Assembly (NCBI GenBank): GCA_040275305.1
Contig: JBEOJY010000007.1
Location: 795 to 64,794 of the forward strand
Direction of reading: 5' to 3'
DNA: 64,000 bases
Source of the DNA: Bdellovibrionales bacterium
Lineage (GTDB): Bacteria; Pseudomonadota; Alphaproteobacteria; UBA9219
This document shows, one piece after another, positions 1 through 64,000 of the stretch. The notes under the pieces are model-generated. The model ran no database searches. It was not told where the DNA came from and saw only the letters and a list, made by a program, of their open reading frames with translations. Made by a program: the position numbers and the translations under genes. The number at the start of each line of letters is the position of its first letter. The stretch's first letter is position 1.

Positions 1-206
1 TTCCATGAAATACCGCCCTCCCGCGCGCATGCTTTCAGAGAATCCTCCAAAATTCCTCCATTTTTCGCCTGCCTGCGCCCACCGAATGCCTTTTCCCTCT
101 TCCGCGACACGTCTGAAGACCCCAAAATCCCGAATGACCCGTCCCGCCTACGCAATAAAACACGGTTTAAGTGTTTTTAACGATTCCCGCCTTATGAGCT
201 ATCCGC

Positions 207-1874
207 ATGCGCGTCGCCATAGATTATGTCATCAACAAGAACCCAGAACTCCTGGATCAGGTCTTCGGCCTGCGCGTTGCCATCTTCAACTGGTTAAAAG
301 CGTATTTACGATACGGTCGTCAGGAAAGGTTTTATTTCCTAATCGACGAACCCGCAGCATGGCGCGAAGTCCAAGAGCTAGCCGCCTCGGTCGGCTGCGA
401 CCCTGCCCGGCTAACCGCCTTTGACCGTCGCTTCGTGCAAGAAAATTACAATCAATTTTCGACGATTTTTCGCGCCGATCCTGTGGCGCAGGAACTTCTC
501 TGGCGGCGGGAAAAGATCCCCGATCCCGGTTACAACTTTTGTGGGTTAGCGCACGCCATCAGTGGACTCGAAACCGGAACATTACTAGAACAATATTGCC
601 TGTCACCAGCCCAGAAAACCGACGCTATAATATGTCCTTCCCGCGCGGTGCAGTCCTCGATCCGATCCTTTCTTGATCTCTATGCCGAATATATAGAAAA
701 AAGATTTAATACCACCTATCGCTGCCCGATTCAGCTCCCCCTCATCCCTCTCGGCATCGACGTGGATAAATTCGAGAAGATCACCACCCCAGCCAAACGA
801 GCTGAACAAAGGGTTAAGTTGGGTCTAACCGATCAAGACATTGTTATCCTATGGGTAGGCAGGCTAAGCCACTCGACCAAAGCCCACCCCCTTGCGATGT
901 TCCAATCGGCGGAACGCGCGGCCATCAAAACAGGCGCGCGCGTACACCTTATTATGTTGGGGTATTTTGCGCCTGAAACCGACGAGCCTCATTTTCGCAA
1001 TCTCGCGAAAGATATCTGCAAATTGGCGCAAATATCATTCATATCCCATAAGGACCCGCGCTTTCCGGACGGGCTATGGGCCGCCGGCGACATTTTTATA
1101 TCGCTGGTTGATAATTTTCAGGAAAGCTACGGCCTAACGCCTATCGAAGCTATGGCCGCAGGACTTCCACGGGTTATCAGCGATTGGGATGGATACAAAG
1201 ACAGCGTAGAGCAAGGCGTGGATGGCTTTCTCGTCACGACGCGCCAACCTCCTCCGGGACAAGGCGAAGCGCTGTCCGATTTGTTGCTATCGGGCCTTGA
1301 CCTCTACGCCGGGTATCTCGCCAAAGCCGCGACGACCGTGACGATAGATCAGGAAGAAGCCGCAAACCATCTCGCCACGCTCATCAACGACCCGGAATTG
1401 CGGAAAAGCTTCGCCGCGCGCGCCAGAGAAAAAGCGCGGAAAATCTACGACTGGCGCAACATCATACCGCGCATGGAAGACTTTTGGGCGGAAATGGCCG
1501 CGCAAAGGCGCAAAGACTGTGTCGGAGCAAGCAGAATTAACTGGCCCGCGCTTCCGCCGCAAGCGCCTGACCCCTACACGATGTATGCAAGCTATCCGAC
1601 AAAATCGCTAGGCGAAGACAACAAAATAGAGCTTATCGCCGATCAAGAAACGACGCGAATGCTATGGCGGCACGAGCTAAACGTCTTTTCACTCGATATC
1701 ATGATCCATCCTGACCGCGTTCTTGAACTTATCGCCACGCTCAACAAACATGGCCCCATGACGATAGGACAACTCAAATCCGCCTTCGCCCGCGATAACG
1801 AAGAAGGCCGCTACTGGCGCACCGTCGCATGGCTCATCAAACTTGGGATTGTCGGGATACTGCCCCATAAATAA
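207..1874 (+). CDS. Glycosyltransferase with a GT4-type (GT-B fold) C-terminal catalytic domain and an uncharacterised N-terminal extension of about 200 aa
   Basis: 555-aa ORF. The C-terminal motif ...GLTPIEAMAAGLPRVISDWDGYKDSVEQGVDGFLV... is typical of retaining GT4 glycosyltransferases (E-x7-E region). Confidence 0.6.
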   Translation: MRVAIDYVINKNPELLDQVFGLRVAIFNWLKAYLRYGRQERFYFLIDEPAAWREVQELAASVGCDPARLTAFDRRFVQENYNQFSTIFRADPVAQELLWRREKIPDPGYNFCGLAHAISGLETGTLLEQYCLSPAQKTDAIICPSRAVQSSIRSFLDLYAEYIEKRFNTTYRCPIQLPLIPLGIDVDKFEKITTPAKRAEQRVKLGLTDQDIVILWVGRLSHSTKAHPLAMFQSAERAAIKTGARVHLIMLGYFAPETDEPHFRNLAKDICKLAQISFISHKDPRFPDGLWAAGDIFISLVDNFQESYGLTPIEAMAAGLPRVISDWDGYKDSVEQGVDGFLVTTRQPPPGQGEALSDLLLSGLDLYAGYLAKAATTVTIDQEEAANHLATLINDPELRKSFAARAREKARKIYDWRNIIPRMEDFWAEMAAQRRKDCVGASRINWPALPPQAPDPYTMYASYPTKSLGEDNKIELIADQETTRMLWRHELNVFSLDIMIHPDRVLELIATLNKHGPMTIGQLKSAFARDNEEGRYWRTVAWLIKLGIVGILPHK

Positions 1875-1901
1875 TATCTGGAAAAATCCCCCAAATACCT
1901 G

Positions 1902-1930
1902 TTGACGCAATAATCCCACTTATGATATAG
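1902..1930 (+). promoter_or_regulatory. Sigma70-like promoter driving noncoding locus 1, with ATCCCAC direct repeats 21 nt apart
   Basis: TTGACG (-35-like), a spacer of about 16 nt, then GATATA (-10-like). Two ATCCCAC boxes lie 21 nt apart. The same arrangement occurs at 62314-62345. Confidence 0.3.
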
Positions 1931-1934
1931 GTAT

Positions 1935-2200
1935 CCCACTTCTTTAGATTGAAAAATTTGAAGGAGTGCCGGAAGGACCGGCGGTCCCGTTAGCTGCAGA
2001 TATACGGGAAAAGAACCGAAGGTCCAGAAGGCGGGTAGGCCACCCTAAGCGGGGGCCGGGGCAGACAGGGAACCGGACCGTGATGGTGGAGAGCTCTCCA
2101 TACCAGAGGACAGAAGACAAAAGATAGAGATCAGAGGACGCAAAAGGAAAGAAAAGGAAAAAATGGGGAAGAAAAAAACAAACAGACACTCTACTACCTA
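1935..2200 (+). ncRNA. Candidate small RNA, copy 1: conserved core hairpins followed by a long purine/GGA-rich tail
   Basis: No plausible ORF. A conserved core (gcgggtaggccaccctaagc.ggccggggcagacaggg.accggac.gtgat) is shared with 62444-62506. Predicted hairpins include CCGG-AAGGA-CCGG and GGGT-AGGCC-ACCC, and many (A)GGA motifs are present. GC-rich hairpins follow at 2221-2268. Confidence 0.3.
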
Positions 2201-2418
2201 AGACGAAAACTTCAGTTCTTGAGGGCCGCCCTCTCCGCGTCATGCCGGACTTGATCCGGCATCCATCTGCGAGCGGCAGCGAGTAAAATAATGGCTGTTT
2301 CGCCGCTTGCGACTATAGGTGGGACTTTGATTCTTCTGCGGCGAAGATGCAGCGCAACTGAATGCCAACTTATCTACGGCATGACGTTATCGGCTTGTTT
2401 TCCCAGCTAAACTTGTGT

Positions 2419-2727
2419 CGATGCCCACGCTACCCTACACCTGAATGGCAGCTAACATATTGTTTTAGAAAAGACTCGTCATAGCCGCCAGCGTCATTCC
2501 GGCGAAAGCCGGAATCCAGCCGCGCCGCGTCTGCGGCGCGAAAGAGTCTAAAGTGCGTTCACAATCGCAGGCCGTGAATCAGTTCTGTTTCGCTCGCTGC
2601 CGCTCGCAAGCTGGATTCCGACTTTCGCCGGAATGACGCAAACGGCTTATTTTTCCTGCAATATCAATGTATCTGTCTGTAGGGTAGTATGGTCGATGCC
2701 TACGCCACGAGAGTGGGCATTGAGAAA
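2419..2727. repeat. Nested MITE: outer element with terminal inverted repeats gatgcccacgctaccctacac / gtgtagggtag...gtgggcattg, enclosing an inner palindromic element gtcattccggcgaaagccggaatccag ... ctggattccgactttcgccggaatgac
   Basis: Perfect inverted terminal repeats can be read directly. The same inner and outer families recur at 59870-60210 and 61233-61459. Confidence 0.6.
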
Positions 2728-2807
2728 GCGGTGTTCAGGGATCACAACGCATAGCCTTGCCACAAGGCCATTCTAATCCCCGATCCTTGTCTTCTTATCT
2801 CTGGCAA

Positions 2808-3755
2808 CTACCCCGCCTTTGACGGCCCCTTCTTGCCTGAAGACGCAGGTTCATTGGCGGCCTCAGCTACCTTGGCGAGCGAAGACATCGCTCTATCTTC
2901 AACGCTTTTAATATCTTCATCGCGCTTGCGCGACGAAATTTGCTCGCCCATAAGCACGATCAAAGCGCCAGCCATGCCGAAAAGCTGCGTCGCCTCGTCT
3001 GCTGAAATCTTGCAATCTGGCGCCACCAGCGGATTGCGGTAATGCTCCTTGATTTGCGCCAACATCTGAACGGCGCGGCGATCTGGACGGACGCCGTCGC
3101 CGTCTTCCTCGACCATCGCAGTCAATTTCTTCACATAGACGGAAAAGCTGCGCTCGTTCTTCGCCAGAGGTTCCGAAGCGAAATGATCATAATATACGCG
3201 CGTCATCGCGTCGACCGCCCGCAGCATATGCATCGCCGCAGCTGTGCCAAGACCAAACGCCAAAGCGCGTCCTGCCGTCGCGAATTCTTCCTGCGATAAC
3301 TCCGGAATTACGCCCTGCAGACTGGCGGGGAAAGACTTCTGCGCATTCTCTGCAAGATCGTAAGTAGAGTAAATGCCGCGCTTGCTCGCGAGGTAAGTAG
3401 GAGCGCGGTTAAGCTCCGCCGCCAGCGCATGCTCGAACTTCTCGACCAACGCGCGAACCAGTGACAATTCCTGCGTGTCGATCCGGTCTTCTCCAGTCGG
3501 AGTCTTGATCTGCCGCGACGAAGGATCAATGAAATACCGCTCAAACACCGAACCAATCTTGTTCAGCAGCCGCTCGGCATCCTCTTTTGAAGCATCCGGA
3601 ATAAAGACAGCGCCTTTGATGAACCCGTCAAGCAATGCCTGCGCCTCGGTCAACGGCACAAACATATCCGCGACTCGCCCTTGCGCAGTTGCGGAAAACA
3701 AGCCGTGAAGCTTGGCGCCAAGTTCATAAAAACGGTAGGCATTCAGTTGTTGCAT
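2808..3755 (-). CDS. Hypothetical protein (315 aa), no recognisable domain
   Basis: A long ORF co-directional with the lipA cluster. I could not recognise any family signature. Confidence 0.45.
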   Translation of the reverse strand: MQQLNAYRFYELGAKLHGLFSATAQGRVADMFVPLTEAQALLDGFIKGAVFIPDASKEDAERLLNKIGSVFERYFIDPSSRQIKTPTGEDRIDTQELSLVRALVEKFEHALAAELNRAPTYLASKRGIYSTYDLAENAQKSFPASLQGVIPELSQEEFATAGRALAFGLGTAAAMHMLRAVDAMTRVYYDHFASEPLAKNERSFSVYVKKLTAMVEEDGDGVRPDRRAVQMLAQIKEHYRNPLVAPDCKISADEATQLFGMAGALIVLMGEQISSRKRDEDIKSVEDRAMSSLAKVAEAANEPASSGKKGPSKAG

Positions 3756-3983
3756 TGGAGAAACTCACTGGCACAATTGATCCATTCGAAACCGAAAGGA
3801 TAAGAAACCTTCAAGATGCGCATTGTCAATTGATAACATGACTAACAACGGCGCATAAGATAACGATAACCATCGCTTTGCTTAGGTCGTAAGCAAAAGC
3901 GCTATCTACGTCAATGATAAATTATGGTTAACGCGAGGAACTACCGATTATCACAAGCCGCGCCGCGAAACTAAACGTGAAAC

Positions 3984-4928
3984 TTAATTGTTGCCGATCC
4001 GTCTGTCCCGCGCCGCCTTCAAACGCTGAAAATCCTCGCCCGCATGATAGGAGGACCGCGTCAAAGGCGAACTGGACACCATCAGAAAACCTTTAGCCCG
4101 CGCCAGCGTCGCATAACTCTCGAACTCCTCCGGTGTCACATACCGCGCGACGGCGGCATGCTTCGGCGTCGGTTGAAGGTACTGCCCAATCGTCAGAAAA
4201 TCGACATCCGCCGCACGCAGATCATCCATGACTTGCGCAATCTCTTCCTTCGTCTCGCCCAGCCCGACCATAACTCCGGACTTTGTGAAAACCGAGGGAT
4301 CAATCTCCTTGACCGTCTTAAGCAGATGCAGTGAGGTGAAATACCGCGCCCCCGGACGAATGCCGGGATAAAGGCGCGGAACCGTCTCAAGATTATGATT
4401 AAACACGTCCGGACGCGCCTCGACGACCACCTCGACCGCGCCAGCTTTCCGCATAAAATCAGGCGTCAAAATCTCCACCACGCAGGCAGGCGCGGCCTCG
4501 CGCAACCGCATGATGACTTCCGCGAAATGCGCCGCGCCGCCGTCCGCAAGGTCGTCGCGATCCACGGAGGTAATCACCACATGCTGCAAGCCCAACTTGC
4601 CCACCGCCTCGGCCACATTCTGCGGCTCTTGCGGATCAAGAGCCAAGGGCTTGCCCGTCGCGACGTTGCAAAACGCGCAAGCCCGCGTGCAAATCGCGCC
4701 CATAATCATAAAGGTCGCGTGTTTCTGTTGCCAACACTCGCCGATATTGGGACACGCCGCCTCCTCGCACACCGTGTGCAACGACAACCCGCGCATCAGG
4801 CTTTCTGTCTCATGGTAGCCCCGACTGACCGGAGCCTTGACGCGAATCCACCCCGGCTTCGGCGGCGACACTTGGTCAGGCCGATGCATCTTCTCAGGAT
4901 GGCGAGGTTTATCAGTCGTTGCCAACAT
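3984..4928 (-). CDS. lipA: Lipoyl synthase
   Basis: Radical-SAM CxxxCxxC cluster motif (CAFCNV) plus a second Cys cluster ([12 protein letters not shown]). The start is assigned at [10 protein letters not shown], which avoids overlap with the upstream PIN gene. Confidence 0.9.
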
Positions 4929-4951
4929 GCGTTCCCATATCGCTGCCTTTC

Positions 4952-5413
4952 CTATGCGGCATCCCTGTAGTGATTGAAATTGATAGCCTGAACCCCAAGG
5001 CTGGTCGCTTCCAGATAAAGATCCAGATCGGAAGTCAACAATGTCCGCAACCCTTGACTGGCGCACAGTAATACAGAGTCCGTCAAACCTAGCCGTATGA
5101 AGGCTCGCTGCCCCGCAGTATCTTTGCTCTCATGGTATTCCTCGGTCACAACCTGTATCATCGCCTTAAAGAACTGGCAAATCTCCGTTCGCGCAGGATC
5201 TCCGATATACCGGATCATATTGGATGCTTCTGTCAAAGTGTTGGGCGTTACGATGACAGTCTGCGCTTCCATAATCATGGCGCAAAGAAGATCAAAATCC
5301 TTTTCCGAATATGCTGTAAGCTTTTTATGCTTGGCAATATAGGCTCTCGCCGTGCATCCAACGATATACAATATGAGAAGATTTGTATCCAAAACTATAG
5401 AATGCTTCTTCAC
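4952..5413 (-). CDS. PIN-domain protein (VapC-like ribonuclease fold)
   Basis: 153 aa with a GTG start. The N-terminal ...VLDTNLLI... and later ...LTDSVLL... and ...TSDLDLY... segments carry the acidic residues typical of PIN domains. The region is lower in GC, and the gene overlaps the upstream gene by 1 nt (TAGTG). Confidence 0.6.
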
Positions 5414-5736
5414 TACTCAAACTCTCTGCTGGTAACACTCAGTATCTTACCATCCTCGTCCTGAACGCGAATCGTTTTATAGTCTCTGCGATTGTATCGC
5501 TGTGAGCCTTGCTGCATCTGCGCAATGATACCGAGAGGATTGGCTTCCGTCACGTCCACAGGCTTATCCCACGGGCGCGAGAACCCCAAAGTCACCATCC
5601 AAACCTTGTCCTGTTCATTAAAAGTCACTTCTTCCAACCCTAAATTCGTCACGTTCTCATCGGCAAAAAGCATACCTATGTGCTTTTTGGCCAAAGAAAC
5701 CACAGATTGGACATCCATTTCTATCTCTCCTTCCAT
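5413..5736 (-). CDS. Hypothetical small protein, possible PIN partner or antitoxin, with no recognisable DNA-binding fold
   Basis: Roughly 107-110 aa ORF translationally coupled to the PIN gene. An AAGGTG ribosome-binding site sits 6 nt before the ATG at 5736. Composition is AT-rich. Confidence 0.4.
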   Translation of the reverse strand: MEGEIEMDVQSVVSLAKKHIGMLFADENVTNLGLEEVTFNEQDKVWMVTLGFSRPWDKPVDVTEANPLGIIAQMQQGSQRYNRRDYKTIRVQDEDGKILSVTSREFE

Positions 5737-5768
5737 TATGCGCACCTTAATGCACTATAGCGCAAAAT

Positions 5769-7160
5769 CTACTTATGCATAGCCCGCCCATAAGCGTCCA
5801 GCACCGACTCGTGCATGGCTTCCGACAACGTCGGATGCGGGAAAATCGTGTGCATCAGCTCTAACTCGGTCGTCTCCAGCGTCTTGCCAACGACATAGCC
5901 CTGAATCATCTCGGTCACTTCCGGCCCAATCATGTGAGCGCCCAAAAGCTCGCCCGTCTTGGCGTCGAAGATGGTCTTGACCAACCCCTCCGGCTCGCCG
6001 AGCGCAATCGCCTTGCCGTTGCCAACCAAAGAAAACCGCCCGACCTTGACCTCGCGCCCTGCCGCCTTGGCCTTCGCCTCCGTCATGCCGACGCTCGCCA
6101 CCTGCGGCGTGCAATAGGTGCAGCCCGGAATGTTAGAAGTATTCAAAGGATGAACGCCCTTCACCCCCGCGATCTTCTCGACGCAGATGACGCCCTCATG
6201 GCTGGCCTTATGCGCGAGCCATGGCGGCCCCGCCACATCGCCAATCGCATATACGCCCGGCTCGTCCGTAGCGCACCATTCATTGATCTTGATCGAGCCT
6301 TTCTCGACCTTGACCTTGGTATTCTCAAGCCCCAGATTCTCCGTATTCGCGACGATGCCGACCGCGACGATCACGCGCTCGACCTCAAGCGACGAGGTCT
6401 TGCCACCTTGCTCGATCGTCGCCGTCACCGTCGACTTGCCCTTGTCCAACTTCTTGACCGTCGCGCCTGTTATGATCTTGATCCCCTGCTTCTCAAACGC
6501 CTTGCGCGCTAGGCCGGAAATCTCCTCATCCTCGACCGGAAGAACGCGATCCACAACCTCGACCACCGTCACATCGACGCCAAGCGTGCGATAGAAACAG
6601 GCGAACTCAATGCCAATCGCCCCCGACCCAACCACCAGCATCGACTTCGGCAAACTCTCAGGAACCATAGCTTCCTTATACGTCCACACCAACTTGCCGT
6701 CCGGCTCCATCCCCGGCAAAACCCGCGCCCTCGCGCCTGTCGCGATAATGATGTTCTTGGCCGATAATTCCGGCAGCGCCTTTCCATCCTTGCCGATAAC
6801 CGCCACGCGCCCCTTGCCGAACAACCGCGCCTCGCCTTCGATCACGTTGATCTTGTTCTTCTTCATCAGGAAAGCGACGCCCGAAGCGAGCTGCGCCGAT
6901 ACTTTACGCGACCGCTCGATGATCTTCTTGAAGTCGAACGAATAGTCGCGAACGCTAAGCCCATATTGATCGGCATGGCGCATATAGTTAAGAATTTCCG
7001 CCGAGCGCAAAAGCGCCTTGGTCGGAATGCAGCCCCAGTTGAGACAAATCCCGCCGAGATGCGCGCGCTCCACCAGCGTCACGCTCATCCCAAGCTGCGC
7101 CGCGCGTATCGCCGCCACATACCCGCCCGGCCCGCCGCCGATCACGATCATATCCTGCAT
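5769..7160 (-). CDS. lpdA: Dihydrolipoamide dehydrogenase (E3), copy within the pyruvate dehydrogenase cluster
   Basis: FAD-binding GGGPGGY motif, redox-active disulfide CLNWGCIPTK, 463 aa. Confidence 0.9.
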   Translation of the reverse strand: MQDMIVIGGGPGGYVAAIRAAQLGMSVTLVERAHLGGICLNWGCIPTKALLRSAEILNYMRHADQYGLSVRDYSFDFKKIIERSRKVSAQLASGVAFLMKKNKINVIEGEARLFGKGRVAVIGKDGKALPELSAKNIIIATGARARVLPGMEPDGKLVWTYKEAMVPESLPKSMLVVGSGAIGIEFACFYRTLGVDVTVVEVVDRVLPVEDEEISGLARKAFEKQGIKIITGATVKKLDKGKSTVTATIEQGGKTSSLEVERVIVAVGIVANTENLGLENTKVKVEKGSIKINEWCATDEPGVYAIGDVAGPPWLAHKASHEGVICVEKIAGVKGVHPLNTSNIPGCTYCTPQVASVGMTEAKAKAAGREVKVGRFSLVGNGKAIALGEPEGLVKTIFDAKTGELLGAHMIGPEVTEMIQGYVVGKTLETTELELMHTIFPHPTLSEAMHESVLDAYGRAMHK

Positions 7161-7271
7161 GTCAAAACCTTTCTTGCATCTATTGAGATATACGCCGTGC
7201 GATTGAAAACCTAAAAAACGACTGGCCCTTCAAGCGCTTCTTGTAGCGCATGAAAGACAGTCCTTGCAAAA

Positions 7272-7400
7272 AGGACCGTCATCGCGAGGAGTCCTCCGCC
7301 GAAGGCAGAGGGCGACGTGGCGATCCAGAGTCTTAAAGCCGATGTCCTGCGTGACTCTGGATCGCTTCGTCGCCTGAAGAAGGCTCCTCGCGATGACGGC
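7272..7400. repeat. Palindromic MITE, family A (gtcatcgcgaggag...gatccagag / ctctggatcgc...ctcctcgcgatgac)
   Basis: Inverted repeat arms can be read directly. Copies lie at 9369, 21427, 42793 (half element), 51665, 54252, 54538 and 62688. Confidence 0.7.
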
Positions 7401-7428
7401 GCTATCTGCATTGGCTAACCTCGATAAC

Positions 7429-7992
7429 CTAAAATACGTCTTGTGAGCTAGAATAAACTTGTCTTGCTGCATGTGCCCTTCGCGCCGCCAGATCCATCTC
7501 GTAATGCAACTCATCCTCATGCGTCCCGTCGGGCCACGCATGCGAAGATTTATGTGTCAACACGAACCCAAAAGCCTGATTAGCCCGCCGCGAACGCTCG
7601 TTGCTCGCGCGATGGCTCACCACAAGCTTCGACCACTCCTTATGCTCCATAGCCCAGTCGATTCGCGCTTGATAGAGAAGCCTTGAATATCCGCGCCCTT
7701 GATGGGATGGCCGAATATAACTCGCCCCCATCACGCCAGTTTTTCCCGCCGCATCTTCCTTCCAAGTAAAAACCCCCGTAATGCCAATCAGCGCATCGCC
7801 ATCGAACAAGCCAAACACGCTTTTATTGCCGCCATTCAACCAATATTTCTTAATTTTCTCCTGATCGTACCCGGCCTCCGATTGATAAGAGGAACAGTAA
7901 AAATGCGGATAAGCCTTCAGCGCCTCAAGCCGTAACGCTTGAAAGGCTTGCCAATCGTCAGGAGTCAGCGGCCTTATCGAAACGTCACTCAC
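7429..7992 (-). CDS. GNAT-family N-acetyltransferase
   Basis: 187 aa. Acetyl-CoA binding motif region ...HQGRGYSRLL... (Q/RxxGxG/A pattern). Confidence 0.65.
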   Translation of the reverse strand: MSDVSIRPLTPDDWQAFQALRLEALKAYPHFYCSSYQSEAGYDQEKIKKYWLNGGNKSVFGLFDGDALIGITGVFTWKEDAAGKTGVMGASYIRPSHQGRGYSRLLYQARIDWAMEHKEWSKLVVSHRASNERSRRANQAFGFVLTHKSSHAWPDGTHEDELHYEMDLAARRAHAARQVYSSSQDVF

Positions 7993-7995
7993 GGT

Positions 7996-9285
7996 TCAGA
8001 CCACCAGCGCGTAAGGCTTCTCGATCAACGGCTTGAACGCCGCGAGGAACTCCGCGCCGACCGCGCCGTCCACGGAGCGATGATCCACAGACAGCGTACA
8101 TGTCATGACCGTCGCCACCGCAAGCTGACCATTCTTGACCACCGCGCGTTGCTCGCCCGCGCCGACCGCGAGAATGCAGGATTGCGGAGGATTGATAATC
8201 GCGGAAAACTCACGAATGCCATACATGCCGAGGTTCGAGATCGAAAAACCGCCGCCCTGAAACTCTTCGGGCTTAAGCTTGCCGTCGCGCGCGCGCGCCG
8301 CCAGATCCTTCATCTCCTTCGACAACTCGACCAACGATTTGGTATTGGCTTTCTTGATGATCGGTGTGATCAAACCATTCGGCGTGGCGACCGCCACCGA
8401 AATATCAACATCGCTGTATTGCAAGATCGCATCGTCCGTCCACGAAGCGTTCGCCGCAGGAACCTTCTTCAGCGCAAGCGCGACCGCGCGAATCACGCAA
8501 TCGTTGACCGAAACCTTCGCGCCCGTCGCCTCCAAAACGCCTTGCCGCAAAGCCAACAAGGCATCAATCTCGCAATCAACCGTCAAATAGAAATGCGGAA
8601 CCGTCTGCTTGGCTTGCGTCAACCTTTGCGCGATCACCTTGCGCACGCCGCTGTTCGGAATCGCCTTGTGCGCCATCCCAAGCTTCGTCGCATAATCAAG
8701 CGCGTCCATGCCAACCGCCGCGACCGCAGCAACTCCGGAAGCAACGCCTGAAGAGGAGCGTCCAAAGGACTGCGCATGCTCAACATCGGTCTTGACGACT
8801 CTTCCGCCCGGCCCCGACCCGACAAGCCCTTTTAAATCAATGCCCGAAAGCTCTGCCAACCGCTTCGCCAACGGACTCGCCGCCACGCGCTCGATTTTAG
8901 AGGAACCAGATGATTGCGCAACTGCGCTCATCTCGACTTTTTCCACAGCAGGCTTGACAGGCTCCGACTTCTGCGCAGACGAAGCCGCGCCCTTCTTCGC
9001 CGCAAGCGCCGTCATGGCTTGTTCCGCCGTCATCCCTTCTTCGCCCTCTTCCAGCATAATGGCGATAGGCGTGTTGACGGCAACTTTTTCAGTGCCGCCA
9101 GGAATCAAAATCTTGACAAGCTTGCCTTGCTCGACCGCCTCGAACTCCATCGTGGCCTTGTCGGTCTCGATCTCGGCGATGATCTGCCCAGCCTTGATGA
9201 CATCGCCCTCCTTCTTGTGCCACCGAGCAAGCGTTCCCTCGGACATAGTGGGCGACAAAGCGGGCATCAAAAGTGAAATTGGCAT
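7996..9285 (-). CDS. pdhC: Pyruvate dehydrogenase E2 component, dihydrolipoamide acetyltransferase
   Basis: N-terminal lipoyl domain ([17 protein letters not shown]...ETDKATME), peripheral subunit-binding domain (PLAKRLA), and catalytic DHRxxDG motif (DHRSVDG). Confidence 0.9.
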
Positions 9286-9368
9286 GACAAAAGAGTCTCC
9301 TTTTTATGCTTGAAGATTCGTAACTCCCAAGGCGTAAGCGGAAGCGCAAGAGAAGCTTTGCAAAATGC

Positions 9369-9472
9369 ACCGTCATCGCGAGGAGCGAAGCGACGCGGCG
9401 ATCCAGAATCACAAGCGCCGTTCCTTGTGACTCTGGATCGCTTCGCCCCAAGAGGAGCTCGCGATGACGGTC
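9369..9472. repeat. Palindromic MITE, family A
   Basis: gtcatcgcgaggagcgaagcgacgcggcgatccag ... ctctggatcgcttcgcc...ctcgcgatgac. Confidence 0.7.
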
Positions 9473-9544
9473 CTTGTTGCGCGGTTTACCTCCTGATTCC
9501 CACAAGGCGGCTTGGCGGTTACAAACAAAAAAAATCAAGCCTGA

Positions 9545-10648
9545 CTAGCGATAACAAACTTTCTTGACCGCTTCCGCTACCATATCGGCCTGCGGCAAAG
9601 CGAGCTTCTCAAGATTCGCGGCATACGGCATCGGAACATCCATGCCATGCACGCGAACGACCGGAGCGTCAAGATCGTCAAACGCAAGTTCCATCATCTG
9701 CGCGGCCAGCTCGGCTCCAATCCCCGCGAACGGCCAGCTTTCCTCGACCGACACCAGCCTGTTTGTCTTGCGCACGCTCGCCACGATTGTATCGCTATCA
9801 AGCGGCCTGATTGAGCGCAGATTGATAACCTCCGCCTCAATGCCTTCTTCGGCCAGCCTCTCCGCTGCTTCCAACGCGACGCCGACCATGCGCGAAAACG
9901 CCGTGATCGTAACGTCCTTGCCTTCGCGCATAATGCGAGCCTTGCCGATTGGCACGATGAAATCGGGATCGTCCGGCACGTCAAAGCTCTGGCCATACAT
10001 AAGCTCGTTCTCAAGACAGATGACCGGATTAGGATCGCGGATCGCCGCCTTGATAAGTCCCTTGGAATCAGCCGCATCGTACGGCGCAACCACCTTCAGC
10101 CCCGGCACATGCGCATACCAACTCGCATAGCACTGCGAATGCTGCGCCGCGACGCGCGAAGCCGCGCCGTTCGGGCCACGGAAAACGATAGGACATCCCA
10201 TCTGACCGCCCGACATATAAAGAGTTTTTGCCGCTGAATTGATGATCTGATCAATCGCCTGCATCGCGAAATTCATCGTCATGAACTCGACGATCGGAAC
10301 CAGCCCGCCAAACGCCGCGCCGACGCCAAGCCCCGCGAATCCCATCTCGGTGATCGGCGTATCGATCACGCGCTTCTCGCCGAATTCCTGCAGTAAGCCC
10401 TGACTGACCTTATAGGCTCCTTGATACTGCGCGACCTCTTCGCCCATGATAAACACATTGGCGTTGCGCCGCATTTCCTCGGCCATGCCGTCGCGCAAAG
10501 CCTCGCGCACAGTCTGTTTCACATAGCCCCCCTCGTGCTGCTTCTCTTCCATACGCCCGGACGCAATCACGGAAAGATTAGGCTTCTCGCTCACCGCTTT
10601 AGCTGAACTCGCTCCCATCGCGCTCTTCCCCTTAGCCTTTCTCGTCAA
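9545..10648 (-). CDS. pdhB: Pyruvate dehydrogenase E1 beta subunit, lacking an N-terminal lipoyl domain but retaining an Ala/Lys-rich linker
   Basis: Transketolase-like pyrimidine and C-terminal domains ([17 protein letters not shown]...). The N-terminus [20 protein letters not shown] reads like a linker. Confidence 0.9.
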
Positions 10649-10671
10649 ATATCGCTATCACGCTCGCCACT

Positions 10672-11037
10672 TTAGGCGATAAGTTGCGCCAGTCTTCTTT
10701 TTCTGGACACCGCCCTCGAAACCGTAGGGTGCAGCCCATCCTTCTCGCCTAATTTGCCGTCATTGAGCCGCCTTGACGAGATAACCCCTACGGACTGCCC
10801 CGGCTGAGCGACCATCCCGTGCGATCCGCGTCTACTGCGCATCGCCTCCGACAGCCTTACGTAACCGCGCCTCATAGCCTTAAGTTTGACCAACTCAAGC
10901 CCATAGGCAAATATCCTCACCAACACCTGCCCCGCCAGCACAAGTTCGCCGTCATCGACCGCAGCTTCGACATAAAAAGACCCTCCGCCTCCCGACAACG
11001 CAGAAGGAACACAAAACTGCATATCCTTCATGAGCAT
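10672..11037 (-). pseudogene. Remnant of the PdhB N-terminal lipoyl domain, carrying an internal deletion that removes the lipoyl-lysine segment
   Basis: The translation MQFCVPSALSGGGGS-FYVEAAVDDGELV... parallels the E2 lipoyl domain [14 protein letters not shown]...[18 protein letters not shown]. The roughly 25 residues that include the ETDKA lipoylation site are missing, and downstream sequence is out of register. Confidence 0.4.
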
Positions 11038-11061
11038 CTCCGCAAGCGGTTGCTTCGATGA

Positions 11062-12072
11062 TTAATCCTTCAGAACATCCGTCCACAACTCAGACGGATC
11101 AGGTTCAGGACTCGTCTGCGCAAACTCCGCGCAGTCATTGACTATTTCCTTAATCTCGCGTTCGATTGAGGAAAACTCCCCTTCCTTGGCGATGCCATCC
11201 CTCAACATCTCAACGCGAAGCGTGTCAATCGGATCGAACTTCTCGCGCCACTCTTCGACCTCCTCGCGCGTGCGGTACTTCGCCGGGTCGGACATGGAAT
11301 GCCCACGATAGCGATAGGTCGCCATCTCAAGCAACACCGGCCCCTTGCCTGAACGCGCATGCGCCAACGCCTCTTCCGCCGCCTCCCGGACCTTGACGAC
11401 GTTCATGCCATCGACCTTGTGGCCCGGAATGCCATAGGCTTCGCCGCGCTTGTAAAGCTCGCCCGCCGCCGCCCGCGCCGTGCAGGTGCCCATGCCGTAC
11501 TTGTTGTTCTCGACGATGTAGACGACCGGAATCTTCCACAGCGCCGCCATGTTGAAACTCTCGTACACCTGCCCCTGATTGACCGCGCCGTCGCCCAGAT
11601 AAGTCAGGCACACGCCGCCATCCTCTTTGTACTTGTGCGCGAAAGCCAGCCCCGTTCCTATCGGAACCTGAGCGCCAACAATGCCATGGCCACCAAAGAA
11701 ATTTTTCTCGCGGCTAAACATATGCATCGAGCCGCCTTTGCCCTTGGAATACCCGCCTATGCGCCCCGTCAGCTCCGCCATCACGCCGCGAGCCTCCATG
11801 CCGCAAGCCAGCATATGCCCATGGTCGCGATACGAGGTTACCACCGTATCGACAGCCTTCTGCGCCGCCTGCATGCCGACGACGACAGCCTCCTGCCCGA
11901 TATAAAGATGGCAGAATCCCCCGATCAACCCCATGCCGTAAAGCTGCGCCGCCTTCTCCTCAAACCTGCGGATAAGCAGCATGTCGCGGTAATATTTCCG
12001 CAGCGCAGCAGCGCTATCTTGAATGTTATCTTGTTCCATCGTTGCTCGCAGTCGCGACGTAGCGACACTCAT
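11062..12072 (-). CDS. pdhA: Pyruvate dehydrogenase E1 alpha subunit
   Basis: TPP-binding motif GDGAVNQG, plus YRYRGHSMSDP phosphorylation-loop-like motif. Confidence 0.9.
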   Translation of the reverse strand: MSVATSRLRATMEQDNIQDSAAALRKYYRDMLLIRRFEEKAAQLYGMGLIGGFCHLYIGQEAVVVGMQAAQKAVDTVVTSYRDHGHMLACGMEARGVMAELTGRIGGYSKGKGGSMHMFSREKNFFGGHGIVGAQVPIGTGLAFAHKYKEDGGVCLTYLGDGAVNQGQVYESFNMAALWKIPVVYIVENNKYGMGTCTARAAAGELYKRGEAYGIPGHKVDGMNVVKVREAAEEALAHARSGKGPVLLEMATYRYRGHSMSDPAKYRTREEVEEWREKFDPIDTLRVEMLRDGIAKEGEFSSIEREIKEIVNDCAEFAQTSPEPDPSELWTDVLKD

Positions 12073-12264
12073 ATGGCCTCCCTGATCGAACGGTGTTGAA
12101 ACTGATTCGCGTCACGGCTCACACTGAATGGGCCACCGCGTAAAGCATTCCCTGACAGTTTTCAAGTCAAATCCACCTGCAGGCAAAAAATCTTATGCTG
12201 CAACTGCGAACAACAAAAAGTCCTTGACTGAAATTACAGCAATATATTCCCACAAATCACAGAA

Positions 12265-12609
12265 TTATTTGCTGCGCTGCAATATAGTATTCCCATTCAC
12301 CTGTCGATCTTTCTCGCCGGGCGTAAGAATAACGATATCGCCAGATTTTGAATAATCCAGCATTTCACGCGACTTTTCCTCAAGCAAATCAGGGTCAAGG
12401 CTCCCCGGTCGCATAAGCTTAACCCTGTGCTCAAGCGCCTGCCTGTCTTTTTGTAAGTGAGAAAGGGTATCTTGAGCGACAGCAACCTCCTTCTGAAGCC
12501 TTGCCATGGCCAACCAGCCCCGATCCCCCTGCATGGTATGGTAGAGGAAATAAGAAACAAGCAACGCCCCCGCGCATGACACGAAAGCATTAAGAGCGCG
12601 CGCCGTCAT
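12265..12609 (-). CDS. ftsB: Cell division protein FtsB / septum formation initiator (DivIC family)
   Basis: 114 aa with one N-terminal transmembrane helix and a coiled-coil region. Its position between pdhA and eno matches the usual alphaproteobacterial arrangement. Confidence 0.65.
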   Translation of the reverse strand: MTARALNAFVSCAGALLVSYFLYHTMQGDRGWLAMARLQKEVAVAQDTLSHLQKDRQALEHRVKLMRPGSLDPDLLEEKSREMLDYSKSGDIVILTPGEKDRQVNGNTILQRSK

Positions 12610-12621
12610 CAGGCCGCCCGA

Positions 12622-13917
<1,296 letters not shown>

Positions 13918-14029
13918 CTAGAGACAAGTCTTGCGTTCCTCGACATTGTTGGCTTGATATACCATACTCCGAAGATGGCGTGAACAAAATCGAATATACG
14001 CCATACGATTGAAAACCCGAAAAAGCAAA

Positions 14030-14194
14030 AAGGGCTGTCATTCCGCACGTAGCGTCCGGCCGAAGGTCGGAAAGCGGAGATGCGGAATCCGATGTTCGAT
14101 CAACTTCATGAAAAACATCGGATTCCGCATAAATTTTCTTATCAAATCGCTTCGCGATCCGAAAAGAAAATTTTGCGGAATGACCGCCCTTTTT
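14030..14194. repeat. Palindromic MITE, family G (gggctgtcattccgca ... tgcggaatgaccgccc) with internal inverted repeat gcggaatccgatg/catcggattccgc
   Basis: Inverted repeats can be read directly in the eno-ribD divergent intergenic region. Confidence 0.55.
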
Positions 14195-14220
14195 TTCGGA
14201 ATCTCAAGGAAACTGAGTCT

Positions 14221-15225
14221 ATGAGCGCGTTCCCCTCCTCGCTGGTCGCAAAAGCGATGCGCAAAGCCTGCGCCGAAGCCAGAAACTGGCTGGGATCGAC
14301 CGCGCCCAATCCGCCCGTGGGAGCGGTCGCGCTCGACCGGAACGGCGCCATCGCCGCCGCCGCCGCGCATTGCAGGGCAGGAGAAAGCCATGCCGAAGCC
14401 AAACTGATTGACCATTGCAAAGCGCTCGGCGCGATGGACTCCATTGAAACGCTATGCGTCACGCTTGAACCCTGCAACCACCACGGCCACACACCGCCCT
14501 GCGTCGAAAAGATCATCCAGTCTGGCATCAAGCGCGTTGCCATCGGCACACGCGATCCCAACCCCTATGTGCGCGGTGGCGGCGCGCAAAAGCTGCGCGA
14601 TGCCGGAATCGAAGTTGTAGAAAACGTGGAACAAGACCAATGCAGACAGCTGATCCACGCCTTCGCTTACGCCGTCACGACCGGAAAACCATGGGTCACG
14701 GTCAAGCAAGCCTTTACGCGCAACGGTTCGATGATCCCGCCTTCAGGACAAAAAACCTTTACCTCCCAAGAATCGCTCACGCTCGCGCACCGAATGCGCA
14801 AGAAAGCCGGAGCGATCGTGACAGGCAGCGGCACGATGCTAGCCGACAACCCGCTCTTTACCGTCCGCCATACGCAGGATTTCCCCCAAGCGCAAAGAGC
14901 GCTCGCCATCATGGACCGCCGCAAGCGCGTCCCGCCCGCCATGCTCGAAAACGCGCGGCGCAACGGCTTCGATGTGTTCATCTGCGATAGCCTCGATCAA
15001 GCCTTTGAGACTCTTTCCACGCGCGGCATTCAAGATATTTTGGTCGAAGCAGGTCCAACCTTGTCGCAAGCCGTGCTAAAATCGCCGCATTGGACCATGC
15101 GTGTGGACATCCATCAAAGCCTGCAAGAAACCGGACCGGATCACGTAGCCTCCGTCTTGAATCATAACGCCCAACTCCCCTTCGCGCCCGACGGCTTACG
15201 ATGGGAATGGTTCTTGCCCTCATGA
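14221..15225 (+). CDS. ribD: Riboflavin biosynthesis bifunctional deaminase/reductase
   Basis: Cytidine-deaminase-like zinc motif HAE...PCxxC (HAEAKLI...CVTLEPCNHHGHTPPC), and a C-terminal reductase domain. The start is taken at MSAFPSS. Confidence 0.85.
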   Translation: MSAFPSSLVAKAMRKACAEARNWLGSTAPNPPVGAVALDRNGAIAAAAAHCRAGESHAEAKLIDHCKALGAMDSIETLCVTLEPCNHHGHTPPCVEKIIQSGIKRVAIGTRDPNPYVRGGGAQKLRDAGIEVVENVEQDQCRQLIHAFAYAVTTGKPWVTVKQAFTRNGSMIPPSGQKTFTSQESLTLAHRMRKKAGAIVTGSGTMLADNPLFTVRHTQDFPQAQRALAIMDRRKRVPPAMLENARRNGFDVFICDSLDQAFETLSTRGIQDILVEAGPTLSQAVLKSPHWTMRVDIHQSLQETGPDHVASVLNHNAQLPFAPDGLRWEWFLPS

Positions 15226-15483
15226 AACTGGGCAGCATTTTATTATTTTCATGATCACAAAGAATACTTTCATAAGCCAATTTTATACTTACATCTCTTT
15301 CATCGCTTAGGCCTTCAATAAACACAGGATTTTCCAGTTAGATTAAGCCAAAATTAAGCCTGATTGGGTTACAAATCACCTCATAAGACGAATATTTTAG
15401 CAACAACAGTTGCGACAAAAAGTGATAATATAAATGGGGCTGAAAAGATAGTTGTCCAGCCCAGAAAGAAAAAGGTCCCGACC

Positions 15484-15897
15484 ATGCAGAATACGGACCA
15501 CGAAGAACATGAAGCCCGAATGCTGAACCTGATGCGCAACGCGCTAATCGTCGCCGGGCATGAAATGGGCGAGACGGGCGACCACTGGCCGATCATCAAG
15601 GCGACCATCTACCAAATTGCCAACGATTACGAACAAGTCAAAATCAGCCGCAACGTCGACGAGGAAATGAAAATCCATCTCTACCATGAGCTGGGGGAAA
15701 TGGAGCGCCACCTGCCCGAATGCGCGGACGATCTCCGCCCCAAAGTCGCCGCTGAACTGGAAAAGTTGCGCGAAATCTTCGACGCCTATTTCGCCCCTTA
15801 CGACGAAAGCAAAATCCCGATCAACGAAGACGAGCTGCCGCCGCATATCTTGCGCGCCCGCGAAATCATCTCAACGCTGGAGGAACCCGATGCGTAA
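15484..15897 (+). CDS. Hypothetical acidic protein A (about 137 aa)
   Basis: ORF with AAGG six nt upstream of the ATG at 15484. The upstream region is AT-rich. No family recognised. Confidence 0.4.
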   Translation: MQNTDHEEHEARMLNLMRNALIVAGHEMGETGDHWPIIKATIYQIANDYEQVKISRNVDEEMKIHLYHELGEMERHLPECADDLRPKVAAELEKLREIFDAYFAPYDESKIPINEDELPPHILRAREIISTLEEPDA

Positions 15898-16201
15898 CGA
15901 TTATGACAACCTTCTTGTCAACCCCATAGAACAAGCCGCACGCAACGCCGTGGCCGCGCAAAATCCAAATCCCGGATTGCAAGACGTGCTTGATCGCGTG
16001 GTCAAAACGCAAGAAAACTTCCAGAAATGGGGAGTTGCCCCCATGATGGCTAAGGGAATCGCCACCATGCGCGACGTTGTCGTAAGCGGAAGCGAACCCG
16101 TAGGCAGCCAAAGGACGGCCTACTCCCTCATGCAAGCGAAAGACCCGATCCGCCGCCCCGGCTCCCAGAAGCCCGCGCGCGGTCCAAAACTTACGCACTA
16201 G
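15890..16201 (+). CDS. Hypothetical protein B (about 103 aa), translationally coupled to protein A
   Basis: Its start ATG overlaps the upstream stop codon (ATGCGTAA). No family recognised. Confidence 0.4.
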   Translation: MRNDYDNLLVNPIEQAARNAVAAQNPNPGLQDVLDRVVKTQENFQKWGVAPMMAKGIATMRDVVVSGSEPVGSQRTAYSLMQAKDPIRRPGSQKPARGPKLTH

Positions 16202-16332
16202 GCCAAAACGCTCACGCCGCTTTGCTATGCCGGATCGAATAACCGAAATAGAGGCATAATGGACAAAAAGGTGTGGCTGGAATCAGGTTTTTGAGAGCAA
16301 AAACTGGATAATTTTCGAACGTCTTTCCGGCT

Positions 16333-17976
16333 TCATTCCCCTGTGGATTTTGACTTTGTTTTTCCAGTAAGCGAAGGAGCGGTCGCAAAGGCTGCCGAAA
16401 GGAGCGCTTTTGTGTAGTCCTCTTGCGGGTTGGCAAAGAGCGTTTTTGCCAGACCTCTTTCGACGGGCTTGCCGTCTTTCATGACCAAAACGGCGTGCGA
16501 CAAGGCTTTGACGACGCGCAGATCATGGCTAATGAACAGGTAGGCGAGGCCGTGTTTTCCTTGCAGGTCGCGCAACAACTCGACGATTTGCGCTTGCACC
16601 GACATATCGAGCGCGGAGGTTGGTTCGTCCAGCACGATCATTGAGGGTTTCAGGATCAGGGCGCGGGCGATGGATATGCGTTGGCGCTGTCCTCCGGAAA
16701 ATTCGTGCGGGTAGCGGTGGCGCGATTCCGGATCAAGCCCGACTTCGTGGAGGGTTTCGACGACGCGCTTGTTACGTTCTGTTTGCGCCATTTTTGGTTC
16801 GTGGATGCCAAGGCCTTCGGCGACGATTTCGGCGACGGTCATGCGGGGGCTGAGGCTGCCGAAGGGGTCTTGAAACACAATTTGCATAGCGCGGCGCTGG
16901 GGGCGTAGCTCGTTTTTGCTCAGTTTCGCTAAATCTCGCCCCATGAAGATTGTCGTTCCGGCGAATGGCAATAGACGCAAGATCGCAAGGCCCAGCGTTG
17001 TTTTGCCGGAGCCCGACTCGCCGACGATGCCCAGCGTTTCTCCCTTGCGGAGTCGTAGCGATACGCCATCGACGGCGCGAACGTAATCGACGGTTTTTCG
17101 CATCACGCCTTTTTTGATCGGGAAAGAGACTTTGAGGTCGTTGACGTTCAGAATTTCTTCCGCGTTTTCCGCAACAGGTCTGGCTTCGCCATGCGGCTCC
17201 GAAGCTAGCAGCATTTGCGTGTAGGCATGGCGCGGTTTTGCGAAAAGATTTTTCGCGGGAGCCTGTTCAACGATTTCACCTTTGCGCATGACGCAAACGC
17301 GGTCCGCCATGCGTCGCACAAGGTTTAGATCGTGCGTGATGAGCAGCATGGCCATGCCAAGTTTCTTTTGCAGGTCTTGCAGCAGCGCGAGAATCTGCTG
17401 TTGCACAGTGACATCCAGCGCCGTCGTAGGTTCGTCAGCGATGAGCAGCGCAGGGTCGTTCGCAAGCGCCATGGCGATCATCACGCGCTGGCGTTGGCCG
17501 CCTGAAAGCTCGTGGGGAAAGGCGTTCAGCCGCTTTTCAGGCGTGGGAAGCGCTACTAGATTCAAAAGCTCAAGGACGCGCGCGCGGGCTTGCGCTTCGT
17601 CCATGTTTTTGTGTAGGCGCAAAATTTCGCCAACCTGTTTCTCGATCGTGTGCAGCGGGTTGAGCGAGGTCATTGGCTCCTGAAACACCATGGCCATGCG
17701 GTTGCCGCGAATGGTTTGCATGGTTTCTTCCGAAGCGCCTACGAGCTCTTGCTTGTCGAAGACAATGCTCGAACCAGCATGATGCGCGGCGGCGGGGCGT
17801 GGGAGAAGTTGCAGGATCGACAGGGCCGTGACGGATTTTCCGGAGCCGGACTCTCCAACCAACGCCAACGTTTCCCCTTTTTTGATCGCGAAGGATGCGC
17901 CTTTAACAGCTTCGACTGTCTGGGAACCGTTGCTGAATGTCACGCCAAGATTTTTGACTTGTAGCAGGCTCATGCG
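16333..17976 (-). CDS. yejF: ABC transporter ATP-binding protein with two fused ATPase domains (YejF / DppDF-fusion type)
   Basis: Two Walker A motifs (GESGSGKS), two ABC signature motifs (LSGGQRQR) and two Walker B motifs. The start is taken at [11 protein letters not shown]. Confidence 0.8.
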
Positions 17977-19025
17977 GATTTCTCCGCTTGTTTGCGCGGG
18001 TCGAAGGCATCGCGTACCGCCTCGCCGATGAAGATCAGGAGGGTTAGCATCACCGCCAGCGCAGTGAAGGATGTGATTCCCAGCCATGGGGCTTGCAGAT
18101 TGTTTTTACCCTGATTGAGCAACTCGCCGAGGGAGGGGGATCCGGGGGGAAGGCCGAAGCCAAGAAAATCAAGCGCGGTCAGGGTTGTGATTGAGTGGTT
18201 CATTACGAAGGGCAGATAGGTCAAGGTTGCGACCATGGCGTTGGGCAGCATATGGCGAACCATGATCGTCATGTCGTTCGCCCCCAAAGCTCGCGCGGCT
18301 CTCACATAGTCGAAATTACGCGCGCGAAGAAATTCGGCGCGAACGACATGGACAAGCTGCATCCACGAAAAAAGCAGCATCAGCAGCAACAGCCACCAGA
18401 AATTTGGTTGAACAAGGCTTGCCATGATGATCAGCAGGTAGAGGACGGGCATGCCCCCCCAGATCTCGATGAAGCGTTGGGCCAAAAGGTCGGTCAGCCC
18501 GCCGAAATAGCCTTGCGCGGCTCCGGCGGCGATGCCGATCAGCGAGGAAAAGAAAGTCAGCGTCAGACCGAATAGAACCGAGATGCGGAAGCCGTATATG
18601 ACTCGCGCGAGCACATCGCGGCCTTGGTCGTCGGTGCCGAGCCAGTTGGTCGCGTCGGGCGGCGAGGGGGCGGGTTGAGGCAGGTTATAGTTAATCGTGT
18701 TGTAAGAAAAAGGTATGAGAGGCCAGACCATCCAGCCTTTGGCCTCGATCAGTTTTTTGACGTAGGGATCGCGGTATTTGGCTTCGGTCTGGAACTCGCC
18801 GCCAAAAGTCGTTTCCGGATAGCTTTTGAAGATAGGGGCGTAGTATTGGCCGTCAAACTTTAGCAATAGGGGCTTGTCGTTAGCTACAAATTCCGCGCAC
18901 AGCGTTACCGTGAATAGGATCACGAAGATCCATAGAGACCAGAAACCGCGTCGGTTGGCCCGGAAATTGGCCAAGCGGCGCTTATTAAGGGGGGACAGGG
19001 GGGGAGACAGGGTCGGCAGCTTCAT
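17970..19025 (-). CDS. yejE: ABC transporter permease, YejE-type
   Basis: 351 aa with six predicted transmembrane helices and the ABC permease EAA-like loop region. The gene overlaps the yejF start. Confidence 0.8.
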
Positions 19026-19173
19026 ATTTTCCTCTGTTCGGGAGGGCTGACACTAGACCATGTTCGGCGCAGGCGGGCAAGGGGGCTGGAGATCTTTATC
19101 GCGCTTGTCACATGGCGATATTGAGATTATTAAGAAGCCCGCTTATTGAGCTTGTGGAGTTATAGGTCAGATA

Positions 19174-20202
19174 ATGGAATATCAACAACTATTACAAGTT
19201 TCTAAGGAAATTATACTGGATCAGATGGTTCCAGTTCTATCACGGGGCTTTGGAAATCTTGTCACGAGGTTTCGTGAGGGTGCGGAGTTACGTGAGTATG
19301 TAGCAACAAACGGCATTGAAGCGGCATTGGATCAAGATAGTAATATTTTTCTGAGTTTAAGGAAGTCAGGCAAAGAGTTTGCAACCAATCAGGAGAAGCT
19401 TGCCGAACGAGCGTTTGGCCACCACTTTCAGAGTCAGTTTCCAGATGTTTGCGTGCTGGGCGAAGAACTTGGCCTTAAGGGTAAGCATTCCAAAATAGTT
19501 TGCCTGATTGATCCAGTTGATGGCACGTCGGCGATGATATGGCAAGCAATTGCTACAGCTTTGGATGTTCAAGACAAGCCAAACTATCCGCCTGCATTTG
19601 GCGTATCAGTCGGATTTACTGATGAGCGTCTTGCGGTTGCCGGGGTTATCGTTGAATTGGTACCCAATGGTGGGGAATTGAAAGTTGGTTCAATCTGGTT
19701 GGGGTGTTCGGGACAGCGCACGCAATGCGACGGGGTTATTGTCGGAGAATTAATTGTTCCCCAGAATCTTTCTGGGATGCAACTGATTTCTACTGTTCCT
19801 GAGGTTATGTTTAACGCTTTTGAAACATGGGGTGGTTTTCAGGGATTACTGGAAGCAACGGAAAAACCGCCTATAACAGGACAGAACTGCATCGGGTTTA
19901 TGAAACTGTTAGATTCAGGCCTATTTATTGCGTATGAAGGGGACCTGACACCCATTGATGCTGCTGCCATTGTTCCAATTCTTGTAGGGGCAGGAATACG
20001 GGTTACAGACAGAATTGGGCAGAGTATTGTTATATCCCCGCATGGTTGTGATCGTGAACATACGATTCTCGCGGGTCCTCCGGCACTACATCAAGAAGCC
20101 CTTCATGCAATTCTGAGGGGTGTTCCCGCAGAGCGTAACACTTTTCAGAAACTCAGGAATCAAACTTGCGGCGGCTATGCGCAGAAGTTCCCTCAACCAT
20201 AG
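19174..20202 (+). CDS. Inositol monophosphatase / CysQ-family phosphatase homolog (unusually long at 342 aa)
   Basis: Motifs VLGEELG, CLIDPVDGTSAMI and a C-terminal D-AAA...AG region. GC content is markedly lower than in neighbouring genes. Confidence 0.6.
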   Translation: MEYQQLLQVSKEIILDQMVPVLSRGFGNLVTRFREGAELREYVATNGIEAALDQDSNIFLSLRKSGKEFATNQEKLAERAFGHHFQSQFPDVCVLGEELGLKGKHSKIVCLIDPVDGTSAMIWQAIATALDVQDKPNYPPAFGVSVGFTDERLAVAGVIVELVPNGGELKVGSIWLGCSGQRTQCDGVIVGELIVPQNLSGMQLISTVPEVMFNAFETWGGFQGLLEATEKPPITGQNCIGFMKLLDSGLFIAYEGDLTPIDAAAIVPILVGAGIRVTDRIGQSIVISPHGCDREHTILAGPPALHQEALHAILRGVPAERNTFQKLRNQTCGGYAQKFPQP

Positions 20203-20287
20203 GGGCATGCTTTCGCGCAGGTTTTGTTTGAAAGCTGCGCGTGGCTGCGCTATATGTGCCGCTCAACCTGATATTCCTATCCCTTGC

Positions 20288-20380
20288 GGAGGGGTGGCCG
20301 AGTGGTTGATGGCGCTCGCCTGGAAAGCGGGTGTACGGTGTTGAATCGTACCGTGAGTTCGAATCTCATCCCCTCCGCCA
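20288..20380 (+). tRNA. tRNA-Ser (anticodon GGA) with a long variable arm and encoded CCA
   Basis: GGAGGGG/CCCCTCC acceptor stem. Anticodon loop cuGGAaa. Long extra arm. T-arm GAGTTCGAATCTC. Confidence 0.85.
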
Positions 20381-20399
20381 TTCTCTTAAAAAAATCAAC

Positions 20400-20475
20400 C
20401 CCATGCATGCTACCCTACAGACAGTTATCTTGATATTGCAGGAAAAAAATGAGCCACATGCGTCATGCCCTTGAT
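20400..20475. repeat. MITE fragment (outer family left end ccatgctaccctacag plus a partial gtcatgccc arm)
   Basis: Matches the ends of the nested elements at 61233-61459. Confidence 0.5.
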
Positions 20476-20711
20476 AAGTTGGCGGGTTCAAGGAACAAGT
20501 GCAACACAGGGCACCTTGTTGATGCTGGAGTTGACCATGCGCCTCTTCGCAACCTTCCACATCAACGGCTCTGACGCGGGATTGCTCAATAGGATTCATC
20601 TATGATTGGTTAGCGCTCTCGCCATGTTGTCAGCAACTAAAATGCGTGGCAGCATAAGATCGTAGACACCAAAACATATCAGGCGCAGGGTCAAAAAATG
20701 GTCTCAAACAC

Positions 20712-21362
20712 TTGGAAGAGAAAGTTGACGTGACTATAGCTCGTGACAGAATAAGCTCAAAGCATCAATTAGCCTTGCTGCTTTTAGCCGCGTTGTTAAG
20801 CTTGATGGGCTTCGCTCATCCACAACTGGCAGAAGCAAGTAGCGTCTCGTCAACAAGGTCTAAACCGAACATGGCACATGATCAAAAAATGTTCCTGCAC
20901 GTCCCCCTGAATACTCGGGAACAAAACCCATGTTCTCCGTTATCGCCTGGCCCGACTTGGCGAGGCGTTCTTATTCGCGCGCCCATTCATGCGAAGTTTA
21001 AATCTGGATTCACCGCAGGGGAGAGGCATTCTTTCGCCGCCATTCCACTCTGTGGATATTATCTCGTCGATTTGGAGCGATTACGCCCCGGCGTGCCGTT
21101 GCGCATTGTGGCCGTCGACCAACTTACTCAAGAGCGCTTCGAAGGAGATGTTATCGACAAAGAAGAAAATCTGGAAGAGCCACCACCAGAAATCCCTGCC
21201 CACAGCGCCTCTAATCTCGAAGGCATCGCAGTCGGCAGTTGGTTCAACCCAAACCTACCGGATTATGTCTCGTTGCCAGCAGTTGCGGCCACCTATGCCG
21301 TCCATGTTGAATACGGAAGCTATCGCTCGAATATTGTCGAGATTCAAGTCTCTGCGGAATAA
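20712..21362 (+). CDS. Hypothetical secreted protein (signal peptide ...LALLLLAALLSLMGFAHPQLAEA)
   Basis: Hydrophobic N-terminal signal sequence. No family recognised. The start may lie at the internal GTG. Confidence 0.4.
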   Translation: MEEKVDVTIARDRISSKHQLALLLLAALLSLMGFAHPQLAEASSVSSTRSKPNMAHDQKMFLHVPLNTREQNPCSPLSPGPTWRGVLIRAPIHAKFKSGFTAGERHSFAAIPLCGYYLVDLERLRPGVPLRIVAVDQLTQERFEGDVIDKEENLEEPPPEIPAHSASNLEGIAVGSWFNPNLPDYVSLPAVAATYAVHVEYGSYRSNIVEIQVSAE

Positions 21363-21426
21363 TAGAACGTCACATTACGACAGATAAATCAATGCTATGC
21401 TTCGTTTCCTTGAAATCACGAAAATG

Positions 21427-21598
21427 GGCCGTCATCGCGAGGAGCCGCAGGCAACGCGGCGATCCAGAGTCGGTGGGGGTGTCCTGTGGGATTCTGGATT
21501 GCTTCCGCCGTCGTTGCTACGCAACTATGGCGGATAGGTCGCCCCCAAGAGGGGGCTCGCAATGACGGTCCTTGGGGGGGGCTCCTCGCGATGACCGC
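21427..21598. repeat. Composite family-A MITE with a duplicated right arm
   Basis: A gtcatcgcgaggagccgcaggcaacgcggcgatccagag left arm, followed by two right-arm copies (ctcgcaatgacggtcc and ctcctcgcgatgac). Confidence 0.65.
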
Positions 21599-21663
21599 GC
21601 TTGTTGCTATTTCTGGTTTTCAATCGTACGGGGTCTACATCAAATTGGGGGAGAGGTTAGGCG

Positions 21664-22080
21664 ATGAAATTCCAAGCGCTTATTGTGATGGCGTGCTTTT
21701 TGTTGGCAACGCCTGTTAATGCTAATGTAGTTTCGAAGGAGCCTATGGAATCGGCAAGAGGAGAAGGCGCCATGGATTTATTTAGTTTTGGAGAGATGTT
21801 TGTATTAAGGCCAGATCAATCGGTCGAAGGTCCCGAAGGGCTTTTTGTCAAACACCTTGCGTATGGCCATAAAAGATTGAAGGAGGGGGGAGATAAGTCT
21901 TTTTTGGGATTGGAGGTCAGACAGGGCGATGCTTCAACCACACTGCGTGTCGACGTTCCCATTCAACGCCCTATAACCACAGAATGGCGTGATTTTACTT
22001 TTCATTTTGTCAAATGCGAAGAAAACGGCCCTCCACATTCTAAATCGAAGCCTGTCGAGCTGTTCGTTACACGCAGATAA
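21664..22080 (+). CDS. Hypothetical small secreted protein (138 aa)
   Basis: Clear signal peptide MKFQALIVMACFLLATPVNA. No family recognised. Confidence 0.45.
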   Translation: MKFQALIVMACFLLATPVNANVVSKEPMESARGEGAMDLFSFGEMFVLRPDQSVEGPEGLFVKHLAYGHKRLKEGGDKSFLGLEVRQGDASTTLRVDVPIQRPITTEWRDFTFHFVKCEENGPPHSKSKPVELFVTRR

Positions 22081-22172
22081 TTCGTTAGGGCTCTTCGACG
22101 GTTGGATCGTTATGGCTTATCATTTGTCGCTACAACCATCTTCGTAACTTTCCGGTCATTCATGAGTGTTGC

Positions 22173-24278
22173 CTAGGCGCTAGCTTTCGTCGGAACTTTT
22201 CCCATGATTTCCTTGACGCCTGCTTTGTCCGTTTTGAAGACGTGGTTGATGAGCCATTGACGCAAGAAACTCATGAGGTCGGTTGTTAGTGTCGCTTTAC
22301 CTGCGAGGAAGTCTGCTTGGAAGTTCTTCACTGTTTCCACAAGTTCTTCGTGAGTTTTCTTGTGTTCGCTAAGGCTTGACAGGCGTCCCTGAACCCAGAT
22401 CGTTTCCTCGCGTTTGAAGTGGTCGATTGTATATTGCACAAGCTTGCCGAGAATTTCTGAGGCGATGTCACGGCCTGCGCCATTCATCATCGCTTGGTTG
22501 AGCTCGTTGATATATTGCACGAGCATCTTGTGGTCGGAATCGATGACTTGGTGCCCAGATACCCAAGCGGGGCCCCACTCTAACGTTCCGCCGCCGCTCT
22601 GCAATTGGATCAGGAAGTCGTCGGCGACGGCGCGCATGGTTTCGGCCTGAATTCCTAACCCATCTGCCTCCTTCATCACGATACGGATGGATTTATTGCT
22701 TTCTTGCGTTCCGTCGCGCACTGCGGCTACGTTGCTTGCGACTTCTGTTGTGCTTGTATGCGCTTGCTGGATGTTGCGCGTAATTTCTTGCGTCGCCGCG
22801 CCTTGTTCTTCCACGGCGGAAGCGATGGCGCTGGAAATTCCGTCCATCTCCTGAATGGTTTTGGCGATACCTTCGATGGCTTGCACCGTGTTGTTCGTTT
22901 GTTGCTGGACCGAGGATATCTGTTGCGCAATTTCGTCGGTTGCTTTGCTGGTCTGGTTGGCGAGCGATTTGACTTCGTTGGCTACAACGGCGAATCCTTT
23001 GCCTGCTTCTCCGGCACGGGCGGCTTCGATGGTCGCGTTTAACGCCAACAGGTTGGTTTGCGCCGCGATTGCGTTAATTAAGTTGATGACGTCGCCAATT
23101 TTTGTCGCGGCGGTGGTTAGCTCCCTTACCATTGTGTCGGTACTTCTCGCTTTTTCGGCAGCGTTTTTGGCAATTTCGCTTGCGCGACTGACCTGTGCCG
23201 CAATTTCTCGGCTTGATGCCGATAGCTCTTCTGAGGCGGCTGCAACGGTCTGCACGTTGCTCGCTGCGGATTGGCTGGCCGATGCGACCACGTTGGCGCG
23301 TTGCTCCGTGTTGTCGCAGATGTGGCCCATCGATTCCGCGTATTTTTTGACATCGCCTGCTGCATTAATGACAAGTTTGATGATGTCAATTACCTTGCTG
23401 TTAAATTGTTCAGCAAGCTGTGCCTGCATTTGCGCGGCCTTGTCTTTTTCCGCTTGATTTTGCTCTTGTTGGCGAGACATATCTTGTGATTTCTCCATGG
23501 CTCCGCGAAAAACGTTGAGCGCGCGAGACATTTCGCCGACTTCGTCTTTTTGATCCACGTAGACGATCGGAATATTTAGTTCGCCTCCCGACATTTTGGT
23601 CATATCGAGGGTAATGCGCCGCAGCGGCGTTACAACTGCTTTGGTTACGACTACCGACAGCGCGATAACGATGATGGCGCCGAAAAATGCAAACAATATG
23701 AATACTATAGTTTTTTCGCGAAACGCTTTATCTACGTCATCCAGATAGACGCCGCTTCCTATTACCCAGCCCCAAGGGGCGAAGTTTTTAATGTAGGAAA
23801 CTTTGCGCACGGGTTTATCAAATCCCGGTTTGGGCCAGAGGTAGCCGTAAAATCCTTGGCTTTCTTTTTGTACGATGCTTACCATGTCGTTGAAGAGAAA
23901 CGCTCCATCAGGGGTTTTGACTTTGTCCAGCGGTTTTCCATCTAATTCTGGCTTGATGGGGTGCATGATCATCGTGGGGGTAAGATCATTGATCCAGAAA
24001 TAGTCACCGTTGCCATAGCGCTGGGCTTTGATATTTGTCAGAGCCGCAGCTTTCGCGTCGGCTTCAGTCATGTGCCCTGCTTTGGCGTCTGCCTCATATT
24101 TTGCTAATATCTGATATGAACTTTCCACAAGGTTTTTAACCATCACTTTACGCGAATCTAGCAATTCCTCGCGCATTTGATAGAGAGTCATTATGGTAAT
24201 CGCTGCGATTCCTAGTACAGTCGCACCGATTAGAATCGACATTTTATGCGATAATTTAAGATTGGCGAACCATTGCAT
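22173..24278 (-). CDS. Methyl-accepting chemotaxis protein with a periplasmic sCache_2 sensor and a C-terminal bacteriohemerythrin domain
   Basis: Periplasmic segment YFWINDL...[14 protein letters not shown] transmembrane helix and HAMP domain. A methyl-accepting signalling domain with Q/E-rich heptads. C-terminal W..[15 protein letters not shown]...HFKREE...HKKTHEE...WLINHV, which resembles the DcrH hemerythrin. Confidence 0.85.
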
Positions 24279-24485
24279 ACGATTCTCTCCTTGTTGTGTA
24301 TGTCAGGCTACCTGTGCGTGGGCTAGGTTCAATAGAGCCCTTTGATTTTTCATTCCATGGTGTGCAGTTTTTTGCGTTTTTTCGCAGGGTGTTGTTTAGA
24401 TGCAATAGGTATGGCTGCTTTGTGAGTGAATAATTTTTTGTGTATACCTCTAATAGTTCGAGAGTTGGCAAATAGTCTCCGATAG

Positions 24486-24670
24486 CGCAGCGTCACACCC
24501 GCGTAGGCGGGTGTCCATTACCCGATGTTGAGAATGAGCGCCAATAGGCAAGTGAAGCGCCTGCGTCGAGATGAGGAGATGGACACCCGCCTGCGCGGGT
24601 GTGACAACGGGTTCGTCCACTTTATCTGATTGGCGGCCGATGGACACCCGCCTGCGCGGGTGTGACGCTT
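24486..24670. repeat. Cluster of three family-F palindromic arms (gtcacacccgcgtaggcgggtgtcc / ggacacccgcctgcgcgggtgtgac)
   Basis: Three GC-rich hairpin-forming repeats lie within about 190 bp. The same family occurs at 60282-60365 and 61287-61400. Confidence 0.6.
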
Positions 24671-24755
24671 GTTTTGCCGCAACATTTTCCCAATTCTTCA
24701 CATGAAATGAGTATAGAAATATTTTGACGCGCAATTCTTGTCGTTTTTTTTGCGA

Positions 24756-25802
24756 TTAGCCGCTTATAGATATCGGATTGCCCCAAGCGCTTTTGTTGCG
24801 ATTTTCGTGCGATGATTTCGCTCCCATTAGCGCGGAGGAGGTTGCGCTATCCATTCCCATTTGCGCCAAAACCATGGTTGTGAAAAGCGAAGAGGAACCG
24901 GATTTTAGGCCGCCCGTCACTGATGTGGGGAGCGATGAATTGTTGGTGAGCGCTGACGACAGGTGTGTGATGTCGCGCTCCATTTTGGGCGTGCCATAGT
25001 ATGGCGTTGAAGTCCCGGCGTTTGCGAGCGTGGCGTTGACATTGTTGTGCGTGGGCAAGGATGTTTTTGAAGCCGATGTCCCGACCAATGACTCGGCGCT
25101 GGCAAGCAAGGCCGCCGTTTGCGGCGAGTCGAATTTTTTTTCAAAGGATTTGTATATTTGGGCAACTGTGCGCGGATTGCCGTTCGAGTCGTAGAATACT
25201 GAGGCGTTGGCGTTCGCGGCTTCCGGGAGCACCGTCGCGGCCGCAGTATCCGGGGCCGTTTTCATTTGGGTTAGAAACGCGCTGGCGCCGCTCGCGCCAA
25301 GGAAATGCGCGAGATAGAGTTCGGTCGGGCCGATTTTGCCGCCGACATTGGATTGTAAAATTCCAATATTTTCCTTGTCGAGTTCCGCAGCCATTAGCGC
25401 GGAGACTTGTGGGTCGTTGCGAAGATTGAGTATGGTTTGGCGCGCTTGTGGGTTATCGACTTTGGCCGAGCCGTCGGCGGCTTGCGTGATGTGGCTTGCG
25501 TAGTTGCCGAGGCCGTGTTTCGCGCCACAGGACTTGATCATCCGCAACCAGGTCTGGTTCGTGAACTGATAGAGACCAGTCGCGCTGCTGGTCGAAGCCT
25601 TGGCGTTGGCGTCGAAGCTGCTTTCTTGCGCGGCTTTGCCTAGCAGATAGGAGAAGTCTACGCCGGTCTTGGCGGCGGCAGATTTGATGGCGTCGGCGAC
25701 CTTGTGCGTGAGCGCTGAGAATGTTTGCGCGGTCTGCTTTAGCGTCGCAGCGAGTTCTTGCTGATCGTTGGCGTTGGGGATGGCGGCAATTGCTGAAACC
25801 AA
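24756..25802 (-). CDS. Lytic transglycosylase (SLT domain) with a Ser/Thr/Ala-rich C-terminal tail
   Basis: SLT catalytic region ...LLGKAAQESSFDANAKASTSSATGLYQFTNQTW..., with the catalytic Glu in the ES motif and a GLYQ motif. Confidence 0.6.
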   Translation of the reverse strand: MVSAIAAIPNANDQQELAATLKQTAQTFSALTHKVADAIKSAAAKTGVDFSYLLGKAAQESSFDANAKASTSSATGLYQFTNQTWLRMIKSCGAKHGLGNYASHITQAADGSAKVDNPQARQTILNLRNDPQVSALMAAELDKENIGILQSNVGGKIGPTELYLAHFLGASGASAFLTQMKTAPDTAAATVLPEAANANASVFYDSNGNPRTVAQIYKSFEKKFDSPQTAALLASAESLVGTSASKTSLPTHNNVNATLANAGTSTPYYGTPKMERDITHLSSALTNNSSLPTSVTGGLKSGSSSLFTTMVLAQMGMDSATSSALMGAKSSHENRNKSAWGNPISISG

Positions 25803-25989
25803 GGGAGCCTCTGGATATCTGGATTTTTTATTCGTGGCTTTATATGCATTTGGCGTGCCAAGTTGCCGCTCGAATTTGCTTGCGTTAAGGTTTTTGTCGT
25901 TTAGATATTTGTTTCTCTATCGTTCTGATATTGGGGGCGAGAGCTGCATATCCTGCTGATAGAGCGGAAATAAATTGGATTTAGGGCTG

Positions 25990-26540
25990 GTCTAGATTTG
26001 AAAAACTGCACCTTGGGATCGACGAAGTCTCTCAAGACATTCTGGCCGTCGATTTGACGGAAAACAGCGTTGGCGATCAGGAACATTTGTCTGACCTGTT
26101 GGACGATTTGCCGAAAGACGTGAAGCTCAAACAGGTCACGGGGGACGGCATATACAACAGCCACGCTTGTTACGAGGATGTCTGCGCGCGCGGGGCAAAG
26201 TTCGTCACGCCGCCTCGAAGAAACTCTGTTCTGCCGCGAGGAAGGCCGCTGAAAAACGAGCCGCTCCGCACCCGCGCCGTGCGCGATTGTCGCCGCCGAG
26301 GGCCGGACGGCATGGAAAAAACATCACCGTTATCACCGTAGATCGCTCTCAGAAACAGGCATGTACCGCTTCAAAACGTCCTTCGGCGGCTCGCTCTCGT
26401 CACGAACCTTCTCCCGCCAGAAAGTCGAAGCGATCCTGAAAGTCAAAACCCTCAACGCCTTCCGAAAACTCGCCGCTCCGGAATACTGACCCTCGCAAAA
26501 GAAGGAGGGGCTGCGTCTGTCAGGCAAATTTATTCAACAA
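25990..26540 (+). mobile_element. IS5-family transposase C-terminal fragment (frameshifted pseudogene) with a terminal repeat at about 26522-26540
   Basis: Translation ...VTGDGIYNSHACYEDV... (DDE region), and in a +1 frame ...HHRYHRRSLSETGMYRFKTSFGGSLSSRTFSRQKVEAILKVKTLNAFRKL, a typical IS5 C-terminus. The end motif tttattcaacaaggcc is shared with 28711-28730. Confidence 0.6.
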
Positions 26541-26613
26541 GGCCAGTCAGGTATCTTGCTTTCTTTTATCGTATTCGCTTATTTATTTGCGACTTGTGTT
26601 TTGACGTTGAGTT

Positions 26614-28017
26614 TCACACATGTAATGCTCGCCCATCCATGGCGAGGGCGGCTTCCTTGACGGCTTCGTTGAGGGTTGGGTGCGCGTGGCAGGTGCGGGC
26701 GATGTCTTCGCTGGAGGCTCCGAATTCTAACGCCAGAGACAATTCCGCGATGAGCGTTCCAGCGTCGGGGCCGACGATGTGCGCGCCAAGCAAGCGGTCC
26801 GTTTCTCCGTGGGCTAGCAACTTGACAAATCCTTCCGCTTCGGCCATCGCGCGGGCGCGGCCGTTGGCAGAGAAGGGAAATTTGCCGACTTTGTAGGGAA
26901 CTTTCTCGCTGCGGAGTTGTTCTTCTGTTTTGCCGACGCAGGCCGCTTCGGGGCTGGTGTAGACGATGGCGGGGATGGCGTCGTAGCTGATGTGGCCTGA
27001 TTGCCCCGCGATGATTTCCGCGCAGACCACGCCTTCCTCTTCGGCTTTGTGCGCGAGCATAGGCCCAGCGATCACGTCGCCGATGGCGTAGATCCCCGCC
27101 ACGTTGGTTTCAAAGCGATGGTTGGTGATGATGCGCTTGCGGTCGTCGCGCGCGACGCCAGCCTTGTCGAGGCCCAACCCATCGGTGAAGGGGCGGCGGC
27201 CTACGGCGACAAGCAGAGCGGAAGCTTGCAGCGTTTCGGCTTTGCCTCCGGCAGCGGGTTCAAGCGTTATGGTGACTTTTTCGCCTTCGGTTTTTGCCAA
27301 TGTGACTTTTGAAGAGAGGCGGAATTGAAGGCCTTGCTTGGCAAGGATTTTCTGCATGGTTGTGGAGATTTCGTTGTCCATGCCGGGGAGGATGCGATCC
27401 AAAAATTCCACGACCGTGACGCGCGAGCCGAGGCGTTGCCAGACGGAGCCGATCTCAAGGCCGATGGCGCCGCCGCCGATGACGACGAGGCTTTCCGGGA
27501 CTTGCGCGAATTCCAGCGCTCCTGTCGAAGTTACGATGCGTTTTTCGTCAATGGCGATGCCGGACAGGGGTACGCTTTCCGAACCTGTGGCGATGATGAT
27601 GTTTTTGGCTTCGTATTCATTGCGGCCGTTTTTCCCGTCCACGATGATCTTGCCGTCTCCCAGTAAGCTTGCGCGTCCCTTGAGCCAGTCGATCTTATTC
27701 TTGCGAAACAGGAAGTTGAGGCCTTCTGTGTTGTCCTTCACGACCTTGTTCTTGCGCCCCATCATGGTCGCAAGGTCGAGGCTGACGAGGCAGATCTTGA
27801 TGCCATGCTGGGCCGCGTGAAGTTTAGCGTCCTGAAACTTTTCGGAGCTGACAAGCAGCGCTTTCGACGGAATGCAGCCGACGTTCAGGCAGGTTCCGCC
27901 TAGCGTTTCGCGCATTTCCACGCAAGCCGTCTTAAGACCAAGTTGCTCCGCGCGGATGGCCGCGACATAGCCGCCGGGGCCGCCGCCGATTACGATCACG
28001 TCATAGGGGGTGGGCAT
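26614..28017 (-). CDS. lpdA: Dihydrolipoamide dehydrogenase, second copy
   Basis: 467 aa with GGGPGGY and CLNVGCIPSK motifs. The gene is clearly paralogous to 5769-7160. Confidence 0.9.
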   Translation of the reverse strand: MPTPYDVIVIGGGPGGYVAAIRAEQLGLKTACVEMRETLGGTCLNVGCIPSKALLVSSEKFQDAKLHAAQHGIKICLVSLDLATMMGRKNKVVKDNTEGLNFLFRKNKIDWLKGRASLLGDGKIIVDGKNGRNEYEAKNIIIATGSESVPLSGIAIDEKRIVTSTGALEFAQVPESLVVIGGGAIGLEIGSVWQRLGSRVTVVEFLDRILPGMDNEISTTMQKILAKQGLQFRLSSKVTLAKTEGEKVTITLEPAAGGKAETLQASALLVAVGRRPFTDGLGLDKAGVARDDRKRIITNHRFETNVAGIYAIGDVIAGPMLAHKAEEEGVVCAEIIAGQSGHISYDAIPAIVYTSPEAACVGKTEEQLRSEKVPYKVGKFPFSANGRARAMAEAEGFVKLLAHGETDRLLGAHIVGPDAGTLIAELSLALEFGASSEDIARTCHAHPTLNEAVKEAALAMDGRALHV

Positions 28018-28205
28018 TGCGTTACCATTTATAAAATTTTTGTGGTTAGATTAGGAACGTAGACGAAGGCGGAGGGAAGTCAAGGACTCGAAAATAGCTA
28101 TTTCCGCACGGATTCAACTAGCCAACGCATAATTTTTAGGGGTCAGCGAGCTGGCCCCCGAAAACTGGACAGGATATGGCGACTAGCTAAGAGAGAGTCC
28201 CGCCC

Positions 28206-28730
28206 CTAAAATGGCGAAGAGCCAAGGGGATAGAGATGACGAATATACGAAAGAAGCACAGCGCGGAATTTAAGGCGAAGGTGGCGATGGCGGCGAACGC
28301 GTTTCAAGACCGCGTCCACCGTCGCCGCGCGAAGGCAGACGGTCGAATAATCCGGCAACCGCGCTTCTTTGCCAAGGACGCTCCGCAAAAAGCCTTTCAG
28401 GCCACGATACGGCAAGCGGTACACGGCCTTGACGACCAGCATCATCTCGATCAGAGTTTGGCTGTATTCCGGCGGTCGGCCTCGTTTCCCTTCGCTTATT
28501 GCAGGCTTTTCAAGCGCTTTCGGGTTCAGGTGAACCGTGATGTCGTATCTTCTTTCCAGCCCCTTGTTGTACGCGCTCCAGTTTTTGATGGACTTCTTCG
28601 GGGGGAATCTTCTACCTTCGCTCATGGACGTTGTCTTTGGATTTTGCAAGAATCCGCAGCGTCCACCTCAAACCCTTAATTTTCAATCCCCATACCAAAA
28701 TTTCAGATCCATTTATTCAACAAAGCCCTT
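28206..28730 (-). mobile_element. IS5-family transposase N-terminal fragment (147 aa) with its terminal repeat at about 28711-28730
   Basis: The N-terminal HTH/insertion-element N-domain pattern (…NKGLERRYDITVHLNPKAL…). The end motif tttattcaacaaagcc matches 26522-26540. Confidence 0.55.
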
Positions 28731-28887
28731 CTTATATAATTTTTTTTAAAAAAATTGGTAGGTATTGGGGGAGCAACTTAGTGTTCAAGAATATTTACCA
28801 GAAACTCAAAAAATCCCCTGCTCAATTTTTCCTAAGCTTTGCGCGATTTTGCGCATGTGATATACATCAATACGAAAGGGCCATACC

Positions 28888-30267
28888 TTGAAAACATATA
28901 ATTCTACATGCGTTTCTTTTTACCTCAGTCTCATTCTTGTGACTGCGCCGCAGACAGTATTTTCCATGGATCATCATGATCACGACGCGATGCATGTGAA
29001 AGAAACGGCCAAAACGAACTCTGACGGCAAGAGTTCTGAATCGCAGATGCTTCACGAGCATCACGCCTCGGTGTCTTCGGATGCAGACGCCGCGCAAAAA
29101 TCTTTAAGCTCGCTCGGCCCCTATGCGATGACCCGCGATGCTTCCGGCACAAGCTGGCAGCCAGATTCGACTCCTCATCAGGGCCTGCACATGATGGCCG
29201 GAAAATGGAGCGTCATGGCGCATGGATTTGTCAATGGAGTCTATGACCATCAGGGAAGCAAACGCGGCGACGACAAAGCATTCAGCAGCAGCATGGCAAT
29301 GGTGATGGCGCAGCGCCCGATAGGAGAGCGCGGTACATGGGGTTTGCGCGGCATGATCTCGCTCGATCCCCTGATGGGCGCGAGGGGCTATCCTCTGATA
29401 TTCGCGACCGGAGAAACCGCCGACGGTCGCGAACATCTCGTGGACCGCCAACATCCACATGATCTCTTTATGGAATTGGCCAGCACCTACAGCTACCGCC
29501 TGACGGAAAACTCATCCATATTCATATACGGTGGCTTACCCGGAGAACCAGCGCTTGGCCCCTCCGCCTTCATGCACCGCTTTTCCGGCATGGACAATCC
29601 CGAAGCGCCGATTACGCACCACTGGATGGACAGCACGCATATCACTTTCGGCGTCCTAGCCGGCGGCTACGTCCATGGCCCATGGAAGATAGAAGCTTCG
29701 GGATTTAAAGGACGAGAACCCAATCAGCGCCGCTACGACATTGAATCTCCTAAACTCGACAGCGCCTCGACGCGCTTGACCTTTAACCCGACCCCAAATT
29801 GGTCATTACAAACCAGCTGGGGTTACATCCACAGCCCAGAACAGCTCGAGCCAAATGTGAACGAACACAGGTTGACGACATCCGCGACCTATAACCTGCC
29901 TTTCGAGGGCAACAACTGGGCGACAACCTTCGTCTGGGGTCGCAAGATGGACGATCCCGGCCATAAGCTGGACGGTTTCCTACTGGAAAGCTCGCTGATC
30001 ATCCAAGAGGCCAACACTTTGTTTGCCCGCGCCGAACGCGCCGACGAAGCAGAATTGTTTTCAGAAGATGATCACGACCATGCCCATCAGGTCTACACCG
30101 TCAACAAAGTGAGCCTCGGCTACATCAGGGACTTTCGCCTCGCCGACCACCTGTCGCTCGGCGCGGGCGGCCTTATAAGCCGTTACGCCTATCCAGACAG
30201 CCTTGAAGACTCCTACGGATCGAGCCCAACTTCCTATATGCTTTTCATGAGATTAAAGCTGATATAG
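28888..30267 (+). CDS. Secreted His-rich protein, possible outer-membrane or metal-binding protein
   Basis: Signal peptide. N-terminal HHDHDAMH...HEHH cluster. A long Gly/Trp/Tyr-rich body compatible with a beta-barrel. Flanked by AT-rich DNA and an IS remnant. Confidence 0.45.
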   Translation: MKTYNSTCVSFYLSLILVTAPQTVFSMDHHDHDAMHVKETAKTNSDGKSSESQMLHEHHASVSSDADAAQKSLSSLGPYAMTRDASGTSWQPDSTPHQGLHMMAGKWSVMAHGFVNGVYDHQGSKRGDDKAFSSSMAMVMAQRPIGERGTWGLRGMISLDPLMGARGYPLIFATGETADGREHLVDRQHPHDLFMELASTYSYRLTENSSIFIYGGLPGEPALGPSAFMHRFSGMDNPEAPITHHWMDSTHITFGVLAGGYVHGPWKIEASGFKGREPNQRRYDIESPKLDSASTRLTFNPTPNWSLQTSWGYIHSPEQLEPNVNEHRLTTSATYNLPFEGNNWATTFVWGRKMDDPGHKLDGFLLESSLIIQEANTLFARAERADEAELFSEDDHDHAHQVYTVNKVSLGYIRDFRLADHLSLGAGGLISRYAYPDSLEDSYGSSPTSYMLFMRLKLI

Positions 30268-30373
30268 CACCAAAAACTGAGGGAAAAAATGCCGTTATAG
30301 TCTCATTCCCCCCTCGACATTTCGCGCGCTTTCCGCAATGATGGTCCCCATAAAAGGGGAGATCCTTAACGCC

Positions 30374-33049
30374 ATGAAAACGCTTGCCGATATTCGTTCG
30401 ACCTATCTGAATTTTTTTGCCGGACAAGGGCATACGATTGTCCCATCCTCGCCGCTAGTGCCGCGCAACGACCCAACTCTGATGTTCACCAATTCGGGCA
30501 TGGTGCAGTTTAAACGCCGTTTTACAGGCGACGAATCCGGCCCATATTCCCGCGCGACCTCGGCGCAGAAATCCGTCCGCGCAGGCGGCAAGCACAACGA
30601 TCTGGAGAATGTCGGCTACACCGCGCGTCACCATACCTTTTTTGAAATGCTCGGCAATTTTTCGTTCGGAGATTACTTCAAGGCGGAAGCCATCGATTTC
30701 GCCTGGACGCTCGTGACCAAGCATTACGGCCTTCCAACAGATAAGCTCCTCGTCACCGTCTATCACGAGGATGACCAAGCGGCGCAGCTTTGGAAAAAAA
30801 TTTCCGGATTCCCAGACAGCAAAATTATCCGCATCAAAACCGACGCCAATTTCTGGCGCATGGGCGAAACGGGTCCCTGCGGCCCCTGCTCCGAAATATT
30901 CATTGACCAAGGCGACAAACTGCAAGGCGGCCCCCCCGGAAGTCCAGACGAAGACGGCGACAGGTTTCTTGAATTCTGGAACCTCGTCTTCATGCAGTTC
31001 GAAGAGCAACCGGGCGGCAACCGCATCAACCTTCCCAAGCCCTCTATCGACACCGGCATGGGCCTCGAACGCATGGCCGCAGTCCTGCAAGGCGTCACAT
31101 CGAACTACGACATTGACTTGTTCAAAGCGCTGATCGGCGCGACCGCTGACCTCGTGAAAGTCGATCCAGAGGGTGCGCAAAAACCATCTTTCCGCGTCAT
31201 CGCCGACCACCTCCGCGCGACCTCCTTCCTCATTGCCGACGGCGTGCTGCCCAGCAACGAAGGGCGCGGTTACGTCCTGCGCCGCATCATGCGCCGCGCC
31301 ATGCGCCACGCGCATATGCTCGGCGCGAAGGAACCGCTGATCTACCGCCTCGTGCCGGAACTCGTGAAGCAGATGGGCGTCGCCTATCCCGAATTGCCCC
31401 GCGCCGAAGCATTGATAACCGAAACCCTGAAGCTTGAAGAAACCCGCTTCAAGCAAATGCTGGATCGCGGCCTCAAATTGCTCGACGAAGAATGCGGTAA
31501 ACTGGATAAAAGCCAACCGCTCGCAGGCGAAGTCGCCTTTAAGCTCTACGACACTTTTGGATTTCCTCTCGACCTAACGCAAGACGTTCTGCGAGGCAAA
31601 GGCCAGAAAGTTGATACTGCCGGATTCGAATCCGCAATGGCCAAGCAAAAAGCCGCCGCCCGCGCCGCATGGGCAGGTTCGGGCGACATCGGCACCGACA
31701 AGCTGTGGTACGAGCTGCGCGACGAACTGGGCGCGACCGAGTTTCTAGGCTATTCAACGGAGAAAGTCGAAGGCCAGATCACCGCGCTCGCCAGCAACGG
31801 CGCGAGGTTAGTCAACGCCAAGCAAGGCATGGATGTGCAAATTCTCGTCAATCAAACGCCGTTCTACGCCGAATCCGGAGGTCAGGTCGGCGATACTGGC
31901 GTTATGACGACGCCTTCCGGTGCCATCATCAAAATCACCGACACGAAAAAGGAAGCGGATACCGTCTGGGTCCATCTCGGCCATGTCGAGAAAGGCAGCG
32001 TCAAGACAGGCGATCCCGTCATCATGGAAGTCAATCACGAACGCCGCGCGAATATTCGCGGTCACCACTCGGCGACGCATTTGTTGCACGAGGCGCTGCG
32101 CCGCAAGCTCGGCGCGCATGTCGCGCAAAAAGGTTCGCTCGTCACGCCGGACAAGCTGCGCTTCGACTTCAGCCAACCGACCCCCATTTCCGCCGAAGCG
32201 CTTGCGGAGATCGAGTCCGAAGTCAACGCCCGCATCCGCATGAACGAAGAAGTCCTAACGCGCCTCATGTCGCCGCAGGAAGCGCAAACCAACGGCGCGA
32301 TGGCCTTGTTCGGCGAAAAATACGGCGAAGAAGTGCGTGTCCTGTTCATGGGCGGCATGGAAGCGAAAAACGCGCAAGGCAAGGAATTTTTCTCGGTCGA
32401 GCTTTGCGGTGGAACCCACGCCCGCCGTACCGGGGATATCGCCGTGTTCAAGATCGTCTCGGAAAGCGCAGTCTCTGCCGGAGTCCGCCGCATCGAGGCG
32501 CTGACCGGCCCTGCGGCTCTGGCATGGTTCGCGCAGCAGGAAAAGGCTCTGCAAGCCGCCGCAGACGCCATGAAAGCTCCCGCAGCGGAACTTCCCGCGC
32601 GCGTCGCGCAACTCGTCGAAGACCGCAAGAAGCTTGAACGCGAAGTGGCCGAATTGCGCAAGCAGGTCGCGCTCGCAGGCGCTGGCGGATCAAACGGCGC
32701 TGCGGCCTCTGCGGAACCAAAATCCATCAACGGCATCGCTTTCATCAGCCGCATTCTGAACGACGTTCCGGCCAAGGATTTGAAGCCGATGGCCGACGCT
32801 TTCAAGGCTCAGGTGAAATCAGGAGTCATCGCGCTGGTCGCTGGCAGCGAAGGCAAGGTATCCATCGTCGTAGCCGTTACGCCTGACCTCACCTCACGTA
32901 TCAGCGCCGTCGATCTCGTCAAGCTCGCCGCCGAAGCCGTCGGCGGCAAAGGCGGTGGCGGCCGCCCCGACATGGCCCAAGCCGGAGGTTCGGATATGAA
33001 CGCGATGGCGAAGGCGATTGAAGCGATTGAGAAGGCAATTTTGTCGTAA
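30374..33049 (+). CDS. alaS: Alanine--tRNA ligase
   Basis: Class II aminoacyl-tRNA synthetase motifs, an editing domain HxxxH (HHSATHLLH) and a C-terminal DHHA1 domain. About 891 aa from MKTLADIRS. Confidence 0.9.
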
Positions 33050-33052
33050 AGC

Positions 33053-34063
33053 TCAACCAACCTTCTTCAAAGCGCACAGCGCATTAACCAGAGCCAGCTT
33101 CTTATCCAGATTGGCGTGGTCCGCTGCGGCCAAAGTCTCGCAGGTTATTTCCCAAGAGTCGAGTTTGCGGCGAACGATGCCATGCCCCTCTTTCCGCGCG
33201 GCCTCCACAGCATTCTTCCTGAGTTTTTCCAGGAAAAGCTCCGTGGCAACCTCAAAGGTCTCAGATTCGGCCTTAGGCGCGATCTTGTCTGCAAGCTTGT
33301 GTAGACGAGCAAGATCAAGTTGCGGAAGCCCATCGAACAACGCCAGCATTTCCTCATAGGATTCCAGCGCCTCCGTCTTCAAAATGCGCAAAGCTTTGCC
33401 AATGCTTCCACCAGATAAAGCCAGCAACTTCTCCGTGTCACTATCGCTTAAATTCTTTGCATGGCGTTGCAGCAGATCCCGCATGGTCTGCTCATCGAGC
33501 GACGCAAACTGCAACACGCGACACCGCGAACGGATCGTCGGCAGCATCGCGCCAAGCATCGTCACGGTCATAATAATCATGGCGCGCGCAGGCGGCTCTT
33601 CAAGAATCTTCAGAATGGCGTTCTGAGCATTGCGGTTAAGCGTATGCGCCTCATCGATGATCACAACCCGCCACCCCCCATGCGAAGACGTTTTGTGCAA
33701 AAATGCGCCGACGCGCGAAGCTTCCTCGACCACGATGCCTTGCTTTAATACGCCCGTCTTCTCATCGACAGCGCGACGGATCATCAGCATATCCGGATGC
33801 GTTTCCGCCAAAGCGTGCTGAACTTGCTTGTCAGCCATCATGGGGCGATCAGGTTCTCCCTTCCCCCCGGACAGAGCAAACGCCCCCATGCTGAGCGCAA
33901 AAGTCGCCTTGCCGATCCCTTCCATCCCCGTCAGCAACCACGCATGATGCATCCGCCCAGCGCGAAACGCCTCCGCGACTTGCCGCGCAGCGCCGCTGTG
34001 TCCTGCCAGATTTGCGCAATCTTGCGCTTCATGCTGTGCAAAAATATCAACCATGGCAACCAT
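33053..34063 (-). CDS. holB: DNA polymerase III delta-prime subunit
   Basis: AAA+ Walker A-like motif GMEGIGKAT, a VVIIDEAH box, and SRC motif IRSRCRVLQF. Confidence 0.8.
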   Translation of the reverse strand: MVAMVDIFAQHEAQDCANLAGHSGAARQVAEAFRAGRMHHAWLLTGMEGIGKATFALSMGAFALSGGKGEPDRPMMADKQVQHALAETHPDMLMIRRAVDEKTGVLKQGIVVEEASRVGAFLHKTSSHGGWRVVIIDEAHTLNRNAQNAILKILEEPPARAMIIMTVTMLGAMLPTIRSRCRVLQFASLDEQTMRDLLQRHAKNLSDSDTEKLLALSGGSIGKALRILKTEALESYEEMLALFDGLPQLDLARLHKLADKIAPKAESETFEVATELFLEKLRKNAVEAARKEGHGIVRRKLDSWEITCETLAAADHANLDKKLALVNALCALKKVG

Positions 34064-34159
34064 CTAGGCATAAAATATGACGCAATGCAAAGCTGCCCTT
34101 TACAAGCTAATCCCATATCCTTATTCGTTGCTAATCCATACCCCTAACGGCTGCTAACC

Positions 34160-35134
34160 ATGCTCACCTTATATTGTCTTGAATCCCACAAAATCAGGGC
34201 CATCCCATCCCATGATCTGGCGAACAGCTTTCCGGAGCATACTGTTTGGATCGACCTAGAACACCCGACCAGACAGGAAGAAATGGCCGTCGAGCGATAC
34301 CTTGGCATCAATGTGCCGACGGCCGAGGACATGCGTTCCATTGAAGAGTCAAGCCGCCTGTACGCGGAAGATCACGCGATCATAATGACGCTTCCCGTCC
34401 TTCACCGCGCCGCCAGCGAAGATCAGGAACTAGCCGCTGTTACATTCATCGCAACGCCCAAATGCTTGATTACGCTGCGCTACGCGAACCCGTCTCCGAT
34501 TGGCCTGTTCGCGCAAAGTCTTGAACGCCACGCCCAAACGTCGCTTTCCCCCGAAGATATCCTGATCGACCTACTCGAAAAAATCGCGGAACGCATGGCC
34601 GAAATTATGGAAACCGCGACCGAGGATCTGGAGAAACTCTCCCACGATATTTTTCGCAAGAACGGAGAAACCGGCGCAGCCTCCGGCACCGATTTCCGCT
34701 CTGTGATCCGCAAGATTGGACACATCAACGACCTCGCGACCGAGGCCAAAGCCAGCAGCCTGAGCTTTACGCGCCTCCTCCCCTTCTACGCAGCGCATGC
34801 AAAGCCGGAAAAAAATCCAGCAAATCGTTTGCTTGCCCTTGAGCGCGACATAGCCTCCATCAGCGAACACGCCACTTTCGTCTCGGCCAAAGTCAGTTTT
34901 CTGCTCGATGCCACGCTAGGCCTCATCAATCACGAGCAAAACAGCATCATTAAAATCTTTTCCGTCGCCGCCGTCGCCTTCATGCCCCCCACCCTCATCG
35001 CCAGCATCTACGGCATGAATTTCAAACAAATGCCAGAGCTGGGCTGGCCCTTCGGCTACCCTCTTGCTATTGGCATGATGGTCTTCCTAGCCTTGATCCC
35101 GCTTTGGTATTTTCGCCGCAAAAAGTGGCTGTAG
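34160..35134 (+). CDS. corA: Magnesium/cobalt transporter CorA
   Basis: GMN motif (YGMNF) before two C-terminal transmembrane helices. Confidence 0.85.
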   Translation: MLTLYCLESHKIRAIPSHDLANSFPEHTVWIDLEHPTRQEEMAVERYLGINVPTAEDMRSIEESSRLYAEDHAIIMTLPVLHRAASEDQELAAVTFIATPKCLITLRYANPSPIGLFAQSLERHAQTSLSPEDILIDLLEKIAERMAEIMETATEDLEKLSHDIFRKNGETGAASGTDFRSVIRKIGHINDLATEAKASSLSFTRLLPFYAAHAKPEKNPANRLLALERDIASISEHATFVSAKVSFLLDATLGLINHEQNSIIKIFSVAAVAFMPPTLIASIYGMNFKQMPELGWPFGYPLAIGMMVFLALIPLWYFRRKKWL

Positions 35135-35192
35135 CGCTAAGGAAAGTGCCGTGGTATGAAGGCCTGAAAAGCAGACATGAAGGCCGCTACCC

Positions 35193-35864
35193 ATGTATAA
35201 AACAGGACTCCCCGCCACTTTCGCCCGACGCGCTATGGTGCTGATGCCGCGCCCCACGCTGAATCATGGGCTAGAACTGCTGATGCGCCGCCTGCACAAC
35301 GCATCGCCGCATTTGTTCCGAAACCTTTCCACGCTCCCGCGAGCGACGATATTAATTGAACCGCTAGACCTTCCCCACCTTTTTCTTTTGAGCCTAGGAC
35401 AAGCGCCCGTCACGCTCGAACTGATAGAAGCGGAAAACGTCAACGCGCTTGCGCCATCCGCCCACATCAAAGGCAAGCTCAAAGCCCTGCTCGATCTGCT
35501 CGACAGCCATATCGACAGCGACGCGCTGTTCTTCACCCGCGCGCTCACGCTAACAGGCGATACATCCGTAGTTGTAACCTTGCGCAACGCGCTGGAACGC
35601 AACCCCATCGACTCGATGGCGGCTGTCGCCTCTTTGTTCGGCCCCTTCGCGCCAATTGCCAAAAAGACCATGGTTCAAGCTGATAAAGCCATGGTCAGTA
35701 TCGCGGACGCTCTTGGGCAAAATCCTCAGAATGAATTTCTAGAGACGACCGTCGAGAAGCAGCAACAGACGCAGGAAGAGCTGCGCGCGGAAATTGACGA
35801 TCTAAAATCGCGTCTAGCTAAAATGGAAGCATGGCAACGGCGTAAAATGGAGAACGCGGCATGA
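35193..35864 (+). CDS. ubiT: SCP2-domain protein, probable ubiquinone biosynthesis accessory factor UbiT
   Basis: SCP2-like segment with a ...DSDALFFTRALTLTGDTSVVVTLRNALE motif. Located immediately upstream of the two U32 genes, overlapping ubiU by 4 nt. Confidence 0.55.
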   Translation: MYKTGLPATFARRAMVLMPRPTLNHGLELLMRRLHNASPHLFRNLSTLPRATILIEPLDLPHLFLLSLGQAPVTLELIEAENVNALAPSAHIKGKLKALLDLLDSHIDSDALFFTRALTLTGDTSVVVTLRNALERNPIDSMAAVASLFGPFAPIAKKTMVQADKAMVSIADALGQNPQNEFLETTVEKQQQTQEELRAEIDDLKSRLAKMEAWQRRKMENAA

Positions 35865-36874
35865 AATCAGCGAACGCCACAAGCTATCTAGAACTTGTCT
35901 GCCCAGCCGGAACGCCGACCGCCCTGCGCACCGCCGTGGATGCCGGAGCCGACACCGTCTACTGCGGCTTCAACGACTGCACCAACGCGCGTAATTATCC
36001 AGGCCTGAATTTTAACGTCGAAGAACTGGCTGAAAGCGTCGCATACGCGCACGAACGCGGGCGCCGTGTGCTCGTCGCCATCAACACGTTTCCCCGCGCG
36101 GACGACATGGCCCCATGGCATCGCGCCGTGGACAACGCCGTCAGCGCCGGAGCAGACGCCGTGATTCTCGCCGACATCGGTGTGCTCGACTACACAACCC
36201 GCAAGCACCCGAACATGCGCCGCCATCTTTCGGTGCAAGCAGCGGCCTCCAACTCTATGTCGATCAAGTTTTATAAGGACAATTTCGACATCAAGCGCCT
36301 CGTCCTGCCGCGCATCCTCGCCATCGAGGAAGTCGCCTCTCTGATCGCGCAAATTGGCGACGTGGAAGCGGAAGTCTTCGCCTTCGGCAATCTCGGCACC
36401 ATGGTCGAAGGTCGCTGCTACCTGTCGTCCTACATATCGGGATGCTCGCCAAGCTGCGAAGGCTCCTGCGCCCCCGCCAATCAAGTAACCTACGAAGAAA
36501 AAGGCGACAACCTCATTTCAAAACTCGCCGGAATCACAATCAACAGCTTCGGAAAGCACGAACCCGCCGCCTACCCCACGCCATGCAAAGGTCGTTACCA
36601 AGCCATGGGCAAAACATCCTATCTGTTTGAGGAACCGTTCGGACTGAACACAATTGATATCCTTCCGCAGTTGAAAGCCGCAGGCGTCACCGCGCTTAAA
36701 ATCGAAGGCCGCCAACGTTCGCGCGCCTATGTCGCGGAAGTCGTCAGTAAATTTCGTCAAGCCTTGGATGCGCTTGCGCGCGGCGAACATGTCGACGCTT
36801 CGACTGTTCAACTCAACGCCATCGTCGAAGGCGGCAAGGAAACCTTCGGAGCCTATAAGAAAGGGTGGCGATGA
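35861..36874 (+). CDS. ubiU: U32-family peptidase-like protein, O2-independent ubiquinone hydroxylase component UbiU
   Basis: U32 family N-terminus (LELVCPAGTPTALRTAVDAGADTVYCGF), with four conserved Cys available for an Fe-S cluster. Confidence 0.75.
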   Translation: MKSANATSYLELVCPAGTPTALRTAVDAGADTVYCGFNDCTNARNYPGLNFNVEELAESVAYAHERGRRVLVAINTFPRADDMAPWHRAVDNAVSAGADAVILADIGVLDYTTRKHPNMRRHLSVQAAASNSMSIKFYKDNFDIKRLVLPRILAIEEVASLIAQIGDVEAEVFAFGNLGTMVEGRCYLSSYISGCSPSCEGSCAPANQVTYEEKGDNLISKLAGITINSFGKHEPAAYPTPCKGRYQAMGKTSYLFEEPFGLNTIDILPQLKAAGVTALKIEGRQRSRAYVAEVVSKFRQALDALARGEHVDASTVQLNAIVEGGKETFGAYKKGWR

Positions 36875-37806
36875 TGGTTGTTGCAAAAACAAACCGCCTG
36901 ACACTTGGTCCATTGCTGTTCCACTGGCCGGAAAACAAACGCCGCGATTTTTATTTTCGCATCGCGGAAGAAACTGATATCGATACGGTCTATCTCGGTG
37001 AAGTAATATGCTCGAAACGCGATCCGTTCTTCGAACCATATTACGAGGAAGTGGAAGAACGCTTGAGCAAAGCGGGCAAAGAAGTCGTGCGCTCAACCCT
37101 CGCCCTCATCACGACGCCGCGTGAAATGCAGGCCACCCGCGATATCTGCGCCACGGCTAAAGGCATGATAGAAGCCAACGACGTTGCCAGCATCGAAGCC
37201 ATCAACGGCAAGCCCTTCGTCATTGGTCCGCTCGTGAATGTATTCAACGAAGGCGCTCTAGCTTTCCTCGCGCAAAAAGGAGCCAAGCGCCTCGCAACAC
37301 TGTCGGAACTCTCGCTACCCGCCATGCAAGCGCTGACCAGCGCAGCTAAAAAACTCAACATAGAAATGGAAATCCCTGTCTTCGGGCGACAACATCTTTC
37401 CATATCTATGCGCTGCTATCACGCCCGCGCGCATGGACTGCACAAAGACGGCTGCCAGTTCGTCTGTCAGGCCGACACAAACGGCATGCCCGTGCAAACG
37501 CTTGATGAACAAGACTTCATCGCCGTCAACGGCGTCCAAACGCTTTCGCACGGCTATGTAGCGCTAACGCAAGAGCTGGAAACATTGCAACAAGCAGGCG
37601 TAAATTATTTCCGCCTGTCGCCACACGACACCGACATGGTTCAAGTCGCCGCCGTCTTTCGTGCCGCGCTCAAAGGAGCTTCAGACGCCACAGAAACGTT
37701 CAAGAAATTGCAAAACTTGATGCCGGACGTGAACTTCATCAACGGCTACGCGCAAGGAGTCAAAGGAATGGCGTGGGAAGAAGCCCGCTCGTCAAATCAA
37801 CTTTGA
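36865..37806 (+). CDS. ubiV: U32-family peptidase-like protein UbiV
   Basis: U32 family (LTLGPLLFHWPENKRRDFY...TVYLGEVICSKR). Overlaps ubiU by 10 nt. Confidence 0.75.
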   Translation: MAMMVVAKTNRLTLGPLLFHWPENKRRDFYFRIAEETDIDTVYLGEVICSKRDPFFEPYYEEVEERLSKAGKEVVRSTLALITTPREMQATRDICATAKGMIEANDVASIEAINGKPFVIGPLVNVFNEGALAFLAQKGAKRLATLSELSLPAMQALTSAAKKLNIEMEIPVFGRQHLSISMRCYHARAHGLHKDGCQFVCQADTNGMPVQTLDEQDFIAVNGVQTLSHGYVALTQELETLQQAGVNYFRLSPHDTDMVQVAAVFRAALKGASDATETFKKLQNLMPDVNFINGYAQGVKGMAWEEARSSNQL

Positions 37807-37856
37807 TTTGCAAACCCAGCAACAGGACGATTCATACGGCAAGGACGCTGCGGTTC

Positions 37857-38168
37857 CTAAAGAAAAGCTTTACCATACTTAGCATGAAGCGCGCCCAACA
37901 ATACCGCTAAGATTTCTTCCTCCTGATTTCTTGTGCCGGACCAGCAATGCACACCATAGACTGCATTGGGCCTGGATTCGACAACCGATACAATCGCAGG
38001 CCGATAGAAGCCGCCGCACACATACCAACTATCGCCGAAATCGACAGGCCAATCATACACGCTTTCCGAATCATCGTCGCCCACGACGGCCTTTCTGAGA
38101 ACCTGAACAAGTTCACGCTCTTCGACAAGTTTGCGGTGTTCAGAATCGAAAGAAAAAGTTCTACGCAA
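37857..38168 (-). CDS. Hypothetical small protein (103 aa) directly downstream of pyrG
   Basis: ORF lying 15 nt after the pyrG stop. Contains the motif WYVCGGFYRP. No family recognised. Confidence 0.4.
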   Translation of the reverse strand: MRRTFSFDSEHRKLVEERELVQVLRKAVVGDDDSESVYDWPVDFGDSWYVCGGFYRPAIVSVVESRPNAVYGVHCWSGTRNQEEEILAVLLGALHAKYGKAFL

Positions 38169-38182
38169 GATTTGGCTCCTTG

Positions 38183-39838
38183 CTACACCAACCGCGCCTG
38201 ATGCAATGCCGCCTCAATAAAGGCGCGGAAAAGCGGATGCGGCTCGAACGGCTTGGACTTCAGCTCCGGATGGAACTGCACGCCGACGAACCATGGGTGA
38301 TCCTTGCGCTCAATCATCTCCGGCAATTGCCCATCGGGCGACATACCGCAAAAGACCAACCCGGCCTTTTCGAATTGAGGCATATACGTAGCGTTGACCT
38401 CATAACGATGACGGTGGCGCTCATGAATGCGGTCATGCCCATAAATCTCACGCGCTTTGCTGCCGGATGCCAGATTGCACGGATAGGCCCCCAGCCGCAT
38501 AGTGCCACCCAGATCTCCATCGGCGCTGCGCTTTTCCTGCTGGTTGCCCTTAACCCATTCCATCATCAACCCAATCACCGCATGGCCTTCCGGACCGAAT
38601 TCGCTTGAAGTAGCGTCCGAAACTCCGCCGAGATGCCGAGCAGCCTCGATCACCGCCAACTGCATCCCGAAACAAATCCCGAAATAGGGAATCTTGCGCT
38701 CACGCGCGAATTTTGCCGCGCAAATCATCCCCTCCGCGCCGCGTATGCCGAAACCTCCCGGCACCAAAATCCCGTTGACGCCTTCGAGATGCCGCAACGT
38801 TTCCTCGCTGTCTCCCTCAAAAATCTGCGAGTCGATCCACTTCAGATTGACGCGCAGCCTGTTGGCGATCCCGCCATGCGCCAACGCCTCGCTCAACGAT
38901 TTATAACTGTCCAACAGGCTCGTGTACTTGCCGACAATGGCGATCGTCACCTCGCCCTCAGGATTGCGCACGCGCTCGACGATGTTGCGCCAGCGCGAAA
39001 GATCGGGCTTGTGCTCGACCGGAAGCCCAAAGAAGCGCAAAACCTGCTCGTCGAACCCTTGCTCATGATAATTGATCGGCACCTGATAGATCGTATCGAC
39101 ATCCAGAGCTGGAATCACGCACTCCGGTTTGACATTGCAGAACAAAGCGATCTTGGCCCGCTCGCCTTCTGGCAAAGGCCGCTCGGAACGGCAAAGCAAA
39201 ATTTCCGGCTGAATCCCGACGCTCAGCAATTCCTTGACCGAATGCTGCGTCGGCTTGGTTTTAAGCTCGCCCGCCGTCTTGATGTAGGGCAGCAGAGTCA
39301 CATGCACGAACAAACTGCGCGCATGCCCCAATTCGTTGCCAAGCTGACGAATGGCCTCAAGAAACGGTAAACTTTCGATATCGCCGACCGTTCCGCCAAT
39401 CTCGCAAATGCAGAAATCTTCATCCGCCAAATCGGCGCGGACAAACTCTTTAATCGCATCCGTGACATGCGGAATCACCTGCACCGTCGCGCCCAGATAA
39501 TCCCCGCGCCGCTCGCGTGCGATCACATTGGAATAAATTTTGCCCGTCGTGACATTATCCGTCTGCCGCGCCGCGACGCCGGTAAAACGCTCGTAATGGC
39601 CAAGATCAAGATCCGTCTCGGCCCCGTCATCCGTCACAAACACTTCGCCATGCTGCGTCGGACTCATCGTGCCGGGATCGACATTGAGATAGGGATCAAG
39701 CTTACGCAGTCGAACTTTGTACCCGCGCGCCTGCAGGATAGCGCCCAACGCCGAAGAAGCGATCCCCTTGCCAAGCGATGAAACGACCCCGCCCGTGATA
39801 AAAATAAATCGGGGAGAATGATCAGACCGCTTTTGCAT
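38183..39838 (-). CDS. pyrG: CTP synthase
   Basis: N-terminal synthetase domain ([13 protein letters not shown]) and C-terminal class I glutamine amidotransferase with catalytic GICFGMQ. Confidence 0.95.
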
Positions 39839-39905
39839 GCGCTACGCCCATATCGCCTGATGACAACCTGAATGCCAAATCACTTAAACCTGCGCCTGAA
39901 AAACT

Positions 39906-40394
39906 TCACCTTGCTACAGGAACCTGTGGAGCTTTCCCACCTGCCGGAGCTTCGCTACTCTTGCCGCCTTTCGAAGGAGCGGGCTTAGGCGCTTTCGCCG
40001 CGCCAATATTGGAAGGCAAAGCCGAAGAGGCAGGAGAAGAAGAAACGGGAGCCGACTCTTCCGGTGCCTTCTGCGCGTCTGCGGCAGGATTCGCCCCGCT
40101 CTGGTTAGTCGTCGGCGATGCCGTTGATGCTCCTAATTGATCAAGCGCGCTACGCGATTGATGTTGATGGCTCGCCATAAAGCCAAGCGCCAAACAATTG
40201 ACAAGAAAGCATGTCGCCAATATCGCCGTCGTGCGTGTTAAAAGATTGGCAGACCCGCGCGCGGTAAACAACCCGCCCATCGTGCTGCCTCCCCCCATCA
40301 GGCCACCACCATCTTGCGCCGTCCGCTGAATCAGGATGCACCCGATAAGCGCCACAGCAATAAGCAACTGAACCACAAGCAATACGACCTGCAT
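39906..40394 (-). CDS. secG: Preprotein translocase subunit SecG with a low-complexity C-terminal extension
   Basis: The N-terminus matches SecG (two transmembrane helices, Gly-rich loop GGGLMGGGSTMGGLF). A C-terminal Ala/Pro/Ser-rich tail follows. Confidence 0.7.
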   Translation of the reverse strand: MQVVLLVVQLLIAVALIGCILIQRTAQDGGGLMGGGSTMGGLFTARGSANLLTRTTAILATCFLVNCLALGFMASHQHQSRSALDQLGASTASPTTNQSGANPAADAQKAPEESAPVSSSPASSALPSNIGAAKAPKPAPSKGGKSSEAPAGGKAPQVPVAR

Positions 40395-40682
40395 CGCGAC
40401 ATTCTCCTTTTAATTCCCAGCGCATGCGCATAAATCGACCGACCGCACAGACCTACTTACCGGAAAGGCCTTTGACAACGAACCATAATTTAGGCTGGGA
40501 TCATTTTTTAGCGGCCTTTGGCCCCAATTGCCAGAACTATATGAAGGCCCAATGCGGACCAATGCGTTAATCCGTTTTGTAACCCATTGATTTCTCAAAG
40601 GCAAGGCAAGCACAGACATCCAAGATACCAAGTGCGCAGCTCATACCAATAACGAAACGGGACCAATACGGCGCTCAACAGC

Positions 40683-41078
40683 CTACATAGAGTGGAAACC
40701 TATGACATTTCCCTCTGTGTCGCGAGCAAGAGAAAAAAAGCCGTGCTCGCCAATCGAAGTTTTTTCCTTCACGACAACCCCACCATTCGCCGCAACGCGC
40801 GAAGCTTCAACTGCGCAATCTTGGCTAGCGAAATAAATGATCGTACCGCTACCTGCGGAAGGATTACAGTCATTCATCTTGACCAACATGCCACACGCGC
40901 CATAGGACTTTGGCGCAACCTCCTTATCGCTCGGAAACGCCCACATCTCCATATCGAATTCCGAAGTCGGGGCAGGCATATGCTCCAGTTTAACGTCAAG
41001 AACGGCCTCATAGAACTTTTTGGCCCTTTGCATATCCTGCACATAAATTTCAAACCATACGACAGCATTGGATTGCAT
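40683..41078 (-). CDS. Glyoxalase/bleomycin-resistance/dioxygenase (VOC) family protein
   Basis: 131 aa. VWFEIYVQD N-terminus and a C-terminal metal-ligand Glu/His pattern typical of VOC folds. Confidence 0.65.
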   Translation of the reverse strand: MQSNAVVWFEIYVQDMQRAKKFYEAVLDVKLEHMPAPTSEFDMEMWAFPSDKEVAPKSYGACGMLVKMNDCNPSAGSGTIIYFASQDCAVEASRVAANGGVVVKEKTSIGEHGFFSLARDTEGNVIGFHSM

Positions 41079-41144
41079 GGATTCCCCCGTTATACAAATA
41101 CGTTAAACTGATACGTTACGCCCAAAGTCACAGAGCATAACCGC

Positions 41145-42638
41145 CTATTTATCCTTCTTCTTGCTTACCGGTACCGCGACAAAGCGCAGATCATCCTTGC
41201 GGTTTATCAGGAGCAAGAGGGGCTTCCCATCTTTCTTGGCCTGCTTAGTCTGCTCCTGAAGATCCTTGATCGACTTGATCTCGTGCTGTGAAGCCTCCTG
41301 AATGACATCCCCAACGTCGATTCCCTGATCTACCGCCAGCCCATCCGGCGCGACATTCGTCACCACAGCGCCTTTAACGCCTTTGGCAACGCCAAAACGA
41401 TTGCGCAAAGAGTCGGTCAGCATAGCCACGCTGATACCAAGCCCTTCAACTTTCTCGGCATTTGGTGTTGCCTTGGCAGGACCGCCCTCCTTCTTTTCAG
41501 CAGCCTCCTCCTCAGCCTCGTCCTTAACCTGAAGCTCTCCCACCTTAACCTTCAAAACCAGTTCTCCGCCTTTGCGGAACACGCCGACATTGACGGTCTT
41601 GTCCACTTCCGTTTCAGCCACCATCAAGGGCAAGCGCCTCATATCTGGCACTTCTTTGCCGTCATAGGAAATGATCACGTCGCCCTGTTGAAGGCCCGCC
41701 TTGGCCGCAGGTCCATCGGATGTCAGACTAGAAACCAGAGCGCCACGCGCCCGATCCATTCCAAGCCCCTCGGCAATTTCCTGCGTCACCGACTGAATAT
41801 GGACACCGAGCCAACCCCGCCGGATATGCCCGTGATCGCGAAGCTGATCGGTAATATTCTTGGCCAACGAAGACGGTATAGCGAAACCGATCCCAATCGA
41901 CCCGCCCGACGGCGAGAAAATCGCCGTGTTAACGCCGACAACCTCGCCATCCATATTGAACATCGGTCCGCCCGAATTGCCACGGTTGATCGAAGCATCC
42001 GTCTGCAAATATTCGTCGTAAGGGCCAGAATTAATATCACGCGACCGCGCGGAAATAATACCCGCTGTCACAGTGCCGCCAAGACCATATGGATCGCCGA
42101 TGGCAATAATCCAGTCCCCTACGCGCACCTTATCGCTGTCCCCCCAAGTAACAAAAGGCAATAGCCTCTTGCTTTCAACCTTCAATATTGCCAAATCCGT
42201 CTTTTTGTCACGCCCCACAACCTGAGCAGGCAAATTTGTATCGTCATGCAGAATCACCGTAATCTCGTCCGCATCCTGAATAACGTGGTAATTCGTGACG
42301 ATGTAACCACTCGCATCGACAATGAATCCAGACCCCAAAGCCGTCGCCTTCTGCTTGCGCGCCGAACCTTTCTGCTTTTCCATAAAGTCCTTAAAGAACT
42401 GCTCAAAAGGCGACCCTGGAGGAATGCCGAGCTCCGCCATATCATCCTGATCCACGGAATGGGAATCCAGCATCTGCGTGGTAGAAATGTTAACGACCGC
42501 AGGCTGCAACCTTTCCGCCAAATCGGCAAAAGACTGCGGCCCGCTACGAGCCTGCGCAGACAATGGAGAAACCGCAAGCGCAATCAATAAAATCAGCACA
42601 ATACGGACAGACTTGCTCAATCGGCTGACAATCGACAT
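41145..42638 (-). CDS. degP: Periplasmic serine endoprotease DegP/HtrA family (two PDZ domains)
   Basis: Signal peptide. Trypsin-like catalytic triad context (GNSGGP). Two PDZ domains. Confidence 0.85.
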   Translation of the reverse strand: MSIVSRLSKSVRIVLILLIALAVSPLSAQARSGPQSFADLAERLQPAVVNISTTQMLDSHSVDQDDMAELGIPPGSPFEQFFKDFMEKQKGSARKQKATALGSGFIVDASGYIVTNYHVIQDADEITVILHDDTNLPAQVVGRDKKTDLAILKVESKRLLPFVTWGDSDKVRVGDWIIAIGDPYGLGGTVTAGIISARSRDINSGPYDEYLQTDASINRGNSGGPMFNMDGEVVGVNTAIFSPSGGSIGIGFAIPSSLAKNITDQLRDHGHIRRGWLGVHIQSVTQEIAEGLGMDRARGALVSSLTSDGPAAKAGLQQGDVIISYDGKEVPDMRRLPLMVAETEVDKTVNVGVFRKGGELVLKVKVGELQVKDEAEEEAAEKKEGGPAKATPNAEKVEGLGISVAMLTDSLRNRFGVAKGVKGAVVTNVAPDGLAVDQGIDVGDVIQEASQHEIKSIKDLQEQTKQAKKDGKPLLLLINRKDDLRFVAVPVSKKKDK

Positions 42639-42792
42639 GTCACTCCCCCTGCATGAATCCAAACAAACGGCATCCGCAAACATATGCAACAAACGATATT
42701 GATCCTACCCTGATTCCTTTCAAGACTTCATGACGAATTTATGACAAAAATTCAGTATACTCCGTGCGATTGAAAACCCGAAAAAGCTAAAA

Positions 42793-42838
42793 GGGCCGTC
42801 ATGCGAGGAGCCGAAGGCGACGCAGCAATCAACATCTG
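42793..42838. repeat. Half copy of a family-A MITE
   Basis: gggccgtcatgcgaggagccgaaggcgacgcagcaatc, lacking the partner arm. Confidence 0.5.
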
Positions 42839-42847
42839 CTCGCGAAA

Positions 42848-45313
42848 TCACTCATGATCGTCGGGCTTGCGCCCGAAAACCTCGCGCTTACCCATGGCAT
42901 TGGCAGGACCGATAACCCCTTCGCGTTCCATGCGCTCGATCAAGTTGGCGGCCTTGTTATAACCGATTTGAAGCTGCCGCTGCACAAAACTCGTGGACGC
43001 CTTGCGCTCGCGCAACACGACATCGACGGCCCGATCATAAAGTTCGTCTTGTGCGCCGCCAAAGCCGCCGCCCAAGCCCCCGCCAGCGCCAGACGATCCC
43101 ATCAAGTCGCCTTGCCCATCGTCTTCCGTCACTTCGTCCAGATATTCCGGCTCGCCCTGAGCGCGCAGGAAGTCAACAACTGACTTAACGTCATCATCGC
43201 TGACAAAAGGCCCGTGCACGCGCGTAATCCGCCCGCCGCCCGCCATATAGAGCATATCGCCCTGCCCCAAAAGCTGTTCAGCCCCTTGCTCGCCCAAAAT
43301 AGTGCGGCTATCGATCTTAGAAGTCACCTGAAAGCTAATCCGCGTTGGAAAATTAGCCTTAATCGTGCCCGTGATAACATCGACCGACGGCCTTTGCGTC
43401 GCCATCAGGATATGAATGCCCGCCGCGCGCGCCATTTGCGCGAGCCTCTGCACCGCCGTTTCAATCTCCTTGCCCGCCACGATCATCAGATCGGCCATTT
43501 CATCAACGATAACGACGATATACGGCAGCTCAGTCAGATCAAGCGGTTGATCCTCATAAATCGGCTTGCCCGTCTCGCGATCAAATCCAGTCTGCACGGT
43601 GCGCGTAAGGCTCTCGCCATTCTTCGCCGCGTCGACCAGCCGCATATTGTAGCCTTCGATATTGCGCACACCGAGCTTCGACATCGCGCGATAACGCTCT
43701 TCCATCTCGCGCACTGTCCACCGCAGCGCCATGATCGCCTTCTTCGGCTCCGTCACCACCGGAGCCAGAAGATGTGGAATCCTGTCATAGACAGACAGCT
43801 CCAGCATCTTGGGATCGACCATGATGAAACGGCACTTCTGCGGCGGTAAATGATAAATCAACGACAAAATCATAGTGTTGATCGCAACGGACTTGCCCGA
43901 TCCTGTCGTACCTGCGATCAACAAGTGAGGCATTCGGGCAAGATCGACCACCACCGGCCTGCCACCAATGTCCTTGCCCAGCACAAGCGGCAACGTAGCC
44001 TTGCTGTTATGATAGTCGGGCGTGCTCAACAGATCCCGCAAAAAGACCGTCTCGCGCCGCGTGTTGGGTAGCTCGATGCCGATAACATTACGCCCCGGCA
44101 CAGTCGCCACGCGCACGGATGTCGCGCGCATGTTGCGCGAAATATCATCCGCAAGGGATATGACTCGAGTTGCGCGGGTGCCCGGCGCAGGTTCCAACTC
44201 GTATAATGTGACAACCGGCCCAGGATTGATATTCGTAATCGCGCCGTTAACGCCAAAGTCGCCCAGCACAGCCTCAAGTTGCTTAGCGTTCTTGACCAGC
44301 GTATCCTCGGAAATTGCCGACACGGCGCGAGCGCTTTCCGGCCATTGCAGCAAATCGAGCGGCGGCAAAGGAGGCTCCCGCTCTTGTCCCAGCGCCAAAC
44401 GGCCCTGTCGCGCCGAAGCCGCCGCGCGACGCACAAGCTGCGTCCGCGACTTCTTGCGCTTCTCGCCAGAATCGCCAGTTGTTGGAACGTCTTGCTGAGT
44501 TGAAACATCCTCCTCCTCATCCTCCGCCACAGCGTCTTTCTTGACGGTCTGTATCTTTCGCCGCTCTTGCCCAACCTCCGGGCCATCTTCCTGAACGAAC
44601 CCATCGTCTTCGGCATCATCCACAGGTTTACGCAAGAAGGACAGAGCGCCCACAATGCCTAACGCAGCCGCCTGAATGCGCGCCCAAGCCCATTGGGCAG
44701 ACTCTTTCAACATATTGGCAATCGCCTGCCACTCGCTCAAAGTCAACGCGCATGCCACATACATCATGCCAACAGCAATCAAGGTCAAAAGCGACAACAA
44801 GATTCCGCGTAACCACAAAGCGGACAAAACCGCCGTGGCGCTTTGCGCCAAAACGCTGCCCAAAGCGCCCGAAGCCTGAGCGGCCAGCTTCCACCCCATC
44901 ATACCAACCACGGCAAAGCTCGTTGCGCAGGCCAACATTGCAAGCACGGCGGCAATGACGCGCCAATGAATCAACTCCAGCTTCTGATCGACCGCTAACC
45001 GCCAGCCCCACGCGACCAAAACGGGCGCCAGAAGAAATCCGCTGACGCCAAAAAGTTGCCAAAGCGGATCAGCGGCATAGCTGCCCAACAAACCCAGCAT
45101 ATTTTGCGGTATCGCAGTCGCGGTCGCCGTGTTCCATGAAGGATCGCGAGGCGTATAGCTGACCAACGCGAGAACAAGCGCCAGCGCGACAAGCATAACG
45201 GCAACGCCACCGATGACCCCCAGCGCCTTCCCGATCGCAGCGCGAAAATTGTCGGGAAGCCAGACGGAACGGCTATTACGGCTGCGCGCAGAGCGAATGA
45301 CGGGGCGAGACAT
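42848..45313 (-). CDS. ftsK: DNA translocase FtsK
   Basis: N-terminal transmembrane helices, a Pro/Glu-rich linker, a motor domain with Walker A GTTGSGKS, and a C-terminal gamma winged-helix domain. Confidence 0.9.
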   Translation of the reverse strand: MSRPVIRSARSRNSRSVWLPDNFRAAIGKALGVIGGVAVMLVALALVLALVSYTPRDPSWNTATATAIPQNMLGLLGSYAADPLWQLFGVSGFLLAPVLVAWGWRLAVDQKLELIHWRVIAAVLAMLACATSFAVVGMMGWKLAAQASGALGSVLAQSATAVLSALWLRGILLSLLTLIAVGMMYVACALTLSEWQAIANMLKESAQWAWARIQAAALGIVGALSFLRKPVDDAEDDGFVQEDGPEVGQERRKIQTVKKDAVAEDEEEDVSTQQDVPTTGDSGEKRKKSRTQLVRRAAASARQGRLALGQEREPPLPPLDLLQWPESARAVSAISEDTLVKNAKQLEAVLGDFGVNGAITNINPGPVVTLYELEPAPGTRATRVISLADDISRNMRATSVRVATVPGRNVIGIELPNTRRETVFLRDLLSTPDYHNSKATLPLVLGKDIGGRPVVVDLARMPHLLIAGTTGSGKSVAINTMILSLIYHLPPQKCRFIMVDPKMLELSVYDRIPHLLAPVVTEPKKAIMALRWTVREMEERYRAMSKLGVRNIEGYNMRLVDAAKNGESLTRTVQTGFDRETGKPIYEDQPLDLTELPYIVVIVDEMADLMIVAGKEIETAVQRLAQMARAAGIHILMATQRPSVDVITGTIKANFPTRISFQVTSKIDSRTILGEQGAEQLLGQGDMLYMAGGGRITRVHGPFVSDDDVKSVVDFLRAQGEPEYLDEVTEDDGQGDLMGSSGAGGGLGGGFGGAQDELYDRAVDVVLRERKASTSFVQRQLQIGYNKAANLIERMEREGVIGPANAMGKREVFGRKPDDHE

Positions 45314-45469
45314 GGATCAAAATCTATGGAATCTATCAAGGAAAAGAGTGAAGCATCCCTGTATACAACATCAAGCCCCTGATTGCCGAATCAAAAACCA
45401 GCCGATGCCTAAATGTAAGGTATACTCATAACAGTTCAAGAGTTGGGAGTAGCCAAAACGTCAGCGCGA

Positions 45470-45565
45470 TCTAATTCCCTCCCCCTTGCGGGGAGGGAAT
45501 CCAGCCTGTCTTGCGTCAATGTTTGCCAACTCTTCACATGCGATAGGTAGAACTCTAAGGTAATG
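45470..45565. repeat. GC-rich hairpin repeat (ccctcccccttgcggggaggg) adjacent to a family-C end (caatgtttgccaactcttcacatgcgatagg)
   Basis: The same hairpin appears at 51795-51820 and 61150-61175. The adjacent sequence resembles the terminal repeats of the element nested at 51750-51895. Confidence 0.5.
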
Positions 45566-45644
45566 AGAAGTCTTCAGGGAAACGACGACCTGCCCCCCCT
45601 TTGAGGAAATAAATCGCGACGGCTTGGCAGTTACAACGTAAGAT

Positions 45645-46598
45645 TTACGCAAGCGCCTGCTGACGCGCTTCAACCTCAATCTCATGCTCCTGAGCGATTT
45701 CAACGACCCTCGCCAGCGCTCGATCCGCCCCATGAACGTCATTCGCGATTTCGCGCTCTACCGTAACAGCCTCCAGCGTGCCGCGAGCCTTGACCGTCAC
45801 CAGCTCAAGCAATTTGCCCGAAGACGAAAAGCAGCCGCAAATAAGATCGCCGCCGCGCCCACACCCGCCGTCCAGCGTCACGGAAACATCATCGACGAAC
45901 AACCCGCCATTAACCGAATCGAACCCGCGAACGATTCTGTTGAAACCGCTCGCATTGCGTCCCGTCACACGGAACGGCGCGGAAGTCCACCATAAGGCCT
46001 CCCCTTGATCGTCCAACGAGCGCGTGGCATCAAATCCCGCAGGAACAAACAACACGCGCTTCTGGTCGCCCGATATGCGTGTAAAAGCTGCCCGCCGCAT
46101 GCTGCACACAAGCGCCTCATGCCCCGGCGCGTTGCGCTGCATCGCACGCAAATGATTGGTCCAGCGCGTAATCGCCATACTTCCCGCGCGCGCCATTGAC
46201 TTGGTATCGTTGACGCTTACCCCATAAAGGCGCAACCACGCCTCGACCCCGGAAGCCAGAGCGCGTTCCAAAGCATGCAAAGGCACTGGCGCAAACTGAA
46301 GACGCAACAAGCGCTGCCATGCCTCTTCCGCTGGTCCACGCAAATAAACAATGTCCGAAGGTTCAAGTCCCATCTTGGCCAACAAAGCCGCCCGAAACGC
46401 CAACAGCTCATCGAAAAGATCGGCGTTACCGCGCGACTCGGCCCCGAAATAGTTGCCAAGATAAACAAGCCTGTCGCGCACAGCAAAACGCGGCGCGATG
46501 TAGTCGTGAAGCTTGGACAGCCTCTCCACTTCGCCGTGTATTGCCGCTATCGCCCAGATGCGGCGTGAAATTCCCAGTTCTGCGTATTTTTCGTTCAC
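45645..46598 (-). CDS. Calcineurin-like metallophosphoesterase homolog with substituted metal-binding motifs (probable pseudo-enzyme)
   Basis: Motif positions carry AIAAIHGE where GDxHG is expected, YLGNYFGAE where GDxxDRG is expected, and RGPAEE where GNHE is expected. Confidence 0.5.
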   Translation of the reverse strand: MNEKYAELGISRRIWAIAAIHGEVERLSKLHDYIAPRFAVRDRLVYLGNYFGAESRGNADLFDELLAFRAALLAKMGLEPSDIVYLRGPAEEAWQRLLRLQFAPVPLHALERALASGVEAWLRLYGVSVNDTKSMARAGSMAITRWTNHLRAMQRNAPGHEALVCSMRRAAFTRISGDQKRVLFVPAGFDATRSLDDQGEALWWTSAPFRVTGRNASGFNRIVRGFDSVNGGLFVDDVSVTLDGGCGRGGDLICGCFSSSGKLLELVTVKARGTLEAVTVEREIANDVHGADRALARVVEIAQEHEIEVEARQQALA

Positions 46599-46735
46599 GT
46601 AAGGACACCCCGCGAATCAAATAAAGGGCCTGCCTAGTGAACACGACTCAACCTTCTGATGCAACAATTCGATTAAGGATTCGTAAAAAAAATTACCCTG
46701 CTCTATGAAAGAGAAGAGCCAAAAGCCACACGCAG

Positions 46736-48133
46736 CTAAGAGCCTGTCTCGATTCGCGCGACCAGTTCCCGCACGGTTGGAATAAATCCATTTTCGTACC
46801 ACGGATCCTCGGCGAACCGATAGGCGTTGTGCCCTGCGAACATAAGCTGCGACTCGACATCGCCATCATGGCTGATGTTCTGCAAAGTCTTTTGGATGCA
46901 GAAAGAACGTGGATCGGGCTTGCGCCCTGTCGTGCCTTCCTCGTTTTGCGCCCAGTTCGAGAAATGGCAAGCCGAAAGACACCCCATGCACCCTATCTGA
47001 TCGTTTAGAATCTGCTGAGCTCTTTCCGTAGTCACAAAAATCAAGGTGTTATCCGGCGTTCTCATCGCGCGAATGAAACCTGAATCGATCCAAGCTTTCG
47101 CGCGCGCCATATCTCCTGAGGCGAGATATACTGGCTTGCCTACGGCCCCAACCTGAAATGGCACCATATGGGTGCCCAACGGCTCAAGAGCGTAAGCTAT
47201 CTGCCGATCCGAACGCTCGCGCAACTCCTGCATAAACGGATTGTTGACGGCAGACGAGTAGAATCCCGTCGGCGAAAAGTGATTCAAAAACACATCGCCT
47301 TTCTTGAGAGACAAAAGCCGCTTCTTCCAAGCGTTAGAAATTGGACTCTCCTGCGTCAGCAAAGGCCGAGTCCCGAACTGAAAGGCAATCGGCCCAATTT
47401 CCGGGTTATCGAGCCAATGCTCCCATTCCGAAAGCCACCACACGCCCCCCGCCATGATGATGGGAACCTCATCAAGACCCCATTGCTTCATCATCGCGCG
47501 CAACGCCGCGACACGGGGGTAAGGATCTTCTGGTTTGACCGGATCTTCGCTGTTGGAAAGACCGTTATGACCGCCAGCAAGCCACGGATCTTCATAAACG
47601 ACCGCGCCCAGCCATTCTCGATGTTTATGAAAAGCCCGCAGCCACAAAGCGCGAAACGCGCGCGCGGACGAAACGATAGGATAATAATAGATATGATAGG
47701 ATGCAGCGATCTCTGCGACTTTATAGGGCATGCCAGCCCCGCAGGTAACGCCATGAATCAATCCCTTCGCGCCCTGCAAAACGCCTTGCAAGACGCGCTC
47801 GGCGCCCCCCATTTCCCACAGCACATTCATATGCAGACGGCCCCTGCCGCCAGCAATTTCATAAGCCTTCCGCGCTTGAGTGATGCCGCCGCGAATAGCA
47901 AAAGCGACCAATTCCTCATGCCGTTCGAGTCGCGTGCGCCCTCTATAGACTTGTGAAAGCAACTTGCCATCGGCATCATAGCTGTCGGCATTTACGCCTG
48001 AAAATGTGCCAACGCCGCCAGCCGCCGCCCATGCGCCGGAGCTTTCTCCATTAGAAACAGAAATTCCCTTGCCTCCCTCCACCACAGGAAGAACCTCAGC
48101 TCCAGAAATCTTCAAGGGCTTAAGAGTTTTCAC
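46736..48133 (-). CDS. Nitronate monooxygenase / 2-nitropropane dioxygenase-family flavoprotein (long form)
   Basis: 465 aa with Gly-rich FMN-binding segments (GVTCGAGMP..., IMAGGVW). Confidence 0.6.
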   Translation of the reverse strand: MKTLKPLKISGAEVLPVVEGGKGISVSNGESSGAWAAAGGVGTFSGVNADSYDADGKLLSQVYRGRTRLERHEELVAFAIRGGITQARKAYEIAGGRGRLHMNVLWEMGGAERVLQGVLQGAKGLIHGVTCGAGMPYKVAEIAASYHIYYYPIVSSARAFRALWLRAFHKHREWLGAVVYEDPWLAGGHNGLSNSEDPVKPEDPYPRVAALRAMMKQWGLDEVPIIMAGGVWWLSEWEHWLDNPEIGPIAFQFGTRPLLTQESPISNAWKKRLLSLKKGDVFLNHFSPTGFYSSAVNNPFMQELRERSDRQIAYALEPLGTHMVPFQVGAVGKPVYLASGDMARAKAWIDSGFIRAMRTPDNTLIFVTTERAQQILNDQIGCMGCLSACHFSNWAQNEEGTTGRKPDPRSFCIQKTLQNISHDGDVESQLMFAGHNAYRFAEDPWYENGFIPTVRELVARIETGS

Positions 48134-48315
48134 GCGCTTTATCCTTTCGGTTCAAATTATTAATAACATGTATAGACTATGCAACAGTCCCTCGCCAGCA
48201 TCTTCGTGACAGCAAAGCAAAAAGCCTGCGCAAATTAGAATCATTGCTTCCGTCCCTCTTGCGTTTCGCTCACTCACAGGACATTCTGTGCCCCTCTTCT
48301 TGATGATCGGCCTTC

Positions 48316-51300
48316 ATGCGCAGATTCCTGCCGACGCTATCCATCCTCCTGATGGGGATTTTGATATATTCCTGCTGTATGACGAATACGGCAAGGGCCG
48401 AGTCTGCCCCGCCTGCCAAAAAAGTTGATGAGGTGCAAATACGGACGGGCGCGCATACCGCCTATGACCGAATCGTTTTCGACTGGCCCATAAAAGTCGG
48501 CTACGCTTTACGCCGCGAGGACGCAAGCGTGAGCGTAGTTTTCGAGTCAACCGTCAGGTTCCGGCAAACGGCAATAGAAAAACTCACGCGCGTCCAAGAA
48601 TTCTCCAGCCGGGAATCTGGCGACAACCAGACGGAAGTAACCTGGAAAGTTGATCCCAATAGCGTCGTCAAGCACTTCGTCAACGAACGCTCTATCGTCG
48701 TGGATATCGAGGGAAAGCCCGTTCCAAAAGCGACAACAAGCAACGCGCCCGCGCAACAAACCGAACACCCCCCCCCCACCAAACAAGCTGAGGCGGAACC
48801 GAAAACGAACGCTCAAGAATTAGCAACACCAACAATCGAAAAAGAGCCTGCTTCCGCGCCCTCCGCCACGGCGCAACCTGCGTCGCCTCCCCCGATCACG
48901 CAACCGACGGCCACGCCGGAAATAACTGCGCAACCGTCTTCGACCATAGAGCAAAGCGCTTCAGAACCTGAAAAAACTGCGCAAGACAAGCCCCATCCCC
49001 CTTCTGTGCCCTTCCCGGCGCCAGCCTTGCTGACGCATGCCATACCCCCGCCTGTCACAACGCCAAACAATTTTCCTCCCGCGCCGAAAATTGCCATAGG
49101 ATCGGCGCCGATCCTTGTTGCCTCGCTAAACCCCCAAACATCGGCTCGCGCCGCAGTATGGCAAAGAGCAGGTTACGGATACATTGTCTTCGACCGCCAG
49201 TTCTCGCTGGATTTAGCGACCCTCATGGCGGAACAACCTCCGGCGCGCGTTGCGCTCGAACCGCTGCCGGGCATAAAATTTTCCGGCTACCGCTTCCGTA
49301 TGCCCTACGATGCGCTCTTGCTTGCGCAACGCGAGGATTCAATCTGGAAACTTTTCATCACGCGAAAAAAACCGGATGTCCCTGTCAGCACGGCGCTCGT
49401 CGCGCAACCTGACTTCGCGCTCGGCGCGCGCATGATTCTGCCCTTGCCTGATGCGCCGGAATCCATACGCATGACTGACCCCGTGGTGGGAGACGAAATC
49501 ATCGTTGTTCCGCTTGAACGCGCCGAAATCTTTGGCGTTAAACGCCGTATGGCCGATCTTGAAATTCTTCCGGCGGCTCAAGGATTAATCGTCAAGCCCG
49601 TAACGGACAAAATTCTGGTTCGCAAAGTGCCGGACGGCATCGAGATCACGGCGGAAGGAGGACTCCAGCTTTCGCGCGCGGTCGACACCGGCGCAGCCCA
49701 ACGCTCGGCGAACCGCTCGCGCATGATAGCCGCAGGTAAATCCCTGTTTGATTTTTCCACATGGCAAGGCAAGCCCACGGAAACATTCACCGTGGCGCGG
49801 CAACGCCTCCAACAAGCGATTGTCGACGTTCCCGAAACCGAACGCAACCGCGCCAGACTCGAACTCGCCAGATTCTACTTCGCGCGCGGCTATGGGCACG
49901 AAGCTTTGGCCATCCTGAACTGGCTCGGCAAACAAATGCCTGACCTCAAGGCGCATGCCGATTTTGTTGCGCTATCTGGGGCCGCAAAAATTCTGGCCGG
50001 ACGCGCGGCGGAAGGATTGCGGGAACTCGATTCAAACTTGTTCGTCAACCAGCCGGAAATCGCGCTGTGGCAAGCCGTCGCATTGGCGGAAATGCGCGAT
50101 TGGAATGGAGCGGAAGAACGCTTCGTCATCGTGCAGCCGATGCTAGCCAGTTACCCGGAGCCTTTCTTCTCGCGCTTTTCTACCCTCGCCGTTGAATCGG
50201 CTCTCGCCACAGATAAGAGCCGTGAGGCCGCCGAATGGCTCGAACTGCTACTCAGCAATTCGCGCCCGGAAAACCGCAACGAAGCGGCGATCGAATATCT
50301 GCGCGGCGCCATCCATGCCAGAGCGAACAGGTACAACATGGCCGAACAAGCCTGGAACGCGGCGACCTCAATGCGCGACCACCTATACAAGATCCGCGCG
50401 GAACTAGCGCTGATCGACCTCCACATCGCGAACAAAACGCTGGCCCCGGCAAAAGCCGCAAATCGTCTGGAATCCCTCCGCTTCGCATGGCGCGGAGACG
50501 ATCTCGAAGTCGACATCCTGCACAGGCTCGAACAATACTATCTTCAGGCCGACAACATCAAAATGGCCCTCAATACCCTCAGCCGCGTACAGGATCTCTT
50601 CCCGGACAGCGCCTACGTGCCGCAAATGCAAGGAGAAATGGCGCAAATTTTCCGCGATATTTTTCTAGGCGATCTAGGCGCGAAGATATCTCCTTTGGAA
50701 GCCCTGACATATTATCAGCAATACAGAAACCTGATGCCCTCTGGCGAGAAGGGCATCGCCGTCATGCGCATTCTGGCAGAAAGGCTTGTAGCCGTCGATC
50801 TGCTGGAACAAGCCGGAGATATCCTCGACGACCTTGCGCGCAACAAGCTTCAAGGAGAAGACAAAATTCATGTTGCCACAAGGCTCGCAGCCATCAGACT
50901 TCTCGACGGTAAACCCGACAAGGCCGTGGCAGCCCTTGATTTGGTAAAAGACAGCGGCGGTAACGCCGAATCTCTGGGCGAACGCATGCTGCTTCGCGCC
51001 AAAGCGCAATCTGAAATGCGTAAATACGACGAAGCGATTGAACTGCTGCGCGACCAAAACAGCCAGCCCACAAAAATATTACGCGCGGAAATCGCGATGA
51101 AGGGGCAGAAATGGCCAGATGCGGCAAAGTATTTGCTTCAGCTAATAGGCCCGCCGCCCACTGAAAAAACGCCCCTTTCGCGCGAGCAGGCCTCTCAATT
51201 AATCAACGCAGCCATCGCCATGGCATTGTCCGGCGACACCAACGCCATTGATCAATTGGCCATAGACTACGGCCCTGCCATGGACAAAACGCCGCAAAGC

Positions 51301-51582
51301 GACACGTTCCGCGTATTGACGCAACCCGATAAGCTGGGCCAACTGCAAGATCTTGCAGACGTGCAGTCGCGCCTCACTGATCTTGATATGTTTCAAGGAT
51401 TCCTAAACGTCTATCGTAAACCAGAAACGCGAGCTGATACCGGAACGGCCCCTCAAGAAGTCAAACCTCCGGCTAAAAATTCCGCTCCGCAAATTTCTCC
51501 GCCAAGCCTCGCCCAGACAGAAACCAATAAAATTCCCGAACACAAGCCCGCGCTTGAGCCGGAAAAATCAACAAAACACTGA
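48316..51582 (+). CDS. Large periplasmic protein: signal peptide, AMIN-like beta domain, Pro-rich linker, second beta domain and C-terminal TPR repeats
   Basis: 1088 aa. An N-terminal AMIN-like segment (IRTGAHTAYDRIVFDWPIKVGYALRREDASVSVVFE). A Pro/Ala/Thr-rich region at 450-800 nt of the ORF. The C-terminal half has multiple TPR-like helix pairs. Confidence 0.6.
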   Translation: MRRFLPTLSILLMGILIYSCCMTNTARAESAPPAKKVDEVQIRTGAHTAYDRIVFDWPIKVGYALRREDASVSVVFESTVRFRQTAIEKLTRVQEFSSRESGDNQTEVTWKVDPNSVVKHFVNERSIVVDIEGKPVPKATTSNAPAQQTEHPPPTKQAEAEPKTNAQELATPTIEKEPASAPSATAQPASPPPITQPTATPEITAQPSSTIEQSASEPEKTAQDKPHPPSVPFPAPALLTHAIPPPVTTPNNFPPAPKIAIGSAPILVASLNPQTSARAAVWQRAGYGYIVFDRQFSLDLATLMAEQPPARVALEPLPGIKFSGYRFRMPYDALLLAQREDSIWKLFITRKKPDVPVSTALVAQPDFALGARMILPLPDAPESIRMTDPVVGDEIIVVPLERAEIFGVKRRMADLEILPAAQGLIVKPVTDKILVRKVPDGIEITAEGGLQLSRAVDTGAAQRSANRSRMIAAGKSLFDFSTWQGKPTETFTVARQRLQQAIVDVPETERNRARLELARFYFARGYGHEALAILNWLGKQMPDLKAHADFVALSGAAKILAGRAAEGLRELDSNLFVNQPEIALWQAVALAEMRDWNGAEERFVIVQPMLASYPEPFFSRFSTLAVESALATDKSREAAEWLELLLSNSRPENRNEAAIEYLRGAIHARANRYNMAEQAWNAATSMRDHLYKIRAELALIDLHIANKTLAPAKAANRLESLRFAWRGDDLEVDILHRLEQYYLQADNIKMALNTLSRVQDLFPDSAYVPQMQGEMAQIFRDIFLGDLGAKISPLEALTYYQQYRNLMPSGEKGIAVMRILAERLVAVDLLEQAGDILDDLARNKLQGEDKIHVATRLAAIRLLDGKPDKAVAALDLVKDSGGNAESLGERMLLRAKAQSEMRKYDEAIELLRDQNSQPTKILRAEIAMKGQKWPDAAKYLLQLIGPPPTEKTPLSREQASQLINAAIAMALSGDTNAIDQLAIDYGPAMDKTPQSDTFRVLTQPDKLGQLQDLADVQSRLTDLDMFQGFLNVYRKPETRADTGTAPQEVKPPAKNSAPQISPPSLAQTETNKIPEHKPALEPEKSTKH

Positions 51583-51664
51583 GAGTCAAAAAAACGTATA
51601 GGCGGCCATTAAACGCGACACCCAAACCGACTTCTGGACATGAGCAGACAAACATTCAGGAAAG

Positions 51665-51925
51665 GACCGTCATTGCGAGGAGTTTTCCGCTCGCAAGGCG
51701 GAAAGCAACGCGGCAATCCAGAATTGCAAGCGCGGCCCTCTGTATACCAATCGCACATCAAGGGTTGGGGAACCGTTGCCAAAAAGACAGGCGCGACTCC
51801 CTCGCCCCCGTGAGGGGGAGAGGGGCTTTACGCCACGCTTGCCGCAATGTTATCCCAACTCTTGATGTGCGATTGGTATAGTTCTGGATTGCCGCGTCGC
51901 CTGCGGCTCCTCGCGCAATGATGCC
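51665..51925. repeat. Family-A MITE interrupted by a nested family-C element (terminal repeats ccaatcgcacatcaagggttggg / cccaactcttgatgtgcgattgg) that itself carries a GC hairpin
   Basis: Element-within-element structure can be read directly. Outer arms: gtcattgcgaggag ... ctcctcgcgcaatga. Confidence 0.65.
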
Positions 51926-51976
51926 CTTACCACGATGAGTGCCTAGGCAACCCTAATGAACGGCTTGAAAGTAGCC

Positions 51977-52618
51977 TCAAACCAACTCAATCTCGACTGC
52001 TTCACGACCCTTGGAAGCAGACTGAACCTTCATTTTGACTCTTTGCCCCGAATCGATCTCCTGAAGGCCCGCTTGTATCAAAACGGAGCGGTGCACGAAC
52101 ACATCCCTCCCGCCATCGTCTGGCGTCGCAAAACCGAAACCTTTATTTGGCTTAAACCACTTGATAGTCCCCGTCAGCTCGACCATCGGCCCAGTCGGCG
52201 CAGGACGCCCGGATGAAGGCACAGCGACAATTCCTAAAACCTGTACGATATCGACCACCTGAGGCCCTTTGGCGCCCATCGCAACCTTAACCAACAGCTC
52301 TGTGCCTTCATGTAGTTCCTTAAGCCCCATCCGCGTCACGATAGAGGCATGAAGAAACGCATCCTGCCCGCCGTCTTCTTGCGCCACAAAACCAAACCCC
52401 TTGGCAAAATTAAACCATTTGACCACAGCCCGTTTTTGCAGCCCTTGATCGTCGTTAAACGAATTTGTGTCGAAAGTGGACAAGTCTAAACTCCCTATCG
52501 TTTGTTGCCCGCCATAGCTACAAGCCAAACAGATCAAACGGTCTCGCCCGTATGCTAACTCTCCATATATAAATAGGACAAGATCGGGTCTAATTTCAAG
52601 GATTCCATTTGTTAACAA
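51977..52618 (-). CDS. Cold-shock-domain protein with two tandem CSDs
   Basis: VKWFNFAKGFGFV... and IKWFKPNKGFGFA..., each carrying RNP1-like motifs. The true start is uncertain and the N-terminal 60 aa of the ORF are probably not translated. Confidence 0.7.
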   Translation of the reverse strand: MLTNGILEIRPDLVLFIYGELAYGRDRLICLACSYGGQQTIGSLDLSTFDTNSFNDDQGLQKRAVVKWFNFAKGFGFVAQEDGGQDAFLHASIVTRMGLKELHEGTELLVKVAMGAKGPQVVDIVQVLGIVAVPSSGRPAPTGPMVELTGTIKWFKPNKGFGFATPDDGGRDVFVHRSVLIQAGLQEIDSGQRVKMKVQSASKGREAVEIELV

Positions 52619-52679
52619 TCTAGACGATATAATTGACCGACCATCTCGTCCAAAGATTAGGCAAGAGGCCTACATCGCA

Positions 52680-53588
52680 ATGCGCGCAGCTCTATCGTTA
52701 GCCAAGCCCAATCAAACACGTAAGTATGCGCATGGATCAGCGTTATTAGCGCTATTGGCCATCGCTTGGAGCTTCCCAGCCGGAGCGACGGCGTCAGAGC
52801 AAAACGGCAAAGAAGAATTTGATCCCTTCTCGCGCTTATCTCAAAAAGATTGGGTAACGCCCGATAAATTCGAAAAAAGCCCCCCCCATCTCCCGGACAA
52901 AGAATCGCAAACGGCGGCACCCTCCCTCCCCTCTCCGCAACCGCCGGAAACCATCGATAAACAAAGCTCTTCTGACCCCGCATTTCAGCAGCCCTCCGAA
53001 CCGAATCGATCATCGGAACAATTTGGTCTGGAAGTAAGTTCCACAGCTGAGAATATAAAACTACCCATCCCCCTGCCCCCCGCAAACGCGAACGGACCCG
53101 TCAAGCGTTATGAGCCGGGATGGATAGAACCTGCCGCCATGGCGCGCCGACAAGCCTTCATCGAATCGGGCAAAGGTTGGTCCCCTTACCGCGCGACCCA
53201 GCAACCATCGCTGCGCCTCAGTTACTTGCCAGGAAGAATCCCCGCATTACTCCAACCAGAAAACAAAGCTCCCGCGAATTCGGCATCGGAAAACACAAGC
53301 CAAACAGGAAAAAACGCCAAGTCAGCAGCGGCGCAAACGCCTGCCACCACCAAAACCGACCCCCAGTCCCCCGACCTTGAAAGCTGGACAAAAGCTATTA
53401 AGGATTACAAAGCCAAACAAATGGAAGCGATCCAAAGCGATCGACAAACGCTGGAAGCCTTGCAAAACGCTATTAAGGACCTAGGGCTGCAAAAAGAACT
53501 AAACTTCGATTCATCCCTGCTGCTAAGCCCCGTGAAACAAGAAACGCCACCCCAAAATGCAAAGGATGGCGCTAAAAGCACTCAATAA
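52680..53588 (+). CDS. Hypothetical secreted Pro/Ser/Gln-rich protein
   Basis: Signal peptide (ALLALLAIAWSFPAGATA). Low-complexity Pro-rich body. No family recognised. Confidence 0.4.
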   Translation: MRAALSLAKPNQTRKYAHGSALLALLAIAWSFPAGATASEQNGKEEFDPFSRLSQKDWVTPDKFEKSPPHLPDKESQTAAPSLPSPQPPETIDKQSSSDPAFQQPSEPNRSSEQFGLEVSSTAENIKLPIPLPPANANGPVKRYEPGWIEPAAMARRQAFIESGKGWSPYRATQQPSLRLSYLPGRIPALLQPENKAPANSASENTSQTGKNAKSAAAQTPATTKTDPQSPDLESWTKAIKDYKAKQMEAIQSDRQTLEALQNAIKDLGLQKELNFDSSLLLSPVKQETPPQNAKDGAKSTQ

Positions 53589-53598
53589 CGAGAGAACG

Positions 53599-53901
53599 TC
53601 AGACTGTCTTGGTCGTATGCCCGCCTTTGCCTTCAGGCTGAAACCCATTTGCCGTCAGCCCATCCTGAAGATAGGCAACAACCGCGCGCGGAGGCGTTTG
53701 AGTTACAACCTCGCTGTTGCTGTTGAGATATTGCGTGACAACAAGTCCGGCCAGCGGATCATTCACGAACTGCACACTAGCCACAGGCTCGCTACGCGCT
53801 GCGCCATCCTTAGTAGCATTGCGAAGCTCTGTCGCGTTTGCCGCCACCGCCCGCGCATTTGATGCGCTCGACGCGCTCAGAATGTCGGAAACTTCGGTCA
53901 T
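53599..53901 (-). CDS. FlaG-like flagellar protein (tentative)
   Basis: The C-terminal pattern VQFVNDPLAGLVVTQYLNSNSEVVTQTPPRAVVAYLQ resembles the FlaG family motif (F..D...VV.VVD..T.EVIRQIPP). Confidence 0.4.
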   Translation of the reverse strand: MTEVSDILSASSASNARAVAANATELRNATKDGAARSEPVASVQFVNDPLAGLVVTQYLNSNSEVVTQTPPRAVVAYLQDGLTANGFQPEGKGGHTTKTV

Positions 53902-54251
53902 GGTATCATCCTCTCCCTCTATCCGTTAGTCCGCCTGTCAAACAACCATGCGCGCAATTTAACGGATACACCACACCCTATTATCACACCTATCTCCACG
54001 CTATACATTATATATGCGCAAACTTAATCAATGATTAACGACCAAATTCCCGACCACCAGCTCATTGGCTTGCGCAGCAAAGACTCTTGCCCCGCGTACG
54101 CCTTTCCTTAATCATACTCGTCTGGGCAGGCCCATTTTGCCCACCCAACCACATTCGATGCAAGAACGGGACCAAATCCATATGTATGAGGCAGAAAAAT
54201 TGTAACTGCCAAGTCCTATATAGGGACTACGAGAACGATCTTTGTGGAAAG

Positions 54252-54402
54252 GGCTGTCATTGCGAGGAGCCGCAGGCGACGCGGCAATCCAGAGTCTTCA
54301 AGCGCGCTGTTTCTTGTCGCTCTGGATCGCTTCCGCCGTCGTTGCTACGCAACTATGGCGGACAGGTCGCCCCCAAGGGGGGGGGCTCGCGATGACGGTC
54401 CT
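54252..54402. repeat. Family-A MITE, near-identical in composite structure to 21427-21598
   Basis: gggctgtcattgcgaggagccgcaggcgacgcggcaatccagag ... ctggatcgcttccgccgtcgttgctacgcaactatggcgg...ctcgcgatgacggtcc. Confidence 0.7.
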
Positions 54403-54537
54403 TCTTGCGGCTGTTGTCCCTATTCCTTCTGAGAATAGCTTGGAAGTTACAGAAAAATTGTAACTCCAAGCGCTTCTTTTGGCTAATCGTAACTGCCAAG
54501 CTGTCATTTTGGCCTAAGCAGACGAACCTTCACACAA

Positions 54538-54662
54538 GGGCTGTCATTGCGAGGAGATTCCCGCCGCAGGCGGGGAACGACGCGGCAATCCAGAGCCACG
54601 GAGGGCAGCAATTGACGACTCTGGATCACCACGTCGCCTGCGGCTCCTCGCAATGACGGCCT
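54538..54662. repeat. Family-A MITE
   Basis: gggctgtcattgcgaggag ... ctcctcgcaatgacggcc. Confidence 0.7.
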
Positions 54663-54755
54663 CTTCAGCAAGGTTAGGCTTAATAAGTCTCAAGGCAGCG
54701 CTTAGAAGTTACGCCCAATCAAGACAACCATCCCACCCCATAAAGGGCTTGGCAA

Positions 54756-55349
54756 TTACGAAAGGTTTTGAGCCGCAAATTCCCAGTTGACCAGATAATC
54801 AAGGAAAGCCTGAACCATGTCGGCCCTACGGTTTTGATAATCTAGGTAATAAGCGTGCTCCCACACGTCGCAGGTCAACAGCGCCTTCCCACCCGACGCA
54901 AGCGGCGTCATCGCATTTGGCGTCTTAACGATCTCCAACTTGCCCCCGTTGAGAACGAGCCAAACCCAGCCCGAACCAAACTGCCCCAGAGCGGCCTCCT
55001 TAAATTTGGCCTTAAACCCGTCAAGCGAGCCAAAAGCCTCGTCAATCTTTTGAGCAAGCACCCCGCTCGGCTTTCCGCCGCCCTGCGGCTTCATGCTGTT
55101 CCAGAAAAACGTATGATTCCAAACCTGCGCTGCATTGTTAAAAACCTTGACGTTCTGCTCATCGCCGGAAGTCTTTTTAATGATAGTCTCAAGACTTTCC
55201 TTTTCCAAAGCCGTCCCTGCAACAAGCGCATTCAATGTATCGACATACGCCTTGTGATGCTTGCCATGATGGAACTCAAAAGTACGCGCCGACATATGAG
55301 GCTCTAAAGCTTTGGCATCGAACGGAAGGGCGGAAAGTTCAAACGGCAT
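54756..55349 (-). CDS. sodB: Superoxide dismutase (Fe/Mn family)
   Basis: Metal ligands and signature DVWEHAYY. Start at MPFELSALPF. Confidence 0.9.
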   Translation of the reverse strand: MPFELSALPFDAKALEPHMSARTFEFHHGKHHKAYVDTLNALVAGTALEKESLETIIKKTSGDEQNVKVFNNAAQVWNHTFFWNSMKPQGGGKPSGVLAQKIDEAFGSLDGFKAKFKEAALGQFGSGWVWLVLNGGKLEIVKTPNAMTPLASGGKALLTCDVWEHAYYLDYQNRRADMVQAFLDYLVNWEFAAQNLS

Positions 55350-55475
55350 GACAACCTCAAAAATTGCAATCAGGAAAAAACAGTTTGCTCTCGACACTCT
55401 CGCAAAACATAAACCATTTCACGCAGCGTCTCAAGAAGATTAGAAGACAAAACAAGTACGGTATCAATCGAAACC

Positions 55476-55973
55476 CTACTGACCGCCGCCGCTTGAGGTA
55501 GCCTTGGGCGTAGCATCGACCCACCCACTGACGCCTTGCTGCCAATAGCTAAGCGCGTAGACCTCGCCGTCAGTTCCGGCCTTGGCAACGTAATCGCGCC
55601 ATCGACGCCGCGCTTCGGTCACGGCGCCTTCGTCATTACCGTCGAAAAGTTCGCAAACTCTCTGGTAACCCTGCGCTTCGGCGCAAGACGCGCCATCGAT
55701 CAAAAACAAAACCTCCGCGCGATTTGGTCGTTCGTCGCGCTCCGTCAACCAAATCGGCTGCATCTCGGCATAGCCGTCCTTGGCGTTGCCATGCGCAAGG
55801 AAACCATTGGGGCTATAACTCCACAGCATCTGCGTCAGCGCCTCGACCCGCTCCGCAGATCCCGCCATCACCACGGCGCGCCAGCCGCGTTCCACCGTTT
55901 TCTCCAGCATTTCCGGCAAAGCCTGTTCAAGCGTCTTGCGCGTCAAATGGTAAAAGCGAACCTCCGTGGTCAT
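55476..55973 (-). CDS. holC: DNA polymerase III chi subunit
   Basis: N-terminus VRFYHLTRKTLEQALPEML... Its stop overlaps the pepA gene, as in the canonical pepA-holC pair. Confidence 0.7.
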   Translation of the reverse strand: MTTEVRFYHLTRKTLEQALPEMLEKTVERGWRAVVMAGSAERVEALTQMLWSYSPNGFLAHGNAKDGYAEMQPIWLTERDERPNRAEVLFLIDGASCAEAQGYQRVCELFDGNDEGAVTEARRRWRDYVAKAGTDGEVYALSYWQQGVSGWVDATPKATSSGGGQ

Positions 55974-57481
55974 CGCGCCTCGAAGGACTGGGCGACAAAT
56001 TTATCAAGCAACCTCACGCCATAGGCCGTAGCGCCCTTGCGGCACATAGGCTTATCCTTGTCTGTCCACGCCATGCCTGCGATATCGAGATGCGCCCAGA
56101 CCGTGCCTTTCTGAATAAATCTTTGAAGAAATTGCGCCGCGCTGATGCTTCCCGCCTCGCCGCGCGCGCCGATATTCTTCATGTCCGCGATTGGGGAATC
56201 GATGTGCTTGTCATAGGCGTCGCCCATCGGGAATCGCCATAATGGCTCGTCCACCGCCTTGCCTGCCGCCGTGAGCTTGTCGCACAAAAGGTCATCGTTG
56301 CTGAACAAGCCGCCATATTCGCGACCCAACGCGATGATGATAGCGCCCGTGAGCGTCGCGAGATTGACGACCGCGCTTGGCTTAAAAGTCTCCTGCGCGT
56401 ACCACAAAGCGTCCGCCAGCACCAGCCTGCCTTCGGCATCCGTGTTGATAACCTCGACCGTCTGGCCCGACATCGTCGTGACGACATCGCCCGGACGCTG
56501 CGCCATGCCGTCTGGCATGTTCTCAACCAACCCCACAATGCCAACCACATTCGCCTTGGCTTTACGTCCTGCCAGCGCCTTGATCGCGCCGATGACAGCC
56601 CCTGCGCCCGCCATGTCGTATTTCATGCGCTCCATCCCCTCGCCGGGCTTGAGCGAAATGCCACCTGTGTCGAATGTGACCCCCTTGCCGACCAACGCCA
56701 AGGGCTTTTGATCCTTCGCGCTAGGATTGCCCTGCCACTGCATAACGACAAGCCGAGAAGGATGACAGCTTCCCTGCCCGACCCCCAGCAACGCGCCCAT
56801 GCCAAGCTTCTTCATCTGCTTGTCGTCCAGAACCTCCACCTTGACCCCAAGCGGCTCCAACTCCGCGACGCAGCGCTTCGCCATGACTTCCGGCGTCAAG
56901 ATATTGGCAGGCTCCGACACCAGATTGCGCGTCAGATAAACGCCATCCACGACTTTCTCAAGCTTGCCAAACAAAGTCTTCGCCTTGCCCGCCTCGTCCG
57001 TCGCAATGGCAAAGCTCTTCAACTGGTCCTTCTGCTCAGGTTTCAGCTTGGTCTTGTAATGATCGAAACGATGCGCGCGCAGCTTCGCCCCGAACGCAAA
57101 ATGCGCCGCCGCGTCCTCGGCTGACAAATCAATTCCCTTATGCGAGTCCACGCAAGCCACGGCTTCGGTCTCCATTGTGCCGCCCATTGCCGCAAGCGCC
57201 GCCGCGCCCGCCTTCTGGAAAACGACATCATTCGCCTTGTCCGCTGCTCCCAGCCCAACCAAAACGATACGCGAAAATTCTAACCCTGCCGCCGCAGGCA
57301 TGTTTAAGGACTGCCCGGACCCGCCTGTGAAAGCCTGCGCCTCCATGGCGCGAACCAGCGCCCCTTTCAACTTGCGGTCCAGCTTGGTTCCCTGCTCGCC
57401 AAGTTGCCTTTTGTCCGCTACGGTAAGAATCAAGGCGCCGTCTTCAGGCATTGCAAACGAGCAAAATGAAATTTTTGGCAT
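55970..57481 (-). CDS. pepA: Leucyl aminopeptidase (M17)
   Basis: M17 signature NTDAEGRL and metal-binding residues. 503 aa. Confidence 0.9.
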   Translation of the reverse strand: MPKISFCSFAMPEDGALILTVADKRQLGEQGTKLDRKLKGALVRAMEAQAFTGGSGQSLNMPAAAGLEFSRIVLVGLGAADKANDVVFQKAGAAALAAMGGTMETEAVACVDSHKGIDLSAEDAAAHFAFGAKLRAHRFDHYKTKLKPEQKDQLKSFAIATDEAGKAKTLFGKLEKVVDGVYLTRNLVSEPANILTPEVMAKRCVAELEPLGVKVEVLDDKQMKKLGMGALLGVGQGSCHPSRLVVMQWQGNPSAKDQKPLALVGKGVTFDTGGISLKPGEGMERMKYDMAGAGAVIGAIKALAGRKAKANVVGIVGLVENMPDGMAQRPGDVVTTMSGQTVEVINTDAEGRLVLADALWYAQETFKPSAVVNLATLTGAIIIALGREYGGLFSNDDLLCDKLTAAGKAVDEPLWRFPMGDAYDKHIDSPIADMKNIGARGEAGSISAAQFLQRFIQKGTVWAHLDIAGMAWTDKDKPMCRKGATAYGVRLLDKFVAQSFEAR

Positions 57482-57623
57482 CGGACGGAATCCTTCCAGA
57501 TCAAGTGAAAAACAAACGCTTCCCTGATTTCATAGCAAATAGACGGCCCAGAGCAAATGCCTTCCGCCAATCTGGCCAATTGACCCCATGGAAATGCCAC
57601 GCTTCTTGCGCTAAGTAACTATC

Positions 57624-58766
57624 ATGGATCGTTTGACGACCTACCTCTTTCGGCAATTAATGCTGACGCTGGTCTTTACGGCTGGCGCCGTAAGCTTTGT
57701 TGTGCTGTTCACGCAACTGTTCCGCCTTCTGTCTCTGGTCATCGACAATTCCGGCACCGCGCTCGTGTTCGTGGAGCTTATGGCCTTGTCGATCCCGACA
57801 TTCCTGCCGCTGATACTGCCGCTAGCCATGGGCATCTCCACGCTGTTCGCCTACCATAAACTCTCAAACGATAGCGAACTGATCGTCATGCACGCCGCAG
57901 GCATCAGTCCCCTGCAACAAGCCAAACCAGCGATCATCATCGGAACAGTGATGCTTGTCGCATGCTATGTCTTGACGCTCAGCCTAACGCCCGCCGCGAA
58001 CCGCGAACTTGTGCGTCTGCAATACAAAGTGCGAGACAGCTACGCCGCCCTGCTCTCGCGTCCCGGCAACTTCAACGACCTGTCCGACGGCCTGACATTT
58101 TACGCGCAAAAGCGCGGAGCCGGAGGCGTGTTGGAAGGCATCCTGATTCACGACACGCGTGACCCGGAAACGCCCGTGACCATCATGGCGGACTCCGGAA
58201 AGATCATTGATAATTCAAGTCAGCCGCAAATCGCGATCTTCAACGGACGTCGACAGGAGCTTGACCGAGCGACCGGCAAGCTCGCTGAATTTTCGTTCGG
58301 ACAATACATGCTGGACCTCAACATGCTGCGCAGCATGCCGGGACATCGGCTTCCTGACCCGCGCGAGCAAACGATTGCCGAACTCATGTCGCCGACGCAA
58401 GATATGCTGAAACGCCGAGCCAGCTATAAACAGCTAGGCGCCGAACTTCATCAAAGGCTTGCCTCGCCCATGCTGGCATTGTCTTTCACGTTGATAAGTC
58501 TCTGCGCGATCTATGTCGGAACCTTCAACCGCCGTGGCCTTGCGTTGCGAATTGTCTTGGCCGCGCTGGCCATAGTCGTTGTGCAGGCCGCGTTCATGGC
58601 GCTTAACAGTCTGGTTCCACGCATACAAGAACTGGCGATTCTGCTCTACGCCGCCGCGCTCTTGCCCATTCCCGTATGCCTTCTGCTCTTGAAAGGCGAA
58701 AAGAACGGAGCTGTTCCCCCGATTCATCGGCAAAACCCCCTGCCGAAAGCAGGAGCGGCGACATGA
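57624..58766 (+). CDS. lptF: LPS export ABC permease LptF
   Basis: YjgP/YjgQ family. Divergent from pepA-holC, as in many proteobacteria. Confidence 0.8.
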   Translation: MDRLTTYLFRQLMLTLVFTAGAVSFVVLFTQLFRLLSLVIDNSGTALVFVELMALSIPTFLPLILPLAMGISTLFAYHKLSNDSELIVMHAAGISPLQQAKPAIIIGTVMLVACYVLTLSLTPAANRELVRLQYKVRDSYAALLSRPGNFNDLSDGLTFYAQKRGAGGVLEGILIHDTRDPETPVTIMADSGKIIDNSSQPQIAIFNGRRQELDRATGKLAEFSFGQYMLDLNMLRSMPGHRLPDPREQTIAELMSPTQDMLKRRASYKQLGAELHQRLASPMLALSFTLISLCAIYVGTFNRRGLALRIVLAALAIVVVQAAFMALNSLVPRIQELAILLYAAALLPIPVCLLLLKGEKNGAVPPIHRQNPLPKAGAAT

Positions 58767-59854
58767 TCCTAGTCGGCACGCTGACCCGCTACTGGGGACG
58801 CCATTACGCGCTTTGGTTCCTGTCCTTTCTGGCGGGATTGTCAGGGATCGTCTACCTCTTTGAAGTCGCGGAGTTGCTGCGCCGCGCGGCCAACCGCCCC
58901 GAAGCGGGCCTCGGCCTTATCCTGCGTATGGGCCTCTACAAACTACCGGAAACGATCGAACATATCCTGCCTTTCGTCGTTCTGTTTTCCGGCATGTTCG
59001 TCTTTTGGCGCCTGACGCGCAGCAACGAACTGGCGGTCGCGCGAGCCGCAGGTATTTCCGCATGGCAATTCCTCGCCCCGGCCTTAGGAGTGACCTTCCT
59101 CTTCAGCTTCCTGAACACGACGATTGTCAACCCGCTAGGAGCCAGCTTCAACGAACGCTACCAGCAACTAGACTCCCATTACCTCCAACGCGCGCCGACC
59201 CTTGAACTGACCGGAGCGGGTCTGTGGCTCCGCCAACAAGACGACTCGCGCCGATATCTCCTCCACGCCGACCATGTGCGGCTGGATCCGCTCGTGCTGG
59301 CTCCCTTAATGGCCTTTGTCTACGACAAACAGGATCGCTACCTCGGACGCATGGACGCGCCGCGCGCGACGCTCCAGAACGGCGAGTGGAAAATTGAGGA
59401 TGTCTGGTTCAACTGGGACCAACAAGACCCGCAGCATCAGGATATCTTCTACCTGCCGACCAGCCTCACCTTCGGCAAGATACAAGAAAGCATGTCGCCG
59501 CCGAACACCATCTCGTTCTGGAATCTGCCGAACTTCATCCGCGCGTTGAAAGCCATCGGCCTCCCCGCCACGCGCCACGAATTGCATTTTCAGGAACTGC
59601 TGGCCCGCCCCATCCTGCTTTGCGCCATGGTGTTCTTCGCCGCCGCCTTCTCGCTGCGCCTCAGCCGCTGGGGCGGCATGGCAAGCATGGCCGCCGCCGG
59701 GCTAGCGGTCGGCAGCAGCGTCTTTACGCTCAACAACGTCGTCACCGCGCTAGGAGCCAACCAAACCCTCCCGGTCCCGCTCGCCGCCTGGGCCATTCCC
59801 ATCGCCATGCTCGCGCTCGGCAACGCCGCGCTGCTGTATATGGAGGATGGATGA
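58763..59854 (+). CDS. lptG: LPS export ABC permease LptG
   Basis: YjgP/YjgQ family paralog. Start codon overlaps the lptF stop (ATGA). Confidence 0.8.
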   Translation: MILVGTLTRYWGRHYALWFLSFLAGLSGIVYLFEVAELLRRAANRPEAGLGLILRMGLYKLPETIEHILPFVVLFSGMFVFWRLTRSNELAVARAAGISAWQFLAPALGVTFLFSFLNTTIVNPLGASFNERYQQLDSHYLQRAPTLELTGAGLWLRQQDDSRRYLLHADHVRLDPLVLAPLMAFVYDKQDRYLGRMDAPRATLQNGEWKIEDVWFNWDQQDPQHQDIFYLPTSLTFGKIQESMSPPNTISFWNLPNFIRALKAIGLPATRHELHFQELLARPILLCAMVFFAAAFSLRLSRWGGMASMAAAGLAVGSSVFTLNNVVTALGANQTLPVPLAAWAIPIAMLALGNAALLYMEDG

Positions 59855-59869
59855 TCATGCCAATTCAGC

Positions 59870-60210
59870 CATACCACCCTACACACTAACACATTGTTTG
59901 ATAACAAAACTTATCTTGGCCGTCCGCGTCATTCCGGCGCAAGCCGGAATCCAGCAGCGCCGCAACACATTGTTTGATAACAAAACTTATCTTGGCCGTC
60001 CGCGTCATTCCGGCGAAAGCCGGAATCCAGCCGCGCCGCGTCTGCGGCGCGAAAGACTCTCAATCGCGCTCACAATCGCAGGCCGTGAATTCGTTCTTTT
60101 CCTCCAACTGCCGCTCGCAAGCTGGCTTCCGGCTTTCGCCGGAATGACGCTGGCGGTCATAACGAATCTAGTTCTGAAGCCATGCGTTAAGGTGTAGGGT
60201 AGTGTACAAT
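59870..60210. repeat. Composite MITE with a tandemly duplicated 77-bp left half (59891-59967 and 59968-60045) of the gtcattccggcgaaagccggaatccag family, and an outer right terminal repeat gtgtagggtag
   Basis: Direct tandem repeat cacattgtttgataacaaaacttatcttggccgtccgcgtcattccggcg(c/a)aagccggaatccag, then the matching right arm ggctttcgccggaatgac at about 60130. Confidence 0.65.
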
Positions 60211-60281
60211 TCAGCCATATTTTAAGCGCAAATCCTGTATATGATAGGACTTACGCGAAATGGAGAAGAAACAAAATGGGA

Positions 60282-60365
60282 CACCCGCCTTCGCGGGTGT
60301 GACAGCGGGGTTTATGGACGGTTTGAGCCGAAATTCCGTCATGCCCGCGAAGGCGGGCATCCCAT
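60282..60365. repeat. Family-F palindromic element (cacccgccttcgcgggtgtgac ... gtcatgcccgcgaaggcgggcat)
   Basis: Inverted arms can be read directly. Confidence 0.6.
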
Positions 60366-60388
60366 TTTTCTTTCTCGCGTAAGTCCTA

Positions 60389-61114
60389 ATGAAAACAAAA
60401 ACACAACCTAGAACGGAGTGTGCCGTGTCGCCTTCCTCCCTTCGCCTGATCCTTCTCTGCTTGCCCCTCCTGTCCCTGCTTACCGCGCCACAGGCGCAGG
60501 CCGAACCCTCCGCACCAATCGAGCCTCCCGCCCGCTCCGCCGCCACAACTCCGGCCAAACTCACCCCCACCGACCAAGCCGATATCGCGCGTGTAGAAAC
60601 CTATCTAAACAACCTCAAAAGCATCGCCGCCGATTTCATGCAGATCGACGATGCCGGAGGAGTCATGCGCGGCAAGATATCCATCCAGCGCCCCGGGAAA
60701 ATGCGCGTCGTCTATGAAGCGCCCAACAAGGACTTCATCGTCGCCGACGGCGGCATGGTCCATATCTGGAACGACGATTTGAAATCGCAAACCAACGTGG
60801 ATCAAAGCGGAAGTCTCGCCGAATTTATCCTGCGCGATCCCATCAAACTAGAAGGCGAAGTGACCGTCACGAAATTCCAGCGCTATCCCGCCAAGCTGGA
60901 ACTGACTCTGGTGCAAGCCAACGACCCCGCCGCAGGGCAACTGACCCTGATCTTCGAAGACAAGCCGTTGCAGCTGCGCCAATGGCGCGTGCTCGATCCA
61001 CAAGGCAGCATGACAGGCGTAAATCTTGAAAACGCGCGGGAGGGAGTTTCCTTCCCGCCCGGAACCTTCTCCTTCATGCCGCCCAACTTCGGCAAAGGCG
61101 GCAAAGCGCAGTGA
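60389..61114 (+). CDS. lolA: Outer-membrane lipoprotein carrier protein LolA-like
   Basis: Signal peptide followed by a LolA-fold pattern (ADFMQ...KISIQRPGKMRVVYEAPNKDFIVADG). Confidence 0.65.
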   Translation: MKTKTQPRTECAVSPSSLRLILLCLPLLSLLTAPQAQAEPSAPIEPPARSAATTPAKLTPTDQADIARVETYLNNLKSIAADFMQIDDAGGVMRGKISIQRPGKMRVVYEAPNKDFIVADGGMVHIWNDDLKSQTNVDQSGSLAEFILRDPIKLEGEVTVTKFQRYPAKLELTLVQANDPAAGQLTLIFEDKPLQLRQWRVLDPQGSMTGVNLENAREGVSFPPGTFSFMPPNFGKGGKAQ

Positions 61115-61232
61115 CCGTGAAGGAAACCCCGCGAAGAAAGCGAAGCCTAGTCCCCTCCCCCTTGCGGGGAGGGATAGGGTGGGGGACAAGCCAAAACCCA
61201 GAATAAGGGAGTCGCAAAAGAGTCATGGACCA

Positions 61233-61459
61233 TGCTACCCTACAGATGGATGCATTGATATTGCAGGAAGAAATAAGCAGCAAGCGTCATGCCCGCGAAG
61301 GCGGGCACCCATCTCCCGACGTTGAAACAAGGCAAAAACATGCAAGTCAAGCGCTCGTATCTGCGACAGGAGGTGGGCACCCGCCTTCGCGGGTGTGACG
61401 CATGTGGCAGGAACTAATCTTGTTCTGAAACAATGCGTTAAAGTGTAGGGCAGCATGGT
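61233..61459. repeat. Nested MITE: outer terminal repeats ccatgctaccctacag / gtgtagggcagcatgg enclosing a family-F palindrome
   Basis: Same architecture as 2419-2727, with a different inner family. A GC hairpin ccctcccccttgcggggaggg precedes it at 61150-61175. Confidence 0.6.
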
Positions 61460-61471
61460 CATGGACTACAC

Positions 61472-62275
61472 ATGAAAATCGCGACATGGAACATTAACTC
61501 CGTGCGTCTGCGCATCGGCTTGGTCGAACGCTTGCTGGACGAGGAAAAGCTCGACGTCTTGTGTCTTCAGGAAACCAAGACCCCGGACGAGTTCTTCCCG
61601 CGCGAAGCCTTTGCCGCCAAAGGCTACGTCCACCAACACATACACGGCATGAAAAGCTATAACGGCGTCGCCGTCGTCTCGCGCGTTCCATTCGAAAATC
61701 CCGGCAAGCTCTCATGGCAAGGCCGCGAGGATTGCCGCCATATCAGCGTCACGTTACCGGGCGATGTCGAATTGCACTGCTGCTACGTCCCCGCCGGAGG
61801 CGACATCCCGGACCCCGACGCAAACGCGAAATTCGCGCATAAACTAGGTTTTCTCGACGAGCAAATCGCATGGTGGAAAAAAACGAAGCAGCAGGATAAC
61901 GCGCAACCACGCCGCAAAATCCTTGTAGGCGATCTCAACATTGCGCCGCTTGAAAACGATGTCTGGTCGCACCGCCAAATGCTGGGCGTCGTGTCGCACA
62001 CGCCCATCGAGGTAGAAAAGCTCGCCGACTGGCAAAAATCCTATGACTGGCAAGACGCCCTCCGCGCCTTCGTGCCGGCGGAACAAAAGCTCTATTCGTG
62101 GTGGAGCTACCGCGCGAAGGACTGGCAAGCCTCGAACCGGGGCCGCCGCCTCGACCATGTCTGGGTCACCCCCGACCTCAAGCCGCGCCTCCGCAGCGCC
62201 AGCATCTTACGCGACGCGCGCGGCTGGTCCCCGCAACCCAGCGACCACGTTCCGGTCATAGTGGAAATATCATAG
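61472..62275 (+). CDS. xthA: Exodeoxyribonuclease III
   Basis: EEP-family motifs (WNINS, LCLQETK, SDHVPV). 267 aa. Confidence 0.9.
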   Translation: MKIATWNINSVRLRIGLVERLLDEEKLDVLCLQETKTPDEFFPREAFAAKGYVHQHIHGMKSYNGVAVVSRVPFENPGKLSWQGREDCRHISVTLPGDVELHCCYVPAGGDIPDPDANAKFAHKLGFLDEQIAWWKKTKQQDNAQPRRKILVGDLNIAPLENDVWSHRQMLGVVSHTPIEVEKLADWQKSYDWQDALRAFVPAEQKLYSWWSYRAKDWQASNRGRRLDHVWVTPDLKPRLRSASILRDARGWSPQPSDHVPVIVEIS

Positions 62276-62313
62276 AGAGAAAAATATTTTTTTGAAACAT
62301 CCCACATTTTCCC

Positions 62314-62345
62314 TTGACGTGATGATTCCCATGCGATAGAGTGAT
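62314..62345 (+). promoter_or_regulatory. Sigma70-like promoter with TCCCA(C/T) direct repeats, driving noncoding locus 2
   Basis: TTGACG, a 15-16 nt spacer, then GATAGA. ATTCCCAT and GATCCCAC boxes lie 20 nt apart, and another ATCCCAC sits upstream. The arrangement is collinear with 1902-1940. Confidence 0.3.
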
Positions 62346-62630
62346 CCCACTTTCTTTTCGAATATGTAGGAAAAGGAAGTGCTGACGAAGCCGACGGACC
62401 CGCTGACTAGCTAGCATGCGGGAGAGGAGCCGAAGGGGGAGACAGCGGGTAGGCCACCCTAAGCAGGCCGGGGCAGACAGGGTACCGGACTGTGATTGGG
62501 GAGCGCGCTCCAGATTAAGAAGGAAGAAAAGATAGATAAGAGAATATGAAAGAAAAGAAAAAAAAGAATAGAGAAGAGAGGAAAGGAAAGGAAGGAAAAG
62601 AACCGAAAGAAAATCTACTCCCAAGCTGCG
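62345..62630 (+). ncRNA. Candidate small RNA, copy 2 (paralog of 1935-2200)
   Basis: Shares the gcgggtaggccaccctaagc-ggccggggcagacaggg-accggac-gtgat core. The tail is extremely purine-rich with more than 15 GGA/AGGA motifs. No credible ORF. Confidence 0.3.
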
Positions 62631-62687
62631 GCATAATTAAGGGTAACGCCCAACCCCTAGAGGCTACCAAAACAAACCTTGCAAAAA

Positions 62688-62765
62688 GGGCCGTCATCGC
62701 GAGGGGCTATCCGCAAGGACCGTCATTGCGAGCCCCATCTTGGGGGCGAAGCAATGTTTTGTCTC
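62688..62765. repeat. Degenerate family-A MITE fragments
   Basis: gggccgtcatcgcgagg...gaccgtcattgcgagcc. Confidence 0.45.
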
Positions 62766-62801
62766 CGTGAAAGCTTGAAAGTAACGACGCGCATGCGCTG
62801 A

Positions 62802-63893
62802 TCATGCCTCCGGAATTAAGCTTTTCCCCTCAGGCGGTAAACCGCCGAGCCTCTGCAGCGCGACGATACGATTCTCGATTGGCGGATGCGTCGCGAACAA
62901 TCCGCCGATGTCGAAAACGGAAGGTGGGTTTTCGATAAACATCTGCCGCACTTCCGGCGGCACATCCGGAATCTCGCTTGCGCCTGAAATCTTGCGCAAT
63001 GCCGAAATCATCGCTTCCGGATCCTTCGTCAGCTCGACCGCTCCCGCATCCGCCATATACTCGCGCCGTCGCGACAAAGCGAAGCGCAGCAATATCGCCA
63101 GCACATATCCGACCGCCAGCATCACGGCGGAAATAATCATCAACAAAGCTATATTCGCCCCGCCGCGCCCTTGCCCGCGCCCATCATCGCTCCTTCCCGT
63201 TCTGCCATGCATGCCGAACTGCATGCCGCGCCACAGCATCTGCGCAAGAAACGAAATCATCCCCGTGAACACGATCGAGATAACAAGCAGCCTGCAATCC
63301 TTGTTGATGATGTGCGTAAGCTCGTGCCCCAGAACGGCCTCCAGTTCGCGCTTGTCAAGACGCTCCACCAGTCCGCGCGTCACGGTAACGGCATAGCTGG
63401 ATGCATCAAGCCCGCTCGCGAAAGCGTTCAACGCGCTCGTGTTGATTATGTGCAGCGCGGGCAACTTCATCCCGCGCGAAATGCAGAGATTCTCCAGCAG
63501 ATTGTAAAGCTCCGGAGCCTCGCGCCGCGCCAAAGGCTTCGCCCCCGTCGCCATGCGGATCATCGCGCCGTTGAAGGCATAGCCGACCATCGACCAGCAC
63601 GCGGCCACGCCCAGAACAGTCGGCCACCAAGCATAGCAAGCCGACAGCGCCAAATCCTCTGGGCCCAAGGAACCAAGTACAGGCTTGATCGACAGGGAAG
63701 AAAAGACCGATGGAGAGACGACCGAAACGCCTCGCGCCGCGTCAAGGCTCGCAAAACCAAACAAATACATCGTGCCCGCGAGCAGCGCCATCAGCAGCGC
63801 AGGAAACGCAGCAAGCATCAGCATAGACTTAAAGTCATTGCTCCAACGATAAGACGTAATGCCAAGCGTAGAAGCTGGAACTGAAGCGCCCAT
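62802..63893 (-). CDS. htpX: M48-family zinc metalloprotease HtpX-like
   Basis: HEXXH motif (GHELTHI). Multiple transmembrane segments. Confidence 0.8.
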   Translation of the reverse strand: MGASVPASTLGITSYRWSNDFKSMLMLAAFPALLMALLAGTMYLFGFASLDAARGVSVVSPSVFSSLSIKPVLGSLGPEDLALSACYAWWPTVLGVAACWSMVGYAFNGAMIRMATGAKPLARREAPELYNLLENLCISRGMKLPALHIINTSALNAFASGLDASSYAVTVTRGLVERLDKRELEAVLGHELTHIINKDCRLLVISIVFTGMISFLAQMLWRGMQFGMHGRTGRSDDGRGQGRGGANIALLMIISAVMLAVGYVLAILLRFALSRRREYMADAGAVELTKDPEAMISALRKISGASEIPDVPPEVRQMFIENPPSVFDIGGLFATHPPIENRIVALQRLGGLPPEGKSLIPEA

Positions 63894-64000
63894 AGGCAGA
63901 CTTCCCTACCCGCCGAACGACACTATGGGCGGAACGCTCGCCGCCGCCTTCTCCGTCTCGTCGAGCGCGTACATCTCCGCAGACGTAAATCCCATAGCTC

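Follow-up and report, generated by a model that had tools for sequence, protein, structure and literature searches.

Two paralogous intergenic loci in a Bdellovibrionales bacterium as probable genes for an undescribed small RNA with a homopurine tail

The DNA analyzed here, a 64,000-nt stretch from a bacterium filed under Bdellovibrionales (hereafter the window), contains two similar purine-rich intergenic loci, and these raise the question of whether they encode an RNA and, if so, of what kind. A sequence-only reading had offered two answers, a Csr/Rsm-type sponge or a new sRNA family. The loci are a real, non-random paralogous pair: copy 1 (~1866-2202) and copy 2 (~62276-62625), both on the plus strand, share 77% mean column identity in a MAFFT alignment (A1) that runs collinearly from ~45 nt before the -35 box through the end of the purine tract. 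A core of 162 nt is also recovered by blastn (77% identity, E=4e-18), and the collinearity over ~300 nt read from the sequence is borne out. Two blocks, GCGGGTAGGCCACCCTAAGC (20 nt) and GGCCGGGGCAGACAGGG (17 nt), do not differ between the copies, and an 18-mer of the core has 2 matches in the window against 0.02 expected. Neither blastn (word size 7) nor the covariance model R1 revealed a third copy within the 64 kb; R1 scores 182 bits on copy 1 and 185 bits on copy 2, and matches nothing else in the window. The extent first given for copy 1, 1898-2270, had to be corrected to ~1866-2202; positions 2215-2270 are part of an unrelated REP-like repeat outside the copy.

Copy 1 lies in the gene order GT4 glycosyltransferase (plus strand), RNA (plus), REP-like repeats, hypothetical gene (minus), lipA (minus) and lpdA (minus), and copy 2 in the order pepA, lptF/G, lolA, xthA (plus), RNA (plus) and an M48/HtpX-like protease (minus); the flanking proteins of both loci are housekeeping proteins. 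Each element begins directly after the stop codon of the gene upstream, which is the glycosyltransferase gene (207-1874, plus) for copy 1 and xthA (61472-62275, plus) for copy 2. At both copies the next downstream gene is convergent, being the hypothetical gene at 2808-3755 (minus) and the htpX-like gene at 62802-63893 (minus), respectively. Neither locus is therefore a 5′ leader, as had been claimed from the sequence. The gap between the tail and this next gene spans ~180-600 nt with REP-like hairpins, one REP-like repeat lying directly downstream of each copy; the REP-like families of the window comprise short inverted pairs, with copy numbers from 5 to at least 13. The hypothetical proteins neighboring the two loci were compared for a common protein partner and showed no homology. 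Since the neighbors differ between the loci and the downstream genes are convergent, any action of the RNA would be in trans.

Among database matches to the xthA product, the close ones other than the source's own are all labeled Alphaproteobacteria, the nearest at 77% identity, and NCBI places the alphaproteobacterial predator Micavibrio under Bdellovibrionales. Judged by these sequences the source is probably an uncultured, Micavibrio-like alphaproteobacterium, and the host lineage may be Micavibrio-like and predatory. A literature search on Micavibrio sRNAs returned nothing relevant.

Partial orthologs of the RNA were found in two related uncultured bacteria via synteny with the upstream GT4 glycosyltransferase. 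In the first organism, represented in three samples (L011, L012 and L013; glycosyltransferase 79% identical), the promoter and the first 54 nt from CCCAC follow directly after the glycosyltransferase stop codon. In the second, represented in two samples (L014 and L020; glycosyltransferase 75% identical), the promoter and the first 101 nt from CCCGC lie 2.3 kb downstream of the glycosyltransferase. All five contigs break off within the RNA, those of one organism at the same base, and the R1 scores of 44 bits (L011-L013) and 104 bits (L014/L020) are those of partial matches at a contig end. Glycosyltransferase relatives of ≤66% identity carry no RNA within 10 kb of the syntenic site, xthA synteny in five relatives revealed no RNA downstream, and R1 found no further copies elsewhere in 169 kb from relatives or in another 298 kb. 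Broader pattern scans returned chance matches only: GGGTAGGCCACCCTAAGC matched twice in JGI metagenomes (a telomere-like repeat and a coding sequence), while GGTAGGCCACC-N6-21-GGCAGACAGGG matched three times in GTDB species representatives, always inside coding sequences, and 0 times in IMG/VR, where a degenerate pattern gave 32 matches, 0/32 confirmed by R1. In hindsight the exact patterns were too strict. The L014 ortholog has GGGCAGGC and so differs from them, which means that the family may be wider than the scans suggest. From strict patterns and synteny, then, the putative RNA family is known so far from a narrow lineage of uncultured alphaproteobacteria only.

The four loci from three organisms allow the promoter to be footprinted. 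Upstream of the -35 box of copy 1, an A/T-rich UP-like stretch with a conserved AWWTCC motif (1866-1901, plus) aligns in all four (alignment A4, columns 12-47). The copy 1 promoter (1902-1929, plus) comprises the -35 box TTGACG at 1902-1907 and the -10-like GATATA/TATAGG at 1924-1931, in which GATATA (1924-1929) follows TTGACG after a 16-nt spacer. In copy 2 the UP-like stretch and promoter occupy 62276-62342 (plus), as supported by a promoter scan and the four-way alignment; GATAGA at 62335-62340 lies 15 nt past TTGACG (62314-62319), and the scan tool instead gives TTGACG, 17 nt, TAGAGT (62337-62342). TTGACG followed by GATA(T/G)A some 16 nt on, as originally described, is therefore present in both copies, with spacers of 16 and 15 nt. 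The consensus scan makes no call at copy 1, the cause being that the final base of the -10 box is not T. TTGAC is invariant in 4/4 loci while the spacer sequence diverges (A4), the -10-like box (TATAGG, TAGAGT, TATGAC or GATAGA) stands 16-18 nt past the -35 box, and the CCCRC motif, where the hairpin begins, lies 26-27 nt from the -35 box in all four. As a phylogenetic footprint, this four-locus pattern marks a real sigma-70-type promoter, and we infer a transcription start within CCCAC (~1937 in copy 1, 62348 in copy 2). Upstream of neither copy was a sigma-54 box (TGGCA-N7-TGC) found.

The motif ATCCCAC had been read as a direct repeat with a spacing of two helical turns. That spacing holds for copy 1 (1913 and 1933, 20 nt apart) and fails for copy 2 (62299 and 62344, 45 nt apart, with a degenerate ATTCCCAT in between). 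The motif occurs at 8 sites in the window against 5.7 expected, and 4/8 sit in the two promoters. The suggestion that these repeats bind a response regulator is weakened by the relatives, in which the spacer box is not retained. The box at +1 forms the 5′ arm of an RNA hairpin, and L014 has CCCGC..GCG there; since it covaries within the hairpin, this box is explained as an RNA stem and not as a protein-binding site. A DnaA-box reading of TATCCCAC was likewise considered and rejected; it contains one C too many and covaries within the RNA stem.

Downstream of the inferred start, a body of ~170 nt is predicted to fold into a 5′ hairpin and a GC-rich multi-helix part of ~130 nt, with two invariant blocks that are single-stranded or in loops. 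Helix 1, the 5′-terminal hairpin, spans 1937-1968 (plus) in copy 1; its 9 basal pairs are 100% paired in the four sequences, 3 of them changed on both sides, as in CAC..GUG to CGC..GCG in L014, and the stem measures 9-14 bp, depending on the locus. It is followed by helix 2 (1969-1981, plus), a CCGG-AAGGA-CCGG hairpin with 75% of cells paired; its loop is AGAAA in L014, and the hairpin is weak in L011 (loop GGAAA) and not found in copy 2. The central domain (1982-2045, plus) has two alternative pairings, each with ~95% of cells paired and with covariation. Fold A combines a hairpin at 1986-2009 with GGGU-AGGCC-ACCC at 2033-2045, and fold B pairs 1985-1991 with 2030-2036; the two are mutually exclusive and fit equally well, RNAfold locally preferring fold B, and together they may constitute a conformational switch in the modeled structure. 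CCGAAGG at 2016-2022 is conserved within this domain, and the 20-nt block at 2030-2049 (plus), the same in both paralogs, differs in L014, which has GCGGGCAGGC at the position of GCGGGTAGGC in the source. Helix 6 (2049-2081, plus), a GC..GG-CCGG / CCGG-a-CC..GU stem of 8 pairs, one of which is G:C in one paralog and A:U in the other, closes an invariant 13-nt loop, GGCAGACAGGGAA (GGCAGACAGGGWA), which contains ACAGGGA. Sites complementary to this loop occur in the window only at the loci themselves. Helix 7 (2088-2099, plus) is a perfect 12-nt palindrome, GGAGAGCTCTCC, whose copy 2 counterpart GGAGCGCGCTCC has a changed center and retains the palindrome; such palindromic loops might allow RNA self-association. 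The copy 2 body as a whole spans 62348-62511 (plus; R1 185 bits), with helix 1 at 62348-62381, the central domain at 62395-62459, helix 6 at 62463-62493 and helix 7 at 62500-62511.

These data confirm the conserved core whose substitutions preserve stems: both GGGU-AGGCC-ACCC and CCGG..CCGG exist, and compensations turn G:C into A:U and A:U into C:G. Pairs were assigned by hand, 41 in number; 95.8% of their cells are paired, a share that falls to 39-46% once the partners are slid. Double changes occur in six of these pairs, compared with 2.2 ± 1.2 in shuffles (2/500 shuffles reach 6), a count made on four sequences, two of them partial, with the structure derived from the same sequences; covarying pairs overall number five to six. 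Nine cells are G-U, which on the opposite strand would give A-C mismatches, and predicted folding energies are -69.2 kcal/mol (z -3.8) on the plus strand against -56.1 (z -1.5) on the minus strand for copy 1, and -60.0 kcal/mol (z -1.1) against -47.1 (z +0.4) for copy 2. The G-U cells and the folding energies together favor the plus strand.

The body gives way to the tail, at ~2100-2196 (plus) in copy 1 (A 55%, G 24%, C 14%, U 7% over 2101-2195) and at 62512-62625 (plus) in copy 2, where it includes a terminal TCTACTCCCAAG (A 63%, G 28%, C 2%, U 7% over 62515-62612). A near-pure purine tract of 100-150 nt had been noted at each locus, and the tracts do exist at a length of ~100 nt; outside them, no 80-nt window on either strand of the 64 kb reaches 80% purine (mean 0.486, sd 0.067). 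Their first ~55 nt can be aligned between the copies by MAFFT. The tails show simple-sequence periodicity of 5-14 nt, copy 2 among them, and the remainder past ~55 nt looks slippage-prone. A conserved TCTACTACCTAAG closes the copy 1 tail at 2190-2202 (plus), a possible 3′ end region, with TCTACTCCCAAG at 62614-62625 as its copy 2 counterpart. Between the tail and the next gene no intrinsic terminator was detected on the plus strand besides a weak, chance-level site at 2303-2322. Typical Hfq-binding sRNAs end in a terminator with a U tail, and at both loci such a U-tailed terminator is absent. The tails hold 2-3 occurrences of AANAANAA, A-R-N triplet runs 5-6 long in both copies, five GGA each (of 12-13 per RNA) and 4-5 pentamers resembling Shine-Dalgarno (SD) sequences (AAGGA, GAGGA and similar) in unpaired sequence; none of these, nor ANGGA, is commoner than in mononucleotide shuffles. 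Composition by itself thus points to no partner. With almost no pyrimidines the tail cannot fold on itself, and its GGA cannot sit in hairpin loops. The feature of the tail kept by selection appears to be its composition and single-strandedness.

Known RNA families do not account for the loci. At gathering score, Rfam 15 finds only a tRNA-Ser at 20288 in the whole window; at E≤10 the two loci give noise only, with no CsrB/CsrC/RsmX/Y/Z, CrcZ, 6S, SRP or RNase P among the matches, and an ARAGORN search for tmRNA, including the two-piece alphaproteobacterial form, found none. The comparison with Rfam and tmRNA models that had been proposed as a check thus maps the loci to no known structured RNA. 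The earlier judgment that neither locus holds a believable ORF also stands, no reading frame being conserved between the copies. The plus-strand ORFs of 53 and 39 aa share only the residues encoded by the identical 20-nt block before the frame is lost at a 2-nt indel within the most conserved block. The antisense ORFs (99 and 122 aa), which owe their length to the pyrimidine richness of the strand they lie on, drew no relatives from 5.8 billion clustered proteins (word-indexed search) or from 1.84 billion representatives (HMMER).

Two identical blocks in paralogs of 77% identity, a footprinted promoter and covarying hairpins favor an independent sRNA gene, and it is quite likely that each locus is such a gene, for an undescribed sRNA of ~260-290 nt. 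Of the two original answers it is the new family with its own promoter that is supported, given a promoter and 5′ hairpin conserved with covariation in two other organisms, no Rfam match and no conserved ORF; the Csr/Rsm type is not supported. Transcription would start at or near CCCAC from the sigma-70-type promoter (TTGACR, 16-17 nt, a -10-like box and A/T-rich sequence upstream), the first nucleotides would fold as a terminal hairpin of 9-14 bp, and the GC-rich body of ~130 nt that follows would serve as a stabilizing or recognition handle. An A/G-only segment lacks the U-containing context of RNase E cleavage. The A/G tail of ~100 nt would accordingly offer a permanently single-stranded platform that is U-poor and hence has few RNase E sites. 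That this tail works as a titration platform is conceivable on the modeled structure, at somewhat less than an even chance. In trans it could then titrate a partner, for which the distal (A-R-N) face of Hfq is the most plausible candidate, as with CrcZ. Six A-R-N triplets fill the distal face of one Hfq hexamer, and CrcZ, of 407 nt with six A-rich stretches, titrates Hfq (PMC4063720). By this analogy Hfq would be the partner, a specific assignment that we regard as unlikely when taken singly; searches for hfq and ProQ by tblastn and motif found no such gene, the 64-kb window and 169 kb from relatives being covered. Overall, we tentatively propose an independent sRNA gene whose product joins a handle to a homopurine decoy platform, with Hfq as the likeliest partner, and consider this composite reading to fall a little short of evens. 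Whether the design amounts to a new riboregulator class, in which a conserved structured handle, perhaps a two-state switch, carries a long single-stranded homopurine tail with few RNase E sites that sponges Hfq, CU-rich anti-SD sRNAs or 30S at high capacity, seems doubtful.

The tail might instead pair with RNA. Alphaproteobacteria have sRNAs with CCUCC-type anti-SD loops, and the 4-5 SD-like pentamers in the unpaired tail could bind CU-rich anti-SD sRNAs or the 3′ end of 16S rRNA, sponging sRNAs or 30S. Against this, the SD-like motifs do not exceed composition, and the window contains neither a CCUCCUCCC-type sRNA nor an Rfam ar14/cuckoo match, and we consider such a decoy improbable.

CsrA is rare in Alphaproteobacteria. 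A CsrA/RsmA-titrating sRNA, in which GGA of body and tail sequester a CsrA-family protein, would suit the 12-13 GGA per RNA and the CCGG-AAGGA-CCGG hairpin of copy 1. In a review (PMC7652899), the SELEX consensus of CsrA is RUACARGGAUGU and CsrB has 22 GGA, mostly in short hairpin loops. The number for CsrB is also put at 18-22, and the GGA motifs of such sponges are CAGGAUG-like. ACAGGGA in the invariant helix 6 loop equals the ACA-R-GGA core of that consensus and is the sole feature that still fits CsrA. Predicted hairpin-loop GGA are limited to this loop (both copies) and the helix 2 loop of copy 1, and the latter is unconserved, reading AGAAA in L014 and GGAAA in L011, with no hairpin in copy 2. 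Tail GGA and ANGGA stand at composition expectation and outside hairpin loops, no CsrB/CsrC/RsmX/Y/Z model matches at E≤10, and both the terminator and a GacA/UvrY box (TGTAAG-N6-CTTACA; regular-expression search of 240 nt upstream of either copy) are missing. Moreover, tblastn and motif searches that covered the 64-kb window and 169 kb from relatives found no csrA. Membership of the RNA in the CsrB/Rsm family is not supported and a CsrA-binding function is unlikely; the titration scheme as a whole is distinctly improbable.

Two further readings, each very unlikely, dispense with a trans-acting RNA. Hybrids of purine RNA with pyrimidine DNA are unusually stable, and both copies are terminator-less and face a convergent gene. 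From a strong promoter the purine-rich transcript could form a stable R-loop or read antisense into that gene, acting as a transcription barrier or regulator in cis or at the DNA level. The downstream genes of the two copies are unrelated, however, ~180-600 nt of REP-like hairpins separate the tail from them, and an R-loop needs no conserved, covarying 170-nt body. Alternatively, the loci may have no function of their own: they would be the remains of a promoter-plus-leader that was duplicated, or of a mobile or MITE-like element, with a tract grown by replication slippage. This would agree with the resemblance of the tails to simple sequence, with periods of 5-14, with the absence of the RNA at the syntenic sites of glycosyltransferase relatives of ≤66% identity and of relatives found through xthA, and with exact-motif scans of JGI metagenomes, GTDB representatives and IMG/VR that are empty beyond chance. 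Against this reading, promoter and hairpins persist in three organisms through compensatory changes, and blocks of 20 and 17 nt have not diverged in paralogs otherwise 77% identical. The MITE alternative, which had been named at the outset, was checked directly: the 64 kb hold just 2 copies and 169 kb from relatives add no further one, promoters are present, and terminal inverted repeats were not found at the loci. Finally, a small Lys/Glu-rich protein encoded by the tail can practically be dismissed, since the ATGs at 2164 (12 codons) and 62546 (74 codons), although preceded by SD-like purines, are unaligned starts of products of 12 and 74 aa with no common frame or stop.

The independent sRNA gene thus remains our preferred reading, and the loci very probably represent a new family of sRNA genes that is confined to its lineage and has an unusual homopurine tail. 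If expressed, they would add an sRNA family to a poorly known branch of uncultured alphaproteobacteria, and would provide a rare bacterial case of a long homopurine RNA segment kept by selection in two paralogs. With such a tail one could also test how Hfq-like chaperones, ribosomes or CU-rich RNAs are recruited by nothing more than purine content and single-strandedness. A practical lesson is that GGA counts in a purine-rich tract do not by themselves signal a CsrA sponge. Given an uncultured host and a narrow family, the impact for now is modest.

Several known systems bear a partial resemblance to these loci. The REP/MITE-like repeats of the same genome are likewise repeated intergenic sequence, but the RNA loci occur only twice, with promoters and syntenic orthologs and without terminal inverted repeats. 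CsrB, CsrC and RsmX/Y/Z share with them a non-coding nature, a promoter of their own and many GGA, here with ACAGGGA in one conserved loop; they differ in that only 1-2 GGA here lie in hairpin loops, one of them unconserved, with no covariance-model match, GacA box or terminator. The alphaproteobacterial trans-acting sRNAs in Rfam (ar7/9/14/15/35/45, AbcR and BjrC among others) come from the same bacterial class and are likewise short and intergenic, with stem-loops and a sigma-70 promoter, although none matches the loci; we know of no such family with a homopurine tail of ~100 nt, and those known to us end in intrinsic terminators. CrcZ and CrcY of Pseudomonas and Azotobacter show no sequence or covariance-model similarity to the loci, and their architecture is distinct: CrcZ is sigma-54/CbrB-dependent whereas the promoter here is of sigma-70 type, and discrete motifs between hairpins are replaced here by one continuous A/G tract of ~100 nt, terminator-less, with A-rich motifs at composition level and Hfq binding as a proposal. 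A likeness may lie in a trans-acting RNA with unpaired A-rich stretches that could fill the A-R-N pockets of the Hfq distal face; in the RNA described here these would be the runs of 5-6 triplets, which are no commoner than in shuffles.

The central domain of the candidate sRNA, at 1985-2045 in RNA copy 1 and 62398-62459 in its paralog, copy 2, of the window, and at 10007-10063 in L014, a Logan contig of a related organism, contains a CCCG segment with two possible partners: a nearby CGGG, or a distant GCGGG that lies in the core block invariant between both copies. When CCCG pairs with the distant GCGGG, the GGGU-AGGCC-ACCC hairpin is lost. Both pairings are conserved and covary, suggesting that this domain may comprise a two-state switch. 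Hairpin apices (2088-2099, 62500-62511 and 62405-62412 in the window; 10012-10019 in L014) are perfect palindromes whose centers differ, GGAGAGCTCTCC and GGAGCGCGCTCC, CTAGCTAG and CTGGCCAG, and their tetraloops are therefore self-complementary (AGCU, CGCG, AGCU and GGCC). These palindromes could reflect kissing-loop dimerization or a protein site at the DNA level, or could have originated by template-switch mutation. Moreover, the homopurine tail ends in a short conserved element, UCUACUACCUAAG at 2190-2202 and UCUACUCCCAAG at 62614-62625, which is similar to the 3' portion of that invariant block (CCACCCUAAGC; 2041-2050 and 62455-62464); the element may represent a duplicate of the same recognition motif.

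Each RNA copy is directly followed by repeats. The family represented by GTCATTCCGGCGAAAGCCGGAATC is a REP/MITE-like intergenic repeat, present in five copies in the window versus 0 expected by chance (2493-2516, 59928-59951 and 60004-60027, with 2614-2637 and 60125-60148 on the reverse strand); some form inverted pairs, one of which lies directly downstream of copy 1, and a tandem 76-nt duplication spans 59888-60039. The sequence-only reading had extended copy 1 over 1898-2270, an extent whose right-hand part is explained by this repeat. A second family of short intergenic repeats, CGTCAT(T/C)GCGAG, has 13 sites in the window versus 0.6 expected, mostly as inverted pairs with ~90-130 nt between members (7277/7387, 9371/9458, 21430/21556, 51668, 54255/54386, 54542/54647 and 62692/62721), and two direct copies lie directly downstream of copy 2. 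Within each of two related organisms, independent Logan assemblies end inside the RNA at the identical base (L011 4352, L012 4344 and L013 2159 in the first; L014 10063 and L020 12714 in the second), a pattern consistent with branching of the assembly graph, i.e. with putative multiple RNA copies or strain variants per genome.

Elsewhere in the window, an otherwise conserved pyruvate dehydrogenase/lipoate cluster features two small ORFs of 153 and 110 aa between lipA and lpdA (4952-5745, reverse strand), with the 110-aa ORF overlapping the start of the 153-aa one; neither ORF has a Pfam match. The window has a GC content of 54.8%, and the closest matches of proteins from the source MAG, labelled 'Bdellovibrionales bacterium', are Alphaproteobacteria MAGs. 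This label probably reflects a lineage resembling Micavibrio, an alphaproteobacterial predator, since NCBI taxonomy files Micavibrio in Bdellovibrionales.

Follow-up and report, generated by a model that had tools for sequence, protein, structure and literature searches.

A second lpdA gene enclosed by relics of two insertion sequences: putative scar of a multi-step genome rearrangement

The second of two lpdA genes in a 64-kb stretch of DNA (hereafter the window) lies reversed between the two ends of a broken insertion sequence (IS) of the IS903 group (IS5 family). With somewhat better than even confidence, we regard this locus as the scar of a multi-step rearrangement by which lpdA was flipped. 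According to this model, an IS903-group element would have resided 69 bp downstream of lpdA, and an element of the IS3 family upstream of it. A neighboring block of 9.7 kb, reaching from a gene with an SLT domain to a gene for an ABC ATPase, would have been inverted, thereby parting the ABC gene from lpdA. An illegitimate (non-homologous) inversion of about 2.3 kb, broken within the IS903-group element on one side and within the IS3 element on the other, would then have turned lpdA over; the junctions would have cost the former element about 105 bp (nt 439-543) and the latter about 1.28 kb (nt 140-1415). The outcome would be the order now found: the C-terminal part of the IS903-group element (+), lpdA (-), a 5' stub of the IS3 element (+) and the N-terminal part of the IS903-group element (-). 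We infer both the order of these events and the coincidence of the junctional losses with the flip of lpdA.

The reversed gene (26614-28017, minus strand) possesses an intact frame for a dihydrolipoyl dehydrogenase of 467 amino acids, which scores 577.6 bits with TIGR01350 (cut-off 408.8) and carries the Pfam domains Pyr_redox_2 and Pyr_redox_dim. The lpdA gene at 5769-7160, its paralogue, lies within a pyruvate dehydrogenase operon and not beside sucAB. No exact match to the protein is on record; it is 93% identical in amino acids to protein P0121. Among the matches listed in a contig search with lpdA, identities did not exceed 67%, and useful synteny was lacking. Comparison with the orthologue on contig L004 gives a dN/dS of 0.075 at a dS of 0.57, which marks the second lpdA, as judged from its codons, as a working gene under purifying selection. 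A first-pass annotation of this DNA had suggested that an inversion detached the gene from a 2-oxoacid dehydrogenase operon. This idea is refuted since the orthologue is a solitary gene in all relatives that were compared: no genes for an E1 or E2 component are found near it on contigs L004, L006, L090 and L132-L134, where its neighbors are the ABC ATPase gene (L004), hypothetical genes (L006), AnmK (L090), or pirin and COQ9 (L132-L134). We also rejected the view of lpdA as the E3 gene of a former sucAB-lpdA operon, as the orthologue adjoins neither sucA nor sucB in the relatives examined.

The two pieces of the IS903-group element that enclose lpdA were mapped onto an intact relative, an element of 1084 bp at positions 93-1176 of contig L001. 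Its 308-amino-acid transposase, P0001, is recognized by the NCBIfam model for the IS5 family (NF033579; 283.5 bits, cut-off 140) and comes from another sequencing run than the window. The piece to the left of lpdA (26003-26544, plus strand) corresponds to IS nt 544-1084 and to transposase residues 148-308; blastn aligns it with L001 636-1176 at 93.2% identity, it is likewise matched by P0001 in tblastn, and a 1-bp insertion near 26300 shifts its reading frame. The piece to the right (28290-28727, minus strand) corresponds to IS nt 1-438 and to residues 1-112, read from an ATG at 28625, and blastn aligns window positions 28731-28290 with L001 89-530 at 92.1% identity. Pfam assigns PF13737 to the N-terminal part (E = 1.2e-16) and PF01609 to the C-terminal part (E = 4.7e-8). 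P0001 is the nearest relative of both (94.6% amino acid identity for the N-terminal and 92.5% for the C-terminal part), and the next best relative reaches at most 85%. Hence, the two halves on opposite strands that the first-pass annotation had noticed on either side of lpdA are indeed of the same IS type. The same holds for the matching terminal motifs that it had reported: the motif occurs exactly twice in the 64 kb, at 26529-26544 and 28712-28727, against about 0.1 occurrences expected by chance, and is the terminal inverted repeat of the element. Its right end lies at 26544, its left end at 28727, and the two ends read GGCCTTGTTGAATAAAT (26544-26528) and GGCTTTGTTGAATAAAT (28727-28711, minus strand), respectively.

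That the halves add up to roughly one transposase, as had been proposed, is correct in so far as the N- and C-terminal parts do not overlap and provide residues 1-112 and 148-308; the sum falls short by IS nt 439-543 (105 bp; residues 113-147, about 35 amino acids), a segment absent from both parts and not found elsewhere in the 64-kb window. The region of the first catalytic aspartate (VVDTTG) belongs to this missing segment, and an open frame with the DDE triad of an active element is consequently not present, given the lost residues 113-147 and the 1-bp insertion. The minus-strand reading frame of 147 amino acids, taken at first for the N-terminal half, encodes transposase for only 112 codons, counted from the ATG at 28625, and beyond them covers part of another IS in antisense. 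When the joined parts were used as a query against the protein database, the closest intact transposase was again P0001 (82% amino acid identity over the joined query, about 93% at the nucleotide level). No further copy or fragment of the IS903-group element is present in the 64-kb window. The right end of the element still adjoins the 3' flank of lpdA and its left end the flank on the side of alaS, a geometry that fits a break within one IS copy, and we infer that both pieces derive from a single one.

The orientation of lpdA was assessed by comparison with the gene order in relatives. In the closest of them (contigs L004/L005; lpdA 93% identical in amino acids), the ABC ATPase gene (+) is followed after 2 nt by lpdA (+) and, after a further 830 bp, by alaS (+), while lpdA (-) and alaS (+) point in different directions in the window; the earlier proposal that the lpdA segment is reversed was thereby borne out. 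The sequence that lies between lpdA and alaS in the window is unlike that in L004. The L004 type is represented by runs SRR7119508/SRR7119519, the L008 type by run SRR17331997. On contig L008 the order is A1, A2, SLT(+), corA(+), with the SLT gene directly after A2 and in the same direction, and on an outgroup contig the SLT gene (+) and lpdA (+) are co-directional and 7.7 kb apart. Taking these three relatives together, which are short or distant and do not include a closely related complete genome, the ancestral order would have been A1-A2, SLT ... permease, ABC ATPase, lpdA, spacer, alaS, all in one replication-strand orientation, with lpdA starting 2 nt past the stop codon of the ABC gene. 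Set against this reconstructed order, lpdA is indeed inverted.

GC skew at third codon positions of the plus strand tells the same story. The value for lpdA is +0.43 in the window as opposed to -0.46 in L004. Outside the interval from 16.3 to 28.0 kb, the skew is negative in all 35 of 35 genes (mean -0.24); inside it, that is, in the 9.7-kb block and lpdA, seven of the eight genes have a positive value (mean +0.21; Mann-Whitney p = 2.5e-5). The skew changes sign near 16.2 kb and once more near 28.3 kb, and the right-hand switch coincides with the junction between the IS3 stub and the N-terminal part of the IS903-group element (J2).

One inversion had initially been considered sufficient for the entire arrangement. 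However, the adjacent block at 16333-26002 (9.7 kb) is flipped relative to the relatives as well, and at least two events are consequently needed. As judged from Pfam and NCBIfam, this block contains, on the minus strand, genes for a yejF-like ABC ATPase, a permease, an inositol-phosphatase-like protein, a tRNA-Ser, two hypothetical proteins, a Cache/hemerythrin chemoreceptor and the SLT-domain (FlgJ-like) protein, the latter together with its upstream spacer of 200 bp. The ABC gene, flipped too, now lies about 8.5 kb from lpdA. At its left edge, the strand-inverted region is bounded by junction Ja (16202-16332), an AT-rich spacer of 131 bp between the stop codon of the hypothetical gene A2 (+) and that of the yejF-like ABC ATPase gene (-). 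At the right edge of the 9.7-kb block, junction J1 (26002/26003) links the region upstream of the SLT gene to nt 544 of the IS903-group element. Ja itself contains neither a recognizable repeat nor the remains of an IS, and the favored model is thus left without one that could account for the first inversion. An IS3-like 9-mer at 16299-16307 is compatible with chance and was discarded. The segments 16150-16400, 25750-26060 and 28018-28300 share no direct or inverted repeats above those in shuffled sequences, and the spacers 25803-26002 and 16202-16355 have no match among plasmid records.

On the other side of lpdA, a plus-strand fragment of an IS3-family element (28148-28296) comprises the left inverted repeat, followed by some 20 codons from the start of orfA (ATG at 28236; MTNIRKKHSAEFKAKVAMAA), where the helix-turn-helix N-terminus of the transposase begins. 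It represents nt 1-139 of an element of 1415 bp, shows about 80% identity to IS3-family left ends at 39 metagenome loci (e.g., L100 7719-9133) and aligns likewise with the beginnings of transposase genes annotated as IS3 family; the 1415-bp relatives carry terminal repeats of about 59 bp. The rest of the element (nt 140-1415, about 1.28 kb, with orfB and the right end) was found nowhere in the window by either blastn or tblastx. In view of the first catalytic aspartate region lost from the IS903-group element, its frameshift and the reduction of the IS3 element to 139 nt, both relics beside lpdA are dead. At J2 (28290-28296), IS3 nt 139 is joined to nt 438 of the IS903-group element: homology to the latter stops at 28290 and homology to IS3 at 28295/28296 in most loci, so that 7 bp (GCGGCGA) are assignable to both fragments as microhomology. 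J2 is an interior-to-interior joint and not a transposition joint; a joint made by a transposase was rejected here as no IS terminus is present. From the interior-to-interior character of the junctions and the 7-bp microhomology at one of them, it follows that template switching or a process of breakage and joining, and not a transposase, produced them.

Two spacers separate lpdA from its IS neighbors. The one from the IS right end to the lpdA stop codon (26545-26613; 69 bp, as read from the sequence) bears no resemblance to what follows lpdA in L004. The other, from the lpdA start to the IS3 left end (28018-28147; 130 bp, AT-rich, GC 0.42), is dissimilar to L004, to IS3 ends (z below 1.5) and to plasmid records. 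Its portion 28094-28147 resembled the right end of an IS3 element from Roseibium at first, but when the spacer was compared with the closer 1415-bp relatives, the similarity did not rise above shuffled controls (z = -0.8 and 1.4), and an IS3 right end abutting the next copy, as in a circle or tandem junction, was rejected.

These junctions bear directly on the explanation offered in the first-pass annotation, one clean reciprocal inversion whose breakpoints lie within the IS and beyond lpdA. While the order and orientation of the two IS parts and the flip of lpdA relative to alaS agree with it, it is already contradicted by the junction sequences. With 105 bp missing, the parts are not exactly complementary. 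The reciprocal junctions that the first-pass annotation had anticipated are not there: the partner at the inner junction J2 is a truncated IS3 whose remainder does not reappear at J1, where the IS is instead joined to the upstream spacer of the SLT gene. The outer ends have no target duplication in common, and the ABC gene expected beside lpdA lies far off in the flipped block. Such an inversion is consequently very improbable as the origin of the whole structure; what persists of the earlier proposal is the inversion of lpdA itself, with its reversed skew. Mis-joins at repeats during assembly have to be considered too, given that the source is a metagenome-assembled genome, deposited at NCBI as "Bdellovibrionales bacterium" (protein MER2519430.1). 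Yet three independent Logan contigs from run SRR28882998, L135 (14115-21487), L007 (24666-27889) and L009 (27865-31300), reproduce Ja, J1 and J2 at 100% identity, and these junctions are hence not assembly artefacts. They moreover connect unique sequence to IS interiors, which repeat collapse does not produce, and GC skew marks the same boundaries independently. We accordingly attach next to no probability to an artefact.

The outer ends of the IS903-group element pose a difficulty for the favored model. In IS orientation, their flanks TATAAGAAG and AGTCAGGTA agree at three of nine bases, and a 9-bp target duplication is thus not present; the member on a Klebsiella plasmid (L131) has a 9-bp duplication, ATATTGAAC, on both sides, and the three visible flank bases in L001 are consistent with one. 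A single undisturbed IS copy split by an inversion should retain its target duplication, and this finding counts against the favored model. Rescue of a one-copy origin needs an extra event, for instance an adjacent deletion on the side of the left end; deletions adjacent to IS903 are common (PMC11708052). The favored model also has to assume the loss of its reciprocal product (IS3 nt 140-1415 joined to the IS903-group element from nt 439 onwards), which is absent from the window. Finally, J2 on its own would be explained more simply by a microhomology deletion from the IS3 element into a complete second copy of the IS903-group element.

A simple deletion at J2 would favor another history, in which two inverted IS903-group copies once flanked lpdA, placed there by two insertions or by duplicative inversion, in a Tn903-like arrangement. 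The gene would have been flipped either directly by that duplicative inversion or when the copies underwent homologous recombination with each other; two unrelated deletions would then have left nt 544-1084 of the left copy and nt 1-438 of the right one, which was shortened by a microhomology deletion starting inside the neighboring IS3. Bacterial inversions most commonly arise by recombination between IS copies in inverted orientation. The interior joint at J2, with its 7 bp of microhomology between same-strand sequences, is a classic signature of simple deletion, the outer ends without a common target duplication are as expected of different insertions, and IS903-related rearrangements are on record (PMC11708052). 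Against this history speaks the circumstance that two parts complementary in type and nearly abutting would have arisen by chance only: for two copies of a 1084-bp IS truncated at random, we calculate a chance of about 9% for a non-overlapping gap of at most 105 bp, and the combined estimate is ~0.25 x 0.09. A second copy has left no other trace in the 64-kb window, the nearest intact transposase stems from a different sequencing run, and more events are required, namely an extra copy and two deletions. Furthermore, recombination and duplicative inversion both predict matching flanks, which were not observed; only two independent insertions escape this objection. We consider the two-copy origin possible, though on balance doubtful.

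Instead of proceeding step by step, as in the favored model, the rearrangement could have occurred in a single replication-based event, with serial template switching on microhomology giving rise to both flips (9.7 kb and 2.3 kb) and to the junctional losses of 105 bp and about 1.28 kb. Three ancestral adjacencies have given way to three new ones with a common breakpoint at the ABC/lpdA boundary; the microhomology at J2 and the loss of material at junctions agree with such an event, and so does the skew reversal, which is equally strong in the 9.7-kb block and the lpdA segment, neither of which looks visibly older. However, microhomology can be checked at one junction only, the two flips need not have coincided, and the distance from the nearest relative (dS of 0.57) amply accommodates separate events. 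We deem a single event of this kind unlikely; if true, the locus would exemplify a complex rearrangement with multiple breakpoints in a natural bacterium, in place of serial ordinary inversions and deletions.

Collectively, four combined lines of evidence indicate that a stretch of about 12 kb, lpdA included, was turned over recently, and the locus can serve as a worked example of how such scars are read from IS fragment maps, junction sequences, the gene order of relatives and third-codon GC skew. It also cautions that IS halves that look complementary are no proof of a clean one-step inversion. With respect to the gene itself, lpdA has been cut from the ABC-transporter gene, probably its former co-transcription partner. 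Now positioned behind a 130-bp spacer, it would need a promoter of its own, and its expression must consequently have been rewired, to judge from this arrangement; a promoter scan upstream of lpdA revealed no consensus site facing the gene.

The element beside lpdA shares with the IS903 group a length of about 1.08 kb, a single DDE transposase of about 308 amino acids with PF13737, PF01609 and NF033579 (as in its intact relative P0001), and terminal inverted repeats beginning with GGCTTTGTTG; the first 10 bases are the same in the Klebsiella element L131. It differs in that its amino acid identity to plasmid-borne members amounts to only about 41-44%, which makes it an unnamed, distant member of the group, and in being a dead, split relic with a frameshift, without nt 439-543 and without a matching target duplication. 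As in other IS-associated inversions, a flipped segment has IS sequences at its edges and reversed skew inside. Usually, however, such inversions arise by homologous recombination between two complete inverted copies, both of which are left intact, whereas the joints in the window lie inside two unrelated elements, with sequence lost and microhomology at one of them. Tn903 likewise has a gene between inverted IS903-type sequences, one of which has its right end turned towards the gene, but neither copy in the window is complete, and the right-hand piece stops on its inner side within the IS and not at a terminus; moreover, lpdA still resides near its ancestral place beside alaS and was consequently not imported as cargo of such a composite transposon. 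Intramolecular replicative transposition of the IS26 type also leaves the halves of a sequence inverted around an inverted segment. In that mechanism, each half abuts a terminus of the transposing IS, with the target duplication in reverse complement, whereas the IS3 stub in the window meets its half at interior nt 139, and a second IS3 copy is missing. Neither a new mechanism nor a new system is implied; the lpdA locus is an ordinary, if well documented, instance of a genome rearranged in association with IS elements.

The second lpdA gene (26614-28017, minus strand), an intact 467-aa reading frame, lies between two pieces of an IS5-type transposase gene, as the first-pass annotation had proposed; Pfam, mapping onto a related element, and a shared nearest relative all bear this out. 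The C-terminal fragment (26003-26544, plus strand) carries PF01609 and is frameshifted by a single extra G near 26300, also as described, and the N-terminal fragment (28290-28727, matched as far as 28731, minus strand) carries PF13737; both are IS5-family transposase domains. When the fragments were fused into a joint query and run against a protein database, full-length 308-aa transposases were recovered, the top match being P0001, which passes NCBIfam NF033579. The 1179-bp contig that encodes P0001, L001, holds a nearly entire IS903-group element (L001 93 to 1176, 1084 bp) with the ends GGCCTTGTTGAATAAAT; a member of this group on a Klebsiella plasmid has ends that start GGCTTTGTTG and a 9-bp target duplication. 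The N part (28731-28290) aligns with L001 89-530 (IS nt 1-438; 92.1% identity) and the C part (26003-26544) with L001 636-1176 (IS nt 544-1084; 93.2%). Both parts are of the same kind of IS: P0001 is closest to each of them (94.6% for N, 92.5% for C), the runner-up reaching at most 85%. The terminal motif occurs at exactly two sites in the 64 kb, one at the IS terminus in each fragment. That the halves sum to one transposase holds insofar as they are non-overlapping and of the same IS kind, covering residues 1-112 and 148-308, but IS nt 439-543 (L001 531-635), coding for the VVDTTG motif with the first catalytic Asp, were found nowhere in the 64-kb window.

The inner ends of the two parts differ in what they abut. 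At J1 (26002/26003), IS nt 544 meets a 200-bp spacer, AT-rich, that lies upstream of the SLT-domain gene at 24756-25802 (minus strand), and at J2 (28290-28296), IS nt 438 meets the left end of an unrelated IS3-family element (28148-28296, plus strand), a stub absent from the first-pass annotation. Its terminal repeat is followed by ~20 codons from the beginning of orfA (ATG at 28236, MTNIRKKHSAEFKAKVAMAA); it resembles the 5' ends of genes annotated as IS3-family, and its identity with nt 1-139 of 1415-bp elements on 39 metagenome contigs is ~80%. JGI metagenome contigs frequently carry complete 1415-bp relatives whose terminal repeats measure ~59 bp; a 24-mer of the repeat is common to 39 loci. 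The IS5 match reaches down to 28290 and the IS3 match up to 28295/28296, so that 7 bp (GCGGCGA) are common to both; J2 is thus an interior-to-interior joint with microhomology and was not made by a transposase. Two mirror-image 147-aa ORFs overlap here on opposite strands (28206-28679) and were rejected as real gene products, each being a hybrid of an IS and an antisense IS: the plus-strand frame runs from the IS3 orfA start into antisense IS5, and the minus-strand frame, previously taken as a 147-aa transposase half, codes for transposase no further than codon 112, counted from the ATG at 28625, and is antisense IS3 stub thereafter. A search for the reciprocal junction gave no support to a clean exchange, as the partner at J2 is the IS3 stub and the other ~1.28 kb of IS3 was not found in the window, J1 included.

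Gene order in relatives speaks for inversion nonetheless. The lpdA nearest to the window copy (P0121; 93% identity in amino acids, 87% in nucleotides) lies on two 2.7-kb contigs (L004/L005) with the co-directional order ABC ATPase gene 3' end, 2 nt, lpdA, an 830-bp AT-rich ORF and alaS, whereas the window has the two genes on opposite strands, lpdA minus and alaS plus. Similarity to L004 breaks off at the stop codon of the ABC gene (yejF-like, 16333-18087, minus strand) and picks up again at the lpdA ATG; the breakpoint therefore lies a few bases or less from the ancestral stop. At this point (16333-16368) the window has TCA where L004 has TGA, and the frame extends by six codons. In the more distant L008 (SLT protein 64% identical), ribD, A1, A2, SLT and corA are co-directional, but the window has A1/A2 (15364-16201) and corA (34160) on the plus strand and SLT on the minus strand; on a single outgroup contig, SLT and lpdA are co-directional, 7.7 kb apart. 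Compared with the inferred ancestor, the SLT-to-ABC block (16333-26002) and lpdA are both flipped in place. Three adjacencies were lost (A2/SLT, ABC/lpdA, and lpdA-IS/alaS side) and three are new, which calls for at least two inversions with a common ABC/lpdA breakpoint or for one complex event, which we consider unlikely.

Several features of the surroundings deserve mention. The ABC operon (17970-19174) seemingly consists of one permease gene and a fused ATPase gene, with no second permease or binding-protein gene upstream; the next gene is inositol-phosphatase-like and divergent, and the operon edge may be another old breakpoint. The block also encodes a chemoreceptor (22173-24278) with Cache sensor, HAMP and MCP signalling domains and a C-terminal hemerythrin domain. 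Beyond the left IS end, the window has, in place of the unrelated AT-rich ORF of L004 (GC 0.39), a gene for a 459-aa His-rich protein (28888-30267) with a signal-peptide-like N-terminus and no Pfam or NCBIfam match. By alignment with L004, alaS probably starts at the ATG of MKTLADIR near 30374 (region 30338-30376), 36 nt past the first ORF ATG, and ~66 bp upstream of this start are kept in L004.

Base composition supports the inversion independently and shows which arrangement is the derived one. Plus-strand third-codon GC skew is negative in all 35 genes outside 16.3-28.0 kb regardless of their orientation (mean -0.24), and positive in seven of the eight inside (mean +0.21; Mann-Whitney p = 2.5e-5). 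Scanned in 200-bp windows, the skew switches sign sharply at ~16.2 kb and at ~28.3 kb, the latter being J2, so that ~12 kb (16202-28300) run opposite to the remainder of the 64-kb window. For lpdA itself the skew is +0.43 here versus -0.46 in L004, where it is in line with alaS. The window arrangement is therefore derived, and of so recent an origin that composition has not re-equilibrated. The sole ORF in the reversed region with a flank-like sign (20712-21362; -0.15), just downstream of tRNA-Ser(GGA) (20288-20380) and without a Pfam match, may be a later acquisition or not a real gene.

The fewest-step account of all junctions, towards which we lean, starts from a single IS903-group copy 69 bp downstream of a plus-strand lpdA. 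The SLT-to-ABC block would have inverted, an IS3 would have been located upstream of lpdA, and a ~2.3-kb non-homologous inversion with one break inside each IS would afterwards have lost IS5 nt 439-543 and IS3 nt 140-1415 at its joints, resulting in C-part(+), lpdA(-), IS3 stub(+), N-part(-). This account keeps the core of the earlier geometry, in which the IS is broken internally and lpdA is part of the stretch that was turned over, but not its clean reciprocal version. Its main rival, which we hold to be possible but doubtful, places two inverted IS903-type copies around lpdA, each trimmed afterwards. J2 would then be a simple microhomology deletion, at the price of a greater number of events and of surviving pieces that are complementary and nearly abutting by a coincidence we estimate at a few per cent. 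The outer flanks (in IS orientation, left TATAAGAAG and right AGTCAGGTA), compared in sequence, show no target duplication; this disfavours models with both flanks from one insertion site and is accounted for if the two copies inserted independently, but adjacent deletion or IS recombination is a common route of duplication loss in IS903-type elements (PMC11708052). An assembly artefact is opposed by independent Logan contigs from run SRR28882998 that match at 100% across the left boundary of the flipped region (L135, window 14115-21487), J1 (L007, 24666-27889) and J2 (L009, 27865-31300); together with a clean inversion, we regard it as most improbable. An SLT protein identical to that of the window, NCBI MER2519430.1, is from a metagenome-assembled genome (129-kb contig) labelled "Bdellovibrionales bacterium", a label that looks doubtful because most top matches, for lpdA and SLT as well as for the IS elements, are from Alphaproteobacteria (Micavibrio, Azospirillum, Acetobacteraceae).

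The suggestion that the inversion detached lpdA from a 2-oxoacid dehydrogenase operon does not stand. The detachment is old and has nothing to do with the IS scars, because in each of the relatives examined the orthologue of the second lpdA is solitary, its neighbours being an ABC ATPase gene (L004), hypothetical genes (L006), AnmK (L090) or pirin and COQ9 (L132-L134). The mention of sucAB is inapplicable, none being present in the window; the first lpdA (5769-7160) is part of a pyruvate dehydrogenase cluster (3984-12072: E1 alpha, E1 beta, E2, lpdA) adjoined by the lipoyl synthase gene lipA. The second copy is under purifying selection (dN/dS 0.075, dS 0.57), and the change due to rearrangement is the loss of its 2-nt coupling to the ABC gene. 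The initial observation is thus confirmed and its interpretation partly supported: the locus is a rearrangement scar of dead IS elements, a fresh instance of a well-known type of event.

Follow-up and report, generated by a model that had tools for sequence, protein, structure and literature searches.

Paralogous genes for a non-coding RNA with a conserved multi-helix core and a purine-rich 3' tail in a small clade of uncultured alphaproteobacteria

CrcZ and CrcY of Pseudomonas are long, Hfq-titrating non-coding RNAs that carry repeated A-rich, single-stranded purine motifs, are encoded by paralogs with their own promoters, and act by titration rather than by seed pairing. CsrB/CsrC and RsmX/Y/Z, the sponges of CsrA and RsmA, are likewise paralogous small RNAs (sRNAs); their promoters are similar, and their purine stretches contain GGA motifs. 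The sibling sRNAs Qrr1-5, AbcR1/2, and CcsR1-4 exist in several copies that combine a conserved core and promoter architecture with unrelated gene contexts. In the 64-kb stretch of alphaproteobacterial DNA analyzed here (the window), we identified two paralogs encoding a predicted non-coding RNA of ~270 nt or more. By analogy, this RNA would work most like the CrcZ/CrcY or CsrB/RsmZ sponges and the sibling sRNAs, but it departs from each of them in the features that define membership. Unlike CrcZ/CrcY, it has no sequence or Rfam match, its promoter is sigma-70-like rather than RpoN/CbrB-dependent, and its purine sites are gathered into a single uninterrupted 3' tail that follows a structured core, with no terminator; single-stranded A-R-N/AANAANAA motifs of the CrcZ type are present, although their density follows the purine composition. 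In contrast to CsrB/CsrC and RsmX/Y/Z, its GGA motifs neither exceed the number expected from composition nor sit in hairpin loops, and no model match, GacA/UvrY box, or terminator was found; judged by these features, it is not a member of the CsrB/RsmZ family. The sibling sRNAs are short, Hfq dependent, and seed pairing, and they have terminators, whereas this RNA is longer, combines a multi-helix core of 135 nt with a purine tail, and lacks a terminator. The RNA family is previously undescribed and is not listed in Rfam 15.

The two copies are located on the same strand in different gene contexts, 60.4 kb apart (Table 1). The initial annotation had placed a second copy between xthA and htpX, some 60 kb from the first and with the same promoter architecture and core, and this description holds: both neighbors of copy 2 were confirmed by profile matches, a glycosyltransferase gene instead of xthA precedes copy 1, and the copies share TTGACG, a 17- to 18-nt spacer, a TA-start hexamer, and a core of 135 nt with 87% identity. 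Their similarity starts a few bases past the upstream stop codon and ends after the purine tract. The order of elements common to both is an A/T-rich tract, a GAAA(A/C)ATCCC box, the -35 hexamer, the spacer, the TA-start hexamer, ATCCCACTT, a hairpin, the core, and the purine tract. Identity between the copies is 0.68 in the promoter (0.47 for shuffled sequences) and 0.77 to 0.87 in the segments of the core (0.53 shuffled), whereas the flanks, taken as 150 nt on either side, show 0.52 to 0.53, compared with 0.50 to 0.51 after shuffling. xthA itself lies outside the repeat, and its flank has no similarity to the flank of copy 1. Similarity reaching into the flanks had been named as the sign of a simple duplication of the region; with unrelated flanks and different neighboring genes, copies 1 and 2 do not represent a segmental duplication. 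The earlier proposal of a functional unit under selection is thus borne out by the conservation of core and promoter between shuffled-level flanks, by four compensatory base pairs with none broken, and by the recurrence of the architecture in two other organisms.

Table 1. Positions of the two RNA gene copies, their predicted parts, and neighboring genes in the window, with the tails of the homologs from two related organisms (relA and relB)
Feature	Position	Strand	Description
GT4 glycosyltransferase gene	207-1874		Directly upstream of copy 1
Copy 1 of RNA gene	~1875 to 2190/2215	+	
Copy 1, -35 hexamer	1902-1907	+	
Copy 1, -10 hexamer	1926-1931	+	
Copy 1, 5' hairpin	1937-1968	+	
Copy 1, core	1966-2100	+	
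Copy 1, tail	2101-2190	+	90 nt, 83% purine, 5 GGA
xthA (exodeoxyribonuclease III)	61472-62275	+	Upstream neighbor of copy 2; NCBIfam TIGR00633, 171 bits
Copy 2 of RNA gene	~62280-62615	+	Paired with copy 1 by direct-repeat search and pairwise alignment
Copy 2, A/T-rich tract and conserved upstream box	62280..62313	+	GAAACATCCC; UP-element-like, directly after xthA stop codon
Copy 2, predicted promoter	62314..62342	+	-35 TTGACG, 17-nt spacer, -10 TAGAGT
Copy 2, 5' hairpin	62348..62381	+	12 bp, pyrimidine 5' strand, purine 3' strand
Copy 2, core	62379..62512	+	Six predicted helices, P1-P6; 87% identical to 1966-2100
Copy 2, palindromic apex of P3	62407..62414	+	CUAGCUAG; inverted repeat I1
Copy 2, two invariant blocks	62445..62482	+	GCGGGTAGGCCACCCTAAGC and GGCCGGGGCAGACAGGG; hairpin P4 and 5' side of P5
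Copy 2, hairpin P6	62500..62511	+	GGAGCGCGCUCC; final structured element ahead of the tail
Copy 2, tail	62512..62615	+	104 nt (A 65, G 28, C 3, T 8), 89% purine, 5 GGA
C-rich stretch after copy 2 tail	62616..62668	+	No intrinsic terminator found
REP-like repeat, family D1	62669-62714		Follows C-rich stretch of copy 2
htpX	62802-63893	-	Downstream of copy 2, convergent; NCBIfam HtpX models, 210 bits
relA tail			85 nt, 78% purine, 5 GGA
relB tail			110 nt, 80% purine, 2 GGA

The element recurs in two related uncultured alphaproteobacteria (relA and relB), which were located in Logan assemblies through homologs of the glycosyltransferase and of a 315-aa open reading frame (ORF) beside copy 1. These two proteins are 75% and 87% identical to their window counterparts in relA and 79% and 83% identical in relB. 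The relA and relB copies are known only as halves, and three organisms carry the element in all. In relB, the 5' half (contigs L135-137) presents the upstream box directly after the glycosyltransferase gene, followed by TTGACG, a 17-nt spacer, TATGAC, GTCCCACTT, the 5' hairpin, and the opening ~30 nt of core sequence; the 3' half (L142-143) carries a P6 hairpin identical to that of copy 2 and the tail, on the strand opposite the 315-aa ORF. In relA, the 5' half (L138) includes the promoter, the 5' hairpin, and 76 nt of core, and it matches our covariance model of the core (R1) with 47 to 60 bits (E of ~1e-9 to 1e-10), compared with 157 bits for copy 2 and 161 bits for copy 1; the 3' half (L139-141) comprises a P6 hairpin identical to that of copy 1, followed by the tail.

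A strong promoter of the sigma-70 type is predicted ahead of each gene, and an A/T-rich tract lies upstream of it. The copy 2 promoter received a scan score of 9/12, where 0.4 such sites were expected in shuffled sequences, and the homologous positions read TTGACG-18-TATAGG in copy 1, TTGACG-17-TATGAC in relB, and TTGACA-18-TAGATT in relA (10/12, with an extended TG). A TTGAC(G/A) -35 hexamer and a TA-start -10 hexamer are therefore conserved in four sequences from three organisms. The counterparts of the upstream box also align, with GAAAAATCCC in both copy 1 and relB and GACAATTCC in relA. Transcription of copy 2 is likely to start at about A62349, given the distance to the -10 hexamer; like this start, the 3' end and a stable transcript are predictions from the sequence. 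None of the four promoters contains a GacA/UvrY box (TGTAAGN6CTTACA, up to 3 mismatches) or an RpoN (-24/-12) site (TGGCAC-N5-TTGC, up to 2 mismatches), and EcfG and CtrA promoter motifs were not found.

The predicted 5' hairpin is more stable than that of shuffled sequences in all four homologs (z from -3.2 in copy 2 to -5.5). Its stems differ in sequence and length (9 to 14 bp), including 10 bp in relB (CACUUUCUCC/GGAGGAAGUG) and 9 bp in relA (CGCUUCCUC/GAGGAAGCG), and every one of them pairs a pyrimidine-rich 5' strand with a purine-rich 3' strand. This pattern supports a hairpin at the 5' terminus that retains its predicted pairing through sequence drift. The 5' end also resembles the anti-Shine-Dalgarno (anti-SD) tail of 16S rRNA, a likeness that we attribute to shared pyrimidine richness only.

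The core is G+C-rich, and two blocks in it, with runs of 20 and 17 nt, are invariant between copies 1 and 2. The first of these blocks reads GGGCAGGC in relA. The consensus fold comprises six helices with 32 pairs. All eight paired columns that are substituted between copies 1 and 2 resolve into four compensatory pairs (one in P1, two in P3, and one in P5) with no pair broken, whereas slid controls give none. The 5' half of relA, which was not used in deriving the fold, retains 15 of 15 pairs in P1 to P3, one of them G-U. The compensatory helices, including this independent half, are what is generally expected of a structured RNA, in a small sample: 2 to 4 sequences overall, with covariation resting on 2 to 3 of them and the fold derived from two. 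Folding of the core is no better than that of shuffled sequences (z of -1.2 and +0.2). The predicted multi-helix core of 135 nt is under strong constraint. In copy 2, an alternative helix, CCCGCUG/CAGCGGG (inverted repeat I2), competes with P3 and is present in the full-length minimum-energy fold. A long-range helix between GAU(G/U)G(U/G)GG before P6 and UCUACUNCC after the tail was considered by eye and rejected, its pairing register differing between the copies.

The P3 hairpin has a 9-nt loop with a 6- to 8-nt palindrome in each of the three loops compared. The palindrome reads CUGCAG in copy 1 and CUGGCCAG in relA (L138, 12667-12674), where an A3:U6 to G3:C6 change relative to copy 2 preserves the symmetry. 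Because this symmetry is kept through a double change that is useless for an intramolecular pair, the loop hints at kissing-loop dimerization. In this respect it may be compared with the HIV-1 DIS kissing loops and the self-assembling bacterial RNAs ROOL, GOLLD, and OLE; the present RNA is much smaller than ROOL and GOLLD, and the likeness is a sequence observation on three loops.

Downstream of P6, the four homologs share a tail of one compositional class: 85 to 110 nt, 78 to 89% purine, more A than G, and 4 to 9 U and 3 to 13 C per tail. Apart from the tails of copies 1 and 2, no stretch of the 64-kb window attains 88% purine over 60 nt, and 1.78 Mb of other DNA, mostly from related Alphaproteobacteria, contains none that attains 87% over 70 nt. 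The mean predicted unpaired probability is 0.76 to 0.82 in the tail (0.82 in copy 2), compared with 0.37 to 0.42 in the rest of the RNA. Because A and G alone do not allow self-pairing, we expect the tail to be obligately single-stranded. The copy 2 tail is indeed longer than that of copy 1, as the initial annotation had stated (104 nt at 89% purine versus 90 nt at 83%), because a ~38-nt module is present about twice in copy 2 and once in copy 1. This module is the only alignable part of the tails, which are otherwise conserved between the copies as a composition class; their local similarity scores 41, compared with 27.9 +/- 4.8 for shuffled sequences. Tandem Repeats Finder reports 67 to 77% matches with indels in the tracts, that is, a degenerate repeat (in copy 2, period 38, 2.2 copies, 77% matches). 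Tails are identical between samples (three samples for relA; two contigs covering at least six samples for relB), while the surrounding genes differ by 0.3 to 0.5%. Length variation of a simple-sequence repeat between strains, which would have spoken against function, was not seen in these samples.

The label "GGA-rich" that the element first received does not hold. The four tails contain 2 to 5 GGA motifs, compared with 3.3 to 4.6 expected from their composition, and the element is better described as purine-rich. In place of the at least 15 GGA motifs originally ascribed to the copy 2 tail, we counted 5 (4.6 expected), and the whole interval 62300-62640 contains 13. A count of GGA motifs in predicted single-stranded loops had been suggested as a check: 7 of these 13 have a predicted unpaired probability of >0.5, but they are not displayed in hairpin loops, and the core GGAs lie partly within helices. 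Each whole RNA contains 12 to 13 GGAs. In-phase A-R-N runs extend over 5, 6, 3, and 5 triplets, with one to four blocks of at least three triplets per tail, and A-R-N density is no higher than the purine composition gives.

By its sequence features, the element is non-coding. Indels of 1 to 2 nt put the conserved blocks into different reading frames in copies 1 and 2, and the copies are covered by spurious minus-strand ORFs of 99 and 122 aa. A homology search with the 122-aa ORF gave no match among 1.84 billion representatives, and exact look-ups of the plus-strand ORFs of 53 and 74 aa found nothing; in all, no record was found for any of the four spurious ORFs that span the copies. With Rfam 15, a search of the whole window at the gathering score returned nothing except a tRNA; nothing meaningful was found on copy 2 (E up to 10) or copy 1 (E up to 1), and nothing on the contigs of the relatives. 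ARAGORN identified neither a tRNA nor a tmRNA at the element, and no terminal inverted repeats were found there.

The proteins of the source organism are closest to those of unclassified Alphaproteobacteria, and its assembly is labeled "Bdellovibrionales bacterium" at NCBI. Its HtpX is at most 61% identical to that of any GTDB species representative and 43 to 46% identical to that of Micavibrio. The nearest relatives by XthA (72 to 77% identity) have other genes directly downstream of xthA and no RNA; in the relative with 77% identity, lptFG-lolA-xthA-cutA are tightly packed and the copy 2 site is empty, so that the location of copy 2 is lineage specific. The covariance model had no match in 80 GTDB loci selected by HtpX synteny (up to 61% identity). 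The exact pattern GTAGGCCACCC-N6-14-CCGGGGCAGAC had no match in GTDB genomes, and CGGGTAGGCCACCCTAAGC gave one chance match in metagenomes, on an unrelated GC-rich contig; these exact-pattern scans came back empty because relA reads GGGCAGGC. Two 15-mers gave only chance matches in viral contigs, and blastn found no match in plasmid and phage collections. As far as searched, the RNA family appears to be restricted to a small clade of uncultured alphaproteobacteria.

The behavior of the assemblies bears on copy number. Logan contigs are built from a de Bruijn graph with k = 31 in which each 31-mer occurs once (PMC12424806), so that a contig entering a repeat ends 30 nt inside it. Two Logan contigs of the source organism end exactly where the -10 hexamer ends, and their last 30 nt begin with (C)TTGACG; other sequences in the sample would therefore be identical to copies 1 and 2 from the -35 hexamer onward and differ upstream. 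The shared stretch extends from the first core base to 9 nt past P6 in relB and from about AAAGACCGAAGG to just past P6 in relA. From these contig ends we infer several copies per genome or population, with identical cores and differing hairpins, tails, or flanks.

The reading that we favor, with a confidence slightly short of even, is that the RNA acts in trans as a decoy, for which Hfq and CU-rich RNAs were considered as partners; any single partner is much less probable than the decoy reading as a whole. The tail would provide an obligately single-stranded platform that titrates a factor binding single-stranded purine RNA, while the 5' hairpin and the core would stabilize the RNA and might offer an additional surface for binding or dimerization. 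The paralogs would add dosage or separate regulation, as in other pairs of sponge RNAs. No specific protein motif stands out in the tail, where A-R-N and GGA densities follow composition. The distal face of Hfq has been described as binding purine-rich (ARN)n sequences, and Hfq as functional in Alphaproteobacteria (PMC11005374; PMC4104026). For these reasons, the distal face, with its preference for A-R-N repeats, would be the best specific candidate, and CU-rich RNAs would rank second as a target of the tail; CsrA is less likely than either.

Sequestration of a CsrA/RsmA dimer by the GGAs of tail and core, as in a CsrB/RsmZ-type sponge, is improbable. The 12 to 13 GGAs per RNA, about half of them predicted to be unpaired, the 8- to 11-nt spacing of the tail GGAs in copy 1 and relA, and the paralogous pairs typical of Csr/Rsm RNAs fit such a sponge, but the tail counts only equal the compositional expectation (with just two GGAs in relB), no Csr/Rsm model matched even at E up to 10, the motifs do not sit in hairpin loops, there is neither a terminator nor a GacA box, and CsrA is uncommon in Alphaproteobacteria. 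We regard as unlikely, though less so, that the tail is an antisense sponge pairing with pyrimidine-rich RNAs (CU-rich, anti-SD-like seeds) or with its own 5' strand. CU-rich sRNA seeds are common in Alphaproteobacteria, the single-stranded tail is full of AAGG, AGGA, and GAGG words, and the 5' strand of copy 2, UUUCUUUUC, has perfect 9- to 10-nt complements in the tail (inverted repeats I3 and I4). However, copy 1 has no complement of at least 9 nt to its own 5' strand, and the lack of tail conservation beyond the ~38-nt module argues against one specific partner.

A role at the level of DNA or transcription, through R-loops formed by the purine RNA or interference with the convergent htpX or 315-aa ORF, would accord with the convergence of all four loci on a downstream gene, none with a terminator on the sRNA strand, and with the unusual stability of purine-RNA:DNA hybrids. 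It would leave the conserved, covarying core and the 5' hairpin unexplained, and the distance to the convergent gene ranges from ~67 to 590 nt; we give it little probability. Equally little attaches to a non-functional repeat, namely a mobile or REP-like element in decay whose low-complexity tract arose by slippage. REP-like repeats fill the genome, the copy 2 tail is internally duplicated, the Logan contig breaks suggest further copies, and the copy 2 site is empty in the relative with 77% XthA identity, but divergence is uneven (core at 87%, flanks at baseline), all stem substitutions are compensated, the promoter is kept in three organisms, terminal inverted repeats were not found, and tails are identical across strains. 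We consider it very improbable that the RNA serves as an mRNA whose product, a very short Lys-rich peptide, starts at an AUG inside the tail: each tail AUG is preceded by SD-like purines and the window copies would start with MKEKKKK and MGKKK, yet the AUG-started ORFs of the four tails span 74, 12, 7, and 7 codons with no common stop or frame, that of copy 2 enters the REP element, and an AUG is expected by chance wherever U sits among purines. A more speculative reading, which we consider unlikely, is a new RNA class of a "handle plus obligate single strand." This would be a promoter-plus-RNA cassette that spreads to several copies per genome, with a conserved, possibly self-dimerizing core and a genomically encoded polypurine tail, and it would serve as a high-capacity sink for a purine-binding chaperone or CU-rich RNAs or as an R-loop former. 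Its dimerization component stems from the P3 loop palindrome kept by a double substitution and from a GGCC in the P4 loop.

If expressed, the RNA would add an undescribed regulatory RNA family to a poorly known clade of uncultured alphaproteobacteria. Its design, a constrained folded core joined to a ~100-nt purine tail unable to fold, is unusual and offers a natural test case for bacterial protein or RNA sponges without hairpin-displayed motifs, and RNA-RNA dimerization, at which the palindromic loop hints, is currently attracting interest. With hosts that are uncultured, the practical value is limited.

The 3' end lacks an intrinsic terminator on the RNA strand after any of the four tails, each of which is followed by a C-rich stretch. 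RNase E and Rho prefer U and C, and the tail is poor in both. In copy 2, the C-rich stretch may serve for Rho loading or contain the 3' end. Trimming could remove an unprotected tail as far as hairpin P6.

The apex of helix P3 in the core of the putative non-coding RNA reads CUAGCUAG, CUGCAG, or CUGGCCAG and is a palindrome in all of the copies seen. Between copy 2 of the window and relA, one of two related uncultured alphaproteobacteria that carry the element, positions 3 and 6 of this apex have changed jointly from A:U to G:C, and the symmetry is preserved. Since these two positions are unable to pair inside one hairpin loop, their joint, symmetric change suggests loop-loop dimerization or a dimeric binding site. 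The core also offers alternative helices: CCCGCUGACU has two possible partners, namely, CAUGCGGG, with which it forms P3, and AGACAGCGGGU, which lies immediately 5' of P4. The P3 helix and the CCCGCUGACU/AGACAGCGGGU helix are mutually exclusive, and the same alternative is present in copy 1 and in relA. Judging from these pairings, the core may act as a conformational switch.

The RNA copy of the second relative, relB, occupies the copy-1 locus (i.e., glycosyltransferase gene, RNA, and 315-amino-acid [aa] open reading frame), and its P6 region is of the window copy 2 type. The P6 region of relA is of the copy-1 type. This distribution suggests exchange or gene conversion between the paralogues.

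The number of copies may be larger than the contigs display. Independent Logan contigs, which derive from k=31 graphs, share homologous end positions (L001, L134, L135, L138, L140, and L142). In contigs from the source sample, the final 30 nucleotides (nt) start exactly at the -35 box (window positions 62313-62342 and 1902-1931), and the contigs of the relatives break at the core edges. Given such graphs, these shared ends imply additional copies or strain variants whose sequence is the same from the -35 box onward in the source organism and across the core in the relatives.

Coordinates of the features described in the text
Feature	Location	Strand
Alternative pairing strands	window 62398-62408 with 62440-62450	
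P6 regions compared	L142 (relB contig) 3876-3897 vs window 62491-62512 and 2079-2100	minus (L142)
P3 apex palindrome	window 62407-62414; window ~1993-1998; L138 (relA contig) 12667-12674	
REP-like repeats	window 7254-7299, 9348-9393, 21423-21608, 42789-42837, 51645-51759, 54198-54644, 62669-62714, and others	
169-nt repeat	window 2453-2639 (downstream of copy 1) and 59888-60150 (2.2 kb upstream of copy 2)	
315-aa protein gene	window 2808-3755	minus
Methyl-accepting chemotaxis protein gene, C-terminal hemerythrin domain	window 22173-24278	minus
tRNA-Ser(GGA) gene, long variable arm	window 20288-20380	

The gene order lptF-lptG-lolA-xthA is common to the window (57624-62275) and L003, a contig of a relative with 77% XthA identity. 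These genes abut or overlap in L003, whereas REP-filled spacers separate them in the window, where the RNA gene follows xthA; by this comparison, the intergenic space is expanded in the window's lineage. REP-like palindromic repeats of several families (e.g., GGxCCGTCATYGCGAGGAG and GCGACGCGGCGATCCAGA) are found between genes throughout the window, and one such repeat lies 50 nt downstream of the tail of copy 2. There is also a 169-nt repeat composed of CGTCATTCCGGCGAAAGCCGGAATCC units, the copies of which are 87% identical; the repeat and the RNA copies are not in collinear positions, which rules out the repeat as part of a duplication shared with them.

The 315-aa gene is convergent to the RNA gene in all three organisms (source, relA, and relB), and in each it adjoins lipA. 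Its product has no Pfam or NCBIfam match but has about 300 homologues in alphaproteobacterial metagenome-assembled genomes, with 58 to 87% identity among the 120 matches listed. The tRNA-Ser(GGA) gene is the sole Rfam or ARAGORN match in the window, and the hemerythrin-domain chemotaxis protein has a 78% identical homologue in relA (L138, 1604-3712).
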